Positions 1-64,000 of a DNA stretch of 64,000 bases are shown in pieces. Source of the stretch: Candidatus Gastranaerophilales bacterium. Its GTDB lineage: Bacteria > Cyanobacteriota > Vampirovibrionia > Gastranaerophilales > CALOAD01. The position numbers were made by a program, and so were the translations under genes. The notes below the pieces were generated by a model that saw only the letters and a list, made by a program, of their open reading frames with translations, did not search any database and was not told where the DNA came from. Within the stretch, counting starts at the first letter, position 1; each line of letters opens with the position of its first letter. The stretch spans positions 29,896-93,895 of the forward strand of contig CALOAD010000008.1 of assembly GCA_942491415.1 (NCBI GenBank). Direction: 5' to 3'.

Positions 1-885
1 ATGTATACCATTTAAAAGGTGTTTATATTTATCAGATAATAATGCTGAAGCGCCATGAGCACCATCAGCGTGAAGCCATAAATTTTCTTCTTCGCAAAAA
101 TCAGCTATTTTACTTAAATCATCATAACTTCCTGTTGCGGTAGAACAAGCATTTGCAACAACAGCGATTACCTTACGACCTTCATTCAACGCCTTTTTAT
201 AGAGAGCCTTTAAATCAGGAATGCTCATTTGATAATTTTCATCCGAAGGTACAAGAATTGCAGAATCTTCTCCCATTCCCATTATTTGAACGGATCTTTG
301 CATACTATAATGAGCTTGCTCTGAAATAAGAAACGCAAATTTATTATCTTTGACACCTTCAGTCCAAATATCATAATCTACTTTCGCCTGTCTTGCAGCT
401 AAAAGTGCTGTCATATTTCCTAAAGTACCTCCAGAGGTAAATATACCGTCCGCACTTTTATCATAACCGGCTAAAGAACACATCCATTTTAATATGTTAG
501 CCTCTAAGGCTGTATTAGCAGGACCCATTTCATAAACAACACTGCTATTATTTAATATACCGACAACAGCCTGACAAAGTGCTGCCAAAGGCATAGGAAT
601 GGACACTTGGTGTCCTATATATCTCGGGCTTTGAAGGTGATTCGACATCAAAACACCTTTTTTTATTATTGCTTCAAAGCTTTCTTGATTTTCAAAGTCT
701 GCTTGCCAATTTTTAAGCATCTCTTCGGGTTTTGTATATGTCAATACACTTTTTAATTCGCCACTAGTTGCACTTTGCAAATAATCAGTAAGTATATCGA
801 CAATTTTATAACCGTTTTGCCTAAATATTTCAGGATCATATATCTCTTTTAAAGAATATTTCTTGGCAGAATCTAATTTTTCCAT
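1..885 (-). CDS. PLP-dependent group II decarboxylase (N-terminal part; gene runs off the window start)
   Basis: Own translation of the minus strand from the ATG at 885..883: MEKLDSAKKYSLKEIYDPEIF...SPRYIGHQVS...FTSGGTLGNMTALLAAR...NLWLHADGAHGA, typical of the glutamate/tyrosine/diaminobutyrate decarboxylase family. Open to position 1 (295 codons). Absent from the ORF track because it is truncated. Confidence 0.75.
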   Translation of the reverse strand, partial: MEKLDSAKKYSLKEIYDPEIFRQNGYKIVDILTDYLQSATSGELKSVLTYTKPEEMLKNWQADFENQESFEAIIKKGVLMSNHLQSPRYIGHQVSIPMPLAALCQAVVGILNNSSVVYEMGPANTALEANILKWMCSLAGYDKSADGIFTSGGTLGNMTALLAARQAKVDYDIWTEGVKDNKFAFLISEQAHYSMQRSVQIMGMGEDSAILVPSDENYQMSIPDLKALYKKALNEGRKVIAVVANACSTATGSYDDLSKIADFCEEENLWLHADGAHGASALLSDKYKHLLNGIH

Positions 886-962
886 TTTTTCACCTATAAA
901 TTAATTAAACTATTCAACTTTAATATCTAGTGAAAATCTTTTAAAAGTTTTTTAACTTTTTA

Positions 963-1409
963 TCAGTAGCCTGTAGATCCAAAGCCTCCGGATGATCTTT
1001 GGGTTTCACTCAAATCTTCAGTCACCACAATATTTGCTTGTTTTATTTTATTTATAACCATTTGAGCAATCCTATCTTCAGGATTGATTGTATAAGAATC
1101 TTTTGAAAGATTCACCAAAGGAACACAAACTTCTCCCCTATAATCCTCATCGATAGTTCCTACACAATTTATTAAAGTTATACCGTGTTTTATTGCAAGT
1201 CCTGATCTTGGTCTTATTTGAGCTTCATATCCGCAAGGCAGCTCTATTATAAGACCGGTAGGTATTAATTTACGCTCTAAGGGTTTCATTATAACAGGCT
1301 TTTCAATAGCAGCTGTAAGATCAGCACCGGCAGCACCCCTTGTTGCATAATTCGGGAGTATTTTATTATGTGCCAGCCTTTTTACTTTTAAAATTATTTC
1401 TTCGTCCAT
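963..1409 (-). CDS. dut: dUTP diphosphatase
   Basis: 148 aa with dUTPase motifs: GAAGADL, RPRSGLAIKHGI, GTIDEDYRGE, RSSGGFGSTG. Confidence 0.95.
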   Translation of the reverse strand: MDEEIILKVKRLAHNKILPNYATRGAAGADLTAAIEKPVIMKPLERKLIPTGLIIELPCGYEAQIRPRSGLAIKHGITLINCVGTIDEDYRGEVCVPLVNLSKDSYTINPEDRIAQMVINKIKQANIVVTEDLSETQRSSGGFGSTGY

Positions 1410-1427
1410 AGGTTTTATTATATATCA

Positions 1428-1467
1428 GAAAAAAAGAGAGAAATATAAATTCCTCTCTTTTTTTTAT
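1428..1467 (-). terminator. Intrinsic terminator downstream of pnp
   Basis: Hairpin aaaaagagag / ctctcttttt flanked by an A-run and a T-run (bidirectional shape), 20 bp after the pnp stop. Confidence 0.6.
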
Positions 1468-1485
1468 CGTTTATTTTTTTAAAGT

Positions 1486-3615
1486 TTAAACAGAAGCTTT
1501 TTCTTCGTCCGAAACTCCTCTAATAGTAAGATTTACTCGTCCTCTTTCATCGACTTTCATTACCTTCACGATAACTTCATCACCAAGATTTAAGTAATCT
1601 TCTACTTTGTTTACTCTTTCTTCGGCAATTTGAGAAATGTGAACCATTCCATCTTTACCGGGAGCTATTTCAACAATTGCACCTATAGGAAGGGTTCTGA
1701 CTACTCTGCCTTTTGCAACCATGCCGGGCTCTAATTTTAAAGTAAGCTCTTTAACCATACGAGTGGCAATATCAATACCTTCTTGGTCAACACTTGTAAT
1801 TGTAACCAATCCGCTATCATCAATATCAATTGTAGCTCCGGAGGCTTCAATAACACCTTTTATTGTTTTTCCTCCAGGACCGATAAGTCCACCTATAGAA
1901 CCTTGCTCTATCTTCATTGTAAATATCTTAGGCGCCCATTCAGAAAGCTGTGTTTTAGGAGTTGAAATAACTTCTTTCATTTTATCAATGATATGAAGTC
2001 TTCCTTCCTTAGCTTGTCCTAAAGCTTCTTTTAATGTTTCAAAGGCAATACCTTTGATTTTCATATCCATTTGAAGAGCTGTAATACCTTCTGTATCACC
2101 TGTTACTTTAAAGTCCATATCACCAAGGAAATCTTCAATTCCTTGAATATCAGTCAATATAACATTTTTATCATCTTCTTTAATAAGTCCCATTGCAACA
2201 CCGCCAACAACGGTTTTTACAGGAACACCTGCATCCATAAGAGCAAGGCAACTGGCACAAGTACTTGCCATACTTGTAGATCCGTTAGATTCGATAACAT
2301 CAGAAGTAACTCTTATAGCATATCCAAATTCTTCTTGAGAAGGAAGTGTTGATAAAATAGCTCTTTCAGCTAAAGCTCCGTGTCCGATTTCACGTCTGCC
2401 CGGACCTCTCATAGGTCTCACTTCTCCCACTGAAAAAGCAGGGAATGCATAACTGTGCATATATCTTTTTTCAGTTTGAGGATGAACACCTTCAAGAGTT
2501 TGAGCAAAACTAGGACCTGCTAATGTTGCAACTGAAAGAACTTGAGTATTTCCTCTTGTGAAAACAGCAGAACCATGAGTTCTAGGTAATATTCCTGTTT
2601 CACACCAAATAGGTCTCACTTCTTTGGAGTTTCTTCCATCAGCTCTAAGTCCTTCGTTAACAACCATAGCTCTCATTACTTTTTTCTCTAGAGCTTTAAA
2701 TTCTTCTGATACAAAATTGATGTCAGAAGACTCGATTAGTTGCTTGATTGAATTATCTTCAGCAAGTTCTTCGATTTTTTGGTTAACAAGGTCTTTAGCT
2801 TCCTTAAGTTTATTTTTTCTACCGGCTCTGTCGAAGTCATGATAAGCCTGGTTTACTAAATCATAAGCAGTTGCTTCTATTAAAGCTTTAAGCTCTGAAA
2901 CATCAAAAGGATTAACAAATTCTTCCCTTTGTATATTACATTGTTTCAGGAATTCAAGCTGAGCAAGAACCTGTTTTTTAATTTCTTTTTGAGCAAATTC
3001 AACAGCTGCAAGAATTTTTTCTTCATCAACGAAGTTACATCCTGCCTCTACCATAATTACAGAATCTTCAGTACCGGATACGATAATATCCAGATCACTA
3101 TTTTCTGATTCGTTGTATGTTGGGTTTGCAACAAGTTGTCCATCAACTTCACTAACTCTTACGGCACCGATAGGTCCTTCAAAAGGAGCTCCTGAAATCA
3201 TTAAAGCGGCTGAAGCTGCTAACATTCCAAGAGTATCGGGTTGTTCAACTTGATCTGAACTTAAAGTTGAAACTACTACTTGAATATCATTTCTGTATCC
3301 TTTAGGAAATAAAGGTCTTATAGGTCTATCTATTAATCTGCAAGTTAAAGTAGCTTTTTCTGAAGGACGTCCCTCTTTTTTCAAAAATCCCCCCGGGATT
3401 CTTCCAACGGATGACATTTTTTCTTCATAATCAATTAATAATGGGAAAAAATCTATACCGGGTCTAGGTTCGTCACTGACCGTTGCTGTTGCCATGATTA
3501 CATTATCACCGCATCTTAAAACAACGTTTCCACTAGCGCTTTTTGCGTACTTTCCGGTTTCTAAAGTTACTTCTTTTCCACCGATTTCCAGTTTGTAAAT
3601 TTGTGCTTGATCCAT
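1486..3615 (-). CDS. pnp: Polyribonucleotide nucleotidyltransferase (PNPase)
   Basis: 709 aa with two RNase PH-like halves, then KH (GGLIGPGGKTIKGV) and S1 (GRVVRTLPIGAIVEI) domains at the C-terminus. Confidence 0.97.
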   Translation of the reverse strand: MDQAQIYKLEIGGKEVTLETGKYAKSASGNVVLRCGDNVIMATATVSDEPRPGIDFFPLLIDYEEKMSSVGRIPGGFLKKEGRPSEKATLTCRLIDRPIRPLFPKGYRNDIQVVVSTLSSDQVEQPDTLGMLAASAALMISGAPFEGPIGAVRVSEVDGQLVANPTYNESENSDLDIIVSGTEDSVIMVEAGCNFVDEEKILAAVEFAQKEIKKQVLAQLEFLKQCNIQREEFVNPFDVSELKALIEATAYDLVNQAYHDFDRAGRKNKLKEAKDLVNQKIEELAEDNSIKQLIESSDINFVSEEFKALEKKVMRAMVVNEGLRADGRNSKEVRPIWCETGILPRTHGSAVFTRGNTQVLSVATLAGPSFAQTLEGVHPQTEKRYMHSYAFPAFSVGEVRPMRGPGRREIGHGALAERAILSTLPSQEEFGYAIRVTSDVIESNGSTSMASTCASCLALMDAGVPVKTVVGGVAMGLIKEDDKNVILTDIQGIEDFLGDMDFKVTGDTEGITALQMDMKIKGIAFETLKEALGQAKEGRLHIIDKMKEVISTPKTQLSEWAPKIFTMKIEQGSIGGLIGPGGKTIKGVIEASGATIDIDDSGLVTITSVDQEGIDIATRMVKELTLKLEPGMVAKGRVVRTLPIGAIVEIAPGKDGMVHISQIAEERVNKVEDYLNLGDEVIVKVMKVDERGRVNLTIRGVSDEEKASV

Positions 3616-3741
3616 TTTCTTTGTCTCACTTTTCTTTTTTACTTTTCATCTTTTCTTATGTTCCTTAATAGTATATATTAAAAACAGGGAAATGATGCGA
3701 ACTAAAACAAAATAATTTTATGAATTTGAAATGGGTAAAAA

Positions 3742-4635
3742 ATGGAAAAGTTGATATTAACTGAAAAACGAAATAAAAATACTATAAACATTGATATAGA
3801 ATCGACTCAAAAAATAGTTGAATTGATAAATGATGAAGATTTAAAAGTAGCTTTAGCCGTCCAAAAAGAATTGGAGTTTATTTCAAAAGCTGTTGATTTG
3901 ATCTCAAGTAATTTTTTAAAAGGCGGTAATTTACTATATTTTGGAGCCGGCACAAGTGGTCGGTTAGGAGTTTTGGATGCTTCTGAATGCCCACCTACTT
4001 TTGGAGTCGACTCTTCTGTCGTAAGAGGTTATATTGCAGGTGGTGATTACGCCCTTAGAAATGCTGTTGAAGGTTCTGAGGATGACTTTGATGCAGGAAT
4101 AAGTGATTTTAAAACGTCCAAAGCAGAATCAAATGATGTAATAGTTGCTATTTCAGCAAGTGGCAATCCTCAATATTTATTGGGAGTTTTACAATCAGCT
4201 AAAGAAAAAAATATTAAGACAATAAGTATTACTTGCAATAAAGAAGCTAAGATAAAAGAATTTAGTGATGTTTTTATTGCCGTAGAAGTAGGACCGGAAG
4301 CACTTACAGGATCCAGTAGAATGAAAGCAGGCACTGCGCAAAAAATGATATTGAATATGTTAACAACAGCTTCGATGATAAAAATCGGGAAAACTTATGA
4401 AAATTACATGATTGATGTTCAACCCACCAATATAAAGTTAAAGGATCGTGCAGCTAGAATTGTATCCGAATTAGCTTGTGTAGATTATAAAACAGCCAAA
4501 TCAACCTTAGAATCCTGTCACTATAAGGTGAAGGAAAGCATTTTAGCTTTAACGAAAAATATTTCATTTAAAGAAGCTGAAAAAATACTTTCCCAAAATA
4601 AAGGAAAGCTCAGATCTGCTTTAAATCTAAATTAA
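3742..4635 (+). CDS. murQ: N-acetylmuramic acid 6-phosphate etherase
   Basis: 297 aa, SIS-domain signature GAGTSGRLGVLDASECPPTFG, and SRMKAGTAQK. Confidence 0.9.
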   Translation: MEKLILTEKRNKNTINIDIESTQKIVELINDEDLKVALAVQKELEFISKAVDLISSNFLKGGNLLYFGAGTSGRLGVLDASECPPTFGVDSSVVRGYIAGGDYALRNAVEGSEDDFDAGISDFKTSKAESNDVIVAISASGNPQYLLGVLQSAKEKNIKTISITCNKEAKIKEFSDVFIAVEVGPEALTGSSRMKAGTAQKMILNMLTTASMIKIGKTYENYMIDVQPTNIKLKDRAARIVSELACVDYKTAKSTLESCHYKVKESILALTKNISFKEAEKILSQNKGKLRSALNLN

Positions 4636-4650
4636 GTAGAATTAAATTTT

Positions 4651-5337
4651 TTATAAAAACGTCTCAATAAAAGAATCAATAAGCTTACTTGTATTTTCAG
4701 CTGCTCTTTCACAACATTGCCTTGCAATTACAGCCCAATCCTTTTTTCTATCATTAGAAATTTTAGGCATGCTTCTTGAATGCTCAACACTATCTGTAAA
4801 TAAATTTTTTGCAATCTCAAAAAAATCACCGCTAGTATTTGATTCACTCATTTTTATTTTTTGTTTAGACATTTTTCTTTGAGAGTTTTGAGCAAGTTGC
4901 TCAAAACTTAAATGCATTTTAGCTTCTATTACTTTTTGTATAAATGGAGCTTTTTCAGTGTGCAAAGGAACACTCATATCCTGTAAAAAATGTAATGCTC
5001 GACCAAATTGCTCAAAAGCCTCTGTGACCTTATTTTCTTTTATCAGTTCTGAAGCTTTTTTTAAATGTTCATTAAAACAATATTTTGCATTAAATTTATC
5101 ATTAAAATCTAAAAAACTTAATTTTGCACCTTTTTCAGCAGGTCCAAAATAAAAATGCTTATTTGCAAACCTACCAATTTCATCAAAATCAGGTTTTTGA
5201 ACAGCTTTTTCTAAGATAACCTTATTTTCAGCACTAATATATTTTCGCATATTTTTTATGGCTGTTCTTGTTAAAAGCGTATGATGCTTAAAATGCCAAC
5301 CAAAAGTTATGTTATTATGAGACCTAATATTATTCAA
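4651..5337 (-). CDS. Zinc-dependent phospholipase C-like fold protein (tentative)
   Basis: 228 aa. Order of W/H, PDFDE, KHFYFGP and GRALHFLQDMSVPLHT resembles the Zn-ligand layout of the clostridial alpha-toxin N-domain (GEAMHYFGDIDTPYH). No signal peptide seen. Confidence 0.5.
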   Translation of the reverse strand: MNNIRSHNNITFGWHFKHHTLLTRTAIKNMRKYISAENKVILEKAVQKPDFDEIGRFANKHFYFGPAEKGAKLSFLDFNDKFNAKYCFNEHLKKASELIKENKVTEAFEQFGRALHFLQDMSVPLHTEKAPFIQKVIEAKMHLSFEQLAQNSQRKMSKQKIKMSESNTSGDFFEIAKNLFTDSVEHSRSMPKISNDRKKDWAVIARQCCERAAENTSKLIDSFIETFL

Positions 5338-5446
5338 AATTCCTAACCTATATGTCTGTAGATTTATGTCGACTACTTATATATAAAACTATAATTGGGA
5401 AAATTAAATAAGTTATTACATGACTTTTAAGTAATCGTAACAAAAT

Positions 5447-6316
5447 TTATTGATTTTTAATCCAATCAATGAACTCTTTTTTCTTTTTATTTTTAATATA
5501 ATTAATTCTATTTACGTGAAAAAAATGACCATCCTTGGTCACAGAACCTTCCGTGGTTGAATCTTCATTTACAATTTCTTTTTGCTTTGCTATAACAGTT
5601 TTCACCGGATAGCTTTTAGCTGTATGATAAATTGCTCTTGCCGTTGAATAAGCCACATCAGAAGAAAACTTTTTTATTTCTTCAACAGGTTTTGTATTTT
5701 CACCAAAATATTGAGAAGGGACATTGAAATCCTCCACCCTGAATTCATCATTATAAGCACTTTCCCATATTTTTACCCCTTTGTAGGGATCAATTAATGT
5801 AGTTAGGATATTTAACTTATAAAAAGGAGAAATTTCTCTTGTACCCCAAAAGCATTTTTTAAAAGCACCAAATAAAGGAAAATCGTTAAAAAAATCAATT
5901 CCTCGTTCTTTTAAAACCATGCTACTTGTATCAAACCCACCAGAGACAAACAAAACTTGAGTAGCCCCTGTTGCCTCAGCAATTTCGTCCATTAAATCAT
6001 TGTCAAGAACATATCTTGTTTTGTAATTTTTTAAAAAACTTCTATACTTTTTATAAAGCCCTGCCCTTACTAAAATTCTCTCAGCTGTTATTGTATTTAT
6101 AATTTCGAGGTTAGTATCTCTTGATAAAACATTAGAAATATCTGCTGAAATTAAACTTATAACCTCAGGGTATATTGAAAAACTTGAACCTTGGACAGGG
6201 GTATCTATAGGCATAATAAGAATTTTATGTACATCTTTAGCCCATAAGGCAGCTTGTGCATTAAAAAAAATGAATATAAACGTTAAGAATATTAATAATT
6301 TTTTCATTTGTCTCAA
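5447..6316 (-). CDS. Hypothetical exported protein
   Basis: 289 aa with an N-terminal signal-like segment MRQMKKLLIFLTFIFIFFNAQAALWA. No recognisable domain. Confidence 0.6.
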   Translation of the reverse strand: MRQMKKLLIFLTFIFIFFNAQAALWAKDVHKILIMPIDTPVQGSSFSIYPEVISLISADISNVLSRDTNLEIINTITAERILVRAGLYKKYRSFLKNYKTRYVLDNDLMDEIAEATGATQVLFVSGGFDTSSMVLKERGIDFFNDFPLFGAFKKCFWGTREISPFYKLNILTTLIDPYKGVKIWESAYNDEFRVEDFNVPSQYFGENTKPVEEIKKFSSDVAYSTARAIYHTAKSYPVKTVIAKQKEIVNEDSTTEGSVTKDGHFFHVNRINYIKNKKKKEFIDWIKNQ

Positions 6317-6568
6317 ATCGGTTTAAAACCAAATCCAAAGACTTTTTACAGTCTTTTTACGGCATATTTTGTTTAATAGTATTTAAATTTATTATTTATT
6401 ATTTAAATAAAGTGCAAATCCCCTGTTTCTAGTATTTTTACTGGTATTTTCTCTTTAAAATACTTTAAATAGTTGATTAAAACTTCTTGATCTTAAAAAT
6501 AATCTATGATATTTATAAAGTACTTCAGTGATTCACTTTAAATTACAAAGTGTTTTTACAGAAGTTGG

Positions 6569-6645
<77 letters not shown>

Positions 6646-6665
6646 TTAAAACCCACACAACCCCT

Positions 6666-6741
6666 GGGGGGTTAGCTCAGTTGGTAGAGCACCTGCTTTG
6701 CACGCAGGGGGTCAGGAGTTCGACTCTCCTATCCTCCACCA
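6666..6741 (+). tRNA. tRNA-Ala (anticodon TGC), CCA encoded
   Basis: Hand fold: acceptor GGGGGGT/ATCCTCC including the G3:U70 Ala identity pair, anticodon loop TTTGCAC, T-arm AGGAGTTCGACTCTCCT, A + CCA. Confidence 0.9.
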
Positions 6742-6742
6742 T

Positions 6743-6790
6743 AAAACTCCGAAATCTGCTTATGGTAAAGATTTCGGAGTTTTATTTTAT
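6743..6790 (+). terminator. Intrinsic terminator after the tRNA-Ile/tRNA-Ala pair
   Basis: 14-bp stem aaaactccgaaatc ... gatttcggagtttt followed by a T-rich tail. Confidence 0.75.
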
Positions 6791-6867
6791 AGCAAATACC
6801 TTTCCATTGCGCTTTTGAGGCTTCATGTGTTTTGATTGATTCTAGCAAGCTATTTTCCAAGGCATTA

Positions 6868-6914
6868 TTTATACACTTTTATGCATTTCTATACACTGCC
6901 CAAAAAACAAAAGG
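6868..6914 (+). repeat. Island direct repeat, copy R1 (matches the left half of R2)
   Basis: tttatacacttttatgcatttctatacactgcccaaaaaacaaaagg versus 8345-8390 tttatacatttttagccatttctataccttacccaaatataaaggg. About 37/47 identical by hand alignment. Confidence 0.7.
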
Positions 6915-6946
6915 CGCCTACTTGCTAAATAAAAAATAATTAAAAC

Positions 6947-8041
6947 TTATTCAAATAATTGTTTGTACTGTGGTGATAACTTATATTTTCTTGCTTTTTT
7001 AGAAAAATCTACCGCTTCTAAAAAACCTTCTTGATGCCATTTAAATGTAAGCTGTCTAGCACTTCTTGTTGAAAAATTAAAGAATAAAGCAACATCATTA
7101 CTTGTTATAATTTCTTGCTGATTGAATAAAGATAATATTTTTCTTTGCTTTGGATCAAGTTGCCTTAATAATGGTGATTGATCTATTTCGTTTTTGCTTA
7201 AAGCCACAAGAGAATGTTTTTCTACTTTGTCAAAAGCTTCTAGCATACCAATTATGAAATAGTTAACCCATTTAGTAATATCGGCTTCCGCTCTGCCCAT
7301 ATAATAATTATGAGAAGGTCCTATTGTAATAGCATCATAATAGGCAGAAAGATTTCTGGCATAATATTCTTCAAGCGAATATAAGCCTTTTAAATCATAT
7401 CCACCTGTATGTAAAACCAAAGTAGTTAAAAGCCTGGCAGTTCTTCCATTGCCATCATAATATGGATGTATTGTGGCAAATTGATAATGAGCAATAGCTG
7501 CAATTATAGGGCAAGGTATTTCCTCTTTATTTTGGTTAATCCAGCTAATTAAGTCTTTCATCAAAGGTGGAACGTCTTTAGCCTCTGGAGGCATATAAAC
7601 AATACGTCCTGTTAAACTGTCTTTTATTACATTTTGTCCATCCCTATATGGATTGGGTCTAATATTAGTAGAACCATTTGCACAAACAAGCGCATGAATT
7701 TTTTGTATTTGCTTTTCAACTAAAGGGTTATTCTTGATTGCTAATTTTTCAACTTCTGCTATTGCTGCATAATACCCTTTTACTTCACTTTCGTCTCTTT
7801 CTCTTCCGGCAATTTGCTTATTCTCTTTTATAACTTGTTGAACATCTTTTTGTGAAAGCCTATTGCCTTCAATCATTGTTGAATAATGTGTTGAATAAAG
7901 CTTTGCACTTTCTCGCAATCCTGCTAAAACTGAAGGGGTGATAGGCAAATTTTTAATACGCTCTTTTATTTGCTCAATCTTTATTAAAGCATTGGCAATT
8001 TGAGGTGTTATTTGATAGTTGGGTGAAAAATTTAACGGCAT
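6947..8041 (-). CDS. Fic/DOC family protein (class II, N-terminal inhibitory helix) with C-terminal winged-helix-like region
   Basis: 364 aa. Fic active-site motif HPYYDGNGRTARLL. Upstream S-x-x-x-E-G inhibitory motif in YSTMIEGN. Confidence 0.9.
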   Translation of the reverse strand: MPLNFSPNYQITPQIANALIKIEQIKERIKNLPITPSVLAGLRESAKLYSTHYSTMIEGNRLSQKDVQQVIKENKQIAGRERDESEVKGYYAAIAEVEKLAIKNNPLVEKQIQKIHALVCANGSTNIRPNPYRDGQNVIKDSLTGRIVYMPPEAKDVPPLMKDLISWINQNKEEIPCPIIAAIAHYQFATIHPYYDGNGRTARLLTTLVLHTGGYDLKGLYSLEEYYARNLSAYYDAITIGPSHNYYMGRAEADITKWVNYFIIGMLEAFDKVEKHSLVALSKNEIDQSPLLRQLDPKQRKILSLFNQQEIITSNDVALFFNFSTRSARQLTFKWHQEGFLEAVDFSKKARKYKLSPQYKQLFE

Positions 8042-8344
8042 AATATAAACTACTTTACTGTCATAAACCTGCCATTATTATGCCATTAAATTGCCGATAA
8101 ATCAACTACTACTTATTAGATTCTTTGTACGAAAAAGAGTTGATTTCTTCTGGATTGCAAGCGATACTTGACTTACGAATGCTAAAATGGGGAATCTCTT
8201 TGAGAAAGTTATTAGTTCGAGTGTTTCTACTACCACCATAAAAGACACATTTATTATGAATGTGTCTTTTATTATGTGAAACTCGCGCTGTGTGTGGGCT
8301 TTTCAAGACAGCCAATATCAAGCAATCTTTTTTTATTCCACGAA

Positions 8345-8423
8345 TTTATACATTTTTAGCCATTTCTATACCTTACCCAAATATAAAGGGTCAGATAGTT
8401 TAATAAAAACGTTCACTTAGTAT
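8345..8423 (+). repeat. Island direct repeat, copy R2 (full length)
   Basis: The left half matches R1. The right half ataaagggtcagatagtttaataaaaacgttcacttagtat matches R3 at 37/41. Confidence 0.7.
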
Positions 8424-8552
8424 AATAAAAAGGTAATCGAAAATTTTGGATTTTCGGAAATGTAAAAATCAACTCGGAAGATTTCCAAAACTAGATGATA
8501 ATTTTTTCGGTCCAGGGTTGTATATGTGAACTTTAAAATTCATGTTGAAATA

Positions 8553-10907
8553 TTACTTTTTTCTTAAACAGCATTTTTTATATTTTTTGCCACTTCCGCA
8601 AGGACATATATCATTGCGTCCTATTTTTTTCTTTGTATTTAATTTTTTCTGAAATCGTCTAGACTTAAGTAGCTCTACTTGAGAGTTGTATTTTTCTAAA
8701 TTTTCTTTATTTAGTTTCATTGTATATTTAACGATTTTAGAGTCATAAATTTTATTATTTTTATCAAAAGATAAAATTAGAGAAAGTCGCTCTTCCCTTT
8801 GTTGAATTATCATTGAAGGATATATAACATCATCCATTTCTTGTTGTGTCAAAAACGGTATGCCGTCTTGCTTGCAAAACATAGACATCCCAAATACTTC
8901 AAGATGCTTAGAGTGTCTTGAAATAAATTGTTCATTTAAAACTTGTTCAATTAAACTAATTATATGATTACGACCTGCTCCTGAAAAATCAAGTAATCTA
9001 CATATAGCTTCAGAAGACCACTTGTCTTGCTTTTCATTAACTATAGATAAAATATCTTTTAAAACAGGAGGCATCTCTTGTGCTGGTTTTATTGCCTCAT
9101 CTGGATAATGATTTAATGATAAATAATACTCATCAATCTTGTCTATATATGTGCCAAAAAAAGCTTTATCAAATTTATGTTCTTTTAAAAGCTCTTCAAT
9201 ATGCTGAACATATTTATTATGAGCAAAGTACATTCCTAAGTGATCTAATTCATCATTCAAATCAACAATATCAGATTGAGTTGCCAACATACGTTCTTTC
9301 AAAAAATGAGTAAATGTAATATCATTTTGAAATAAATCAGAGTAAACTCTTAATTCATCAATAGATAAAGACCAGGCTGGCTTATCTGGTATATTGAAGT
9401 CAACTTTTTTTAATAATGCGATATTATTTGCAAAAGTATTGAAGTTTTCTAATGAAATACTACATATAAAAATATTATCTATTTCATTATTTTTTAGTTT
9501 GAGTTTTACATTGCTATCTAAATCCTCTCTTTCATATAAAGAAATCTCAGAATTTTCATCTAAGATAGAGATAATTTTATCAGCTTGCTCAACTGGTGAT
9601 TCAAGTAATCTTTGAATAGAATCTTTATAAGAATTAAAATCTGAAAGAGGTGATTTTGTTTTAAATTTTCCTGCTTTTATTTCAAGAATAATTACATTTC
9701 CATCATAAATAATAATTCCATCATTTTCAGACCATTCATTTTTATACCTATAAAAATTTGAATCATAAAAAGATGCATTTGGTAAAATATTTTCAAATAA
9801 TTTAAAAGTAATAGATTGACATATTTTGCCTTGCTTCTTATTCCAGCTATCTCTATATGATGGTTTTTCTTGTAAAATAATATCTTCAAGATTTCTATAT
9901 ATATTATCAAACAAGTGTGATGTTTCAAAACAATAATATTTATTTTTATATTTCAAAAAAGGTTTAATCTTAATAGGAAGTTTTTTAAATGGTTGTCCTG
10001 AAAATTTGCCACTAAAAAATGTTTTATCTTTATTTGGCTCTAGTGAAAGAGCATCTAAAAGTTTTTCAGGTAATTCACATATTTTTTTTAAGTCGAAAAA
10101 ATCACAAGATTGTATTTTTGTTCCTGGTTCGTCAATATCGAAATCCAAATGTTTCTGTAATTCTTGTCTAACTTTTTCAATGTTTTCTATATCTTCAAGC
10201 TCATTTGCTATCTCATTAAATTTGTCATGAGTTTGCTTCAATAATTTCCATTGATTTAAATATCCTTGCTCTACAGAGTATTTAAGTTTTTTAAGCTCGT
10301 CAATTAATTTATCAAGTTCTATATCATAAAGCTCTTTGATAATATTTTTATGAGGTTGTAAAATTTCTTTTAAATGAATGAATTCAAAGTAAGCGTGTCT
10401 TTTACCACATACATTAATCCATTCCATTATAGTCATTGTTTTAAACTCATCAAAATTAAAATTATAGTCTGTTCGCTTTTTATTATGTTGAGATTGCGCA
10501 ATGGAATAAAATAGTGTTGAATTCATATAGATGGATTTAATCAGTTCAAATAGTTTTTTATATTCATTTTCATCTACAACAGTTTTTAAATTTACCTCTA
10601 ACTCAGAAGAAACTATTACACTTTGAACATAATCAATCATTCGTCTTGACATGTTTTCTTCCATAGACCACTCTGATTCAGAAATTTTTCCCACAGCAGA
10701 ACAAGCAAAATGTTCATATCCATATTTAAGTAAAGCTAATGGTTCATAACTTCTAATTATATACCTAGCTTCTATTACAGATTGCTGAAGCTGTTCTTCT
10801 ACAGTTTTTATATTAAATTGAGGTGAATACGCCATAAACCTACTCCACTCCAATGCTTCTGCCGTACCAAACAACTTTGCCGATGACCTTAATATCTTGG
10901 CTTTCAT
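8553..10907 (-). CDS. SEC-C motif protein with a possible PD-(D/E)xK nuclease core
   Basis: 784 aa. C-terminal [16 protein letters not shown] is a SEC-C metal-binding motif. The internal segment [22 protein letters not shown] has the D...E-x-K spacing of restriction-endonuclease-like folds. Confidence 0.75.
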
Positions 10908-11371
10908 CTGTTAGGTCGATAATATATGAATCATAGTTTTTGTTATCGCTGATTTTTTGCAGATTTATATTCATTTACTCCACTTGTAAGCCTTGTGCAT
11001 GCCTATTATAACGAAAAGATAATTCAAAATATATAATATACAAATAGTTATTACAAAATTATTTCATCTGCTTTATTAAGCTCCTCATTTGTATCTAACT
11101 CGATAATATTACCTTACACGCAGAAAAAAGGTCTAAATATGTTGTTTTGTGTTTTGCATCGATGAAGAGCAAACAAATATCGTTTGAAAGCCGTTCTAAA
11201 GCGTTTGAAATCACTCTAATAATCTTTTATGAGTTTAGACGTTGTAAATTGCTAAAAAACTCGTTCAACAGCTTCCTGCGATTTGAGTTGAGAAGTAAAA
11301 CCGTTCTCAAACTTCCATCATTTTCTGCAACCCCAAGCTATAATGCTAAAGCAGTGTAGAACAGGTGGCAT

Positions 11372-11710
11372 ATGAACAATCAAATTCTAAATGTGAATGA
11401 CAAATGGCTAGAGCTGAAAAAAGTTGCAGAATTAAAGAATGTAACCCCCAGAGGAATTCGCTTAGCAATTCAAAAAGGTAAATATATTTCACAAAGAGAC
11501 GTTGGTAATAGTTATAAAATATTACTTTCTAGTCTTGAACCTGATGTTCAGAACAAATATTTGAATGAATATTACATTAATATCGTAAGCTCTGAAACAT
11601 CACAATCACTTGCCATTATAGAAAATAAAAGACAAATTCCCCCTGTAAATACCCTGTTATTTAAAAATAAAAAGAGAATAGCACTACCAAAACTACAAGC
11701 ACCACCATAA
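11372..11710 (+). CDS. Small HTH DNA-binding protein, possibly an N-terminal fragment of a transposase/excisionase-like protein
   Basis: 112 aa. KWLELKKVAELKNVTPRGIRLAIQKGKY resembles the N-terminal HTH of Mu-type transposases and excisionases. Followed by a terminator. Confidence 0.4.
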   Translation: MNNQILNVNDKWLELKKVAELKNVTPRGIRLAIQKGKYISQRDVGNSYKILLSSLEPDVQNKYLNEYYINIVSSETSQSLAIIENKRQIPPVNTLLFKNKKRIALPKLQAPP

Positions 11711-11745
11711 AGCCGTCATCATTGCGATAGACGGCTTTCTTGTTT
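11710..11745 (+). terminator. Intrinsic terminator
   Basis: agccgtc ... gacggct hairpin followed by ttcttgttt. Confidence 0.6.
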
Positions 11746-11770
11746 GAAAAAGACCACTGTATGGGTGATT

Positions 11771-11811
11771 ATAAAGGGTCAGATGGTTTCATAAAAACGC
11801 TCACATAGTAT
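11771..11811 (+). repeat. Island direct repeat, copy R3 (matches the right half of R2)
   Basis: ataaagggtcagatggtttcataaaaacgctcacatagtat, 37/41 identical to 8383-8423. Confidence 0.7.
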
Positions 11812-11814
11812 TGA

Positions 11815-11968
11815 AAAAATAATTAGGTTATTTGAATTTCATAATAGTCCACACCCGTATCACAGAAAACATATTTTATGGATGTCGGGCATGTTTTTTT
11901 ATGTAGAATGCTAGTGCTTTAATGTCCTTGCCGTCTGACAGGCTGAGAATGTGATACTCTTTAGGCAT
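11815..11968 (-). pseudogene. Decayed 5' remnant of a PAPS-reductase-family gene (same family as P1-P4 at 48.9-58.5 kb)
   Basis: The minus strand from the ATG at 11968 reads MPKEYHILSLSDGKDIKALAFYIKK, then after a 2-nt loss MPDIH, then after about 8 nt lost YVFCDTGVD. Compare P2: KEYHILSLSGGKDSTALAFYIKENMPDIHEKIEYVFCDTGVD. Nucleotide similarity is visible across about 150 bp and is truncated at repeat R3. Confidence 0.75.
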
Positions 11969-13193
11969 TTGTAATCTCCCTGACTAAAGCCAATTGCTGA
12001 GGCTTTGAAAGCTTTTTAACAGCCTTATAAACACTATTTAAAACCTTGTCAAAATCGATTGAGTTCTTGCCTGTAAGATTTTCTAATCCTTGCGTTTTAA
12101 TAGCAATTTCTTTAATTTTCTGCTTAAAATCAGCAAGGTCATTATCGCACCAATCTTTTGGCACTCGCTTTTTATTCACTACGGTTGCAACTCTTTCTAA
12201 CCAACGATTATAAGGCAGGTCATCGATTAAGATATTATTAGCAAAAATCTTTAATTCATCATTTGAAATATATTCAAAGATATTTTTAAACTTAGTTTCT
12301 AATGCCTCTTTATCCGCTACTTTAATGCTTAGCGACTCAAACAAAAAGCTTTCAATCTCTTGTATAAGCGAGTTATAGCAAGAGTCCATTTCATCAAATG
12401 ATTGTTTTAATTCATCAATACTAAATCTTTTTAAATCTCTAAAAATAAGGGCGTGTGGTTCTTTGGCATTCATTATAATATTTCGCACTCGTTCTGTGGT
12501 TTTGGTTAGGATTGTGGTTTGTTTGGTAAATTTTTCCAATTCTCTAACTTTGACTACAATCCCTTTGACCAAGTGAAGTAGATTTGAAGTGTTTTCTTTT
12601 AAAAGAGTTTCTGATAAAAGCTCAATATACTTTCGCTTTTCACCATCAAAAATATTCTTTTGAAGCTCAAAGTTTTGAGGATTAGCCATTAGTCTATCAA
12701 ATAAAAGCGGAGTAATTTCTAGTGAAAAAGCATTTTTCTCATAAAGTGAAACTTTATCACCTTGCTTCAATAAAACATCAAGCAATAAAAGCGAAATAAT
12801 TGTTTTTGTCAGGCCGTATGGTTCACTTGATAGTTTTGTATAAAGCTCTTGGATATTCGATTTTACTTCAGCCCTGTGGATAAATATCTCAATTTCATCT
12901 CTAATGCATTTAATTTTAACATCTTTTCTAAAAAGCTCTTGAACCATTGCAAGCTCAACACTATTAGCTTTTAAATCTTTATCTTCAATTAAGTGTTTAA
13001 TTACTTCTCTAATAGCCTTAGTACCTGTTGCAGGTGGTTTATTCTGAGTTAAATATTCATTTTTAAAACTTGGGCATCTATCATATTTTTTGTCGAAATA
13101 ATTAGAAATCTCAGGTTGAGATAAATCCTCATCGCCTTCATATATTCTCGTAAAACCTGTTTCAATTAAATGTCGTTTTGCTAGTAGTGTCAT
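11961..13193 (-). CDS. Hypothetical protein (helical, 410 aa) directly upstream of the PAPS-reductase remnant
   Basis: Long ORF. Its stop at 11961-11963 lies 2 nt before the remnant ATG (11968). No motif I can name with confidence. Confidence 0.65.
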   Translation of the reverse strand: MTLLAKRHLIETGFTRIYEGDEDLSQPEISNYFDKKYDRCPSFKNEYLTQNKPPATGTKAIREVIKHLIEDKDLKANSVELAMVQELFRKDVKIKCIRDEIEIFIHRAEVKSNIQELYTKLSSEPYGLTKTIISLLLLDVLLKQGDKVSLYEKNAFSLEITPLLFDRLMANPQNFELQKNIFDGEKRKYIELLSETLLKENTSNLLHLVKGIVVKVRELEKFTKQTTILTKTTERVRNIIMNAKEPHALIFRDLKRFSIDELKQSFDEMDSCYNSLIQEIESFLFESLSIKVADKEALETKFKNIFEYISNDELKIFANNILIDDLPYNRWLERVATVVNKKRVPKDWCDNDLADFKQKIKEIAIKTQGLENLTGKNSIDFDKVLNSVYKAVKKLSKPQQLALVREITNA

Positions 13194-13251
13194 TAAAATT
13201 CCTTTCTTACATTTAGATAGTAGATGTAAGATAAAATTAATGACTATAAAT

Positions 13252-13503
13252 TTATTTATTTAAATCGCACCACTTTTTTTCTTCATTCCATTTCCAATTG
13301 TATTTTAGACAATTTTCTTTGGTTATTTTTACTTTTCCGTATTCAGTATTTACTTCTAACCCTTCAATACACTTGCCTGTATCCAAACAGTAATCTTTAT
13401 CATCAAAGAGTATAGTTGATCCAATAAAAATCAATATAATGGGAACTAAAATAATAATAAGTGATATAACAAATTTTTTCATAGTATTAATTTTATCATA
13501 CAA
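13252..13503 (-). CDS. Small membrane-anchored Cys-containing protein (candidate immunity/partner of the upstream gene)
   Basis: 83 aa with TM segment FVISLIIILVPIILIFIGSTILF followed by a 4-Cys ectodomain. Starts 9 nt after the MuF/SAA gene. Confidence 0.55.
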   Translation of the reverse strand: MYDKINTMKKFVISLIIILVPIILIFIGSTILFDDKDYCLDTGKCIEGLEVNTEYGKVKITKENCLKYNWKWNEEKKWCDLNK

Positions 13504-13512
13504 ATCAAATTA

Positions 13513-14169
13513 CTAATACTTATCAGGCAAGCCTTTAGGTCTTTCGCCTGGGTACATATCTCCGCAATCACCATCAGGATTGTCTTGTCCACATTCTCTA
13601 CCGGCTTTGTTTGCTTCCATATCTTCTTTAGCGTCTTCGATTTGCTCTATAAGGTCATAACCTTTAAATATTACATTATTTGCGCCTTCAATTAGCTCTC
13701 TGGCTAAACTGAGTGCTTCTGCAATTTTTTCCTGATCTCTTTGTGCTGCTTCGCAATTAGCCTTAAAGTGAAAATATTTATCAGCCCCAATAGTATTTGC
13801 TTCTTTCATGTCTTGATAATTTGAAGCAAAATCCCCTAGGGCATTATCCCAAGTTGCTATTTCTGAAATTATCCCGTTTACAGCACCTGAAAAAAATTCT
13901 CCCGCAGAAGATTGAAGTTCACTGACTAAATCACTTAACTCAGATTGAGCACTTTGAGTATCGCCTACAGCTTCATCAATTGCACTATAATCAGGCTCAT
14001 ACTCACAAGGTTGAGCATAAACTTCTTTTACTGCACAATCACAATTAGGATGAGGTCTATCAGGAGCATCTTCAGGATTCTTAAATTGAGTTCCGTTTAA
14101 TGCCTGACAAGCATCGCAAGAATCTCCACCTGCTTCCCATTCATAATGATCAATTATTTGTTCTTCCAT
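13513..14169 (-). CDS. Phage MuF C-terminal motif + serum amyloid A-like domain protein
   Basis: 218 aa. N-terminus: WEAGGDSCDACQALNGTQF...PHPNCDC (MuF/SPP1 gp7-type C-x2-C...HPNC-x-C). C-terminus: DMKEANTIGADKYFHFKANCEAAQR...ARELIEG...EANKAGR...PKGLPDKY aligns with vertebrate SAA [25 protein letters not shown]...ARENIQR...AANEWGR...PAGLPEKY, including the terminal GLP-x-KY. Confidence 0.8.
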   Translation of the reverse strand: MEEQIIDHYEWEAGGDSCDACQALNGTQFKNPEDAPDRPHPNCDCAVKEVYAQPCEYEPDYSAIDEAVGDTQSAQSELSDLVSELQSSAGEFFSGAVNGIISEIATWDNALGDFASNYQDMKEANTIGADKYFHFKANCEAAQRDQEKIAEALSLARELIEGANNVIFKGYDLIEQIEDAKEDMEANKAGRECGQDNPDGDCGDMYPGERPKGLPDKY

Positions 14170-14172
14170 TTT

Positions 14173-14718
14173 TTAGCTCCATTTCATTTTTAAATTATCT
14201 AAAACTTTATTTACTTTTCTTTCCGTATTAATCCTACGGTTATCTTTTGTGTCAAAAATTATATTATTTACTGCTCCACGCTTAATATATTTTTTAATAA
14301 CTCCTAGAGTGTAATGCTTTGATAGTTCAATTAATCGTGCTTTGGTTTTGTCTCCAAAGTCACCATCATATTTTACTTTCCAGCCTTTATTTGCAGCAGA
14401 AATAGCTTTCCCTTTATTTAAAAGATTAATACCCCTTTGAACATCCTTTATTGCTTGTTCTTTTCCAACATCTGCAATATGCTCTTCAATAAAGTTTAAA
14501 ATTTCTTGTGCTCTAGGACATGTCGCTAACTTGTGTTCTACTTCTTGTTTTGATGTTTCGACTTTTTGATTTTGCTGAACTTGTTTTTGACTTAATTCAT
14601 TGGAAAATGGTATTCCGCTACTACGCATTTGCTCCATAATTTCATTTTCTTTTGAAGAGAATTCATCTGATGTCATTTGGTCAATGAATTCTCGAGTGTA
14701 AATTCGTTTGTTTTTCAT
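14173..14718 (-). CDS. Hypothetical protein with peptidoglycan-binding-like motif
   Basis: 181 aa. VQRGINLL...YDGDFGDKTKARL resembles the PG_binding_1 signature (DG-x-FG-x-x-T). Confidence 0.5.
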   Translation of the reverse strand: MKNKRIYTREFIDQMTSDEFSSKENEIMEQMRSSGIPFSNELSQKQVQQNQKVETSKQEVEHKLATCPRAQEILNFIEEHIADVGKEQAIKDVQRGINLLNKGKAISAANKGWKVKYDGDFGDKTKARLIELSKHYTLGVIKKYIKRGAVNNIIFDTKDNRRINTERKVNKVLDNLKMKWS

Positions 14719-15158
14719 TTAATATTCCTTTCTATTTTATATTTTTTGCCATCAAATTTAATTAACCCCAATTCAAAAAATGGATTTTCAGGAGCATATT
14801 CTGAGTACATTTTTAGAAAGGCTTTAACGTCACGACTTATAGCTCTATCTGAAGCATCCTTAAATGTTTCTTTACAAGCTTCTATAAGCTTTTCCAATGA
14901 AAAAGAACTTTTCATTTTTGAAAAAGTAAACATCCACACCGGTAGTTCTAAAATCTGTTTATGCAGATTTTCAATACTTTTCAGGTCTTCCAAGTAGGGG
15001 TCTTCTTTTAAAATGCTTAAATCAAAAACGCTTTTCCAAAATTTTAAGCTATTGATTTTTGTTTTTCCAAGACCTGAATAATCTTCTTCTAGCATCCTTT
15101 TGAAATCTCTAAGGCAAGGATAATGCCCTTGGCTTCTGCCAATGGTGTTAATAGTCAT
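14715..15158 (-). CDS. Hypothetical protein (first gene of the island operon)
   Basis: 147 aa with a 4-nt overlap with the next gene. Preceded by two perfect palindromic sites. Confidence 0.55.
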   Translation of the reverse strand: MTINTIGRSQGHYPCLRDFKRMLEEDYSGLGKTKINSLKFWKSVFDLSILKEDPYLEDLKSIENLHKQILELPVWMFTFSKMKSSFSLEKLIEACKETFKDASDRAISRDVKAFLKMYSEYAPENPFFELGLIKFDGKKYKIERNIK

Positions 15159-15204
15159 TTGATTTTCTCCGTAAGTTCTAGTATAAAAATGTGGTAATAA
15201 TATA

Positions 15205-15220
15205 GTAAACTTCTGTTTAC
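15205..15220. promoter_or_regulatory. Candidate operator GTAAAC-ttct-GTTTAC
   Basis: Perfect 6+4+6 palindrome about 50 bp upstream of the start at 15158. Confidence 0.55.
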
Positions 15221-15250
15221 TTTTTTAGAATATCACATGACTTTATTTTT

Positions 15251-15266
15251 GTAAACCCTTGTTTAC
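15251..15266. promoter_or_regulatory. Candidate operator GTAAAC-cctt-GTTTAC
   Basis: Second perfect palindrome, 46 bp centre-to-centre from the first. Confidence 0.55.
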
Positions 15267-15369
15267 TTATTCGGTCTTTATGCTAAAATTAAATTAATGA
15301 GTATCTAAACTCATCGCCAGAGCAAACTCTAGAAATTGGGGTAAGGTCAAAGCTATAATTTAAATTTTT

Positions 15370-16029
15370 TTATAGACATTTTGTCAAAAAACTTTTTCTA
15401 TGCCATTTTGTTTGACCATGGTTACGAATGGCTTCAAGGTGTGCAGGTGTCGGATATCCCTTGTTTTTATGCCAATCATATACGGGATGTTTTTCAGCAA
15501 GCTCTATCATAAGTTTATCTCGGGAAACTTTTGCTAATATACTTGCTGCAGCTATAGAGGCGGATTGAGAATCGCCTTTTATAATTCCTACTTGTTTTAC
15601 TTTCATATTTTTTATTGTAAATCTACCATCTACAAGGATTTTAGGTGAAACTTCCTCTTTTGTATTTTTTTGAATTTGATTTATAACCTCTTGTGAAGCT
15701 TTACCCATTGCGATTAAAGACGCCTGAAGTATATTATGCTTTTCTATTTCTTGAATCGAGCACTGTTGAACACTATAAATAGCATTGCCCACAACTATTT
15801 CATAAAGCTCGTTTCGTTTTTTAGCGCTTAATTTTTTTGAATCATTTAAGTTCATAAGCGATTCTTTTAATTTTTTATTAAGTTTAGGAAAATACACAGC
15901 CGCAGCTACTACAGGACCTGCAACGGGTCCTCGACCTGCCTCATCAGTTCCTATTAAAACATGACCTTTGCCGTATTGACGGTCAAATTTAATCAAATCA
16001 GTTATTATTGATTTCCGAGTAGGTGTCAA
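15370..16029 (-). CDS. rnhB: Ribonuclease HII
   Basis: 219 aa with GTDEAGRGPVAGPVVAAAV, DSKKLS and the C-terminal YPT..H motif. Confidence 0.93.
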   Translation of the reverse strand: MTPTRKSIITDLIKFDRQYGKGHVLIGTDEAGRGPVAGPVVAAAVYFPKLNKKLKESLMNLNDSKKLSAKKRNELYEIVVGNAIYSVQQCSIQEIEKHNILQASLIAMGKASQEVINQIQKNTKEEVSPKILVDGRFTIKNMKVKQVGIIKGDSQSASIAAASILAKVSRDKLMIELAEKHPVYDWHKNKGYPTPAHLEAIRNHGQTKWHRKSFLTKCL

Positions 16030-16858
16030 GAGTAACCCTCCCTATACGCCCATGCCGGAAGTCCGACAATATAAGAGACGCACATCTATTAATATCAGGA
16101 ATCCCCCCCATTAAAACAAGGTTTCTTGCTTGCGCCACATCTTCCAAGGAAGGTGCTTTGGTAATATCTTGAAGGTTATAGTGATTAAGCATAAGCTCAG
16201 GGTATTTTTCATAAAGCATTTCCAGCAAATCCTTGGCAACTTCAAGGTTGTCATAGGCATTTTCGCTGACGGAATTAACCACTGCCAATTTAGTTGCTGC
16301 TATTTGGTCTTCCAGCTTCATAGGAATAATTCCCGGTGTATCAAGAAGCTCCAGTTTTGGATTTATCCTTACCCATTGAGAAGTCCTTGTTACTCCTGCT
16401 TTTGAGCCTACTTTTGTTTTGCTTTTTCTGATCAATTTGTTTATAACGCTGGATTTTCCAACATTTGGCATTCCTATTACCATAGCTCTTACAGGTCTTG
16501 GTAATAACCCCTTAGCCACTAATTGAGCTATTTTATCTTTTCCCAAATTTACAGCAGCACTTACAAGAGAAGACAGATCCTTCGTTGAGCTAGCTCTAGT
16601 GGTGATTACGGTGAGGTTTGTTACCTTCGCCAGGTAATCTCTCCACTTTTCGCTTTGTTGAGGATCTGCCAAATCTGATTTATTTAAAACAAGCAATCTG
16701 GGTTTACTCCCAATCAGCTTATCTATTTCTATATACTTACTACTCAAGGGTATTCTTGCATCTACAACCTCTATAACAACGTCAACAAGGTTTATCTGCT
16801 CTTTTAATTTTCTTTCGGCTTTTGCTATATGACCGGGATACCATTGAATAATAGCCAT
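15998..16858 (-). CDS. rbgA: Ribosome biogenesis GTPase A (YlqF/RbgA)
   Basis: 286 aa with a circularly permuted GTPase: N-terminal QWYPGHIAKA, LNKSDL (G4) before GMPNVGKSS (G1). Confidence 0.9.
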   Translation of the reverse strand: MAIIQWYPGHIAKAERKLKEQINLVDVVIEVVDARIPLSSKYIEIDKLIGSKPRLLVLNKSDLADPQQSEKWRDYLAKVTNLTVITTRASSTKDLSSLVSAAVNLGKDKIAQLVAKGLLPRPVRAMVIGMPNVGKSSVINKLIRKSKTKVGSKAGVTRTSQWVRINPKLELLDTPGIIPMKLEDQIAATKLAVVNSVSENAYDNLEVAKDLLEMLYEKYPELMLNHYNLQDITKAPSLEDVAQARNLVLMGGIPDINRCASLILSDFRHGRIGRVTLDTYSEINNN

Positions 16859-16863
16859 AATAT

Positions 16864-17220
16864 CTATTTTTTAGTTTGAATTTTTTCTCTAATACGAGTT
16901 GCTTTACCGGTACGCTCGCGTAGGTAATAAAGTTTAGCTCTTCTCACAGCACCTTTTCTTAGCACTCTAACAGTTTCTATTCTTGGTGAGTGAATAGGGA
17001 AAACTCTTTCAACGCCAATACCTTGGAAGATTTTTCTAACCGTAATAGATTTATTTAAACCTTCGCCACGTTTTTTAATAACAACGCCTTCAAAAGCCTG
17101 TGTTCTTTCTTTGTTGCCTTCTTTAATCCTAACTGATACTTTTACTGTATCACCGGGATCAATTTGTGGAAGGTCAGTTTTTAAATTTTCTTTTTCCAGT
17201 TCTGCAATAATAGAATTCAT
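16864..17220 (-). CDS. rplS: 50S ribosomal protein L19
   Basis: The L19 sequence begins at the internal Met [11 protein letters not shown] (ATG 17220). The track ORF extends 23 codons further upstream, which is probably not translated. Confidence 0.88.
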
Positions 17221-17436
17221 TTTTTTATCCTTTATATAGTCTTTTTTAATTTTATTTTTTTCAAAGCCTGTTTTACAGGACATTTCCACTCTTAAATCAG
17301 ATGATATTTAAAACATACAATTAATTCAAGTACTATTATAGTTTTTTTAGCTTTTTCTTACAAAAAAGTAAAATTTGTTATCTTTTTTTCAAAATTAACT
17401 TACAATGTTATTGATAAAGATTATTGAAAGTTTGAC

Positions 17437-18018
17437 ATGAAAAAAATATTATTACTAACTTTAACCCTTTGCTTGATAATCACTCAAGCATCTTATGCTG
17501 TTGAAAATACAAAAGATACAACCATTTTAAAAGAACAAGGTACTTTGTTTTACCAAAATCATGACTATCAAAATGCGTTAAATTATTTGATACAATTACC
17601 ATATCAAGAAAGAGACGAAAAAATCTTATTAATGATCGCTAATTGCTATCAAAGCACGAATAATAATGCCTATGCTTTAAGTACATTGAGATCCATGCTC
17701 AAAAAATATCCCAAAAATTCTTTTGCTTATTACAATCTTGGTATAATTACGCTAAATCAACAACTGTATAAACACGCTATTGTTTATTTTAAAAAATCAA
17801 TAAAATACGATAAGAAGTTTTTCCCGGCTCACTATAATTTAGGATTTGCTTACTACAAATCAAAAGAATACAAAGACGCTTATAAAACCTTTAAAAAAGC
17901 TCATAAATTAAATAAAAACAATTCCGATACCTTATATAACCTTGCTTTAGTTTGTGACAAATTAAAAAAAGAGAGAAAGGCTAAAAAATACCTTGCTCTC
18001 TATGAAAAATTAAAATAA
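17437..18018 (+). CDS. TPR-repeat exported protein
   Basis: 193 aa with a signal peptide ending SYA-VE and repeated A-x-x-x-Y/F-x-K-A-L/I TPR signatures. Confidence 0.8.
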   Translation: MKKILLLTLTLCLIITQASYAVENTKDTTILKEQGTLFYQNHDYQNALNYLIQLPYQERDEKILLMIANCYQSTNNNAYALSTLRSMLKKYPKNSFAYYNLGIITLNQQLYKHAIVYFKKSIKYDKKFFPAHYNLGFAYYKSKEYKDAYKTFKKAHKLNKNNSDTLYNLALVCDKLKKERKAKKYLALYEKLK

Positions 18019-18024
18019 AAACTT

Positions 18025-19032
18025 TTACGAAAGTTCGTAAGTATCTTCACTTTTAAGCTTGCGATGCATCAAATTATATACAACTTTTTCAGGTGGTATA
18101 TTTGAATATACAGCTTCGTAAATAGCCTCTGAGACAGGGGCTTCAATATTTAATTTTTTAGCCAGTTCACAAACTGCTTTTGAAGTTTTAACACCTTCAG
18201 CAACCGATCCCAGCTCTTCCAAAATCTGGTCAAGATTTTTACCTTGTCCAAGACTATAACCTACCTGATAATTACGACTAAACGGGCTCGAGCAGGTAGC
18301 AATCAAATCACCTATTCCCGATAAACCATATAAAGTACTCGGGTTTGCTCCCAGTGCAACGCTCAAACGAACAATCTCCGCCAATCCTCTTGTTAATATT
18401 GCACCTCTTGCATTATCTCCTAATCCCATAGCTCCTACAAAACCTGAAGCTATCGCTATAACGTTTTTAAGACTTCCACCCAATTCAACACCTATTACAT
18501 CGGTATTTGAGTAGAGTCTCATTTTTCCGGGAACGTTAAGAGCTTTTTGTACTTTATTTGCAACTTCTATATCTTTATTAGCAACCGATGCAGCTGTAGG
18601 AAGACCTTTTAAAACTTCTTTCGCTAAAGTAGGACCTGATAAAACCACAACAGGATTTTCAGGAAGCTCACTTTGTATAACTTCGCTCATTCGCTTTAAT
18701 GTAGAGGGTTCAAGACCTTTAGAAGTGTTTACAACAATCTGATTTGGTTTTATTTCAGCTTCTTTCAGTTGCTTGCTGACAGCTCTAACTCCTCCTGTTG
18801 CAATAACCATAAGGATTATATCTGCTTTATTTATAGCACTTTTAAGATTTGATGTTATTTGAACTTTATCTTGTAATTGGACTTCGAGAGGCTTTTCGGC
18901 TTTTTTTGTATTTAAAAACTCTGGTGTTAGATCGCATTCTCTACCCCATAAAGTAACTTCATCAAAATTATCGGTTAAAAGTTTTGTTAACGTCAGTCCC
19001 CAGCAACCGGCTCCTAAAACTGTCAATTTCAT
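18025..19032 (-). CDS. gpsA: NAD(P)H-dependent glycerol-3-phosphate dehydrogenase
   Basis: 335 aa with MKLTVLGAGCWG Rossmann start, GSLKNVIAIA, and LSGIGDLIATC. Confidence 0.93.
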   Translation of the reverse strand: MKLTVLGAGCWGLTLTKLLTDNFDEVTLWGRECDLTPEFLNTKKAEKPLEVQLQDKVQITSNLKSAINKADIILMVIATGGVRAVSKQLKEAEIKPNQIVVNTSKGLEPSTLKRMSEVIQSELPENPVVVLSGPTLAKEVLKGLPTAASVANKDIEVANKVQKALNVPGKMRLYSNTDVIGVELGGSLKNVIAIASGFVGAMGLGDNARGAILTRGLAEIVRLSVALGANPSTLYGLSGIGDLIATCSSPFSRNYQVGYSLGQGKNLDQILEELGSVAEGVKTSKAVCELAKKLNIEAPVSEAIYEAVYSNIPPEKVVYNLMHRKLKSEDTYELS

Positions 19033-19067
19033 AATTTATATATCTCCAACTCGTCTTTTTACCAATT

Positions 19068-19688
19068 TTATCTAACTTTTCGCTCTGTACCTTCAATGAG
19101 TTTTTTAATATTTTCACGGTGAAGGTAAGTAATATATAAACCGCCTAAAAGACAATAGATAACAAAGCTTAAAGGTTGTTTAAATAAATACATCCAAACA
19201 GCTGTAAGCATAACTGCAATTACAGATCCCAACGATACATATTTTGAAATATAAGTAATCAAAGACCATAATACAGCTGTTACAAGCCCTGTATGCCAAT
19301 CTAATCCAATAATTGTACCAACACCTGAAGCAACAGACTTGCCTCCTGTAAATCCAAGGAATATTGATTTACTATGACCTAAAATAACAGCCAAAGAAGC
19401 CAACACAGGTATTATTTGCAAATCTTGAAAAAGACCAAATTTAGCAGCAAGATATTTAGCTCCCAATACCGGTAAAATACCTTTAAAAGCATCTAGAAAC
19501 ATAACCGTAAAAAAGCCTTTTTTACCCAAGACTCTTTTTACATTTGTAGCTCCGGTACTTCCGCTTCCTTCGGTTCTTATATCTATTCCTTTTATCAAGC
19601 GTACAAGAATGTATCCTGTAGGGATTGAACCTATCAAATAAGCAGCAAATACTATCAATACTGAATATAAATAAATTGTATATTCCAT
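19068..19688 (-). CDS. plsY: Glycerol-3-phosphate acyltransferase PlsY
   Basis: 206 aa membrane protein with GSIPTG, GSGSTGATNV and GGKSVA motifs. Confidence 0.93.
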   Translation of the reverse strand: MEYTIYLYSVLIVFAAYLIGSIPTGYILVRLIKGIDIRTEGSGSTGATNVKRVLGKKGFFTVMFLDAFKGILPVLGAKYLAAKFGLFQDLQIIPVLASLAVILGHSKSIFLGFTGGKSVASGVGTIIGLDWHTGLVTAVLWSLITYISKYVSLGSVIAVMLTAVWMYLFKQPLSFVIYCLLGGLYITYLHRENIKKLIEGTERKVR

Positions 19689-19699
19689 AATTCCAGCCT

Positions 19700-21034
19700 T
19701 TATTTAACTTTCTTTTCTTTACGTTCTCTAAAAACAAGCCTTATAGGAGTTCCAAAGAATCCAAAAGCTTCTCTGAATTTTTTCTCCAAGTATCTTTTAT
19801 AATTTTCTTTTACTAGTTTTAAGTCATTAATAAAAATGATAAAAGTAGGAGGTGCAACTCCTAATTGCGTAGCATAATAGGCTTTTAGTTTTTTGCCTTT
19901 TACACTTGTAGGAGGGTTTAAAGCAAAAGCCTCTAATAATATTCTATTTAAAATACTTGTAGAAATCTTTTTATTGGCATGTGCATAGGTTTCAAGAGCC
20001 AAAGGAAAAAGTTTTTCGATTCTTTGCTTTGTTTTTGCACTAATAAAAAGCATTGGAGCAAAATCCAAGAATGGCGCCTCATCACGAATTTCTTTGGTAT
20101 ATTTATTGATAGTCAAAGAATCTTTACCTTCAATGGTATCCCATTTATTCATTACTAAAATCAAGCCTTTTCCTGATTTTATAGCCATTTGAGATATTTT
20201 CTTATCTTGATCTGTAAGACCTTCTTCAATATCAAGCAATAAAATTGCTATATCAGCATTATCAATAGCTTTTATTGCTCTAGTCACGGCAAATTTTTCA
20301 ACGCCGTAATCAACTTTTGATTTTTTTCTTATACCTGCGGTATCAAGCAATACAAAGTTATTTCCCCCGTAGCAAACCTCTGTGTCTATTGTGTCTCTTG
20401 TTGTTCCTGCTATTTCACTTACGATAACACGTTCTTCTCCAAGTAAAGAATTGACCAAAGAGGATTTTCCCGCATTTGGTTTCCCTACGATAGCAAGTTT
20501 TATGGGAGCATCATCCTCATCGGGTACATATTCAGGTAAAACTGCCACCAATTCATCAAGCAAGTCACCAACACCGCCTGACCCATGCATCGCTGAAATA
20601 GAATGTGGTTCACCTATTCCTAACGAATAAAAGTCGTTTATATATAACTCTTTTTCAGGTGTATCAATTTTATTCACAGCAAGGAAAATCTTTTTGTCGA
20701 TTCTTCTTAAAAGATTAGCTATGTCTATATCTATTGGGTTTAAACCTTCTATGCCATCTACTACAAAAATTATAGCATCAGCTTGCTCTGCCGCTATTTC
20801 GGCTTGTGCATATATAGACATCATTATTTCGTCTTCCATTCCGGGGACAATACCACCTGTATCGATTATGGTAAAATTATGTCTTGTCCATTCGACATCA
20901 AAATAAATTCGATCTCTTGTAACTCCCGGCATGTCGTCTACAATAGACTCTCTAGAGCCCACGAGTCTATTTACAAGTGTTGACTTGCCTACATTTGGTC
21001 TTCCGACTATTGCTACTATAGGTTTTCTTTTCAT
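19700..21034 (-). CDS. der: Ribosome-associated GTPase Der/EngA
   Basis: 444 aa with two G domains (GRPNVGKST and GKPNAGKSS) plus a KH-like C-terminus. Confidence 0.95.
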   Translation of the reverse strand: MKRKPIVAIVGRPNVGKSTLVNRLVGSRESIVDDMPGVTRDRIYFDVEWTRHNFTIIDTGGIVPGMEDEIMMSIYAQAEIAAEQADAIIFVVDGIEGLNPIDIDIANLLRRIDKKIFLAVNKIDTPEKELYINDFYSLGIGEPHSISAMHGSGGVGDLLDELVAVLPEYVPDEDDAPIKLAIVGKPNAGKSSLVNSLLGEERVIVSEIAGTTRDTIDTEVCYGGNNFVLLDTAGIRKKSKVDYGVEKFAVTRAIKAIDNADIAILLLDIEEGLTDQDKKISQMAIKSGKGLILVMNKWDTIEGKDSLTINKYTKEIRDEAPFLDFAPMLFISAKTKQRIEKLFPLALETYAHANKKISTSILNRILLEAFALNPPTSVKGKKLKAYYATQLGVAPPTFIIFINDLKLVKENYKRYLEKKFREAFGFFGTPIRLVFRERKEKKVK

Positions 21035-21146
21035 TATTTTCTACTTTATTAATTACTCACTTTCCTTAGTATAAATCAAACCAAAGATAATTGAAAATTA
21101 TAAAGCCTGTGTATACGTAAAATTTAATACTTAATCAAATTATCAT

Positions 21147-21581
21147 TCAATTAAGTAACATAACTCCAAGGTTTAACAATACTGCAAAACTGACCCATAT
21201 TGCATAAGGGAACAATAAATAAGCAGCTGGTTTTGATACGTAATAAAAATACTTAATTGTAAGAATAATAAAAATCAGCAAAAAGATTATTTCAACAAAA
21301 GCTAATGTTATTAAATGGTAGCCAAAAAATATTACCGTCCAGCCTCCATTTAAAATCAATTGCAATAAATAAAAAATAAGCCCTTTTCTTTTTTCAATAG
21401 AAGGTTTTTCAATTAACACAAGAAAAAAAGAAAGTCCTATTAAAAAATACAAAAGCATCCAAACAGGCGTGAAAACTTCATTTGGAGGTGTAAAAAAGGG
21501 TTTTTGTAACGATCCGTACCAGCTATCAATATTATTATAATTAACAAATACCGAACTTAAAGCGGGCAGATACCCTATCAA
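21147..21581 (-). CDS. TspO/MBR family tryptophan-rich membrane protein
   Basis: 144 aa with WYGSLQKPFFTPPNEVFTPVWMLLYFLIG. The track start is a TTG, so the exact start is uncertain. Confidence 0.72.
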   Translation of the reverse strand: MIGYLPALSSVFVNYNNIDSWYGSLQKPFFTPPNEVFTPVWMLLYFLIGLSFFLVLIEKPSIEKRKGLIFYLLQLILNGGWTVIFFGYHLITLAFVEIIFLLIFIILTIKYFYYVSKPAAYLLFPYAIWVSFAVLLNLGVMLLN

Positions 21582-21691
21582 TAATGAAAAAATGGAATAT
21601 AAAAAATTTTTTCATAAAATACTCCACAAGAAATTAAACTTATGAAATACATTTTTCCATCATTAAAGCTTTTTTTAATGCCCTTAAAGTT

Positions 21692-22777
21692 TTATTTTAA
21701 TCTTATTTTAGTATCTTTATCAAAGAAAATAATTTTAGACACATCAAAAGATAAACGGGTTGGCTCATTTATATTAACAACTGCATCAGGCGGTAATTTT
21801 GCCTTAACCGAATAACCTGAAATATCAAAATGTACCAATTTTTCACTACCTAGCATTTCAATTAAATCGGGGGTTACTTCTATAAAAATTTCATCTTGTG
21901 GTTTTTTATAGAAATGTTCGGGTCTTATTCCCAAAATAACTTCTTTTTGTGCTAAATCATTGTTTTTTATAATTTCTAAAATTGAATCAAACGGTTTTAT
22001 TAATTGATCCTGAATTAATATATCGTTATTTTCAGTTATTTTTACGTTTATAAAATTCATTGCAGGTGAGCCTATAAAGCCTGCTACAAAAATATTTTCG
22101 GGATTATTATAAATATTATCGGGCGTATCGATTTGTTGAATAACTCCTGCGTTTAAAATAACTATTCTATCTCCCATTGTCAAAGCTTCTACCTGATCGT
22201 GAGTTACATAGATAAAAGTTGTTTGAAGTTTCTTATGAAGTTTCTTAATTTCGCTTCTCATCTGTACTCTTAGCTTTGCATCAAGGTTAGATAGCGGCTC
22301 ATCCATAAGAAAAGCGGCAGGATTTCTCACAATTGCTCGTCCTAAAGCAACTCGCTGTCTTTGACCGCCTGATAATTGTTTTGGTTTTCGGTTCAAATAT
22401 TCTGTTAAATCAAGAATAGAAGCAGCTTCTTTGACCCTCTTGTCAATATCACCTTTTTTGAATTTTCTCATTTTTAAACCAAAAGCCATATTATCGTAGA
22501 CATTCATATGCGGATAAAGGGCATAGTTTTGGAAGACCATTGCTATATCACGATCTTTGGGTGGAGTGTCATTGACTTTATTGTCTCCGATATAAATATC
22601 ACCATCAGTAATAGACTCAAGTCCTGCTATCATACGTAATATAGTTGTTTTACCGCATCCTGAAGGACCAACAAGCACAAGAAATTCTTTATCTTTTATT
22701 TCAAGATTTATATCTTTTATTGTATGAACTTTATTATCATACGTTTTAGAGATATTTTTAAGCTCAACTTTTGCCAT
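21692..22777 (-). CDS. ABC transporter ATP-binding protein (MalK/UgpC/MsmK-type sugar importer ATPase)
   Basis: 361 aa with Walker A GPSGCGKTT, signature LSGGQRQR, Walker B FLMDEPLSNLD and a regulatory C-domain. Confidence 0.9.
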   Translation of the reverse strand: MAKVELKNISKTYDNKVHTIKDINLEIKDKEFLVLVGPSGCGKTTILRMIAGLESITDGDIYIGDNKVNDTPPKDRDIAMVFQNYALYPHMNVYDNMAFGLKMRKFKKGDIDKRVKEAASILDLTEYLNRKPKQLSGGQRQRVALGRAIVRNPAAFLMDEPLSNLDAKLRVQMRSEIKKLHKKLQTTFIYVTHDQVEALTMGDRIVILNAGVIQQIDTPDNIYNNPENIFVAGFIGSPAMNFINVKITENNDILIQDQLIKPFDSILEIIKNNDLAQKEVILGIRPEHFYKKPQDEIFIEVTPDLIEMLGSEKLVHFDISGYSVKAKLPPDAVVNINEPTRLSFDVSKIIFFDKDTKIRLK

Positions 22778-22844
22778 TTAATACTTGATTACCTAAAACT
22801 ACGTTCGTGTGATTATTTTACCATGAGTATAAAAGAAATTTATA

Positions 22845-24002
22845 CTAAATTAAATCACCCTGCAATGGTTTTGGTTTATCGACAGGAACTATAAAATTAA
22901 AGGTAGAACCTTGTAATAATTCGCTTTCAACCCAAATAGAACCGCCCAGCTCTTCTATAATTTTTCTCGTTATAGAAAGACCTAAACCCGCACCGTTGCT
23001 TTTTTTGAGAGTATTCTCTGCTTTTTTATATTCTTCAAAAATAGCATCCAAATTTTCATTCGGAATGCCCGCTCCTGTATCTGTTATCGAGAATAACAAG
23101 TAAGATTTATCTGTAAATCCCTCGTGAATGCTAATTTTATGATAATTCACAAAATCAAGATCAGGATGAGAAATTTTAAGCCTGACAGAGCCTGAATCTG
23201 TATATCTCACAGCATTATCCAGCAAGTGCATAAGTGCTTCTTTTAACATAAGTTCGTCCGTATAACAGATTTTTTTAACAAGATCCTCTGTATCTATAGT
23301 GAAAGATAATCTTTTTTCTTCCGAATAAGGACTTATTGCTCCTTTTACGGCAAGTATCACGTTATTGATATCAATGTTTTTATATTTAAATTCAATTTTG
23401 CCTGATTCAAGTTTTGCAATATCAATAATACTATTCAGTAAAGATAACAGTCTATTTGCGTTTCTGCTGATTATTGAAATGTATTTTTCTTGTTTTTCTG
23501 AAAGTTCACCGCCCAGACCATCAGACAAAGCTTGCGAAAACCCTATAATAGAATGCATAGGAGTTTTTAGCTCATGAGACAACTCGGCGATAAATTGATT
23601 TTTATCCTTACTGGCTTTTTTAGTTTTTTCATAATCATCAAGTATTGTATCCAGAAGGTTTTGCCTTTGAGTAACGTTCCGTATTGAGATAATTATCTTA
23701 TCTCCTTCTTGAGAATCTGAAGCTGTTATTTCTACAAAAACCTGATGTCCTGTTTTTGTATTTATACTGATAACAGCAGATTTTTCTTTGCTTAAAGCTC
23801 TATAAACCTGTTCAATTCCGCCATCAATAATAAAATTGATATTTTGTCCTATGGCTTCTTTTCTCGTATAGCCGAATATTTCTTGGCAACGTCTGTTCCA
23901 AAAAACAATTTGTTTATTAAAATTTATAATTACAACTCCGTCAGGATGGTTGTTCAGTAGCTCTTCTTGACTGCCTGATTTAAAAAGTGACTTTAAATTC
24001 AT
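22845..24002 (-). CDS. PAS-domain sensor histidine kinase (cytoplasmic)
   Basis: 385 aa with a PAS segment, H-box FIAELSHELKTP, N-box LLDNAVRYT, and G-boxes DTGAGIP / GAGLGLSI. Confidence 0.9.
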   Translation of the reverse strand: MNLKSLFKSGSQEELLNNHPDGVVIINFNKQIVFWNRRCQEIFGYTRKEAIGQNINFIIDGGIEQVYRALSKEKSAVISINTKTGHQVFVEITASDSQEGDKIIISIRNVTQRQNLLDTILDDYEKTKKASKDKNQFIAELSHELKTPMHSIIGFSQALSDGLGGELSEKQEKYISIISRNANRLLSLLNSIIDIAKLESGKIEFKYKNIDINNVILAVKGAISPYSEEKRLSFTIDTEDLVKKICYTDELMLKEALMHLLDNAVRYTDSGSVRLKISHPDLDFVNYHKISIHEGFTDKSYLLFSITDTGAGIPNENLDAIFEEYKKAENTLKKSNGAGLGLSITRKIIEELGGSIWVESELLQGSTFNFIVPVDKPKPLQGDLI

Positions 24003-24103
24003 ACTCTCACAAAAAATTTATATAATATCTTTAACACTGCAAACTAATATTAACATGCTAAATAGAATCAGAATAGTTATTAAGTTTTTTTTAATAAAAA
24101 ACT

Positions 24104-24940
24104 TTAAACATTTTTTGAAGACATAGCTATATCATAGATTTCACGTTTTGAAATACCTGTAAAAATTGAAACAATTTTACTGATATCTTTAGTTGAAAAT
24201 CCTTCTTTTTGCAATTGTTCTATTTTTTCTACAATCTTTGCATCAAGCTTAATGTCTGTTTTTTCAGCTTTTAGCACAGCCACAATTTCACCTTTTGGAG
24301 GTTTATTTTTGTAATGTAAATAAATTTCTTCGACATTACCTGTTTTTATCTCTTCAAAAATTTTTGTAAGTTCTCTACCCACTGTTATTTCTCGTTTTGA
24401 GCTTATATCTGTAAGTTCTTTAAGAGTTTTTACAAGCCTATTGGGTGATTCAAAAAATACAAGATTTGTATCAGAATATTTTTTCCAAAGTTTTTCTTTT
24501 TCAGACAGGTTTTTGGGTAAAAAACCCACAAACGTAAATCCTGAATCTTTAATATTTGTAGCAGATAGAACAGTGGTTAGCGAACAAGCCCCCGGTAAAG
24601 GAATTACGTTAATATTTTCTTTTTTTGCCATTTTAATTAATTCACTACCCGGATCTGATATCAAAGGAGTTCCTGCATCTGAGACCAAAGCTATATTTTT
24701 ACCTTCGAGCATTAAATCAACAAGAGTTTTTGCTTTTTCTTTTTCACTAAATTTATGATAACTAAAAAGCTTTGTCTTTATTTCATAATGATTTAGAAGT
24801 TTTTGGGTTACTCTTGTATCTTCGCAAGCAATAAAATCAACTTCTTTGAGTACTCGAAGAACCCTTAATGTTATATCTTCAAGGTTGCCGATAGGCGTTG
24901 GGCAAATATATAAAATACTTTTTTTATCCATTGAGCTCAT
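24104..24940 (-). CDS. rsmI: 16S rRNA (cytidine1402-2'-O)-methyltransferase
   Basis: 278 aa tetrapyrrole-methylase fold with LYICPTPIGNLEDITLR, CEDTR and SDAGTPLISDPG. Confidence 0.9.
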   Translation of the reverse strand: MSSMDKKSILYICPTPIGNLEDITLRVLRVLKEVDFIACEDTRVTQKLLNHYEIKTKLFSYHKFSEKEKAKTLVDLMLEGKNIALVSDAGTPLISDPGSELIKMAKKENINVIPLPGACSLTTVLSATNIKDSGFTFVGFLPKNLSEKEKLWKKYSDTNLVFFESPNRLVKTLKELTDISSKREITVGRELTKIFEEIKTGNVEEIYLHYKNKPPKGEIVAVLKAEKTDIKLDAKIVEKIEQLQKEGFSTKDISKIVSIFTGISKREIYDIAMSSKNV

Positions 24941-25709
24941 TCATTTCTTTTATAAAACTGTTTACGACATAACTCGCCATAAAATAACCTGCAACCGGTG
25001 GAACAAATGGAACACTCGCCGGCGTAAATTTAGTTATAGAAATAACTTCACCACTTTGAGTATTTATAGTTTCATTTGTTTCAACTTTTTTAAGGTTTTG
25101 AGGATGTTCAAAGCTTGTAACTACAGGCAAATTACTTTTAATATTTTCTGCTTTTAATTTGCTTAAAACATTTTTTATAAAGGGGCATTTCCCGGATTTG
25201 ACTTCGGAAATATCTGCTATATAAAGCTTTGAGGGATCAAGTCTATTGCCTGCACCCATTGAACTGATAATAGGGATGTTTTTATCCTTGCAACTTTTTA
25301 TAAGTTCAATTTTATATTTTAAAGTATCTATAGCATCTAAAACATAGTCAAAATCTTGCAATAAGGGATTAAGCTCCTTTGTGTAAAAGTCTTTAACCGT
25401 ATTAACTTTTATATGGGGATTTATTTGTTCAATTCGATCTTTCATAAGATCTGTTTTTTGCTTGCCCACATCAGGCAATAAAGCTAAAAGTTGCCTATTG
25501 ATATTTGAAGCTGAAACAGTATCAAAATCAACTAAAGTAAGTTCGCCTACGCCACTTCTTGCCAGTGCATCAGCCGCATAAGCGCCAACACCACCAAGCC
25601 CGAAGATCGCAACATGTTTTTTGAACAAACCTGCTTGGGCTTCTTCACCCCAGATCAGTTCGTTTCGGCTATAAATTTCGCTATTTTCAGTTTTATTTTT
25701 CATTTTCAA
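24924..25709 (-). CDS. tcdA: tRNA threonylcarbamoyladenosine dehydratase (ThiF/MoeB-like E1 fold)
   Basis: 261 aa with [41 protein letters not shown]. Confidence 0.82.
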
Positions 25710-26715
25710 GATCTAAGAGTTTCTTATACAGTTTTTCTTGCTCCTCAGATGGATTTTCAGGGATTGTTATTTTTATTTTTGCCATATGGTCTCCAAAACC
25801 GGCACTTTTCTTGGGTAGTCCTAAGTTTTTGAGTCTTAAAGATTTGCCCGATTGTGTCTTGGGAGGAATAGTTATTTTCACAACTCCATGAAGTGTTTTC
25901 GCCTCAGTAACAGTTCCGAAAAGAGCCTTTGCCGGAGAAATAGCAACTTCACCAATTACGTTATCACCTTCTATTTTAAGATTAGGATGTTTTCTATACT
26001 TGACAACAAGGAATAAAGTGCCTTTTCTTCCGTATTCATCTGTTTTTCCTTCTTCCTGGAATCTGAATTTTGCACCTTCTTTTATGCCTTTAGGGATTTT
26101 GAGATTTAATGTTCTTTGATTAGTTGCATAACCGCTACCGCCACATTTAGAACAGGCGCTACCTATTTGACCTTTGCATTCGGAGCATTTGTCCATAAAA
26201 GTTACTTTTACAGATTTTGTGGTTTCACCCATTAAGTCTTCTAAATCTAAAGGAAGTTCCTGTGTTACATCAAGATTTTTTGCCGGTGGATGAGTTTGAG
26301 GATTTGTATAAGATCTAGCTCTTTTTGTATAGGCTGTTCTTGGATCTTTTTGGGCAAAATCACCGAACATCGCAGAGAAAAAGTCACTAAAGCCAAAGCC
26401 CCCAAGGTCTTCGAACCCTCCAAAACCACCCATGTTATCACCAAAATTTATATTGACATTTTCAAATCCCGGTGGTGGGGTGAAATCGGAACCTTGATTC
26501 CAATTTGAACCCAGTGAGTCATATCTTTTTCGCTTATTAGAATCTGAAAGTACTTCATAAGCTTCGTTTATATCCTTAAAATTTTCGGAGGCACCTACTG
26601 CTTTGTTGACATCAGGATGATATTTACGAGCCAATTTTCTGAATGCAGCTTTTATTTCTTTTTCAGATGCGTTTCTGGATACACCTAATATTTCGTAATA
26701 ATCTTTATATTTCAT
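25693..26715 (-). CDS. J-domain co-chaperone (DnaJ family)
   Basis: 340 aa with KDYYEILGV...YHPD J-domain, G/F-rich linker, reduced Zn-finger (CSECKG...CSKCGGSG) and C-terminal substrate-binding domains. Confidence 0.85.
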
Positions 26716-26766
26716 AGTTTAAACCGTTTTATTCTCTCAATTACACTTTATTTTAATCGATTATCG

Positions 26767-29700
26767 TTACTTTTGAAATAACCCTTGTAACGATTTGTTT
26801 TGAAGCTGATTAGCGATATTTAAACCTTTTTCAAAGGCTTTAGATGATTTAGTAATTGTACCAAGATCTTTATATAAAAAACATTGTAAAGCAAATAAAT
26901 TTTGATCTATAGCGAGTTTTAAAGCTTTTTCCGTGTACATTTTGGCTGTTTCAACATCACCTTTTTGCAAGTTTATTTTGCCTATAAGCTGTTGAATTAA
27001 AGACGCAAAAACAAAGTTATTAATCTCGGGTTTTTGAGCTACATCAAGAGCTTTTTGCGCTATAGATTCTGCTTCTTCCAAATTACCCGAATCCTTTTCC
27101 AGTTCCGCTATCAAGTACCATAACAGTAATGAAGGTAGTGCCAGTTTATTTCTTGAAACAAAGTTTATAAGCTCGTAATAAATATGCTTTGCCCGCTCAA
27201 TGTCCCCTTCGTCCTTGAAAGCTTTCGCTAAAAGAGTTCTCAAAATAACAAGGAAATTATAATTGCCGGTTCCTTGCGATTGGTTTATCAAAGTGGATAA
27301 ATCTTCTTTAATATTTGGTAATTTACCCTTTATAACATCATTTAACTGACTTATGAAGTTCCAATATAAGATCGATTCCGCATTATTTGGTATTTGAAGC
27401 AAAATTGGTTTTACCTTTTCAAGAATTTCTTCCGAAACAGTAGCATTACCTTGGATTGTTACACAAAGAGCTTTGACAAGATATGCTGTCATTGTCATTT
27501 CCGGCATGTTTGAATTTTGCGTTTGCTTGATTATATTTTCAATCTCAATCAATCCGTTTTTATTCCCCTGTAATGCCATTGATTCAGAGGAAACAAGCAT
27601 TGTCTCAACTATAGTTTGATAAAGCTCTTCAACTTGCAAACCGCCTATTGTTTGTGACTCCTGAATTGCAGATTGTACAATCGGCAGTACCTTTTTTTGA
27701 GCTACAGAAACAACCTCTTGAAATTTACCTAAATTACATAAAGGCTCTAATTTTGAAAAATTAAGCAATGCGTTTTCTAGAACCATAGACTCATCAAGCA
27801 TAGAAAGCGCTTTGTCTATGCATTCTATAGCACCTAAAAAGTCTGCATTCAATTCGCAACTTTTTGATAAATAACTGCACAGCTCAAGTGTTTTTATGTT
27901 ATTACCTTCTTTTTCATAATATTCAAGAGCTTTTGTAAGATAAGGAATCGATTCCTGAGGTCTTGTTATATTGTTAATTTTGCCTAATTGTTCACAAATT
28001 TGAGCTTCATATTGTTCTTTATCAGGAATTTCAATATCGCTCAATAGTTGTATTTGTCGAGTTAAAGTTGTTGAATAAACATTAATATCACCTACACTTA
28101 TTGCTTCTTGAGTGGCTATCTTCCACTGTTCAAAAGCTTTTTCTTTAATATTTGCATAATCAAAATAGCTTGCCGTGATTGAACTTGAAGATCGAGTATG
28201 CCCTTCAATGAAATTTGCAACATTTAAGCTGTAATTAACCTTATCTTCTTCTTCCAAAGAAAAATTAAGCACCGTTTCCCATATCATTTTATGCTTGAAT
28301 AAATAATTAAAATCATCAAACATAACAAAAAAACCATTAGCTGTAATCATTTGCATACACTCTTGAAATGACTTATTTTCTATTACAACAAGGGGTGGTA
28401 AAATGGCAGGCATAAATTTAGGACCGAATAAAGCTGCATAACAAATGACTTTGAATACCTCTTGAGAATAATTTTTAACACTCTCTAATCTTGCTTGAAT
28501 AACTTGCTCAAGCGTTTCCGGAAGTTTTATTTTATCAAGCTGAGGATTGGCTAAAATTCGATCTTCTTCAGGCTGCAAAAGCCCTGTTTGCATAAGCAAA
28601 AGCATTGTTTCTTCTAGATAAAGAGGTAATCCTTTTGAATTTTCAATCATTTGCGTTTTTATGTTATCAGGCAATACATCTTTACCCCCAAGCAAATTCA
28701 TTACCATTGAAATAATTTCCTGTTGCTCAAAAGGCTTTATCCTATAATTTAGAGAATTTTGTTCTCCTAAAACAGGAGCAAAGAAAAAATTATCAAGTGT
28801 AAAATTCTTACTATGAGTGGCTATTAGTTTAATGTTTTGATCAAGAATATTATTTTCTATCAAAAATTTCAAACATTCATAAGAAGATCTATCAATATCT
28901 TCAATATCTTCGACCACTAATACAGTTTTGGTTTTGGAGCTGATTCGTATTAATAAACGACCGAGGGCAGCAAATGTAGATTGTTTATTTTCCAAAATAG
29001 ATTGGTTATCATCATTAGGAATCGGTAATATAATATTTTTAATTGTATTTATAAAATTTAAATCTTCTTCTCCTAGATGATGTTTCATTGCTGTTTCAAT
29101 TTTTTGAGAAGAATTATCATTATCAATATTGAAAGCAGGAAGGGCAAAAAGAGTCTTTAAGACATCTTGAAAATAAGAAAAAGGTACAGCATCATTATAT
29201 TTTGAACATTGTCCAAATAGCCATACAATATTTTCTTCAGCCAAAGCTTGCCTGGCGTTTGTTACTATAGAACTTTTACCGGCTCCTGCCGAGCCCGATA
29301 TAGCGATAGCTTTAGAGGGTATTTCTTCTTTTACCAAGCTTATTATGGCATTAAATATTTCTTCTGAAGGACGAACCTCACCAAGAAAAGGGGGTTCAGG
29401 TATTGATGTCGATGTGTTTTCATTTTTGGTTTCTTTTGATTTTTTTTCTTCAGCCTCGGAAGGTTCAATATTTTTAACCTCTTTTGGTTGTACTTCTACA
29501 AATTGTGATTCTAAATTATATCGATATAAAGGTATTTCAGACTCTTTTACTGAAATTTTTTCAAAAGGGCATTGGTCTTTTAATAATTCATGAATTTGAT
29601 GATCAACAATTATATTTCCTGTTTGCCCAATTGATCTTTCCATTTGTGCATAATTTTTTTTATCATCTAAGGAGGCTAAAACTATTGCATACCTTAGTTT

Positions 29701-30342
29701 TAAACTTATTTTCAGTTTTTCTTGCAAGATAAAGTTAAGCTCTTTAATTAATTTTTGAATCTCAAAAGCTGATTGCAAAGCTTTTATTGAAGAATTTTGA
29801 GTTGAATCTGTATTTGTAAACTCAATAACCAATGTTTGAGACGATATTTTTTTTGCACTTACAGAAGCTATTTTTGCCTGCTTGGCTATAGTTTGATAAA
29901 ATTTATTTAAAATTTTATTTAAAATATTTTCATTTGATATTCTTGTTTTTAAAACTTTTAAATTAATTAAATCTATTGCTAATAAGGCATATTTATCTAA
30001 TGCTGGCTGTTTTTGTGGTTTTGATTTTTGCTTTCCTACTGTTTCAAAAATATTCCCGCATTTCAAACATTTTGGCATTTGATACGGATTTAAAACACCA
30101 CACTTTATACACTTTTTAAGAAGCAGAAAGCCACATTCTCTGCATTTAGAAGAGCTTGCCAAGTTTAAAGTTTTACAATTAGGACAAATTCTTGTTAAAC
30201 CAAGTCCACAATTAGAGCATTGTTTTGCATTTCTGAAATTCAAAGTTTTACATCTTGGGCAAGGTAATTTAAAGCTCAACCCACAGCTTGAGCAGTTATT
30301 ATTTGATTCAGGGTTTTCTGTTTTGCACTTGGGACAGAGCAT
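26767..30342 (-). CDS. Multi-zinc-ribbon / P-loop NTPase (STAND-like) / TPR protein
   Basis: 1191 aa. Five consecutive CP-x-C...C-x-x-CG zinc ribbons in the first 100 aa. Walker A ISGSAGAGKSS around aa 350. Long helical TPR-like C-terminus. Confidence 0.8.
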   Translation of the reverse strand: MLCPKCKTENPESNNNCSSCGLSFKLPCPRCKTLNFRNAKQCSNCGLGLTRICPNCKTLNLASSSKCRECGFLLLKKCIKCGVLNPYQMPKCLKCGNIFETVGKQKSKPQKQPALDKYALLAIDLINLKVLKTRISNENILNKILNKFYQTIAKQAKIASVSAKKISSQTLVIEFTNTDSTQNSSIKALQSAFEIQKLIKELNFILQEKLKISLKLRYAIVLASLDDKKNYAQMERSIGQTGNIIVDHQIHELLKDQCPFEKISVKESEIPLYRYNLESQFVEVQPKEVKNIEPSEAEEKKSKETKNENTSTSIPEPPFLGEVRPSEEIFNAIISLVKEEIPSKAIAISGSAGAGKSSIVTNARQALAEENIVWLFGQCSKYNDAVPFSYFQDVLKTLFALPAFNIDNDNSSQKIETAMKHHLGEEDLNFINTIKNIILPIPNDDNQSILENKQSTFAALGRLLIRISSKTKTVLVVEDIEDIDRSSYECLKFLIENNILDQNIKLIATHSKNFTLDNFFFAPVLGEQNSLNYRIKPFEQQEIISMVMNLLGGKDVLPDNIKTQMIENSKGLPLYLEETMLLLMQTGLLQPEEDRILANPQLDKIKLPETLEQVIQARLESVKNYSQEVFKVICYAALFGPKFMPAILPPLVVIENKSFQECMQMITANGFFVMFDDFNYLFKHKMIWETVLNFSLEEEDKVNYSLNVANFIEGHTRSSSSITASYFDYANIKEKAFEQWKIATQEAISVGDINVYSTTLTRQIQLLSDIEIPDKEQYEAQICEQLGKINNITRPQESIPYLTKALEYYEKEGNNIKTLELCSYLSKSCELNADFLGAIECIDKALSMLDESMVLENALLNFSKLEPLCNLGKFQEVVSVAQKKVLPIVQSAIQESQTIGGLQVEELYQTIVETMLVSSESMALQGNKNGLIEIENIIKQTQNSNMPEMTMTAYLVKALCVTIQGNATVSEEILEKVKPILLQIPNNAESILYWNFISQLNDVIKGKLPNIKEDLSTLINQSQGTGNYNFLVILRTLLAKAFKDEGDIERAKHIYYELINFVSRNKLALPSLLLWYLIAELEKDSGNLEEAESIAQKALDVAQKPEINNFVFASLIQQLIGKINLQKGDVETAKMYTEKALKLAIDQNLFALQCFLYKDLGTITKSSKAFEKGLNIANQLQNKSLQGLFQK

Positions 30343-30546
30343 TTATAGACTTTCTATCATTCATTTAATCAGTATTATTGTATCATTAAAAGATTAATAA
30401 ACTTGAAATAACATAATCTTTTAGCAAAAATTCTTAAAATTGCTATTTTAAAAGGCTCTTAATAGATAAAAAATAATTTTACAAGTTCTCTTTTTTGTTC
30501 CATACTTGAGTTATAAAGCGTTGTTATTCAAAAATGAGGCAACTTC

Positions 30547-30867
30547 ATGGATAAAGAAATGGAATTGAAAATTGTTGAAGATATGCAAGCTGTTGTAAAC
30601 CAGATGAAGCTGGATGACCTTGAAGATAATCCTGATTCTGAATATGAAACAATAAACTGCGATTCTTGCGGTGAAGAAAAATCAACAGCAGGCTCTGTAG
30701 TGTATGGAGATAAAGTACTATGCAATGATTGTGTTTTATTTGCCGAAATCGGATTCGCATTAAAAAAGTTTAAAAATATAGACGATTTAATTGCGAATAT
30801 GGAAGATAAACGTCTTGAAGATATGTGCAACTTCATTAAAGAAGATAAAAATCGACACAATAATTAA
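30547..30867 (+). CDS. Small acidic zinc-ribbon protein
   Basis: 106 aa with CDSCG...CNDC. Chosen over two overlapping antisense ORFs of low-complexity composition. Confidence 0.5.
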   Translation: MDKEMELKIVEDMQAVVNQMKLDDLEDNPDSEYETINCDSCGEEKSTAGSVVYGDKVLCNDCVLFAEIGFALKKFKNIDDLIANMEDKRLEDMCNFIKEDKNRHNN

Positions 30868-30965
30868 AAGCCTATTATTACAAACTTCATAAGAAATATG
30901 ATGTGTTGTATAATAAATCAGATAAGTTTCTTTTTATTTTATAATTCAGTTTTGGAGACAAATAA

Positions 30966-32018
30966 GTGCAAGTAGTTTCAGTAGATAAGCTGGTAACAAA
31001 GAAAATACTCCCTTTTGATCTTTATAATGAAAATGGTGAGAAAATTTTTAGCGCAGGAGAAGTACTCACTCCGGGTAAACTTTTGCAATTAAGATATATA
31101 TCGGTTCTTTATACCGATGATTCTTCCGAAAAAAAAGAAATACAGCAAGAAACCCTCGAATCTCAACAGTCTGAAGAACCTGTTGTAAAACCTGAAGAAA
31201 TTGTAATCAAAGAAGTTACAGCAACTAAAGATGATTTTGCGGACGAGTTGCCTGATGTTGAATTTTCAAAAGCCATTAATACAACCTCTTTTATAACTCC
31301 AAAGTCTCAACTGTCTGTAAAAGCTTTTTACGCAAAAGCTTTAGAGCTATTTATATCAACAAAAGAACCTGACAAAACCATCCAACTCTTTAACGATACT
31401 CGAGATAAAATTGTTGAAGATATTTATCCTATTGCAAATGATATAACTCATAAATCACAATTGAAAATGATCGGTCCTTACAACCAAAGCCATGGCATTA
31501 ATGTTGCCATTTTAAGTGCTTTTTTAGCTCTAAAATTAGGACTCAACGAAGGGCAGGTAAATGATGTTGCATTAGCTGCTTTGCTTCATGATATAGGAAA
31601 AGTAAGAATTCCTAATGAAGTACTTTCAAAATCTTCTTCATATCAAAGCCCTAAAGATTCTAAGTTAATACAATTACACCCTCAATTGGGTTATAAAATA
31701 TTAAAAAGAGAATTTGAACTTCCTGAGCATATTTGCAAAGTTGCTTTGGAGCACCACGAAAAAAATGACGGTTCAGGCTTCCCTTACGGCATATCAGGGG
31801 ATCAAATAAGCTTGTTAAGTCAAATAGTTTCAGTATGTAATGAATATGAAAACTTAATATCAAATAAAAGCACTCCGGAAATCAAAAGCCCTAAAGACGC
31901 CATAAGAGTAATGCTTGAAATCGGCACAAGATGGTTCACTCCTGATGTTTTTTATACTTTTGTTCATATGTCAAATTACAACGATATGATGCAAGTAGAC
32001 GATTTGAGCAGTATTTAA
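30966..32018 (+). CDS. HD-GYP domain protein (putative c-di-GMP phosphodiesterase)
   Basis: 350 aa with LLHDIGK and HHEKNDGSGFPYG. GTG start in the track. Confidence 0.85.
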   Translation: MQVVSVDKLVTKKILPFDLYNENGEKIFSAGEVLTPGKLLQLRYISVLYTDDSSEKKEIQQETLESQQSEEPVVKPEEIVIKEVTATKDDFADELPDVEFSKAINTTSFITPKSQLSVKAFYAKALELFISTKEPDKTIQLFNDTRDKIVEDIYPIANDITHKSQLKMIGPYNQSHGINVAILSAFLALKLGLNEGQVNDVALAALLHDIGKVRIPNEVLSKSSSYQSPKDSKLIQLHPQLGYKILKREFELPEHICKVALEHHEKNDGSGFPYGISGDQISLLSQIVSVCNEYENLISNKSTPEIKSPKDAIRVMLEIGTRWFTPDVFYTFVHMSNYNDMMQVDDLSSI

Positions 32019-32031
32019 AAAGGAAATTAAT

Positions 32032-33348
32032 TTGAAAGCTATTGTTATAGGAGGAGGGTTAGCAGGAGCAGAAGCGTCTTTGCAGCTTTCTAAAGCGGGT
32101 ATTGAAGTTGATTTATATGAAATGCGTCCGGAAAAAAAGACAGGGGCTCATTGTACTGAATTTCTCGGAGAATTGGTTTGTAGCAATAGTTTAGGATCAG
32201 GTGATATTGGCGTTGCAAGCGGGCTTTTAAAAGAAGAAATGCGCAAGCTCGGCGGTTTTTTGATTGGTTTTGCCGATGAATCCAAAGTTCCAGCAGGTAA
32301 TGCTCTTGCTGTTGATAGGGATGTTTTTGCAAAAAAAATAACTGCTGCTCTCGAAGAAGATAAAAATATAAATATAATAAGAAAAGAATTAAAAGAAATA
32401 CCTGAAGATACTCCAACAATAATAGCATCAGGACCTTTGACTTCTGATTCGCTTTCTGAAAATATAGCAAAATTCACGGGAGAAGATCATTTGCATTTTT
32501 TTGATGCCGTTGCCCCTATCGTCGAAAAAGATTCTGTAAATTTTGATATTGCCTTTTATGCAAGCAGATATGGAAAAGGAGAAGCCTCTTATATCAACTG
32601 TCCTATGGACGAAGCCCAATATGAAAAATTCTATAATACTCTTATAGAAGCTCCTAAAGCAGAACTTAAAAACTTTGAAAAAGATGCGAAGTTTTTTGAA
32701 TCTTGCCTTCCGGTGGAAGTTATAGCCTCTCGAGGTAAAGACACTCTAAGATTTGGACCTTTAAAACCTGTTGGACTAATAGACGAAAGAACAAATAAGC
32801 AAAATTTTGCCGTGGTTCAACTCAGACAGGATAATATGACAGGTACTTTGTATAACTTGGTTGGTTTTCAAACAAATTTAAAATGGGGAGCGCAAAAAGA
32901 ACTCATACAAACAATTCCCGGACTTGAAAATGCAACTATAGTCAGATACGGAGTTATGCATCGTAATACATTTATACACAGTCCTAATGTTTTAAAATCG
33001 ACATTGCAAACCCAAAAAAAGGATAACCTATTTTTTGCAGGACAAATAACAGGCGTTGAAGGTTATACAGAATCCATCGCTACCGGCATGCTTGCTGGCA
33101 TAAACCTTGCCAGATTTTTAAAATCTCAAGAACTTCTAAACCTTGATAGTAGCTGCATACTAGGTGCATTAACTGACTATATAACATTCAAAGAACACAA
33201 ACGATTTCAACCTATAAATAGCAATTGGGGTATATTAAAACCTATGAAATTTGATCGTAAAATAAAAAAAGACAAAAAAAGACGTAATGCAATCTATGCA
33301 CAACGATCATTAGATTATATTGAAGAAATAATGACAATAAAGTCTTAA
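32032..33348 (+). CDS. trmFO: Methylenetetrahydrofolate--tRNA-(uracil-5-)-methyltransferase
   Basis: 438 aa with N-terminal VIGGGLAGAEAS FAD motif and the GQITGVEGYTES motif. Confidence 0.92.
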   Translation: MKAIVIGGGLAGAEASLQLSKAGIEVDLYEMRPEKKTGAHCTEFLGELVCSNSLGSGDIGVASGLLKEEMRKLGGFLIGFADESKVPAGNALAVDRDVFAKKITAALEEDKNINIIRKELKEIPEDTPTIIASGPLTSDSLSENIAKFTGEDHLHFFDAVAPIVEKDSVNFDIAFYASRYGKGEASYINCPMDEAQYEKFYNTLIEAPKAELKNFEKDAKFFESCLPVEVIASRGKDTLRFGPLKPVGLIDERTNKQNFAVVQLRQDNMTGTLYNLVGFQTNLKWGAQKELIQTIPGLENATIVRYGVMHRNTFIHSPNVLKSTLQTQKKDNLFFAGQITGVEGYTESIATGMLAGINLARFLKSQELLNLDSSCILGALTDYITFKEHKRFQPINSNWGILKPMKFDRKIKKDKKRRNAIYAQRSLDYIEEIMTIKS

Positions 33349-33438
33349 AGGTTAAATTTAAAATCTTGAAACAAAATTTATAAGTAGTGCTTGACTATTA
33401 AGTTTTATCGTTGTTAAATAATAATTATGTTAATCCAC

Positions 33439-33521
33439 GGGTGAGTGGCGAAATTGGTAGACGCACTAGATTTAGGATCTAGCGAGCAACCCTCGTGAGA
33501 GTTCGAGTCTCTCCTCGCCCA
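33439..33521 (+). tRNA. tRNA-Leu (anticodon TAG), CCA not encoded
   Basis: Hand fold: acceptor GGGTGAG/CTCGCCC, D-arm GGCGAAATTGGTAGACGC, anticodon stem CTAGA/TCTAG with loop TTTAGGA, long variable arm, T-arm GAGAGTTCGAGTCTCTC, discriminator A. Confidence 0.85.
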
Positions 33522-33536
33522 TTTTTTATTTTAAAG

Positions 33537-34499
33537 GTGTTAAAACTGAGAAGTCTAAAGACAATCTTGAATCCTATAGATAATGATTTAAACTGTTTTG
33601 ATTCTTCTTTAATAGAAAGTTTAAACACAAATAATAACTTTATTAATGAGTTATCAAATCAAATAATAAAGTCTGGCGGTAAAAGGATAAGACCTGCTAT
33701 CGCTTTTTTAGTGTCTAAAAATTTGGATAATAATAGTCCTAAAATTAATAATATAGCTAAAGCAATAGAGCTCATTCACACAGCAACGCTTATTCATGAC
33801 GATATTATTGATGAAGCTTCTACAAGAAGGGGTGTTGAAACCACAAATAAACTTTTTGGTTCTAAAATCGCTGTTGTAATGGGTGATTTTTTCCTTTCAA
33901 CAGCATTAAAAGAGCTTGCAGCTGTTGAAAATCCTCAAATTATAAGTATTTTTTCGGATTATATGAAAGAAGTTTGCGAAGGTGAAATTCAACAAACTTC
34001 AAGTCAGGGGGAATTTTTATCTATTGATGAATATCTGGAAAAATCTAAGCGAAAAACAGCTTTGCTTTTTGCAGCTTCTGCTCAATCGGCGGCGATAATA
34101 AGCACTGAGAATAAGTCTTTAATAAAAGCAGTTACAGAATTTGCGTTAAACTTGGGAATTGCATTTCAAATAACTGATGATATTTTGAATTTTACAACTT
34201 GCAAAAAAGATAAGCCTAAGGGAAATGATATTTTATCGGGGATTTATACAGCTCCGATTATTTACGCTGTTGAATATCATCAAGATAAACTTAAAAAGCT
34301 TTTAAATGTTGAATCTGAAGAATTAAAACTTAATAAAATTATTGAGCTTATAAATGAAGCAGAGGGGATAGAAAAGTCAAAAAAACTAGCCGTTGATTAT
34401 GCTCAAAAAGCCTATTCTTCAATTGATTTACTACCGTTAAATGATTATAATAAATCGTTAAAAAATCTCATAGATTATATTTTGCAAAGAGATTATTAA
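33537..34499 (+). CDS. All-trans polyprenyl diphosphate synthase (octaprenyl/solanesyl type)
   Basis: First DDxxD LIHDDIID and second DDILN motifs. The track ORF start (33495) lies inside tRNA-Leu, so I moved the start to the in-frame GTG at 33537. The exact start is uncertain. Confidence 0.82.
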   Translation: MLKLRSLKTILNPIDNDLNCFDSSLIESLNTNNNFINELSNQIIKSGGKRIRPAIAFLVSKNLDNNSPKINNIAKAIELIHTATLIHDDIIDEASTRRGVETTNKLFGSKIAVVMGDFFLSTALKELAAVENPQIISIFSDYMKEVCEGEIQQTSSQGEFLSIDEYLEKSKRKTALLFAASAQSAAIISTENKSLIKAVTEFALNLGIAFQITDDILNFTTCKKDKPKGNDILSGIYTAPIIYAVEYHQDKLKKLLNVESEELKLNKIIELINEAEGIEKSKKLAVDYAQKAYSSIDLLPLNDYNKSLKNLIDYILQRDY

Positions 34500-34594
34500 A
34501 ATTTAATAACTATTGTTTTAAGACTTTGCTTTTTTTATACTGAAAAAAGAATTTAAAATTTTAAATTTGAAATTATATTTTAATAGGGTAAAAA

Positions 34595-35254
34595 ATGAGT
34601 AAATTCAAACATAAAAAAGCTTTTTCACTATTCGAGCTCTTAAAAGAAGCGATTGAAACGATAGTTATAGTAGTTGTTTTAGTTATACTAATCAGAAATT
34701 TTCTTGGAGAACCCAGGTGGATTCCGTCAGGATCAATGAAACCGACATTGCTTGAAGGAGATAGGATTTTTATTGAAAAAATAAGTAATTTTTTATCCGA
34801 ACCAAAAAGAGGCGAGATTGTAGTTTTTTATCCTCCTTTTGAAGAATTAGAGCAAGATTCTTGGGCTATTTTTACTCGATTATCGGGATTTTTCAATAAA
34901 GATACTGCCTATATAAAAAGGATTGTAGGGATTCCCGGAGATAATATTGAAATAAAGCAAAATATCGATAACGAGACTAATGATGTTTATATAAACGGAA
35001 AATTACTAAAGGAAAATTATAGACTTGATAATAGTTTTATAAATTGTAAGCCTGATATGTATTGTGGTCCTGCCGTAATTCCGAAGGACTCTTATTTTAT
35101 GATGGGAGATAATAGAGGGAATAGTCAGGATAGTAGATTTTGGGGCTTTTTGCCGAAAGATAGAATTATAGGTCGAGCTGTTTTCAGATTCTGGCCTATA
35201 CCAAGAGTCGGTACTTTTAAAACTCCTCAATATAAAGTTGAAACTGAAAAATAA
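34595..35254 (+). CDS. lepB: Signal peptidase I
   Basis: 219 aa with TM anchor, SGSMKPTL (catalytic Ser), YIKRIVG (Lys box), and GDNRGNSQDSR. Confidence 0.9.
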   Translation: MSKFKHKKAFSLFELLKEAIETIVIVVVLVILIRNFLGEPRWIPSGSMKPTLLEGDRIFIEKISNFLSEPKRGEIVVFYPPFEELEQDSWAIFTRLSGFFNKDTAYIKRIVGIPGDNIEIKQNIDNETNDVYINGKLLKENYRLDNSFINCKPDMYCGPAVIPKDSYFMMGDNRGNSQDSRFWGFLPKDRIIGRAVFRFWPIPRVGTFKTPQYKVETEK

Positions 35255-35296
35255 GTTTATATAACTCGAATCCATAAAACTATTTAGTAATTTAGG

Positions 35297-35956
35297 CTAT
35301 TTATTCTTTTCATTTTTCAAATAATATGAAGCGCAACCAAAACCTTTTTGCTCCATAATATTTGAGGAATAAGGATCGCAACTGTTAGAATATGCGCTTA
35401 TTCCAGCACCACCTGGGAATAAACCTTCTTTTAAAAAGTGCAGTACAAATATATCTTTGCCGAATTTATTAGGTGCTTTTAATCCATTAACATCGAAAAA
35501 AGCCATAGCGCAACCGTTAGCTTCTTTTAAATGACCAATATTATCAGAAGTACAATCTATACTTGCACTAACAAATTTCAAATAACTACCGTCACTTAAA
35601 ACAAAGCCGGTAGCTTTTTGGTTTGAAGCCTTTTTTTCATTTAAAAAGTTGTTTTCTTTACTCCAGCATTTTCCATAGATGTCATTATCTGTGCATTTTT
35701 TTGAAACGTTTAGATATTTTGAAAAAATTTCCTGTACTTGGGTTATATCAGAAAATAATCCTTTTAAAGAGTTTTCATTATCTTCTTTTAAAAGTTTTGT
35801 AGCTTGAGAAATGTCGTTATATCCTTTTTTTAACATTTCTATTTTATCTTTCATCTCAAGCATATCAACAACTTTGGGTATAATAATTAAAGTAGCTACT
35901 GTCATTACAACAAAAGCAGCTACAAATTCTTCTATGGAAAAGCCATTTTTTTTCAT
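35297..35956 (-). CDS. Type IV pilin/pseudopilin-like protein
   Basis: From the internal Met (ATG 35956): MKKNGFSIEEFVAAFVVMTVATLIII, a prepilin-like leader + hydrophobic helix with Glu at +5. Starts 1 nt after the stop of the upstream gene. Confidence 0.55.
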   Translation of the reverse strand: MKKNGFSIEEFVAAFVVMTVATLIIIPKVVDMLEMKDKIEMLKKGYNDISQATKLLKEDNENSLKGLFSDITQVQEIFSKYLNVSKKCTDNDIYGKCWSKENNFLNEKKASNQKATGFVLSDGSYLKFVSASIDCTSDNIGHLKEANGCAMAFFDVNGLKAPNKFGKDIFVLHFLKEGLFPGGAGISAYSNSCDPYSSNIMEQKGFGCASYYLKNEKNK

Positions 35957-35957
35957 T

Positions 35958-36485
35958 TTAAGCTTCTTCTTCTTCAGCTTCAGCTGAATCTGAATAGAAA
36001 ATGGAATCATGGCTGGTATCAGCTTCAAGAACTTTATCTTTTCTGTCTCCCAGTTCTTTATTTATCATAAAAGAATCAATTTCATTTAAGGTTAATTTGC
36101 CGTCTTTGTTAGTATCCATATCAGAAAAATTTGCCATAACAGTCTCTAAAAGAGTTTTATTTACTCCCATTCCATTTGCCGAAAGTGCATAAATCTCTTC
36201 TATTGTCATTCCTTTATCAACGAAATCAGATAAATATTTGTTCAACTCATCTTCTGAAACCACTGAGTTTTTATTTGTATCTATTTTCCCAATATTTTGA
36301 GATAAAAAATTTGCAAACGGCAAATCCAAACTTGTAAGACCTTCCAGCTCTTCAAGTTCTTTTTGTGTAAGACCGTTTGAAGCCTCGGTATTAAGTTTTT
36401 TATAAATATTAGTTAAATTCATTGCACTATTAACAAACAATTGTTTGGAAGTAAGGTTTTCAAGCATAACTTTTTCCTTTATCAA
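35958..36485 (-). CDS. EF-hand calcium-binding domain protein
   Basis: 175 aa with two EF-hand-like loops, DTNKNSVVSEDE and DTNKDGKLTLNE. Confidence 0.6.
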   Translation of the reverse strand: MIKEKVMLENLTSKQLFVNSAMNLTNIYKKLNTEASNGLTQKELEELEGLTSLDLPFANFLSQNIGKIDTNKNSVVSEDELNKYLSDFVDKGMTIEEIYALSANGMGVNKTLLETVMANFSDMDTNKDGKLTLNEIDSFMINKELGDRKDKVLEADTSHDSIFYSDSAEAEEEEA

Positions 36486-36561
36486 TAAACACTTTAAGTA
36501 TAATGATTTCTTTTAAAAAAGTCATACTTTATTCAATTTAGTTTTTTGTTTAATTGAAATT

Positions 36562-39500
36562 TTAATAGTAAAGCCATTTAAATGATTTTACCGCTGTTGG
36601 TTTATTTATATCTCCGCTGATACGAACTTGAAATTCTTTTGAAAGTTTATCTTCAGGAATTAAAGGAGGGATTCTGTCCACCATTTCTTTATTTGTCTGA
36701 GCTTGAAATAATATGAGAAAATCTTTTGCAAATAAGCCAACACCCGGGATTTTTCCTACCAGTTTTTCTAGCGAAAGATCTCCTAATACTCCTAACGCCT
36801 GAACAATTTCTTGAGATGTTCGACCTAAGATAATGATATTGCCAACATTATTTGTTAAATTCAAATCGCCTGTAATATACAAACTCAAGTTCTCGCCTTT
36901 GCTTTTTATGGGGTTAAGACTTGCTATGCCGTTATTTAAGTATATAACACCTTGCATTTCTTCAAATTTACCTGTGTTTTTAGGATGTAAAGTTGAAATA
37001 ATATTATCAAGATTAAGTCTTAAAAGATTATTGGAGGCTAAATTGGCTGCTTTTAAATAGTATTCCATATTACCTAAAGAGCCGGCTTGTCCATCTTTTA
37101 CGTCGAAAACTATTTTACCTTTGGCATTCCTTGTCATTTGCTCCGGGGTGAGTCCTGATGTGCTTATTTTTACTTCAGAATTGAGCTTCCCTGATAATTG
37201 TCCCGGCATCATCGCAACTTTTTCCATAAATTGAGCAGCATCAATATCTGAAGCTTTAATATCAGCAAACAGAAAAGCTTTTGGAATATTATATAAAGCA
37301 TTTCCTTTTACGAATCCCCCCAGTGTTTTTGTTTTTAAATCCGGAGTTATAATTTCACTTTTTTCATTTATCTTAAAATGCCCTGAAGAGTTATAAGCTA
37401 AAATATTGTTTACCTTTAATGTCGTGATTTTAAACTTGCCGTTATCAACAACTAATGGTAATGCCGATAAAGGTTTTGCAGGCTGTTGGGGTTGTGAATT
37501 TAAGCTTATAATTTTATCGACATCAAGATTTTCAGAAGTAATATCAAGGTTTTTGAATACAAAAGGTTCGCTAAAAGAAGTTTTCATAGTCGCTTTTAGC
37601 GTTAAGTCAGACCCATCCAGTTTTAGAGCGTTAGCCTCTATACTTATATTTTCTTGATTCATTAATATTTTCATAAGGTCAGCTTTAAAATTGTAGGTAG
37701 GTATTGAAAGGTTTTCAATCTGTAAATTTCCTTGCACGGTAGGATTTGACACCTTACCGTTTACATTAACCTTTCCTGATAATGTAACTTCTGCATTATC
37801 AAATTTTTCAACCGTAATACTTAACGGTTCAGAAAGTGAAATAGCAAGATTTTGCATTTCGGGATTTTTGGTATTCAAATCTTTTAAAATTCCCTTTGCA
37901 GAAAGGACTTCAATAGAATTGACGAGGTTAGATCTTAAGCTACTACTGAGTTTTCTATTTTCTTCAGCAGTTCGTAAAGAAATATCTTCCATTTTCAGTT
38001 CTGTTGGCTTTAATGCAAGTGAGAGGTTTAATATTTTTGTTTTATTTCTCAGTTGTTCAATTTCAGCGATTGAAATATAATTTTTAGAGTTAGAGAGTAA
38101 TTGAGTTTTGAGACTAAGGTTTTCAGGAATACCTGAAAGATATGCAATAAAAGGCATTGTGCCTCGTGAATGTGCATAATTTGAAGCTTGCGGCAATAAG
38201 GATTTTATATCAGCTGAAATAATAAGACCTTTTGCTTTTATATCGAGTGTAGGGTTTTCAATATAATTACTTATGGCACCATTAATTCTTATAGGACTAT
38301 TTTTTAATCTAAATAAAATTTTATTTAACTCTATATTTTTTTCGTCTAAAAGCACTTTGCCGCTTTCAATTCTTAAAGGCAAGTTTAGAGGTTTATAAAT
38401 AGCTGTAATTTCATTTAAAGAGGCTATTCCGTTTGTTTTTTCGCCTGATATATTTGCTTTTAAAGAAATAAATCCTGTTATTTTTTGTATATCATTTAAT
38501 TGTTTTTTTAGATTTTTATCGAGCATTGAAGATTGTTGAATAGCTTTGATATTAGCAACATTAAACTTTGGGATGGATATTGTTATTTCAGGGTTGGGCT
38601 TAGTATCGATATTGGTTATTTTTCCAAGTATAAAAGCGTCTGTATTAAGAGCGTTTAATTTGATGTTCTTAAGTTTTAGTTCTTTGATATTTGCTGATAT
38701 TTCTCCTTGAGTTATTTTTAAAGGAAAACCTAATAAAGCAGGGGTAATAGAAGCATTATCAAAGCTTATTTTTATATTAGGTTCTATTTTATCTAATTTG
38801 CCTTTTATATTTAAAAACACATCAATAAAGCCGTTTACCGTTTTAATTTGTTCTATTTGAGCACTCAATTCCGGCATTAACGTGCTTGCTTTGGTTATTT
38901 CATATATTGTTTTTAAATTAACTTTTGGGGCTGAAAGTTCAATATTTGCGTTTGCATTTTTATCTATATTGCCTTTGACAGTGAATTTTGAAGTATCTAC
39001 AAAGCCGTACATATTATCAAATATTAAAGAATTTTCAATCAGTTTTAAATTTCCGTTTACATCATGAATTGCGCCTGCAAAGCCTTTGTAGCCAATATAA
39101 GCATCTTTTAGATTGAAATACCCGTCAAAGTTAAATTTTTTCAAATTAGTGCAAATGACAAAGTCTGCTTTTGAATGTCCTTTTACAATAAGATTTTCAA
39201 GGTTTTTTGTGTCTATATTTGCTATATCGGTAAAAACAAGGGCTAAATTTTTAAGATTATTTAAATTAACATCAGTCGATTTTACTTTTAAATCAGTAAG
39301 TTTTTTATCTCTGGGGTTAACTTTGCCGGAAATATTAATATATTCATTTTTAGCTACATAGAATTTTGATTTTATATCTAATTTATCACCTTTAAAATGA
39401 ATTTGAGCTTTGCTTTTAGGCAGTTGTCCGCTTAAGGTTTTTACAGTAAAGTCATTAATATTTAAATCACCATATACTCTGGGAAGCTCTCTTTTTAAAT

Positions 39501-40269
39501 CTTTTATCTTTAAATCTGCAACTAAATCACCTTTTAGTCGATGTTTTAAAATAGGTTCCAACGGGTTTGTGAATTTGATTGGTAGTGGCTTTGTTTTTTT
39601 AGGCTGCTTTTTAACTTGAGTCGGAAGCTCTGTTTTTAGCTTTAAATCATATTTTATGTTTGAACCTTCACCCTTTATAAAACCCATGGTATCAAGTTGA
39701 ATTCCTTTATCAGGGTTGAAATTCTTTATTATAAATTTTTCACCTGCTATGATTGATTCCTTTTTATCATCAGAAGAAAAATCAATAAATTTGACTTTAT
39801 AATCTTTGATATTTAAATGGAAACTGTCAAAATGAGTCTCTATTTCTGATGGTTTGCTTTCCGGCATGTTGGATAATAATTCGTTTATTTTATATTTTCC
39901 GTTTTTTCTTTTTATAATATTAACAATAGGAGATTGAAGCTCAGCTTTTTCTATTACGGCAATTTTAAAAATCAAAGGCATCACTGCCACTTCAACGGCT
40001 GCTTTATCAGCTTGAAATAACTGTTCTTTATCAGAAAATTTCAGATCTATATCTTTTAACTCGACTCTTCCTCTTAGATTCCAGGTCGTTTTAAATTTAA
40101 TGTTCTCAATATTCAAATTTAAACCAAAATCTTTTTTAAACTGTGATTTTACTTGTGGTTTAAATGAATTGGCATCAACTAAAGACGGTACTAAAATTAA
40201 AAACAATAGATATATCGCAAAAAGTATCGAAAGTATTATTACGAATATATTTTTAATTGTATTTGTCAT
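36562..40269 (-). CDS. AsmA/TamB-like large envelope protein
   Basis: 1235 aa with a single N-terminal TM anchor, then long beta-rich repetitive sequence typical of AsmA-family lipid-transport/assembly proteins of diderms. Confidence 0.72.
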   Translation of the reverse strand: MTNTIKNIFVIILSILFAIYLLFLILVPSLVDANSFKPQVKSQFKKDFGLNLNIENIKFKTTWNLRGRVELKDIDLKFSDKEQLFQADKAAVEVAVMPLIFKIAVIEKAELQSPIVNIIKRKNGKYKINELLSNMPESKPSEIETHFDSFHLNIKDYKVKFIDFSSDDKKESIIAGEKFIIKNFNPDKGIQLDTMGFIKGEGSNIKYDLKLKTELPTQVKKQPKKTKPLPIKFTNPLEPILKHRLKGDLVADLKIKDLKRELPRVYGDLNINDFTVKTLSGQLPKSKAQIHFKGDKLDIKSKFYVAKNEYINISGKVNPRDKKLTDLKVKSTDVNLNNLKNLALVFTDIANIDTKNLENLIVKGHSKADFVICTNLKKFNFDGYFNLKDAYIGYKGFAGAIHDVNGNLKLIENSLIFDNMYGFVDTSKFTVKGNIDKNANANIELSAPKVNLKTIYEITKASTLMPELSAQIEQIKTVNGFIDVFLNIKGKLDKIEPNIKISFDNASITPALLGFPLKITQGEISANIKELKLKNIKLNALNTDAFILGKITNIDTKPNPEITISIPKFNVANIKAIQQSSMLDKNLKKQLNDIQKITGFISLKANISGEKTNGIASLNEITAIYKPLNLPLRIESGKVLLDEKNIELNKILFRLKNSPIRINGAISNYIENPTLDIKAKGLIISADIKSLLPQASNYAHSRGTMPFIAYLSGIPENLSLKTQLLSNSKNYISIAEIEQLRNKTKILNLSLALKPTELKMEDISLRTAEENRKLSSSLRSNLVNSIEVLSAKGILKDLNTKNPEMQNLAISLSEPLSITVEKFDNAEVTLSGKVNVNGKVSNPTVQGNLQIENLSIPTYNFKADLMKILMNQENISIEANALKLDGSDLTLKATMKTSFSEPFVFKNLDITSENLDVDKIISLNSQPQQPAKPLSALPLVVDNGKFKITTLKVNNILAYNSSGHFKINEKSEIITPDLKTKTLGGFVKGNALYNIPKAFLFADIKASDIDAAQFMEKVAMMPGQLSGKLNSEVKISTSGLTPEQMTRNAKGKIVFDVKDGQAGSLGNMEYYLKAANLASNNLLRLNLDNIISTLHPKNTGKFEEMQGVIYLNNGIASLNPIKSKGENLSLYITGDLNLTNNVGNIIILGRTSQEIVQALGVLGDLSLEKLVGKIPGVGLFAKDFLILFQAQTNKEMVDRIPPLIPEDKLSKEFQVRISGDINKPTAVKSFKWLYY

Positions 40270-40440
40270 TTATTTTCCTCGACATTCTGATAAAAACAAG
40301 TTAGCTCTCTTATTTTTAATGTAATTGTTCGTTAGAATAAATTAGCTGGACGGGCAAAACTATAGCTAAAAAAAGCTTAAAACAAAATAATAAGGTTGGA
40401 TATTATAATTTAAGACTTTTTAACACTTTTATTCCTTAAG

Positions 40441-40471
40441 AAAAAAGAAGCGCATTATTGCGCTTCTTTTT
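40441..40471 (-). terminator. Intrinsic terminator after rpoD
   Basis: gaagcgc-attatt-gcgcttc hairpin flanked by an A-run and a T-run. Confidence 0.75.
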
Positions 40472-40487
40472 GATCTGATTTTATTTT

Positions 40488-41519
40488 TTAATTTTCTACA
40501 TATTCTTTAAGTCTTCTGCTTCTATTTGGATGACGCAGTTTTCTTAAAGCTTTAGCTTCGATCTGTCTGATTCTTTCTCTTGTTACGCCGAACAACTGAC
40601 CTACTTCTTCTAAAGTTCTTTGTCTGCCGTCGTCCATCCCGAATCTAAGCCTTAGAACATCTCTTTCTCTAGGAGATAGGCTACTAAGAACTTCAGCAAG
40701 ATCTTCTCTAAGAAGTTCGTGAGCAACTGTCATGACAGGAGCATCTGCTTCTCTATCTTCAATGAAATCACCAAGTCTGGAGTCTTCTTCTTTTCCGATA
40801 GGAGTTTCAAGAGAAAGAGGCTCTTGAGCTACTTTAATAATTTCTCTAAGTTTGTTAATGGTGATCCCCATTGCTTCAGAAAGTTCTTCCTCGGAAGGTT
40901 TCCTACTCAAATCTTGAGCAAGCTTACGAGTAATTTTCTTAAGCTTATTGATTGTCTCAACCATATGGACAGGGATTCTTATAGTTCTTGCTTGATCGGC
41001 AATAGCTCTTGTTATTGCTTGTCTAATCCACCAGGTTGCATATGTAGAAAATTTATAACCTCTTTCGTGGTCAAATTTTTCAGCAGCCCTGATTAAACCA
41101 AGGTTACCTTCTTGAATCAGATCAAGGAAAAGCATTCCGCGACCAACATATTTTTTTGCGATACTTACAACAAGTCTTAAGTTAGCTTGCACAAGCTTAC
41201 GCTTAGCTATTTCACCGGATTTACCGCCTTTTACAATTTTTCTTGCCAATTCAATTTCTTCTTCAGCAGTTAATAGTTTAATTCTACCAATTTCCCTTAA
41301 ATACATTCTTACAGGATCATCAACTGATACACCCCTTGGCACTGAAATTTCAGATTCGCTATGTCCTTCAGATCGTTGTTTCAAAGGAGGTGTGTTTACT
41401 TCTGTAAGGGTAGCTGTTCCGCCAAATAAACTGCCAATATCATCGGAGTCCATTTCGCCACTACTTGTAAGAATTTCATCAACGCTACTTTGTGATAGTT
41501 TTTCGTTTTTTTCCATCAT
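40488..41519 (-). CDS. rpoD: Primary RNA polymerase sigma factor (group 1 sigma-70)
   Basis: 343 aa with regions 1.2-4.2, including [30 protein letters not shown] and [19 protein letters not shown]. Confidence 0.95.
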
Positions 41520-41530
41520 TTATAAGTGCC

Positions 41531-43447
41531 TCATCGTTTGTTTTCTCGGTTTTCTAACAATTTTGTTTTTTGTTGTTTGAGTTGTTCTCTTACCTGGTAT
41601 TGTAGCTGTAGAGATGTCATTTCATCATCATTAGCTGTTCTATACTCGGTTTTTAGCTTTTCAAAGTTTTGGATATTATTATAGCTCTTAATGCACTCTA
41701 TATTTTCGTTAATATATTCTTTAATTCTATTTGCATCGAGCATTTTTTTATCTTCAACCGAAAAGATTATGTCTACCAGTTCATTTTTTACTTCTTCATT
41801 ATCCGCCAAAACCGTCAGTATAGAGTTTGTAAGTTGTTCTACATCATTAGTCTTTTGAGATAATTTTTCTGCGTGCTCCTTTATTAATGCCAACTTTGGT
41901 TCTGTAAATTCAATGTTTGATAAAATTTGATTTAAACTTTCAAAAGTAAGTTTGCCTTCTTCTATAAAATAAAAGCTCAATAAATTTTTTTGCGCAATTA
42001 TGTGCTTTTTTGAAGTTTTTGTTACAAATCTAGTATTTCTTTTAATAGAAGTTGTTTTCAGTGACAAACCTCTGTTTAACTCTTCTCTAAGCGCTTTTTC
42101 ATCAACTCTAATAATTTGAGCAATTTTATTTATATATTCATTTCTTGTAATAGAATTGTTGACCTCTGAAATGACCGGTGTAATGGCTTTTATAAGCTTC
42201 ATTTTCTTTTGGGGGGTGTTTAGTTCTCCAAAAGAACTAAGTACGTTATCTATTTGAAAATCAATCAATAACGGTGCTTTTTCAACATGCTTCTTATAAG
42301 CATCTACACCTTCTGTGCGGATAAATTCATCAGGATCTTTGCCCGTACTTGTTTTTACGACTCTAACTTCGCAGGAATATTTACCTTTACTTGCTTCATG
42401 TCCAAAACTTTCGTCAAATTGCTTTATTTCGCCCAGGTCGCCCAAAGAGTTTTTAATTATCTCAGCACCTCTGTTTGTTGCGTTTATTCCCGCTGTATCA
42501 GAATCAAAAGCTAAATAAATGCGCCTGGAGGGGGTAAATCTTGAGATGAGTTTAATGTGTTGATCTGTTAATGATGTTCCTGAAGAAGCTACAGCGTTTT
42601 TAATTCCGTGAGCATGAGCTGTTATTACATCAAAATAACCTTCCATTATCAATACTCTATCTTCAGCTTTTATTGCGTTAATCCCTTGATAAAGCCCGTA
42701 TAAAATACGGCTTTTGTTATAGGCGGGAGTTTCAGGAGAGTTTAGATATTTGGGGTTTTGACCGTCTTCTAACGCTCTAGCTCCAAAAGCTACGACATTT
42801 CCTTTTTCATCGTGGATGGGTATAATTATTCGATCTCTAAATCTATCTAGAAAGCCTTTTCCGTTAGATCTTTGAGAAACTAAACCTGCTTTATCCAAAA
42901 GATCCATTGTGAATTTTTCTGTGTTAACAAGGTAATTTATAAGGGCATCAAATTGTTTAGGAGCATATCCTATTTGATATTCAGTCAAAATAGCGTCGCT
43001 TAAATCTCTATTATTTAAGTATTCTTTTGCTTTTAAAGCTTCCTGATTGTTTTTTAACTGTTGTGAATAAAAATGAGCCGCTTTTTGGTTAACTTCATAT
43101 ATTTGTTTTTTTAGTTCGGCTTTTTCTGAGGAAAAGCCTGTATTAGGCATTTCTAATCCGAATTTTTGCGCCAGCTCTGTTATTACTTCCATAAATGATT
43201 GATTTTGTAGTTTCATCAAAAAGCTGATAGAATCACCACCTGCTCCGCAACCAAAGCATTTGTAGATACCTTTTTCGGGATTAACCGAAAAAGATGGAGT
43301 TTTTTCTTGATGAAAAGGACAAACTCCCCAGAAGTTTCTTCCGGATTTTTTAAGCACAACATGTTCAGATACAGTATCAACTATATCTAATCTGTCTTTT
43401 ATTTCTTGAACTATGTCTGAGTTGCTTAATTTCATCTGGTTTGTCAT
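41531..43447 (-). CDS. dnaG: DNA primase
   Basis: 638 aa with Zn-ribbon CPFHQEKTPSFSVNPEKGIYKCFGCG and TOPRIM EGYFDV / DSDTAG. Confidence 0.95.
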   Translation of the reverse strand: MTNQMKLSNSDIVQEIKDRLDIVDTVSEHVVLKKSGRNFWGVCPFHQEKTPSFSVNPEKGIYKCFGCGAGGDSISFLMKLQNQSFMEVITELAQKFGLEMPNTGFSSEKAELKKQIYEVNQKAAHFYSQQLKNNQEALKAKEYLNNRDLSDAILTEYQIGYAPKQFDALINYLVNTEKFTMDLLDKAGLVSQRSNGKGFLDRFRDRIIIPIHDEKGNVVAFGARALEDGQNPKYLNSPETPAYNKSRILYGLYQGINAIKAEDRVLIMEGYFDVITAHAHGIKNAVASSGTSLTDQHIKLISRFTPSRRIYLAFDSDTAGINATNRGAEIIKNSLGDLGEIKQFDESFGHEASKGKYSCEVRVVKTSTGKDPDEFIRTEGVDAYKKHVEKAPLLIDFQIDNVLSSFGELNTPQKKMKLIKAITPVISEVNNSITRNEYINKIAQIIRVDEKALREELNRGLSLKTTSIKRNTRFVTKTSKKHIIAQKNLLSFYFIEEGKLTFESLNQILSNIEFTEPKLALIKEHAEKLSQKTNDVEQLTNSILTVLADNEEVKNELVDIIFSVEDKKMLDANRIKEYINENIECIKSYNNIQNFEKLKTEYRTANDDEMTSLQLQYQVREQLKQQKTKLLENRENKR

Positions 43448-43486
43448 TTATTCTTCCGTGGTTATAAACATATATCTTCTACTACA

Positions 43487-44551
43487 CTATTTGCACAATA
43501 TTTGATTTTTTTCGGCTAATTTAAGCAAAAATCCATCATCTGTTTGAAGGCTCATCGGTTTAGGAATAAAGTTATCTTCGTACAGCTGTATAGCATATCG
43601 ATCTGTCATGCCGGCAATAAAGTCTGCTACTGTTGTTTCTGTTAATAATTCATTTGTTGAATTTACTTGGGGATTGTTTTTGAGTGCTTCTTTATAAAAG
43701 TTAAACAATTCTTTAATTATTTTCTTTGCTTTTCCTTCTTCTTTTTTTGCAACAAAATCAACATAGACGTTATCAAACATCCAGTCTCTGAGCTTTTCCA
43801 TCATTGCAAAGCATTTATCGGACATAATTATTTTATTTTTATCATAACTGCTTAAAATAAGGTCTTTAACCATAAAACTTATACGTCTGCTGTGACGGGT
43901 TCCAAAATAGTCATTACATTCTTTTGGAATATCTTCGATCTTTAAAACACCCGCTCTTATTGAATCGTCTATATCATGATTTAAATATGCAATTTTATCA
44001 GCTATTTTAACTATTTGTCCTTCAAGAGTTTGAGGAGGGGTGCAATCATAAGAATGGTTCAAAATACCTTCAATTGTCTCATATGTTAGGTTTAAATCTT
44101 CAATAAGTGATACAACTCTAACACTTTGCTCGTTATGTTTAAAACCGTTTTGTAACAGTTCATTTAGTACTGATTCTCCGGAGTGACCAAAAGGCGTATG
44201 CCCTAAATCATGCCCAAGTGCAATTGCTTCTGTTAAATCTTCATTCAACTTTAAAGCGCGAGCTATTGTCCTTGATATTTGAGCAACCTCAAGAGTGTGA
44301 GTCATTCTTGTTCTGTAATGATCTCCCAATGGAGATATATAAACCTGTGTTTTGTGCTTCAGGCGTCTAAAAGCCTTGCAATGTAAGATTTTGTCTCGAT
44401 CTCGCTGATATTCAGAGCGAATATCGCAGATATTTTCTTCATGCTTTCTACCTTTAGTACAATTACTCTTTGCTGCGTATATACTAAGATAGTTATTTTC
44501 AAATTCAATTTGTGATTCTTTTGGTGTCAATTGCATTATTAAAATGTCCAA
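43487..44551 (-). CDS. dgt: dGTPase-like HD-domain triphosphohydrolase
   Basis: 354 aa with YQRDRDKILHCKAFRRLKHKTQV and HTLEVAQI...GHDLGHTPFGH. Confidence 0.88.
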   Translation of the reverse strand: MDILIMQLTPKESQIEFENNYLSIYAAKSNCTKGRKHEENICDIRSEYQRDRDKILHCKAFRRLKHKTQVYISPLGDHYRTRMTHTLEVAQISRTIARALKLNEDLTEAIALGHDLGHTPFGHSGESVLNELLQNGFKHNEQSVRVVSLIEDLNLTYETIEGILNHSYDCTPPQTLEGQIVKIADKIAYLNHDIDDSIRAGVLKIEDIPKECNDYFGTRHSRRISFMVKDLILSSYDKNKIIMSDKCFAMMEKLRDWMFDNVYVDFVAKKEEGKAKKIIKELFNFYKEALKNNPQVNSTNELLTETTVADFIAGMTDRYAIQLYEDNFIPKPMSLQTDDGFLLKLAEKNQILCK

Positions 44552-44775
44552 AACCCTGTAAGCATAAGAAGCCTTGGTAGTATAACAAATAAGTGTACTT
44601 TTTGCACTAAATCTTAAATAATTAATCTGATATTTTTATAAATCTTAATATAAATATTAAAGTTATTATTGAATTTTGAGAAATTTCCTAAATGAAAAAG
44701 AAAAAATTTTAAAAAAGTATCAAAGTTTTAAAAAAATGTGTCGATGTTAAAATAAGAAAGAGAAGTTTTTTCTAA

Positions 44776-46158
44776 ATGGTAAGAATTAAGAAGGCATCAA
44801 TTATGACAACAGAGACCACTATTGGAGGCGAATTTTTGAGCGAGCATCCTGATAAAATTTTAGAAAATGATCCGATGGAAGCAATCTTTGCCCTTAATCT
44901 CGGCGATTTTGTAACCGAACATTTAATTTCTGATGATCTTTTAGGCAAGATTAATACATCTGTGCAAGATAAAGTGTCAGGCTTAAAAAATCAATTAAAA
45001 GAACTTATTTCTATTTACTCACTTGATAATACCCTTACTTTACTAGGTTTTAGCAGTGAAGAAGATTTTATTATCTATAATTCAATCGCAAAAACAATAT
45101 CTCAAATGTTAGAAATTGACGCATGTCATATATTTTTAACAACAGAGTATGCAAAAACTCTTGATAAAGAAAATAAATTTGATTTAATTTTAGCCGGTAG
45201 TTCAAAAACTGTATCAAAAGAAGTAAAATCTTCTATCGGTTGTAATCTTAAAGATGAGCAAAACCCCTTAACACAATCGTTTATGATGGGTGAGAGCATC
45301 TATAAAACAGATATTTCTACAACAAGTGTTTTAAATAATGGTGAAATTATCAAAACATTGCTAACAATTCCAATGGTGAGCAACTCGGGTGAAGTTGGCG
45401 TGATTTCTCTTGAATGTACTGATAATAGAGAAATACTGCCTGAATTTATTGCACTTCTTGAAATTACCGCAAGATTATTCGTGACTTCAATGAATTTGCA
45501 ACGTTTAATTGAAGATACGCAAAATCTTTTAGACAATCCAAATCCAACACCAATGGAATTAAGACACTTACGAACTGAATTAACGGCTGTTATCGGTGAT
45601 TTAGGCGATGAGCAGCAAATGTTCGTAGAAGCAATGGCTAGCGCTGTAGACGCAAAAGGTCATTATGTAAAAGAACATTCCACAAAAGTGGCTAAACTTG
45701 CAAGACGTATCGCAGAATACTTGCATTTGAACGAAAAAACTACAGATTTAATCTATTATGCAGGTTTATTGCAAAATATCGGCAAAATAACTTTGCCTGA
45801 AGAGCTTTTCAACAAAAAAGAAAAACTATCAAAAGAAGATTGGGAAAAACTTGAAAACCATCCAAACGTCGGTGTTAATCTTCTTATGAAAATAAATTTC
45901 TTATCCGAGGTTATTCCTTATATTCATTATCATCGTGAAAGATGGAATGGAAAAGGTGAACCTGAAGGTTTATCCGGTAATAGCATTCCGTTAGGTTCTA
46001 GAATTATAGCGGTTGCGGATGCTTATCAAGCTATGGTGGCGGAAAGACCGTATAGAAGACCTATTTCAAATGATAAAGCACTGGAAATTATAAAATCTGA
46101 ATCAGGCGAAAAATGGGATCCTATAATTGTAGATGCTTTGGTTGAAATTAGGACTTAA
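44776..46158 (+). CDS. GAF + HD-GYP domain protein
   Basis: 460 aa with a GAF-like middle and C-terminal HS..VA...GLLQNIGK and HHERWNGKGEPEG. Confidence 0.82.
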   Translation: MVRIKKASIMTTETTIGGEFLSEHPDKILENDPMEAIFALNLGDFVTEHLISDDLLGKINTSVQDKVSGLKNQLKELISIYSLDNTLTLLGFSSEEDFIIYNSIAKTISQMLEIDACHIFLTTEYAKTLDKENKFDLILAGSSKTVSKEVKSSIGCNLKDEQNPLTQSFMMGESIYKTDISTTSVLNNGEIIKTLLTIPMVSNSGEVGVISLECTDNREILPEFIALLEITARLFVTSMNLQRLIEDTQNLLDNPNPTPMELRHLRTELTAVIGDLGDEQQMFVEAMASAVDAKGHYVKEHSTKVAKLARRIAEYLHLNEKTTDLIYYAGLLQNIGKITLPEELFNKKEKLSKEDWEKLENHPNVGVNLLMKINFLSEVIPYIHYHRERWNGKGEPEGLSGNSIPLGSRIIAVADAYQAMVAERPYRRPISNDKALEIIKSESGEKWDPIIVDALVEIRT

Positions 46159-46182
46159 GTAAAAGTATGTATATTAAAAATA

Positions 46183-46209
46183 AAAAAACACCCTTGGGGT
46201 GTTTTTTTA
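46183..46209. terminator. Bidirectional intrinsic terminator between convergent genes
   Basis: aaaaaaacaccc-ttg-gggtgttttttt. Confidence 0.75.
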
Positions 46210-47019
46210 TTTGCAAGCACTAAGTTTAAATAATGTTATCTCAGGAGTAGAATTCAATCTGGGAGTTTTTATATAAAATTTCTTGTTAAAAATTTCAGGA
46301 GTGAGCAAAGATGTGCCAATTCCACGATTAACATAAAGTTTTGAAATACCGTATTTATAGATTCCTTTTATAAATTCACAACCTAAAATTGATTTATAAA
46401 TAGAGTTTAAAATTTCTGAATAAAACTGACATCCGTGAGTATGCCCCGATAAAACAATTGAAGGTCTATGTCTTGCAAATTCTTTGAAATTAATAGGGTT
46501 GTGAGTTAAAAATATACAGTTTTTTTGATCATTAATATTTTTCATCATTTTAAAAATATTTTGATCGCCGAGTTCAATATCATCTGCTCCCGCAATATTA
46601 ACAGGAGTTCCTTTTATGAAAAGTTTTTCAGACTCATTCACTAGTATTCTTATATCCGCTTTATTATAAGCATCTATAATTGCCTGTCCATCATCACCAT
46701 CGGAATGGTCATGATTGCCTAAGCAAGCATATTTTCCAAAAGTAGCATTTATTTGCTTTAACATAGATATTAAATCAGGAATATATTTTTTGCCGTTGCA
46801 AATTACGTCTCCTGTAATTACAACTATATCGGCTTTTAAAGAATTAACGCGATCAACAGTTTCTTCAATTAGGGCTTTATTCCAACGATTAATATGAAGG
46901 TCTGAAATTTGAACAACTCTGAGTCCGTTTAATTGTTCACTAAAATTTTTTAATTTTAGCTCTTGTTCGTTTATTTCAACTTTTTCTTGTCCTAGGAAAG
47001 ATTTAATGTTTATATGCAT
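46207..47019 (-). CDS. Calcineurin-like metallophosphoesterase
   Basis: 270 aa with ISDLHI, TGDV, LGNHD and SGHTHG motifs. Confidence 0.85.
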   Translation of the reverse strand: MHINIKSFLGQEKVEINEQELKLKNFSEQLNGLRVVQISDLHINRWNKALIEETVDRVNSLKADIVVITGDVICNGKKYIPDLISMLKQINATFGKYACLGNHDHSDGDDGQAIIDAYNKADIRILVNESEKLFIKGTPVNIAGADDIELGDQNIFKMMKNINDQKNCIFLTHNPINFKEFARHRPSIVLSGHTHGCQFYSEILNSIYKSILGCEFIKGIYKYGISKLYVNRGIGTSLLTPEIFNKKFYIKTPRLNSTPEITLFKLSACK

Positions 47020-47156
47020 AAATTATCCTTGAAATATACAAATTGAATATTTATATCAACAATTTAGCACATTGAATCTATTTAATTCCACAAAAATTAT
47101 GATTTAAAAAGCCTTAGTTAATTTTTAAATCACAACCTTTTTGATAATATAATTGT

Positions 47157-48917
47157 ATGAAAACTTTAAAATTCGGCTTTACCATAATTATTTTACTCTT
47201 TTTACTTTGGCTTTGTATTGACCATTTCTGGGGTTACAAGGTTTTAAAAGTTATAGATGGCGATACTCTCTATGTCGATCTAAATCGTAATAATAGGGCT
47301 GAAACGGAAGAAAAAATCAGAATAAAGTCTATAGATACTTTTGAAACAAAATATTCTTATCAATTATCAAAGCAATCAAGAAATTTTGGTATAACTAAAA
47401 AACAAGCTTTAGGGCTTGGTTATTTAGGCAAGGAATTTGCAAAGAAAAAGCTTTTGAATAAAAGAGTCAAATTGCAAATAGAAGGCAAAGGGGATTTTAA
47501 CAGAAAACTTGCTCATATTTATATTAACGGTAAAAACTATGAAAAATTAATCTTAAAAGAAGGCTTAGCTACTGTTTATAAACGTGCTGATGACGCAGAA
47601 AAATACCTGCAATATGAGAATACAGATAAAATAAAGCAAAATGCCCAAAAAGTCCAAAATTTAGACCTTGTGATATTGAATCTAAAAAACAACAAATATC
47701 ATAAACCCTACTGCAAATACGCCCGAAATATCAGCAGATTTGAGCTGGTAGAGAAGAAAAACCTGTCTCAAAATGCTAAAGAAGCAGGGTGTTGTGAAAA
47801 ATTAAAAGATTATAAGTCAAGTAAATTTGATGAAAAAATTTTTTTAAAAGATTTGGAAAAGAATAAAGCAGAAATGTTTTTTGTAAATCCAGTAAATGTT
47901 AAATATTCAGAAAATAGTTGTTTAAATTCGGTTTGTGGTTCATTATTAACCTTGATAAAAAGTGCTCATAAAAGTATTGATATAGCAGCCTATGGTTATT
48001 ACGGGCAAGATGATATTATAAACGCTTTAAGAGCTGCTAAACAACGAGGTGTAAAAATAAGAGGTGTTGTAGATGATACAACATACAAATTTTATCTTGA
48101 TACAAAAAAAGTACAATCTGAATTTGGATTTAAACAAGATTTTTTCACGCCAATTGGTTCAGGTAAAAAATTTAAATCAAAATTTACTCGGGAAACATCA
48201 GCATTAATGCATAATAAATTTGCAATTATAGATAATAAATATCTTTGGACAGGGTCAACTAATATTACAGATAGTGGAATGACAAAAAATGCCAATAATT
48301 CCATAGTTTTTTATTCTTCAGATATTTCTAATATTTACTTGCAAGAATTTAATCAAATGTACACAAATAATAAGTTTCATTCATTGAAAGATAAAATTTT
48401 AAATGCAAAAAATATAAAACTTAAAAAAGATTTCGATATATCGATTTATTTTTCTCCCAAGGATAAAGCTTTAAGGAATGCTGTAATACCTTTAATAAAT
48501 GAATCTACAGAAACTATAGAAATAATGATTTTTTATTTAACCAACAAAAAAGTGGTAAAAGCATTAGAAGACGCCCACTTTCGAGGTGTTAAAGTCAGAA
48601 TTATAATGGATTTTGAACCAACTGCGGAAATATATAGCCCAATAGATAGACTTAGAAAATTAGGTGTTTTAGTAAAAGCTGAGAATTGGGCAGGTAAAAT
48701 GCATATGAAAACAGCTATATTTGATAGAAAAAAAGTTGTGCTTGGTAGTACAAATTGGACTAGTACAGCAGAATATGTTAATGATGAAAATCTTTTAGTA
48801 ATAAAAAATCCAGTTATCACAACCAAAGTTTATAATGAATTTGAAAGGCTCTGGAATTCCATACCTGATAAATATTTAAAAATAAAAGCTTCAAAAAAAT
48901 ATTTTAAGAAAAAATAG
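47157..48917 (+). CDS. N1: membrane-anchored/exported staphylococcal-nuclease + double-HKD (PLD/Nuc-like) fusion, lacks the Cys-rich tail
   Basis: 586 aa. Anchor MKTLKFGFTIIILLFLLWLC. SNase motifs VIDGDT, IRIKSIDTFE, NRKLAHIY. YHKPYC...AGCC motif. HKD1 MHNKFAIIDNKYLWTGSTN. HKD2 MHMKTAIFDRKKVVLGSTN. Confidence 0.88.
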   Translation: MKTLKFGFTIIILLFLLWLCIDHFWGYKVLKVIDGDTLYVDLNRNNRAETEEKIRIKSIDTFETKYSYQLSKQSRNFGITKKQALGLGYLGKEFAKKKLLNKRVKLQIEGKGDFNRKLAHIYINGKNYEKLILKEGLATVYKRADDAEKYLQYENTDKIKQNAQKVQNLDLVILNLKNNKYHKPYCKYARNISRFELVEKKNLSQNAKEAGCCEKLKDYKSSKFDEKIFLKDLEKNKAEMFFVNPVNVKYSENSCLNSVCGSLLTLIKSAHKSIDIAAYGYYGQDDIINALRAAKQRGVKIRGVVDDTTYKFYLDTKKVQSEFGFKQDFFTPIGSGKKFKSKFTRETSALMHNKFAIIDNKYLWTGSTNITDSGMTKNANNSIVFYSSDISNIYLQEFNQMYTNNKFHSLKDKILNAKNIKLKKDFDISIYFSPKDKALRNAVIPLINESTETIEIMIFYLTNKKVVKALEDAHFRGVKVRIIMDFEPTAEIYSPIDRLRKLGVLVKAENWAGKMHMKTAIFDRKKVVLGSTNWTSTAEYVNDENLLVIKNPVITTKVYNEFERLWNSIPDKYLKIKASKKYFKKK

Positions 48918-49701
48918 TTATTAAACTTGAGGATAAATCAGTGTTTTCAAGCTTTTTTGTCATAGAATACTTTTCTTTTATTTTTTTTCTATTTTCTGGC
49001 TCTATAAGTTTTTTTAACGATAAATCTTTAATCCAATAAAAATAACCTTTTTTAATTTTGTCGTTATTGTAATATTCATAATTCATAGCTTTTTGAAATA
49101 ATTTTGGGTGGTTTTCATATAATCCGATCCATTCTATTTTTTTCTGATAAAAACAAAAATAACAACCGGAACGACTTCTCCAGTTGTAATAATCGGGGAA
49201 GCCTATTCCAGCTTTAGTTAATATATTTTCAATGTCTTTTTTTATGAGCCCTTTTTCCACAAAAGGAAAAGAAGCTTTTATATGCTCGCCGACACTTTTA
49301 TCGTTAGTAGCTCTATGGGATTCATCTGCTCTAATTCCTATATATAAATTTACGAGCTGTTTTTTTGAATTCTTTAGTTTGTCGAAAATATATTTATTAA
49401 AGGTTTTTGTTTTTAATTCAAAAGTACACCAACGATTATATTGAGTTGGTAAATATCCATTGCAATTAATCAAATGTTCAAAACTCTTTTCAGGCTTTAT
49501 TCGAGTGATTTTTTTATTTAAATAAACTTCTATTTTATTCAAATAATCATAAGTTTCAGGCAAATCACAACCGGTATCGCAAAAAACATACTCAATTTTT
49601 TCGTGGATTTCGGGCATATTTTCTTTTATATAAAACGCCAGTGCTGTAGAGTCCTTACCACCCGATAGACTTAGTATATGATATTCCTTTTCTTGTTCCA
49701 T
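48904..49701 (-). CDS. P1: PAPS-reductase-family PP-loop ATP pyrophosphatase
   Basis: 265 aa with SLSGGKDS, RWCTFELK, GIRADESHR and GCYFCF. Overlaps the N1 3' end by 14 nt. Confidence 0.88.
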   Translation of the reverse strand: MEQEKEYHILSLSGGKDSTALAFYIKENMPEIHEKIEYVFCDTGCDLPETYDYLNKIEVYLNKKITRIKPEKSFEHLINCNGYLPTQYNRWCTFELKTKTFNKYIFDKLKNSKKQLVNLYIGIRADESHRATNDKSVGEHIKASFPFVEKGLIKKDIENILTKAGIGFPDYYNWRSRSGCYFCFYQKKIEWIGLYENHPKLFQKAMNYEYYNNDKIKKGYFYWIKDLSLKKLIEPENRKKIKEKYSMTKKLENTDLSSSLITIFS

Positions 49702-50600
49702 GTAAAACTAACACTCCCAACGACTTTGTAAATATAAACAACTGTTTACTTTTATCAGGATAGCATATTTTTTTGTTTTGTAAACCCCTATATTCAGAAT
49801 CAGGTCTTTTTTTGAGGTTAATAAATCTTTAGCGGCAGGAATTTTAATATAAGAATTTATTAAAAGAACGTATTGCTTTTTACCGTCTTCTTTTTCATAG
49901 ACCCTAATTTTTGCAGATAAATCACAACCTTTTTGATAATATAATTGTATGAAAACTTTAAAATTCGGCTTTACCATAATTATTTTACTCTTTTTACTTT
50001 GGCTTTGTGTTGATCATTTCAAGGGTTATAAAGTTTTAAAGGTAATAGACGGTGATACTGTTTATATTGACCTAAATCGAAATAATAAGGGTGAAACGGA
50101 AGAAAAAATCAGAATAAAGTCTATTGATACTTTTGAAACAAAGTATTCTTACCAATTATCAAAGCAATCAAGAAATTTTGGTATAACTAAAAACAAGCTT
50201 TAGGGCTTGGTTATTTAGGCAAGGAATTTGCAAAGAAAAAGCTTTTGAATAAAAGGGTTAAGGTTGTTTTTGACGCCAACAGGTCAAAAGGTGACTATGG
50301 CAGAAAGCTGGCTCATATTTATATTAACGGTAAAAACTATGAAAAACTAATATTAAAAGAAGGATTGGCTGTTGTTTATAAACGTGCTGATGATGCAAAA
50401 GAATATTTAAAGTATGAAAACATAGAAAAAATAAAGCAAAATGCCCAAAAAGCCCGAGACTTAGACCTTGTAATACTGAATCTAAAAAACAATAAATACC
50501 ATAAACCTTATTGCAAATACGCCCATAATATTAGTAAGTTTGAACTGATTGAGAAAAAAGATTTGCCTAGGGATGCTAAACAAGCAGGATGTTGTAAGGA
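49500..50600. repeat. Conserved block B (P1 5' end + 247-bp spacer + N2 5' part); approximate edges
   Basis: Near-identical by eye to 52390-53500 and 55320-56415. Partial copies at 47127-47800 and 58300-58585. Confidence 0.8.
49734..49749. promoter_or_regulatory. Candidate operator aTAAAC-aact-GTTTAc upstream of P1
   Basis: 15/16 palindrome about 40 bp upstream of the P1 ATG. GTAAAC half-site at 49780-49785, with site starts 46 bp apart. Confidence 0.5.
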
Positions 50601-51822
50601 TTTGAAAGAGCCAATTATTTCTATAAAAGCAAACTATAGAATAAATAATCCGCCTAAAGAATTAAAATATTCAAAAAAGAATGAAATTGATACCAGCATA
50701 AAGTTGTTATTTAATAGTCCTTTAGTTTATAACGAATCGCCATCAGAAAAAAGCAAAACTCCTGTTGGAAAAACAATAATTGAAGAATTAAATAAGTTAA
50801 ATCATCAAGATATTTATATTGCAACTTATGGTTTTGCTTATCAACCTGAAATTGTAAATTCCTTTAAATATGCAGAAATTAGGGGTTATTCTCTTTTTGG
50901 TGTCGCTGATGTTGATATTCATAACAGAAGTATTTATCGAGATACTCATTATGTTATGCAACAAATAGGCAAATGGCAGACTGATCATAAGGCCAATTTA
51001 GAGCAACAAAAATATAGACCTAAATATAATGGAAGTATAATGCATAATAAATTTATAACCTTCGGCAAAAATAAAGTCTTAACAGGTTCTACAAATTTTA
51101 GCTCATCAGGAACAGGTGGTTTAAATGCTAATTTATCAATTTTGATAACTTCTCCCGTAATAACCAAAGCTTTTATCCAAGAAGCAAAGCAAATGTATGA
51201 GAAAAAATTATTTCACGAATTTAAAACACCTTACTATATAAAAAACGTAGAATTAGATGATAAAAGCATTGTTTCAGTTTATTTTTGCCCAAATCCTTTA
51301 GTTATTAATGAATTAGTTAAAAATATAGACAATGCAAAAAAATATGTTTATGTAGCAATGTTTTTTTTGACTCATAATAAAATCATTAATGCCCTTGAAA
51401 TTGCTAATAATAGAGGAGTAGATGTTAAGGTGATAACTGATGCTTCAGCAGCTCAAGAAATTTTTTCAAAACATCACAAAATAAGAGCTAAAAATATTCC
51501 TGTAAAAGTCGAAAATTGGACAGGTAAAATGCATATGAAAACTATTATTATTGATGATGAACTTTTTACGGTTGGTTCAATGAATGCTACAAAAACTGCA
51601 GAAACTAAGAATGATGAAAATATTGTTATCGTTAAAAACCCAAAATTAGCAAAAGAATTAAAAAATATTTTTAATCAATTATATATTTCTATTGACGATA
51701 AATGGTTAAAAGAAACACCATTAGCAGAGTCTTTTCAGTCCGGCAATTCTTGCAACGATGGTATTGATAATGACCACAATTGGAAATATGATAATCAAGA
51801 TAATAGTTGCAAAGTGCATTAA
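49949..51822 (+). pseudogene. N2: SNase-PLD paralog interrupted by a -1 frameshift in a poly-A run
   Basis: Track ORFs 49949..50203 and 50245..51822 together match N3 end to end. N2 has ctaaaaacaagc (A5, 50189-50193) where N1, N3 and N4 have A6. HKD1 also reads HNKFITFG (Asp replaced by Gly). Confidence 0.8.
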
Positions 51823-52589
51823 TAAAAGTCTAAAAGATTTGGTATGAAATTTTGAGTCTTAGGATTTTTTTTATTATTAGCTTTTATTTTTTCTATATTT
51901 TCAGGTAAAATAAGCTCTCTTAAAAGCATATCCATATTCCAACCAATTTTATTTTTGCCATCATCAATTTCATAAGACATAGCCTTTTCGAACAATTCAG
52001 GATTATTTTCTTTTAATCTTAACCAACTCATTTTAGTTTGATAAAAACAAAAATAACATCCGTTTCTATTGCTCCATTTATAATACTCAGGGAAATTAAT
52101 ACCATTATCAATTAATATTTTTTCAATATCAGGCTTGTTTAATCCAGCTTCTATAAAAGGATACAGTTGATTAACAAAATCTTCTCCCCCGTCAGGCTTT
52201 GATCGATGAGCCTCATCAGATCTAATTCCTATATATAAATTTAACTTTTTACAATTTTGATGAAAACGTTCTTTTTTAAATTTACTAAAAGGCTTTAATT
52301 TTAGCTCAATAGTACACCATCTTCTATGAGGAGCAGGTAGACACTTATAAATACTATATAAATGTTCAAAGCTTTTCTCAGGCTGAATATAAGTAATTTT
52401 TTTATTTAGGTAAACTTCAATTTTATTCAAATAGTCATAAGTTTCAGGTAGGTCCACCCCCGTATCGCAAAAAACATATTCGATTTTTTCGTGGATGTCG
52501 GGCATATTTTCTTTTATATAAAACGCTAATGCTGTAGAGTCCTTACCTCCCGATAGACTTAGTATATGATATTCCTTTTCTTGTTCCAT
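51819..52589 (-). CDS. P2: PAPS-reductase-family PP-loop enzyme
   Basis: 256 aa with the same motifs as P1. Its stop overlaps the N2 stop in TTAA (51819-51822). Confidence 0.88.
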   Translation of the reverse strand: MEQEKEYHILSLSGGKDSTALAFYIKENMPDIHEKIEYVFCDTGVDLPETYDYLNKIEVYLNKKITYIQPEKSFEHLYSIYKCLPAPHRRWCTIELKLKPFSKFKKERFHQNCKKLNLYIGIRSDEAHRSKPDGGEDFVNQLYPFIEAGLNKPDIEKILIDNGINFPEYYKWSNRNGCYFCFYQTKMSWLRLKENNPELFEKAMSYEIDDGKNKIGWNMDMLLRELILPENIEKIKANNKKNPKTQNFIPNLLDFY

Positions 52590-53500
52590 GTAAAACCAAC
52601 TCTCCCAACGACTTTGTGAATATAAACAACTGTTTACTTTTATCAGGATAGCATATTTTTTTGTTTTGTAAACCCCTATATTCAGAATCAGGTCTTTTTT
52701 GAGGTTAATAAATCTTTAGCGGCAGGAATTTTAATATAAGAATTTATTAAAAGAACGTATTGCTTTTTACCGTCTTCTTTTTCATAGACCCTAATTTTTG
52801 CAGATAAATCACAACCTTTTTGATAATATAATTGTATGAAAACTTTAAAATTCGGCTTTACCATAATTATTTTACTCTTTTTACTTTGGCTTTGTGTTGA
52901 TCATTTCAAGGGTTATAAAGTTTTAAAGGTAATAGACGGTGATACTATCTATGTCGATTTAAATCGTAATAATAAGGCTGAAACGGAAGAAAAAATCAGA
53001 ATAAAGTCTATTGATACTTTTGAAACAAAGTATTCTTACCAATTATCAAAGCAATCAAGAAATTTTGGTATAACTAAAAAACAAGCTTTAGGGCTTGGTT
53101 ATTTAGGCAAGGAATTTGCAAAGAAAAAGCTTTTGAATAAAAGGGTTAAGGTTGTTTTTGACGCCAACAGGTCAAAAGGTGACTATGGCAGAAAGCTGGC
53201 TCATATTTATATTAACGGTAAAAACTATGAAAAACTAATATTAAAAGAAGGATTGGCTGTTGTTTATAAACGTGCTGATGATGCAAAAGAATATTTAAAG
53301 TATGAAAACATAGAAAAAATAAAGCAAAATGCCCAAAAAGCCCGAGACTTAGACCTTGTAATACTGAATCTAAAAAACAATAAATACCATAAACCTTATT
53401 GCAAATACGCCCATAATATTAGTAAGTTTGAACTGATTGAGAAGAAGAATCTGCCTCAAAATGCCAAACAAGCCGGGTGTTGCAAGGGATTAAAAGATTT
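52390..53500. repeat. Conserved block C (P2 5' end + 246-bp spacer + N3 5' part); approximate edges
   Basis: See block B. Confidence 0.8.
52622..52637. promoter_or_regulatory. Candidate operator aTAAAC-aact-GTTTAc upstream of P2
   Basis: Same site as at 49734. GTAAAC half-site at 52668-52673. Confidence 0.5.
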
Positions 53501-54749
53501 TAAAAAGAATACTTTTAATTATAAAGATAATTCATTAGAAGTTTATTTTTTTGATCCTAATATTAACTATTTTAATCAGGCAAACGAGGGAAAATATGCT
53601 CTCATTAAAGCTATTAATGATTCAAAGAATAAATTGTATTTTGCAATTTATGGAATTTCAAACTATGACATTATGAATGCTCTTATAGCTAAATATGAGA
53701 ATGGTATTGATGTTCAATGGGTTACTGATATAAATAAATATGGAAAGAATAATTACTCTAAGACACATTTATTGCAGAAAAAAATCCATAATTTTAATAT
53801 TGATAAAATTGCTGAACAATTTAAAGCCAACCGAAATCAAAAATTTGAATATTATATTGACGGAAAGAAGTACACAAGAGAGTTTACTGATAGTCAAATT
53901 AAATATTTTACAGATCAATTAATGCATAATAAATTTTTCATTTTTGACAATGATTTAATTTCAACAGGCTCAGTTAATATGAGCGTATCGGGAATTGAAG
54001 GACAAAATGCAAATGATTTATTGATAATTAATTCACCTAAAATTAATCAAATTTACACTCAAGAATTTCAGCAGATGAAATCAGGTTTATTTCATAAACA
54101 AAAGAAAAAGATTAAGAACAAAAAACACTTAAAACTTGATAATGGCTTTAATATTTCTGTGTATTTTGCTCCTTATGATAATGATTTTATGCTTGATGTT
54201 ATTCAAATAATCAATGAAGCAAAAGATTTTATTTATATACCAATGTTTTTCTTTACGGATAAAAAAATCCCCCAAACTCTTATAAATGCTAAAGAAAGAG
54301 GCGTTGATGTTAGGGTTATACTTGATGCTACTTCAGCAGCAAGAAAATACTCAAAACACGAAATTTTAAGGGAAGCAGGAATAAAAGTTAAGGTTGAAAA
54401 CTGGGCAGGTAAAATGCATATGAAAGCATTAATTACAGAATGTTACGTGGTTACAGGCAGTTTAAACTGGACGAATAGAGCTCAGTTTTTTAACGACGAA
54501 AATTCTTTGATAATTAAAAATAAAAAATTATCTAGCATTTATAAAGAATTTTTCTTAAGTCTTTATGAGTCAATTCCCAATAAATGGTTAACTTTAAATC
54601 CAAGAGCTGAAAGCTGGGATAGTAAAGGCTCTTGTAAAGATGGTATTGATAATGACCACGATGGATATACAGATTTAAAAGATTTTGATTGTAGCAAAAA
54701 ATCCCCTCAGGGTGTTGATTTTGAAGATTATTATCATAAACAAAATTAA
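52836..54749 (+). CDS. N3: exported SNase + double-HKD fusion with Cys-rich DGIDNDHDG tail
   Basis: 637 aa. N-terminal 200 aa nearly identical to N2. HKD1 MHNKFFIFDNDLISTGSVN. HKD2 MHMKALITECYVVTGSLN (Asp position is Glu). Tail GSCKDGIDNDHDGYTDLKDFDC. Confidence 0.88.
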   Translation: MKTLKFGFTIIILLFLLWLCVDHFKGYKVLKVIDGDTIYVDLNRNNKAETEEKIRIKSIDTFETKYSYQLSKQSRNFGITKKQALGLGYLGKEFAKKKLLNKRVKVVFDANRSKGDYGRKLAHIYINGKNYEKLILKEGLAVVYKRADDAKEYLKYENIEKIKQNAQKARDLDLVILNLKNNKYHKPYCKYAHNISKFELIEKKNLPQNAKQAGCCKGLKDFKKNTFNYKDNSLEVYFFDPNINYFNQANEGKYALIKAINDSKNKLYFAIYGISNYDIMNALIAKYENGIDVQWVTDINKYGKNNYSKTHLLQKKIHNFNIDKIAEQFKANRNQKFEYYIDGKKYTREFTDSQIKYFTDQLMHNKFFIFDNDLISTGSVNMSVSGIEGQNANDLLIINSPKINQIYTQEFQQMKSGLFHKQKKKIKNKKHLKLDNGFNISVYFAPYDNDFMLDVIQIINEAKDFIYIPMFFFTDKKIPQTLINAKERGVDVRVILDATSAARKYSKHEILREAGIKVKVENWAGKMHMKALITECYVVTGSLNWTNRAQFFNDENSLIIKNKKLSSIYKEFFLSLYESIPNKWLTLNPRAESWDSKGSCKDGIDNDHDGYTDLKDFDCSKKSPQGVDFEDYYHKQN

Positions 54750-55522
54750 GCTAGTAATTCATTTAAATTCTGTTGAGCAGCTTTCTTTTTTGCTCTTTGT
54801 TCTTCAAGTTTTTTATACTTTTCTTTATAAAATTTGATATTTTGAGGTTTGCATAAATCTTTTAATCTTATTTCTTGTAGCCATCCAAGTTCTTTTTTTT
54901 CAAAATTCATTGCTTTTTTATAAAGATTCGGGTGATTTTCATAGAGCTTTATCCAATCAAGCGGATTTTGAAAAAAGCAAAAATAACAACTGGAACGTTC
55001 TTTCCATTTATAATAATCAGGCAATAATATTCCTGAATTCATTAAAATATTAACAATATCATTTTTATTTAATCCATTTTCTACAAACGGATAAATCCTA
55101 AAAAGATTTTCAGGATCATCGTAAATCCGCTTTGCACGTTGAGGTTCATCCGCTCTAAATCCAATATAATTATAAACTTTGGAATTATTTTCCAGCTTAG
55201 ATTTTATGTATTTTAAAAAAGGTAAAGTCTTTAATTCACTTGTGCACCAACGATTAGCTATGGATGGTAAAAATCCATTTGAAGATTCAACTAAATGTTC
55301 AAAACTTTTCTCTGGATGTATTCTTGTTATTTTTTTATCTAGAAAAATTTCTATCTTATTCAAATAATCATAAGTTTCAGGCAAATCTACACCGGTATCG
55401 CAAAAAACATATTCGATTTTTTCGTGGATGTCGGGCATATTTTCTTTTATATAAAACGCTAATGCTGTAGAGTCCTTACCTCCCGATAGACTTAGTATAT
55501 GATATTCCTTTTCTTGTTCCAT
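54746..55522 (-). CDS. P3: PAPS-reductase-family PP-loop enzyme
   Basis: 258 aa with SLSGGKDS, RWCTSELK, GFRADEPQR and SCYFCF. TTAA stop overlap with N3 (54746-54749). Confidence 0.88.
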   Translation of the reverse strand: MEQEKEYHILSLSGGKDSTALAFYIKENMPDIHEKIEYVFCDTGVDLPETYDYLNKIEIFLDKKITRIHPEKSFEHLVESSNGFLPSIANRWCTSELKTLPFLKYIKSKLENNSKVYNYIGFRADEPQRAKRIYDDPENLFRIYPFVENGLNKNDIVNILMNSGILLPDYYKWKERSSCYFCFFQNPLDWIKLYENHPNLYKKAMNFEKKELGWLQEIRLKDLCKPQNIKFYKEKYKKLEEQRAKKKAAQQNLNELLA

Positions 55523-56415
55523 GTAAAACCAACTCTCCCAACGACCTTGTGAATATAAACAACTGTTTACTTTTATCAGGATAGCATATTTTTTTGTTTT
55601 GTAAACCCCTATATTCAGAATCAGGTCTTTTTTGAGGTTAATAAATCTTTAGCGGCAGGAATTTTAATATAAGAATTTATTAAAAGAACGTATTGCTTTT
55701 TACCGTCTTCTTTTTCATAGACCCTAATTTTTGCAGATAAATCACAACCTTTTTGATAATATAATTGTATGAAAACTTTAAAATTCGGCTTTACCATAAT
55801 TATTTTACTCTTTTTACTTTGGCTTTGTGTTGACCATTTCAGGGGTTATAAAGTTTTAAAGGTAATAGATGGCGATACTGTTTACGTTGATTTAAACAGG
55901 AATAATAAGGCTGAAAAAGAAGAAAAAATCAGGATAAAATCTATTGATACTTTTGAAACAAAGTATTCTTACCAATTATCTAAACAATCAAAGGTTTTTG
56001 GTATAACCCAAAAACAAGCTCTCGGGCTTGGTTATTTAGGTAAGGAATTTGCCAAGAAAAAGCTTTTGAATAAAAGGGTTAAAGTGCAAATAGATGGTAA
56101 AGGGGATTTTAACAGAAAACTTGCCCATATTTATATTAACGGTCAAAACTATGAAAAGCTAATATTAAAAGAAGGGCTAGCGAGCGTATATAAGAGAGCT
56201 GATGATGCAGAAAAATACCTGCAATATGAGAATACAAATAAAATAAAGCAAAATGCCCAAAAAGCCAAAGACTTAGACCTTGTAATACTGAATCTAAAAA
56301 ACAATAAATACCATAAACCTTATTGCAAATACGCCCGTAATATCAGCAGGTTTGAACTGGTAGAGAAAAAGCATCTGCTCCAAGCAGATGCAAAACAAGC
56401 AGGGTGTTGCAAGAA
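55320..56415. repeat. Conserved block D (P3 5' end + 246-bp spacer + N4 5' part); approximate edges
   Basis: See block B. Confidence 0.8.
55555..55570. promoter_or_regulatory. Candidate operator aTAAAC-aact-GTTTAc upstream of P3
   Basis: Same site as at 49734. GTAAAC half-site at 55601-55606. Confidence 0.5.
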
Positions 56416-57649
56416 AAAAAACTTTATAAATCATAAAGAACAGAGAAAATATTTACAATCAAACAATATTACAAATCCTGTTTTTGAAAAAGCGGTTCCT
56501 GATATACAAACAAAAAATATTGAATTGTATTTTATTGATCCTACAAAATATAAAAAACCTGTAAATTATTGTCGTACTGCTGCTGTTCAAGCTTTGATTA
56601 GAGAGATTGATAAGGCTAAAAATACTATAGATTTTTCAGTATTTGGTTTTTCTAATCAACCAGAATTGATTAAATCAATAAAAAAAGCTTCTTTGCGAGG
56701 AGTAAAAGTGAGATGGGTTACAGATGTTACTCCTTGGAATTTTAATTTTTATTCGGGAACAAAAGAAGCAATGAAGAAAATTCCTAATTATAAAACTGAT
56801 TTTAATACAGATAAAAAATTGCTTGAAAAGTTTCGAAAAAAAGGAATGAAAAGTTATAACGGGACTTTAATTCATAATAAATTTTTTATAATTGATAATA
56901 AGTTAGTTTGGACTGGTTCTACAAATATTAGTTCTTCTGGGACGGGAGGTTATAATGCCAATGTTTCAGCTCTTATTCGCTCTAAAAAAATAGCTAATAT
57001 TTATACAAAAGAGTTTAATCAAATGTTTATCGAAGAAAAATTTCATAGAGATAAGCAAAAGATCTTTACTAAAAATTTGATTTTAAAGGATGGTTCTATT
57101 ATTTCTATTTATTTTTCTCCTAATCCTTCAATTATTGATGAAGGTATAACTCCTGTTATAAGTAGTTCTAACTCTTTTATTTATATGCCAATGTTTTATC
57201 TTACAAATGAAAAAATCTTCGAAGCTTTAATTGGAGCTAAAAAAAGAAATGTAGATGTGAAAATTATAGTTGATGCTCATTATGCTAAAAGCCAACATTC
57301 AAAAGTTAAAAAGCTTAGAGATGCGGGAATAAAATTGAAAGTAGAAAATTGGGGCGGTAAAATGCATATGAAATCTATGATAACGGACAATGACTATATA
57401 GTAATAGGCTCCACCAATTTTACAAAAACAGGAATAACACAAAATGATGAAAATATGTTAATTATCAAAAACTCAAAATTAAATCAAAAGTTTAAATCTG
57501 AATTTTTAAAATATTGGAAAAGTATTCCTGATAAATGGCTATATAATAGTCCTTTGCCAGAAGGCAAAGACAGTATAAATTCTTGTAGCGATGGTATAGA
57601 TAATGACCACGATGGTTATTACGATAAAAAAGATTTTGATTGTTCTTAA
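55769..57649 (+). CDS. N4: exported SNase + double-HKD fusion with Cys-rich DGIDNDHDG tail
   Basis: 626 aa. HKD1 IHNKFFIIDNKLVWTGSTN. HKD2 MHMKSMITDNDYIVIGSTN. Tail NSCSDGIDNDHDGYYDKKDFDC. Confidence 0.88.
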   Translation: MKTLKFGFTIIILLFLLWLCVDHFRGYKVLKVIDGDTVYVDLNRNNKAEKEEKIRIKSIDTFETKYSYQLSKQSKVFGITQKQALGLGYLGKEFAKKKLLNKRVKVQIDGKGDFNRKLAHIYINGQNYEKLILKEGLASVYKRADDAEKYLQYENTNKIKQNAQKAKDLDLVILNLKNNKYHKPYCKYARNISRFELVEKKHLLQADAKQAGCCKKKNFINHKEQRKYLQSNNITNPVFEKAVPDIQTKNIELYFIDPTKYKKPVNYCRTAAVQALIREIDKAKNTIDFSVFGFSNQPELIKSIKKASLRGVKVRWVTDVTPWNFNFYSGTKEAMKKIPNYKTDFNTDKKLLEKFRKKGMKSYNGTLIHNKFFIIDNKLVWTGSTNISSSGTGGYNANVSALIRSKKIANIYTKEFNQMFIEEKFHRDKQKIFTKNLILKDGSIISIYFSPNPSIIDEGITPVISSSNSFIYMPMFYLTNEKIFEALIGAKKRNVDVKIIVDAHYAKSQHSKVKKLRDAGIKLKVENWGGKMHMKSMITDNDYIVIGSTNFTKTGITQNDENMLIIKNSKLNQKFKSEFLKYWKSIPDKWLYNSPLPEGKDSINSCSDGIDNDHDGYYDKKDFDCS

Positions 57650-58500
57650 GCAAAAGATCCAATTAAAAATTTAGTTGGTAATTTTATGATTTTCTTTTTA
57701 TTTAATTCATATTTTTCTTTAATTGCTTTTATATTCTGAGGTTTAATAAGCTCCCTTAATGAAAAACCCTCTGCCCAGGTATAATTTTCCTTGCAGCAAT
57801 TTTCTTCGTAGTACATAGCTTTTTCATAAAGATCAGGATGGTTTTCAAATAGTTTAATCCATTCAATTTTCTTTTGATAAAAACAAAAATAGCAACCGGT
57901 TCGACTTCTCCATTTATAATAATCAGGATAATTTATACCATTTTTAATTAAAATTTTCTCAACATCTGCTAAATCTACACCATTATCAACAAAAGGATAT
58001 TGAGCCTTGATAAATTGTTTTTCCAATTCTGTTTTAGAGGAAAATCCTCTATCAGCTTCATCTGCCCTAATTCCAATATACAAATTTATAATACCTTCGC
58101 CTTCTTTTTCAAGTTTTTCTTTAATAAAATTCTGAGAAGTTTTGATTTTAAACTCATATGTACACCAACGTTGCTTTGCAGATGGTATCATTTTGTATTG
58201 TTCATATCTTTCATCAAAACTTTTAGGGGGTAAAAGCCGTAAAACAGGCTTATTCAAAAAAACTTCTATTTTATTGAGATAATCATAAGTTTCAGGTATT
58301 TCTAAGCCGGTATCATAGAATACATATTCTATCTGTTCGTGGATATTGGGCATATTTTCTTTTATGTAAAAAGCCAATGCTGTAGAGTCCTTACCTCCTG
58401 ATAGGCTTAGTATGTGATATTCTTTGGGTTTATAATCGCCCCTTTGGGGCTCCTTGCCTCCTGATGGGCTTAGTATATGATATTCCTTTTCTTGTTCCAT
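57646..58500 (-). CDS. P4: PAPS-reductase-family PP-loop enzyme with a duplicated 5' segment
   Basis: 284 aa. MEQEKEYHILSPSGGKE...KPKEYHILSLSGGKDS, a 63-bp in-frame repeat of the PP-loop-coding segment. TTAA stop overlap with N4 (57646-57649). Confidence 0.85.
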   Translation of the reverse strand: MEQEKEYHILSPSGGKEPQRGDYKPKEYHILSLSGGKDSTALAFYIKENMPNIHEQIEYVFYDTGLEIPETYDYLNKIEVFLNKPVLRLLPPKSFDERYEQYKMIPSAKQRWCTYEFKIKTSQNFIKEKLEKEGEGIINLYIGIRADEADRGFSSKTELEKQFIKAQYPFVDNGVDLADVEKILIKNGINYPDYYKWRSRTGCYFCFYQKKIEWIKLFENHPDLYEKAMYYEENCCKENYTWAEGFSLRELIKPQNIKAIKEKYELNKKKIIKLPTKFLIGSFA

Positions 58501-58532
58501 GTAAAACCAACTTTCCCAATGATTTTATAAAT

Positions 58533-58548
58533 ATAAACAACTGTTTAC
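58533..58548. promoter_or_regulatory. Candidate operator aTAAAC-aact-GTTTAc upstream of P4
   Basis: Same site as at 49734. GTAAAC-cctt at 58579-58588, as in the island site at 15251. Confidence 0.5.
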
Positions 58549-58778
58549 TTTTATCAGGATAGCATATTTTTTTGTTTTGTAAACCCTTTTAGACTTTTAA
58601 TCTTACATATTTAATAAAAAACAGGTTTAATCTGCTATCGGGTAGTCTTGTTGTTTAGATATAAAATCACTCTGATAATCGCAAGGTTTATTCCCTAGCG
58701 CAATGAAAAGATCTCTAAAAATTGGTTATATAAAATTAGTGATTATTCATTCTTATTAACCGTCTGTTTTTCAGCTGT

Positions 58779-58811
58779 AGATCGGATTTTAATATCCGAT
58801 CTTATTTTTTT
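58779..58811 (+). terminator. Hairpin + T-run at the right edge of the array
   Basis: agatcggat-tttaat-atccgatct followed by tattttttt on the plus strand. Also lies just past the stop of the minus-strand TPR gene, so the strand assignment is uncertain. Confidence 0.5.
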
Positions 58812-59355
58812 ATTCAATTTCGTTCAAAATTCTATTAACAGAACTTGTGAGAATAATATCAGGTTCCAGAAAACAAAATTGTTTTAAATATTCTTTTGCT
58901 TTTTTATTTTCACCAAAGTCTTTATATATCAAACCACACAGAAGCCAAGAAGCAGAATTATTGGGATTTTCTTTTCTTATATTTTCTTGTTTTTCTAAAA
59001 AAGCATTTATTTTACCGGATCTTTTAATTGCTTTAAGAATGTTCAAATAATAACTTATAAAATTAGGATTTATTTTTGCTGCATTTTCAAAAGAGTCAAT
59101 AGCCCACTCATATTCATCTATTTTCATATAAACAAGACCGAGATTATTATAAAAACTTGCCGTAACGCTACTATTAGGGTTTAAAAGTATCGCTGTTTTG
59201 AATTCTGTTATGGCTGCTTTATAATAACCGTTTCTAAAGTGCATTACTCCTTTTTCACTGTGTTCAACAGCATTTTGGGTAATATCAAAATTACTACTAC
59301 CCTGAAAAAGAAGCAAAAAAGTTATTATTATTAAGGATTTAAAGGTTTTTTGCAT
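58810..59355 (-). CDS. TPR-repeat exported protein
   Basis: 181 aa with a signal-like N-terminus and TPR signatures (AI..F..AI.LNP). Confidence 0.78.
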   Translation of the reverse strand: MQKTFKSLIIITFLLLFQGSSNFDITQNAVEHSEKGVMHFRNGYYKAAITEFKTAILLNPNSSVTASFYNNLGLVYMKIDEYEWAIDSFENAAKINPNFISYYLNILKAIKRSGKINAFLEKQENIRKENPNNSASWLLCGLIYKDFGENKKAKEYLKQFCFLEPDIILTSSVNRILNEIE

Positions 59356-59356
59356 A

Positions 59357-60301
59357 TTATAATAAATCTATTTCAAGACCTTCTTTTGCCACAAATAAAC
59401 TTGGGAATTTGTTTTTTGCAGACTCTTCCATTTTTTTAACAAAATCATCGTTGTAGGTGGGGTCTATATGGAATAAAGCAAGTTTTTTTGCATTACAATG
59501 CTTTGCAATTTCGATAGCCATTTCAGGAGTACTATGACCGTAACCTTGTTTTGGTACAATCGGTGATAAGTAATCATCTTGAGTATATTGAGAATCATGA
59601 ATCAAAAGATCCGTGTTTCTTGCAAAGGCTGACAGTTTTCTATCTACACCAACATAACTTTCTTTATCACTTGCATATACTAAAGACCTGTTTTTCCATT
59701 CTATTCGATAGGCATAAACACCATCTTTAGGATGCGCATAGCATTTTACACATTTTATAACTACAGTATCATCATCTAAATTCAAATCATCTTCGGTTCC
59801 TGTTTTTAGAATTTTAGGAGGTCGATTTTTTTCAAGTAAAATAACATCATTTTCGCTTACATCAAAAAAGTTCATATCAGCTGAAGTTTCATGCAGTTCC
59901 AAAGGAAAAAACGGTAAAAATAAGTGTTCAGAAAGGTGATCTTTTAAGGAGATGCCTTTAGTTGTCGGTCCAAATAAATTTACGTTCGTTGTTTTTAAAA
60001 AAGCAGGTTTAAAAAACGGTAAACCTTGAATATGGTCTAAATGAGTATGGCTTAAGAGTAAATTGGCATTTATAGGATTTCTTGTTTCGTCACTTATACC
60101 ACTGGCAAGGTAAGATTTCATAAGATCATTACCAAGGTCAATTATTCCGGTTCCTGAATCGATTATTATTAAATGTCCGTTTACATTCACTTCTATACAA
60201 GAGGTGTTGCCTCCGTATTCTAAAGTATTTTGAGAAGGAGTAGGATGACTACCTCTTATTCCTCGAAATTTTATATTAAATGATTTATCTTTTTTCGACA
60301 T
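59357..60301 (-). CDS. MBL-fold metallo-hydrolase
   Basis: 314 aa with LLSHTHLDHIQG (H-x-H-x-D-H) and downstream His/Asp ligands. Confidence 0.85.
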   Translation of the reverse strand: MSKKDKSFNIKFRGIRGSHPTPSQNTLEYGGNTSCIEVNVNGHLIIIDSGTGIIDLGNDLMKSYLASGISDETRNPINANLLLSHTHLDHIQGLPFFKPAFLKTTNVNLFGPTTKGISLKDHLSEHLFLPFFPLELHETSADMNFFDVSENDVILLEKNRPPKILKTGTEDDLNLDDDTVVIKCVKCYAHPKDGVYAYRIEWKNRSLVYASDKESYVGVDRKLSAFARNTDLLIHDSQYTQDDYLSPIVPKQGYGHSTPEMAIEIAKHCNAKKLALFHIDPTYNDDFVKKMEESAKNKFPSLFVAKEGLEIDLL

Positions 60302-60791
60302 AATATTTTTATCTCTTTATTTTTTACATTGATATATATTTTAGATCATAAGAAATAAATCGCCAAGTAAAATTTTAAAAAGCTGTCTTATGACAGCTTT
60401 TCGTTAATTCAAATTCTCTTGAAAAGATTTAATAGATTGTTCTTCTAGAGTTTTATGTTCTTTAAATTTTCTTATTGTATCCAACACTAATTGTGAATCA
60501 TTTTCGTTCAATAATTTTTCCAGTGAATTCATAGATGTTTCTAAATCACCTGAAATAGTAGTAAAAATACTCAAACCTTATTCCCCTATAAACTTTTAAT
60601 CAATTTTAGTTTATAAAATATTTCTTTTAATATCATCCTCTATTTTTAGTAAATGTAAAACCTTACAAATAAAAATAAAATCAATCTAAAGTCTTTTGCT
60701 GTGTGATAATTTTAATTAATGACTCTTTTAGAAAATTTAAAAGTATGTATACAAATACAGAATATTATAGAAATATTGGCATGTTTTTTCT

Positions 60792-62183
60792 ATGATATTA
60801 AAAAGGCATCTTATATGGAGAAATACTTTGGGTAAGTCAAAATCAAAATCAAAATCAAAATTAACTTTTTATATTTTCCTGGCTCTTATATTAGGTATAA
60901 TCGCCGGTTGTATTATAAATAACGTGGATCCTAATCACGCAAACATTTTAAAACCAATAGCTGATGGATTTTTAAGAATGATCAAAATGATCATAGCTCC
61001 ACTGTTATTTGCAACACTAGTCGTAGGCATAGCAGGACATGGTGATGCCAAAGGTCTTGGTAAGCTTGGCTTAAAAACTATTGTTTATTTTGAAATAGTA
61101 ACTACAATAGCTCTTGCAATAGGTCTATTTGCGGGTAATTTACTGCAACCCGGTTGTGGTATTGACATTCAGGCTACTACCGAGCAGCTGACTCAGTTAG
61201 AGACTATGAAGAATGTTCAACACGGTGGAATACTTGCCGGTTTAATTGAACATATGATTCCTACCAGTATCGTCAAAGCAATGGCGGAAGGAGAAATCCT
61301 TCAATTGGTTTTCTTTGCCGTGTTTTTTGCTATAGCGCTGGGGAAAATTGGGAAAAAAGGTGAGCCTATATTAAACTTTTTAAGGTCCCTTGCTGATATA
61401 ATGTTTAAATTTACGGAATATGTTATGAACTTTGCACCTTTGGGTGTTTTTGCTGCTATAGCTCATACAATAGGTCATAATGGTCCATCTGTACTTATGG
61501 GCTACGGAAAGCTGATTTTAACTTTATATGGATCTTTAATAATATTTGTAGTTTTTGTGCTTTTAGTCGCTTGCATGATTGTGAAAATTCCATTTATGGC
61601 ATTGCTTAATGCAATTAAAGAACCTGCTACAATTGCTTTTTCAACAGCGAGTAGTGAGGCTGCTTTGCCAAAAGCTATGGAAATAATGGAAAACTTTGGT
61701 GTTCCAAAAAATATTGTTGGATTTGTGATGCCGACAGGGTATACCTTTAATCTTGACGGTAGCACTTTATACTTGTCCTTAGCGGCTCTTTTTGTAACTC
61801 AAATGGCGGGTATCGAATTGGGACTAAGTCAACAAATAATGATAATGTTAGCTTTAATGCTCACAAGTAAAGGTATTGCTGCAATACCAAGAGTTTCTTT
61901 GGTAGTTTTGACTGCGACTTTGGCAAGTTTCAACCTGCCTGTTGCAGGCATTGCAGTGTTATTGGGTATTGATCAAATCCTTGATATGGGAAGAACAACG
62001 GTTAATCTCATTGGTAATTGCGTTGCGACTACAGTGGTGGCTCGATGGGAAAATGTTTTTGACTATGAAAAAATGCAAAGGTTTATTTCAGAATCAGACG
62101 AAGAAATTCCTGTTCTTGAAGCTGTTAGCGTTATAAAAGAATCTATACAAGAAACTGATAATGAAGCAGTATTAAAAAGTTAG
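60792..62183 (+). CDS. Dicarboxylate/amino acid:cation symporter (DAACS family)
   Basis: 463 aa polytopic protein with family-typical segments AFSTASSEAALP and GRTTVNLIGN. The exact start is uncertain. Confidence 0.9.
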   Translation: MILKRHLIWRNTLGKSKSKSKSKLTFYIFLALILGIIAGCIINNVDPNHANILKPIADGFLRMIKMIIAPLLFATLVVGIAGHGDAKGLGKLGLKTIVYFEIVTTIALAIGLFAGNLLQPGCGIDIQATTEQLTQLETMKNVQHGGILAGLIEHMIPTSIVKAMAEGEILQLVFFAVFFAIALGKIGKKGEPILNFLRSLADIMFKFTEYVMNFAPLGVFAAIAHTIGHNGPSVLMGYGKLILTLYGSLIIFVVFVLLVACMIVKIPFMALLNAIKEPATIAFSTASSEAALPKAMEIMENFGVPKNIVGFVMPTGYTFNLDGSTLYLSLAALFVTQMAGIELGLSQQIMIMLALMLTSKGIAAIPRVSLVVLTATLASFNLPVAGIAVLLGIDQILDMGRTTVNLIGNCVATTVVARWENVFDYEKMQRFISESDEEIPVLEAVSVIKESIQETDNEAVLKS

Positions 62184-63226
62184 GATAAACTTTCCAGTAC
62201 TGTCCAACTTGGCGCCTTTGATTTTAAATAATCTTCGCAATATTTGATTGGGTAAATCATCCTGTCGAAACGAGAAGCAGGAAATGCGATCGGGTTTGTT
62301 TCAAGCAAAATCCAATTACTTATTTGATCTGCCATTTTGAGCATTTTCTCATTTGCGGCAACTTCAACTCTTATAATTCCAAAATCACGTTTCCCTTTTG
62401 AGTCAGAGGTATGTAATCTTAAATACCAACTAAGGACATTTTCTTCTTTTCCGTTTTTATTCACAGGTCTGAAAATACTTGTTCTCTCGCCTTTTTTTAG
62501 CTCATATATTTTATATTGTTCATTTGGCGAAAAATACTGAACGTGATGCGATTTTATTACACCAACAATATTATTAGCATTGATTAGATCGTTATTTTTG
62601 TTTTCAAGCCTACCGTCCAAAAACAACCAACCGTCTTCGAAAGATTTTTCTACCCATAATTTTGCGAGACCTCGCTCCAGTCTTCCTCTGGTTTCTTGAA
62701 TATCACTTCTTGCAATATTCTCAAGATCAAGAGGATAAAGCGGATATTCGCCTGTTTTTTTATCTTTTTCTCCTATATTTTTGGGCTTAAAATCAAAATC
62801 CTTAAAATCTTTATAATCCATATAAAATTCAGGTGATGATTCTTGAACTTTTATAGGTGCATATAAATTTTCAACAAAATCTTCAATACCAACCGAATGC
62901 ATTTTTTTCTCGGTTCGTTTCATGATTACAGCAGATACATAACCATAGGTCACTGGAAGATAATTGTAGTTGAATAAAATTCTTTTTCGTTCTATTCCAT
63001 CTAAAAAATAACTAAAGCGTGAGATTTCTTCTGTAAGGGGTACCTTTTTTGTTTCTAAAAATTGTGAATTCCCTTCCACAATATTAGCTTTTAAATATTT
63101 TAAATCTTGATCCTTGTAATTTTGCTGAAAATACTCATTTTCAGTTTCGGATTTTATTATTTGAATATTTTTGCCTTTTTGCTTTAAGTTTTTTGCTAAC
63201 TTTATTGAATTTTTAAAAACGAGCAT
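62180..63226 (-). CDS. Hypothetical protein, possibly a NurA-like nuclease domain
   Basis: 348 aa. FLDGIERK, WLFLDGRL and VGVIKSHH loosely resemble the NurA motifs (DGS, DG-x-L, G-x-x-K-S/T). SD GGAG lies 8 nt upstream of the ATG. Confidence 0.6.
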   Translation of the reverse strand: MLVFKNSIKLAKNLKQKGKNIQIIKSETENEYFQQNYKDQDLKYLKANIVEGNSQFLETKKVPLTEEISRFSYFLDGIERKRILFNYNYLPVTYGYVSAVIMKRTEKKMHSVGIEDFVENLYAPIKVQESSPEFYMDYKDFKDFDFKPKNIGEKDKKTGEYPLYPLDLENIARSDIQETRGRLERGLAKLWVEKSFEDGWLFLDGRLENKNNDLINANNIVGVIKSHHVQYFSPNEQYKIYELKKGERTSIFRPVNKNGKEENVLSWYLRLHTSDSKGKRDFGIIRVEVAANEKMLKMADQISNWILLETNPIAFPASRFDRMIYPIKYCEDYLKSKAPSWTVLESLS

Positions 63227-63244
63227 TTAAATTCTCCGTTTAAA

Positions 63245-63287
63245 AGATTTTTTTACAAAAAATAAAGCCGTCCTTTTTAGGGCGGCT
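63245..63287 (-). terminator. Intrinsic terminator-like hairpin immediately upstream of the 62180..63226 CDS
   Basis: The minus strand reads AGCCGCCC-TAAAAA-GGACGGCT followed by TTATTTTTT. Located about 20-60 nt before the start codon. Confidence 0.55.
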
Positions 63288-63864
63288 ACTAGACTTGGGG
63301 AGGAGGTTGGGGTATGACCTTTCGGTCTTACATATAAGTTATCGGTCATTTTAAAAATTACTTTAGACTTTTTTGCGACTTCTTTACAAATCTACATCAT
63401 TTAATGTAGAAGCTAATAATTTTTTTCCAGAATTCAAGCCTTTCTGCTTTTTAAAAGATTTGATATATAAGAATTTAAACTCATTTGCTAAACAAGAGGG
63501 AAACTATGGTTATTTGTAGACTTCACCTTTTTGTTATCTACCAAAATGGATAATCGGGCTAGTTTGTTTCACTAGTAAAGCAGGGTAAGTTTAAAAAATT
63601 TTTTGGGTACTCAAAAAACAACAAGACTATACAGGCAGGTGATATGAATATTTTTCTTAAATCCTATAATTTTCATATCAACTAAAGAAAAAAAGGTTGA
63701 AAAGCTTTGTATAAAGCACCGTAGTTAAATCTATACATGATCTTGAGGAATGGAAATGAAAACAATTTATTCAACAGCAAAAGAACACCTACATTTATTA
63801 ATGCCTATAACATCTTTAACTATAATACATTCAGCATTAATGTTTTATTTGATTCAAGTATTTT

Positions 63865-63906
63865 AAAAAAAAACTCCCTCCAAATTTGTTTGAGAGGGAG
63901 TTTTTT
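63865..63906. terminator. Bidirectional intrinsic terminator
   Basis: aaaaaaaaactccctc ... gagggagtttttt, directly after the stop of the partial minus-strand CDS at the window end. Confidence 0.7.
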
Positions 63907-64000
63907 ATAATCTTGCAATTATAATTCTGTCTATGTCGTTAAAATCTTTAACTATTTCGATATCTTTGAATCCTTCTTTTTCAAAAAAGTCTTTAACTAT
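63905..64000 (-). CDS. C-terminal end of a gene entering from the right (methyltransferase-like tail, PrmC/HemK-like; tentative)
   Basis: Own translation: IVKDFFEKEGFKDIEIVKDFNDIDRIIIARL-stop. The ...KD..G/N.DR...A ending is typical of HemK-family methyltransferases. Only 31 aa are visible. Confidence 0.4.
   Translation of the reverse strand: MVKDFFEKEGFKDIEIVKDFNDIDRIIIARL

What the first reader, a model, noticed from the sequence alone, without database searches (positions are those of the whole stretch)
49500..56415. Conservation is centred on the divergent promoters, not on genes: conserved 5' halves, diverged facing 3' halves
Seen: a block of about 1.07 kb is near-identical between units. 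It is made of the first ~200 bp of a P gene, the 246-247 bp spacer, and the first ~620-650 bp of the next N gene (anchor + SNase + Cys/His motif). At the protein level, P residues 1-66 and N residues 1-~207 differ at only a few positions. The ~1.8 kb between blocks holds the PLD half of N and the C-terminal two thirds of P, which meet at the convergent junction. That region has diverged to roughly one third to one half amino-acid identity by eye. Patchwork exists inside the blocks. N1 and N4 share K(L/V)QI(E/D)GKGDFNRK, whereas N2 and N3 share KVVFDANRSKGDYGRK. Partial blocks cap the array at 47127-47800 and 58300-58585. Inference: either gene conversion homogenises the promoter-proximal module, or variable 3' modules are being exchanged or diversified. 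The PLD half of N and the C-terminal part of P vary together as one physical segment. Polymorphic toxin loci show a similar pattern, with a variable C-terminal domain co-varying with its cognate partner. This suggests a specific N(PLD)-P(C-terminal) pairing.
Basis: partly seen in the sequence, partly recalled or inferred. Interest (0 to 1): 0.85.

Follow-up and report, generated by a model that had tools for sequence, protein, structure and literature searches.

The report
Mosaic array of enzyme–nuclease gene pairs
Four tandem copies of a gene pair (a cytoplasmic SspD-like sulfur-transfer enzyme facing an exported DNA-cutting enzyme) keep their promoter-side ends almost identical by copying between copies, while their middles are ancient, distinct types also found in other gut Melainabacteria, so this looks like an undescribed offshoot of phosphorothioate DNA-marking systems.

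Summary
Window 47.1-58.6 kb holds four convergent modules (N> <P). A block of about 1.07-1.09 kb (P 5' ~200 nt, a 246-247 nt spacer, N 5' ~610-650 nt) is 85-100% identical between units. The ~1.8 kb cores are only 34-52% identical in protein.

Recombination is demonstrated:
- The SNase half and the PLD half of N give contradictory trees, each with 100% bootstrap.
- N2 and N3 share a ~480-nt identical tract with a sharp edge.
- Between species, orthologous cores are more alike than their ends, the mirror image of the within-genome pattern.

So the ends evolve in concert, and the cores (PLD half of N plus the rest of P) are old, co-inherited types under purifying selection. Part of the P 5' conservation is simply family-wide constraint.

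P is a close SspD homologue; relatives about 45% identical sit in canonical sspABCD operons. N is a signal-anchored SNase plus a two-HKD, PLD3-like nuclease. Its homologues carry Sec signal peptides, so toxin-immunity-style physical pairing is unlikely. A third gene, X (an SspB/SspC-derived fusion), accompanies some modules. In this window X is split by an insertion.

The P-N module is conserved in all 29 Gastranaerophilales/Vampirovibrio loci that hold enough DNA downstream of P. I found no description of it.

The parts
47126..47800 (+). Left cap of the array: 31 nt of shared upstream sequence (with a TATAAT ending 4 nt before the ATG) plus the homogenised 5' half of N1 (signal anchor, SNase, Cys/His motif)
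47157..48917 (+). N1: signal anchor + SNase + Cys/His motif + two PLD (HKD) domains; lacks the C-terminal acidic Cys repeat
48904..49701 (-). P1: SspD-like PAPS-reductase/PP-loop enzyme, convergent with N1 and overlapping it by 14 nt
49472..50599 (.). Conserved block 1: P1 5' ~200-230 nt + 247-nt spacer (49702-49948) + N2 5' ~610-650 nt
49949..51822 (+). N2: same architecture as N3, but a 1-nt deletion in an A6 run near 50189 breaks the frame (ORFs 49949-50203 and 50245-51822). The first HKD motif has G in place of D. Possible pseudogene or sequencing error
51819..52589 (-). P2: SspD-like enzyme; its stop codon overlaps the N2 stop in a TTAA
52396..53504 (.). Conserved block 2: P2 5' + 246-nt spacer (52590-52835) + N3 5'. 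N2 and N3 are identical over nt ~130-608 of the gene
52836..54749 (+). N3: 637 aa. Predicted helix 2-25, SNase, Cys/His motif, two-HKD PLD module (structurally closest to PLD3/PLD4), acidic Cys repeat
54746..55522 (-). P3: SspD-like enzyme (model pLDDT 92.7, PAPS-reductase fold)
55293..56414 (.). Conserved block 3: P3 5' + 246-nt spacer (55523-55768) + N4 5'
55769..57649 (+). N4: its PLD half is 91% identical to P0132 from another genome
57646..58500 (-). P4: SspD-like enzyme with a 63-nt in-frame insertion/partial duplication after codon 9 (likely a recombination scar). Its 5' coding part is only at the family baseline of similarity
58250..58591 (.). Right cap: P4 5' end plus about 90 nt of the shared P-upstream sequence, which holds promoter-like TTTACA-16-TATCCT
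11961..13193 (-). X, C-terminal part: homologue of the C-terminal ~300 residues of SspC. In other genomes the intact gene sits directly upstream of P
14715..15158 (-). X, N-terminal part (DUF4007/SspB-like), separated from the rest of X by a ~1.58-kb insertion (13185-14768)
11838..11974 (-). Degraded P remnant directly after X (MPKEYHILSLSDGKDIKALAFYIKKHARHP*)

Best explanation
SHOWN. The region is a chromosomal tandem array of four paralogous two-gene modules. Each module is an exported nuclease N (signal anchor, staphylococcal-nuclease domain, small Cys/His motif, single-chain two-HKD PLD module) converging on, and overlapping at the stop codon with, a cytoplasmic SspD-type PP-loop enzyme P.

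The mosaic has two causes:
(i) Concerted evolution. Repeated gene conversion or unequal exchange between copies homogenises the module ends: the intergenic promoter region, the first ~200 nt of P and the whole signal-SNase-Cys/His half of N. Tract edges fall at the SNase-PLD linker and about codon 66 of P.
(ii) Family-wide purifying selection on the PP-loop N-terminus of P.

The module cores (PLD half of N plus the rest of P) are old lineages ('types'). They are shared with other Gastranaerophilales species, inherited as one segment and kept under purifying selection. A genome carries several different types.

INFERRED (roughly 0.3-0.35 on its own). The module is a reduced descendant of the SspABCD phosphorothioation machinery. 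P, helped where present by X (a DUF4007/SspC-C-terminal fusion), puts a backbone or similar mark on the cell's own DNA. N, sitting outside the cytoplasmic membrane, degrades DNA that lacks the matching mark. That would be a restriction-modification-like division of labour acting on DNA outside the cytoplasm, with each core type a matched specificity and the shared 5' module providing common export, anchoring, endonuclease and regulation. The tight convergent overlap with no terminator suggests mutual antisense or transcriptional interference between N and P.
For: Pattern and breakpoints.

Recombination:
- SNase+Cys/His tree: {N1-N4 + P0132} 100% bootstrap, N2+N3 100%.
- PLD tree: N4+P0132 100%, N1+P0138 100%, N3+P0122-P0131 100%, N1-N4 monophyly 0%.
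- Shared polymorphic sites are clustered, permutation p <= 0.005 for every pair, with 39 N1N4|N2N3 sites in one stretch.
- dS is 0.52-0.64 (0.09 for N2/N3) in the N 5' half, against >1.1 (saturated) in the PLD half.

The baseline excludes constraint alone for N. External pairs average 0.25 identity in the TM region, 0.49 in SNase and 0.45 in PLD. The paralogues score 0.92-1.0, 0.84-0.98 and 0.34-0.44.

Mirror image between orthologues: L024/L025 P codons 1-66 dS 1.42 vs core 0.11; L013.3/L018.1 1.75 vs 0.62; L021/L023 0.64 vs 0.07. N 5' dS is 0.23-0.26 vs PLD 0.10.

Other genomes show the same thing:
- L011/L023: signal 0.96, SNase 0.88, PLD 0.38.
- L028/L030: 0.83, 0.86, 0.46.
- The best nucleotide repeats in arrays L013, L016 and L029 lie at intergenic regions and 5' ends.

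Core co-inheritance: Mantel r = 0.82 between the P core and PLD, with the same nearest neighbour in 19 of 36 modules. For SNase vs PLD r = 0.22 and 3 of 19. Purifying selection on cores: omega 0.03-0.31.

Identity of P:
- PADLOC SspD 1e-81 to 1e-89 over the full length.
- Invariant SGGKDS and Cys93/179/182; PAPS-reductase fold.
- Homologues about 45% identical sit in sspBCD/sspABCD operons.

Identity of N: PF00565 plus two PF13091 domains; Nuc/NucT/Zucchini sequence hits; PLD3/PLD4-like fold, TM-score to target 0.6-0.69; signal peptides in homologues.

Module conservation: a convergent PLD gene follows P in the 29 non-redundant Gastranaerophilales/Vampirovibrio loci that hold enough DNA downstream of P; L009 and the short contig L015 show none. 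X.
Against: - Except for N2/N3 and the spacer, the 'conserved' coding ends are not recent copies (dS ~0.5-0.6). Conversion is therefore old or patchy, and the near-identity of the spacer could instead reflect strong regulatory constraint.
- Intragenomic conversion of the ends cannot be cleanly separated from import of foreign cores by double crossover in the conserved arms.
- On function: no P-loop ATPase, intact SspB or SspA lies near the modules, and every known phosphorothioation system needs an NTPase (PMC12914056).
- X is split by an insertion in this window and is absent within 10 kb of most modules.
- An exported nuclease never meets the chromosome, so classical restriction-modification logic does not apply directly.
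- Nothing here shows that P modifies DNA or that N is sensitive to a modification.
- Export is inferred from N-terminal sequences only; no signal-peptide predictor was available.
- The source is probably a metagenome-assembled contig. A ~480-nt identical tract exceeds short-read length, so module order and the N2 frameshift may be assembly errors.
Confidence: 0.7

Rival explanations
1. Cassette replacement rather than homogenisation. The array arose by recent duplication of one module. The cores were then swapped for foreign PLD+P segments imported from other strains by double crossover in the two conserved arms (N 5' half and P 5' end), as happens at capsule or O-antigen loci.
For: Each core has a closer relative in another genome than within the array: N4 91% to P0132, N1 63% to P0138, N3 ~60% to P0122-P0129, P1 69% to P0013. 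The conserved arms flank the variable core on both sides. The same PLD type occurs with and without an SNase domain in different genomes, e.g. W3 type vs L010.1 and W4 type vs L020.1.
Against: The P-side arm is only 72-78% identical in nucleotides between species, which is poor substrate for homologous recombination. The N-side arms differ strongly between species (SNase ~0.5 identity to most external homologues). The ends of orthologous modules are more diverged than the cores, which is what overwriting of ends within genomes predicts. The N1N4|N2N3 patchwork inside the arms needs exchange between resident copies. The two processes are not mutually exclusive.
Confidence: 0.2
2. Polymorphic toxin-immunity logic. 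N is a toxin with a conserved delivery half and a variable toxic PLD tip. P is its cognate immunity protein and binds that tip, and the pair diversifies together under an arms race.
For: N has a conserved N-terminal half and a variable C-terminal half. The neighbouring gene co-varies with that half. N is exported. There are several different types per genome.
Against: P is a cytoplasmic enzyme with every catalytic residue invariant, and it is orthologous to SspD of sspABCD operons. N and P should sit in different compartments. The PLD halves are all homologous, all copies are full length with promoters, and the gene orientation is convergent. Cores are under purifying selection (omega 0.03-0.31). 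No secretion-system, Rhs, CDI or other toxin-delivery genes appear in the gene tables of the four neighbourhoods read or beside the array in the window. An indirect version, immunity through DNA modification, is kept as the novel case.
Confidence: 0.08
3. No recombination. The pattern simply reflects stronger purifying selection on the SNase domain, the PP-loop and the promoter than on the rest.
For: The first 66 residues of P are 78% identical family-wide against 52% for the rest. dN/dS in the conserved halves is ~0.1. Among Gastranaerophilales species representatives the SNase part averages 0.69 identity against 0.44 for PLD.
Against: The trees are incongruent with 100% bootstrap. The signal/TM segment is 92-100% identical within the array against 25-29% between genomes. 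Synonymous divergence is halved in the 5' part, and N2/N3 share a ~480-nt identical tract. The non-coding spacer is ~99% identical yet has no match in other species.
Confidence: 0.03
4. Assembly artefact. Reads from several strains or dispersed paralogues were collapsed or chimerically joined at the shared 1-kb repeat, creating an apparent tandem array.
For: The source is probably a metagenome-assembled genome. Identical tracts exceed short-read length. There is a homopolymer frameshift in N2. In other MAGs, modules with shared ends lie on separate contigs, as expected if repeats break assemblies.
Against: Four distinct cores and three nearly but not perfectly identical spacers, each with private differences, are assembled in a 171-kb contig. 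Arrays of 2-3 modules occur in independent assemblies, including Clostridium sp. CAG:768. The recombination signal rests on protein trees that include other genomes, not on module order.
Confidence: 0.05
5. N is only a nutrient-scavenging or biofilm-remodelling extracellular nuclease, and P has an unrelated cytoplasmic role. Their linkage is regulatory (convergent overlap) or historical.
For: Exported SNase and PLD nucleases commonly serve scavenging. The N architecture resembles NucT/EcnA-type enzymes. No ATPase or nickase partner for P lies nearby.
Against: The strict convergent adjacency is kept in the 29 loci with enough downstream DNA, across species, through domain loss or gain in N, and through duplication. 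P core and PLD types are co-inherited. Some modules sit beside CRISPR-Cas, TIR or Mrr-like genes.
Confidence: 0.12

Closest known systems
SspABCD(-SspE/FGH) single-strand DNA phosphorothioation defence systems (and the related BREX type 4 BrxP/BrxC)
   Same: P is a full-length SspD homologue with the PP-loop and Cys triad (PADLOC 1e-81 to 1e-89). Its ~45%-identical relatives are the SspD of canonical operons. X carries DUF4007 (SspB-like) and SspC C-terminal homology. A nuclease is encoded next to the modification gene.
   Different: No SspA, no intact SspB nickase and no P-loop ATPase part of SspC. The partner nuclease is an exported SNase-PLD protein rather than SspE/SspFGH. The genes are convergent. 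Modules occur in multi-type tandem arrays.
PLD-superfamily nucleases: Nuc (pKM101), NucT (Helicobacter), Zucchini/MitoPLD, and lysosomal PLD3/PLD4 5' exonucleases
   Same: HKD motifs; sequence hits to Nuc, NucT and Zucchini. The single-chain two-HKD fold is closest to PLD3/PLD4. Like PLD3/PLD4, N has an N-terminal membrane anchor with the catalytic part outside the cytoplasm. Nuc and NucT are also exported.
   Different: Fused to a staphylococcal nuclease domain, a Cys/His motif and (N2-N4) an acidic Cys repeat. Genetically coupled to an SspD-like gene. Substrate not tested, so phospholipase activity is not excluded.
Polymorphic toxin loci (CDI, Rhs, MafB) with conserved N-terminal parts, variable C-terminal tips and cognate immunity genes
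   Same: Conserved 5' half, variable 3' half co-inherited with the neighbouring gene, several variants per genome, and recombination in the conserved part.
   Different: The variable halves are homologous PLD domains. The partner is a conserved enzyme, convergent rather than downstream. There are no orphan 5'-less cassettes and no dedicated secretion system. Cores are under purifying selection.
Concerted evolution in bacterial multigene families, and conserved-arm/variable-core mosaics (type I hsdS genes, capsule/O-antigen loci)
   Same: Homogenised segments with sharp edges. Paralogues resemble each other in one segment and resemble orthologues in another. Conserved arms flank variable specificity-determining cores.
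   Different: Here the homogenised unit is a divergent promoter region plus the 5' ends of two different genes. The core spans the 3' parts of two convergent genes.
Dnd/Pbe-associated HKD nucleases (PbeA: HKD endonuclease fused to an SF2 helicase), described in PMC10853773
   Same: An HKD-family nuclease is encoded next to a PAPS-reductase-type modification gene. One canonical ssp locus fetched here (L081) has a PbeA-like gene right after sspD.
   Different: N has no helicase, carries a signal anchor and an SNase domain, and is convergent with P.

Membership tests
SspD / PAPS-reductase-type PP-loop ATP pyrophosphatase (protein family of P) | PP-loop motif SGGxDS near the N-terminus | tested here: met
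   SGGKDS is present in P1-P4 and invariant in 26 aligned homologues
SspD / PAPS-reductase-type PP-loop ATP pyrophosphatase (protein family of P) | Full-length match to the family profile, and the PAPS-reductase fold | tested here: met
   PF01507 scores 41.9-43.3 bits against a cut-off of 22.5. PADLOC SspD gives 270-297 bits over profile positions 2-240 of 277. The AlphaFold model has pLDDT 92.7, and its best PDB matches are PAPS/APS reductases
SspD / PAPS-reductase-type PP-loop ATP pyrophosphatase (protein family of P) | Conserved cysteines (RWC...GCYFC) as in DndC/SspD-type sulfur transferases | tested here: met
   C93, C179 and C182 are invariant. Their role as cluster or persulfide ligands is inferred from knowledge of DndC/TtuA-type enzymes
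SspABCD phosphorothioation system (system membership) | SspC P-loop ATPase encoded with SspD | tested here: not met
   X matches only SspC profile positions ~740-1050. No ATPase gene lies next to any module
SspABCD phosphorothioation system (system membership) | SspB (DUF4007) nickase | tested here: not met
   Only a ~130-residue DUF4007 N-terminal piece exists, fused to X in relatives (P0242). In the window it is cut off from X by an insertion
SspABCD phosphorothioation system (system membership) | SspA cysteine desulfurase in the operon | tested here: not met
   None among the ORFs next to the array or next to X. A housekeeping IscS elsewhere cannot be excluded
SspABCD phosphorothioation system (system membership) | Phosphorothioate modification of DNA | not testable with these tools
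   Needs LC-MS/MS of PT dinucleotides or iodine-cleavage mapping
PLD-superfamily (HKD) nuclease | Two HxK(x)4D(x)6GSxN motifs forming one active site | tested here: met
   Two PF13091 domains. H364/K366 and H528/K530 are invariant. N2 has G for D in motif 1. The fold matches PLD3/PLD4 and 7e0m
PLD-superfamily (HKD) nuclease | Nuclease rather than phospholipase or cardiolipin-synthase activity | not testable with these tools
   Sequence hits include both nucleases (Nuc, NucT, Zucchini) and cardiolipin synthases. The fused SNase domain favours nucleic acid as substrate (inference)
Staphylococcal nuclease (SNase) domain | OB-fold SNase domain with Ca-binding and catalytic residues (DGDT ... R ... 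DTxE ... R) | tested here: met
   PF00565 scores 40-44 bits against a cut-off of 21, with thermonuclease PDB hits. The motifs VIDGDT, IRIKSIDTFE and (N/G)RKLAHIY can be read in all four copies
Polymorphic toxin-immunity locus | Variable C-terminal toxin domains of different folds on a conserved N-terminal delivery region | tested here: not met
   All four variable halves are homologous two-HKD PLD modules at 34-44% identity
Polymorphic toxin-immunity locus | Small cognate immunity protein encoded immediately downstream on the same strand, binding the toxin | tested here: not met
   The partner is a 256-284 aa conserved enzyme on the opposite strand. N homologues have Sec signal peptides and P does not. 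Binding itself was not testable
Polymorphic toxin-immunity locus | Orphan 5'-truncated toxin-tip/immunity cassettes downstream of a full gene | tested here: not met
   All four N genes are full length with a start codon and shared upstream region
Concerted evolution by gene conversion among tandem paralogues | Different segments of the same genes give significantly different trees | tested here: met
   200 bootstraps, with 100% support for conflicting groupings
Concerted evolution by gene conversion among tandem paralogues | Identical or near-identical tracts with sharp edges, and clustered shared polymorphisms | tested here: met
   p <= 0.005; chi2 150-345
Concerted evolution by gene conversion among tandem paralogues | Converted segments more alike within a genome than between orthologues, and unconverted segments the reverse | tested here: met
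Restriction-modification-like defence module | Nuclease acts in the same compartment as the modified chromosome | tested here: not met
   N carries a signal anchor and its homologues carry cleavable signal peptides. This is inferred from sequence, not from a localisation experiment

The most novel reading that the evidence does not exclude
The P-N(-X) module is a new kind of self/non-self system that works outside the cytoplasm. A reduced Ssp-type enzyme marks the cell's own DNA, and a matched, exported SNase-PLD nuclease destroys unmarked DNA in the periplasm or at the cell surface. That would gate DNA uptake to kin. Alternatively, N would act as an inter-bacterial nuclease toxin against which a DNA mark, not a binding protein, gives immunity. 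The several co-inherited core types per genome would be distinct mark/nuclease specificities. Concerted evolution would keep a common export/SNase/promoter module.
Probability: 0.15. Interest if true: 0.9.

Novelty: new variant of a known kind. Interest (0 to 1): 0.62.

Why it matters
1. This is a clean natural example of segment-specific concerted evolution. The homogenised unit is a divergent promoter plus the 5' ends of two different genes, and the mirror-image signature shows up in several genomes.

2. It exposes a gene module that I could not find described: an SspD-type enzyme tied to an exported SNase/PLD nuclease, sometimes with an SspB/SspC-derived fusion protein. The module is conserved in all 29 Gastranaerophilales/Vampirovibrio loci with enough downstream DNA and comes in many types. 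Known phosphorothioation systems all need an NTPase and act inside the cell. A version without the ATPase, coupled to an extracytoplasmic nuclease, is hard to explain. It is directly testable and bears on how gut Melainabacteria handle foreign or extracellular DNA.

3. Annotation pipelines would currently call these genes 'PAPS reductase family protein' and 'phospholipase D-like/thermonuclease', and would miss the link between them.

Tried and rejected
- Literature searches on PAPS reductase + PLD + defence, SspD + PLD, PptA/PptB, PAPS reductase + nuclease + signal peptide, and Gastranaerophilales + phosphorothioate found no description of the module.
- The only solved relative of P by sequence is PDB 21fy chain C, 'PptA' (1e-8 to 1e-9). 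I could not find its paper. X has no solved relative.
- Rfam search of 46-60 kb returned only a sub-threshold SECIS_1 hit, taken as chance.
- The spacer has no convincing inverted repeat or terminator, and its promoter-like hits are not above shuffled expectation.
- The 89-aa ORF in the P1-N2 spacer is not conserved in the other spacers, so I rejected it as a gene.
- Two metagenome scans (a spacer 30-mer, and the N 5' protein half) found no close relative, so array composition in sister strains could not be compared.
- Exact look-ups of P0132 and P0001 found no contig on record, so the closest related genome could not be read.
- The viral-contig scan gave one close hit and otherwise only distant phage PAPS reductases, so there is no sign that the module is phage-borne.
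- dN/dS between paralogous cores is uninformative because dS is saturated. I used orthologous pairs instead.
- GARD, RDP and AlphaFold-Multimer were not available. I substituted maximum chi-square, a GENECONV-style permutation, bootstrapped NJ trees and Mantel tests.

Full report
ANATOMY. ORF listing and repeat finding show four head-to-tail units between 47.1 and 58.6 kb. Each unit is a plus-strand gene N (586-637 aa) converging on a minus-strand gene P (256-284 aa):
- N1 47157-48917 / P1 48904-49701
- N2 49949-51822 / P2 51819-52589
- N3 52836-54749 / P3 54746-55522
- N4 55769-57649 / P4 57646-58500

The stop codons of N2-N4 and P2-P4 overlap in a TTAA, and N1/P1 overlap by 14 nt. No terminator-like site lies at these junctions. 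N2 carries a 1-nt deletion in an A6 run near 50189 that breaks the frame. The surrounding window is ordinary chromosome: PNPase, EngA, L19, RNase HII, DnaG, RpoD, YhdP and a dGTPase-like HD protein. It has 27-35% G+C.

CHECKING THE OBSERVATION. A MAFFT alignment of the four units with 100-nt windows shows mean identity of 0.99 at the N start. Identity is 0.80-0.93 over the next ~600 nt, drops to 0.24-0.65 through the PLD half and 0.26-0.70 through the P 3' part, and climbs back to 0.82-0.94 over the last ~200 nt of P and the spacer.

Maximum chi-square breakpoints lie at 47795-47816, 50556-50599, 53444-53504 and 56410-56414 on the N side (chi2 150-345). On the P side they lie at 49472-49514, 52396-52423 and 55293-55356. 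The three 246-247-nt spacers differ by about four substitutions and one T-run indel. The left cap starts 31 nt before N1. The right cap runs ~90 nt past the P4 start. Protein identities in the variable part are 34-44% (PLD) and 45-52% (P residues 67-end).

Two points were overstated:
- The first 66 residues of P4 are only 77-79% identical to the others.
- The N 5' halves are 84-90% identical (98% for N2/N3), with synonymous divergence of 0.52-0.64 (0.09 for N2/N3). Only the spacer and the N2/N3 tract are truly near-identical.

WHAT THE GENES ARE: P. P has a PAPS-reductase domain (PF01507). It matches the PADLOC SspD profile over its full length at 1e-81 to 1e-89. An alignment of 26 homologues keeps SGGKDS and three cysteines invariant. 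The AlphaFold model (pLDDT 92.7) has the PAPS/APS-reductase PP-loop fold. A scan of species-representative genomes, followed by tblastn typing of the fetched loci, shows that relatives ~41-49% identical in Chloroflexota, Poribacteria, Planctomycetota, Acidobacteriota and other phyla sit just downstream of an SspC-like gene. Two of these loci were confirmed as canonical operons:
- L081: SspB 1e-116, SspC E = 0, SspD 1e-111, followed by a PbeA-like HKD-helicase.
- L049, a Cyanobacteriota MAG: SspA-SspB-SspC-SspD.

WHAT THE GENES ARE: N. N has an SNase domain and two PLD-like domains. It hits Nuc, NucT, Zucchini and thermonuclease structures by sequence. It also gives sub-threshold matches to an 'acidic double-disulfide repeat' at the C-terminus of N3 and N4. 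Its model (pLDDT 88.4) has an N-terminal helix 2-25. Its PLD module is structurally closest to a bacterial PLD (7e0m), the lysosomal 5' exonucleases PLD3/PLD4 and vaccinia F13. Both HKD histidine/lysine pairs are invariant.

N homologues from other Gastranaerophilales mostly begin with textbook Sec signal peptides, for example MKKILAIALILTTVSILPVSAS. I therefore take N to be exported or anchored with its catalytic part outside the cytoplasm. This is an inference from sequence.

A CONSERVED MODULE AND A THIRD GENE. Of the 31 non-redundant Gastranaerophilales/Vampirovibrio loci fetched, 29 have P followed by a convergent PLD gene, with or without the SNase domain. The exceptions are L009 and the 3.2-kb contig L015, which ends just after P. 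Some modules sit next to type I-C CRISPR-Cas (L001-L004), a TIR gene (L007) or an Mrr-like gene (L005). Arrays of two or three modules occur in L013 (Clostridium sp. CAG:768), L016 and L029. Several MAGs hold two or three modules on separate contigs.

In about nine of these loci a gene X lies directly upstream of P. X is ~455 aa and matches only the C-terminal ~300 positions of SspC profiles (1e-45). The closest relatives of the window's X are 537-548 aa, and one of them carries a DUF4007 (SspB-type) N-terminal region.

The window has its own X 34 kb upstream of the array, but it is broken. Residues 2-127 of P0242 map to 15143-14769 and residues 135-548 to 13184-11964. The two pieces are separated by a ~1.58-kb insertion with three ORFs, and are followed by a degraded P remnant at 11974-11838. 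No ATPase, intact SspB or SspA lies near the modules.

WHY THE ENDS ARE CONSERVED: P. Among 117 external homologues the first 66 residues are 78% identical on average, against 52% for the rest. The 5' ~190 nt even match other species at 72-78% in nucleotides. Much of the P pattern is therefore plain constraint, and P4 sits at that baseline.

WHY THE ENDS ARE CONSERVED: N. Constraint cannot explain N. External pairs average 0.25 (signal/TM), 0.49 (SNase), 0.40 (Cys/His) and 0.45 (PLD). The four paralogues score 0.92-1.0, 0.84-0.98, 0.80-0.93 and 0.34-0.44. Each PLD half has a closer relative in another genome than in the array: N4 is 91% identical to P0132, N1 63% to P0138 and N3 ~60% to P0122-P0129. 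The same holds for P cores (P1 69% to P0013, P2 63% to P0096).

Bootstrapped NJ trees (200 replicates) conflict:
- SNase+Cys/His segment: {N1-N4 + P0132} 100% and N2+N3 100%.
- PLD segment: N4+P0132, N1+P0138 and N3+P0122-P0131 each 100%, and N1-N4 monophyly 0%.

Within the 5' block, N2 and N3 are identical over nt ~130-608 and then diverge abruptly. Thirty-nine informative sites in columns 340-640 split N1N4|N2N3. Shared polymorphic sites are clustered for every pair (permutation p <= 0.005). Synonymous divergence is about half as high in the 5' part as in the saturated 3' part. P4 carries a 63-nt in-frame partial duplication right where the shared 5' sequence ends. It looks like a junction scar.

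GENERALITY AND DIRECTION. Across 36 modules from Gastranaerophilales genomes, the P core and the PLD half are inherited together. Mantel r is 0.82 (p <= 0.0005), and they share the same nearest neighbour in 19 of 36 modules. The SNase half is nearly uncoupled from the PLD half of its own gene (r = 0.22; 3 of 19).

Other genomes repeat the within-genome mosaic:
- L011/L023: signal 0.96, SNase 0.88, PLD 0.38.
- L028/L030: 0.83, 0.86, 0.46.
- In arrays L013, L016 and L029 the best nucleotide repeats (87-94%) sit on the intergenic regions and gene starts.

Between orthologous modules of different species the pattern inverts. Cores are more alike than ends, for example P codons 1-66 dS 1.42 against core 0.11 (L024/L025), 1.75 against 0.62 (L013.3/L018.1) and 0.64 against 0.07 (L021/L023). 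N 5' dS is 0.23-0.26 against PLD 0.10. That is the signature of ends being overwritten within genomes.

The same comparison gives omega 0.03-0.24 for PLD and 0.04-0.31 for the P core. The types are therefore maintained by purifying selection and are not visibly racing. The same PLD type can occur with or without an SNase domain, so the 5' module behaves as an exchangeable unit.

INTERPRETATION. The evolutionary explanation is well supported: concerted evolution of the module ends, ancient co-inherited cores, and intrinsic constraint on the PP-loop end of P. I cannot fully separate conversion between resident copies from import of foreign cores through the conserved arms. The weak inter-species similarity of the arms and the inverted orthologue pattern favour the former.

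P is a conserved cytoplasmic enzyme, N is exported, the variable halves are homologous, and linkage alone explains co-variation, because diverged cores have no homology left to recombine.

Functionally, my best guess is a reduced Ssp-type marking enzyme paired with an extracytoplasmic nuclease. In that reading the core types are matched specificities and the shared 5' module provides common export, anchoring, endonuclease and regulation. This guess is inference, and it faces real objections. There is no NTPase, which all known phosphorothioation systems require (PMC12914056). X is absent or broken. The nuclease and the chromosome are in different compartments.

CAVEATS. The contig is probably from a metagenome assembly. 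Identical tracts longer than a short read could mis-order modules or create the N2 frameshift. The recombination evidence does not depend on module order. Trees are NJ on p-type distances. dN/dS is Nei-Gojobori with Jukes-Cantor correction and is unreliable where dS exceeds 1. Taxonomy of the window is inferred from the nearest homologues (Candidatus Gastranaerophilales), not from marker genes.

Noticed in passing
window 11838-15158 (- strand): Decayed copy of the ancestral X-P locus. The X gene (a DUF4007 + SspC-C-terminal fusion in its closest relatives) is split by a ~1.58-kb insertion at 13185-14768. It is followed by a ~45-codon remnant of a fifth P gene with a ruined PP-loop (SDGKDI).
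   Followed up: yes
window 13513-14169 (-): One of the three ORFs inside the insertion that splits X encodes a protein with a clear serum amyloid A domain (PF00277, 1.6e-18). That is an unusual domain for a bacterium.
   Followed up: no
window 49949-50245: N2 is broken by a single-base deletion in an A6 homopolymer, and its first HKD motif has G instead of D. This could be decay, a slippage-prone switch or a sequencing error.
   Followed up: partly
window 58411-58473: P4 has a 63-nt in-frame insertion after codon 9 that partly repeats the gene's own start (MEQEKEYHILSPSGGKE...KPKEYHILSLSGGKDS) and contains a GC-rich CCCCAAAGGGGCG. It is probably a scar of the exchange that pasted the shared 5' end onto P4.
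   Followed up: partly
window 47148-47159 and equivalents before N2-N4: A TATAAT ends 4 nt before the N start codon and there is no Shine-Dalgarno-like sequence, so N mRNAs may be leaderless.
   Followed up: no
window 49708-49977 (-): An 89-aa ORF fills the P1-N2 spacer, but a T-run length difference interrupts it in the other two near-identical spacers. It is probably not a gene.
   Followed up: partly
window 54683-54745 (-): Sub-threshold Rfam SECIS_1 match (33.2 bits against a gathering score of 35) at the 3' end of N3, next to the N3/P3 junction. Probably chance.
   Followed up: no
window 6569-6741: tRNA-Ile(GAT) and tRNA-Ala(TGC) lie side by side, as in an rRNA spacer, but no rRNA gene flanks them.
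   Followed up: no
window 6947-10907 (-): A Fic-motif protein (6947-8041) and a 784-aa protein of unknown function ending in a SEC-C motif (8553-10907) lie next to the decayed X-P locus. Together they look like a small island of accessory or defence genes.
   Followed up: no
window 26767-30342 (-): A 1191-aa protein with a double zinc ribbon, an AAA_16 ATPase domain and TPR repeats (STAND-like).
   Followed up: no
L001-L004 9722-9997: A 91-aa P fragment sits directly upstream of the full P gene, next to a type I-C CRISPR-Cas locus. It is likely a remnant of a lost neighbouring module.
   Followed up: no
L081 10824-12971: In a canonical sspBCD operon (Desulfosarcina MAG), the gene right after sspD is PbeA-like (HKD nuclease-helicase, 2e-190). 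This is another case of an HKD nuclease coupled to SspD.
   Followed up: no
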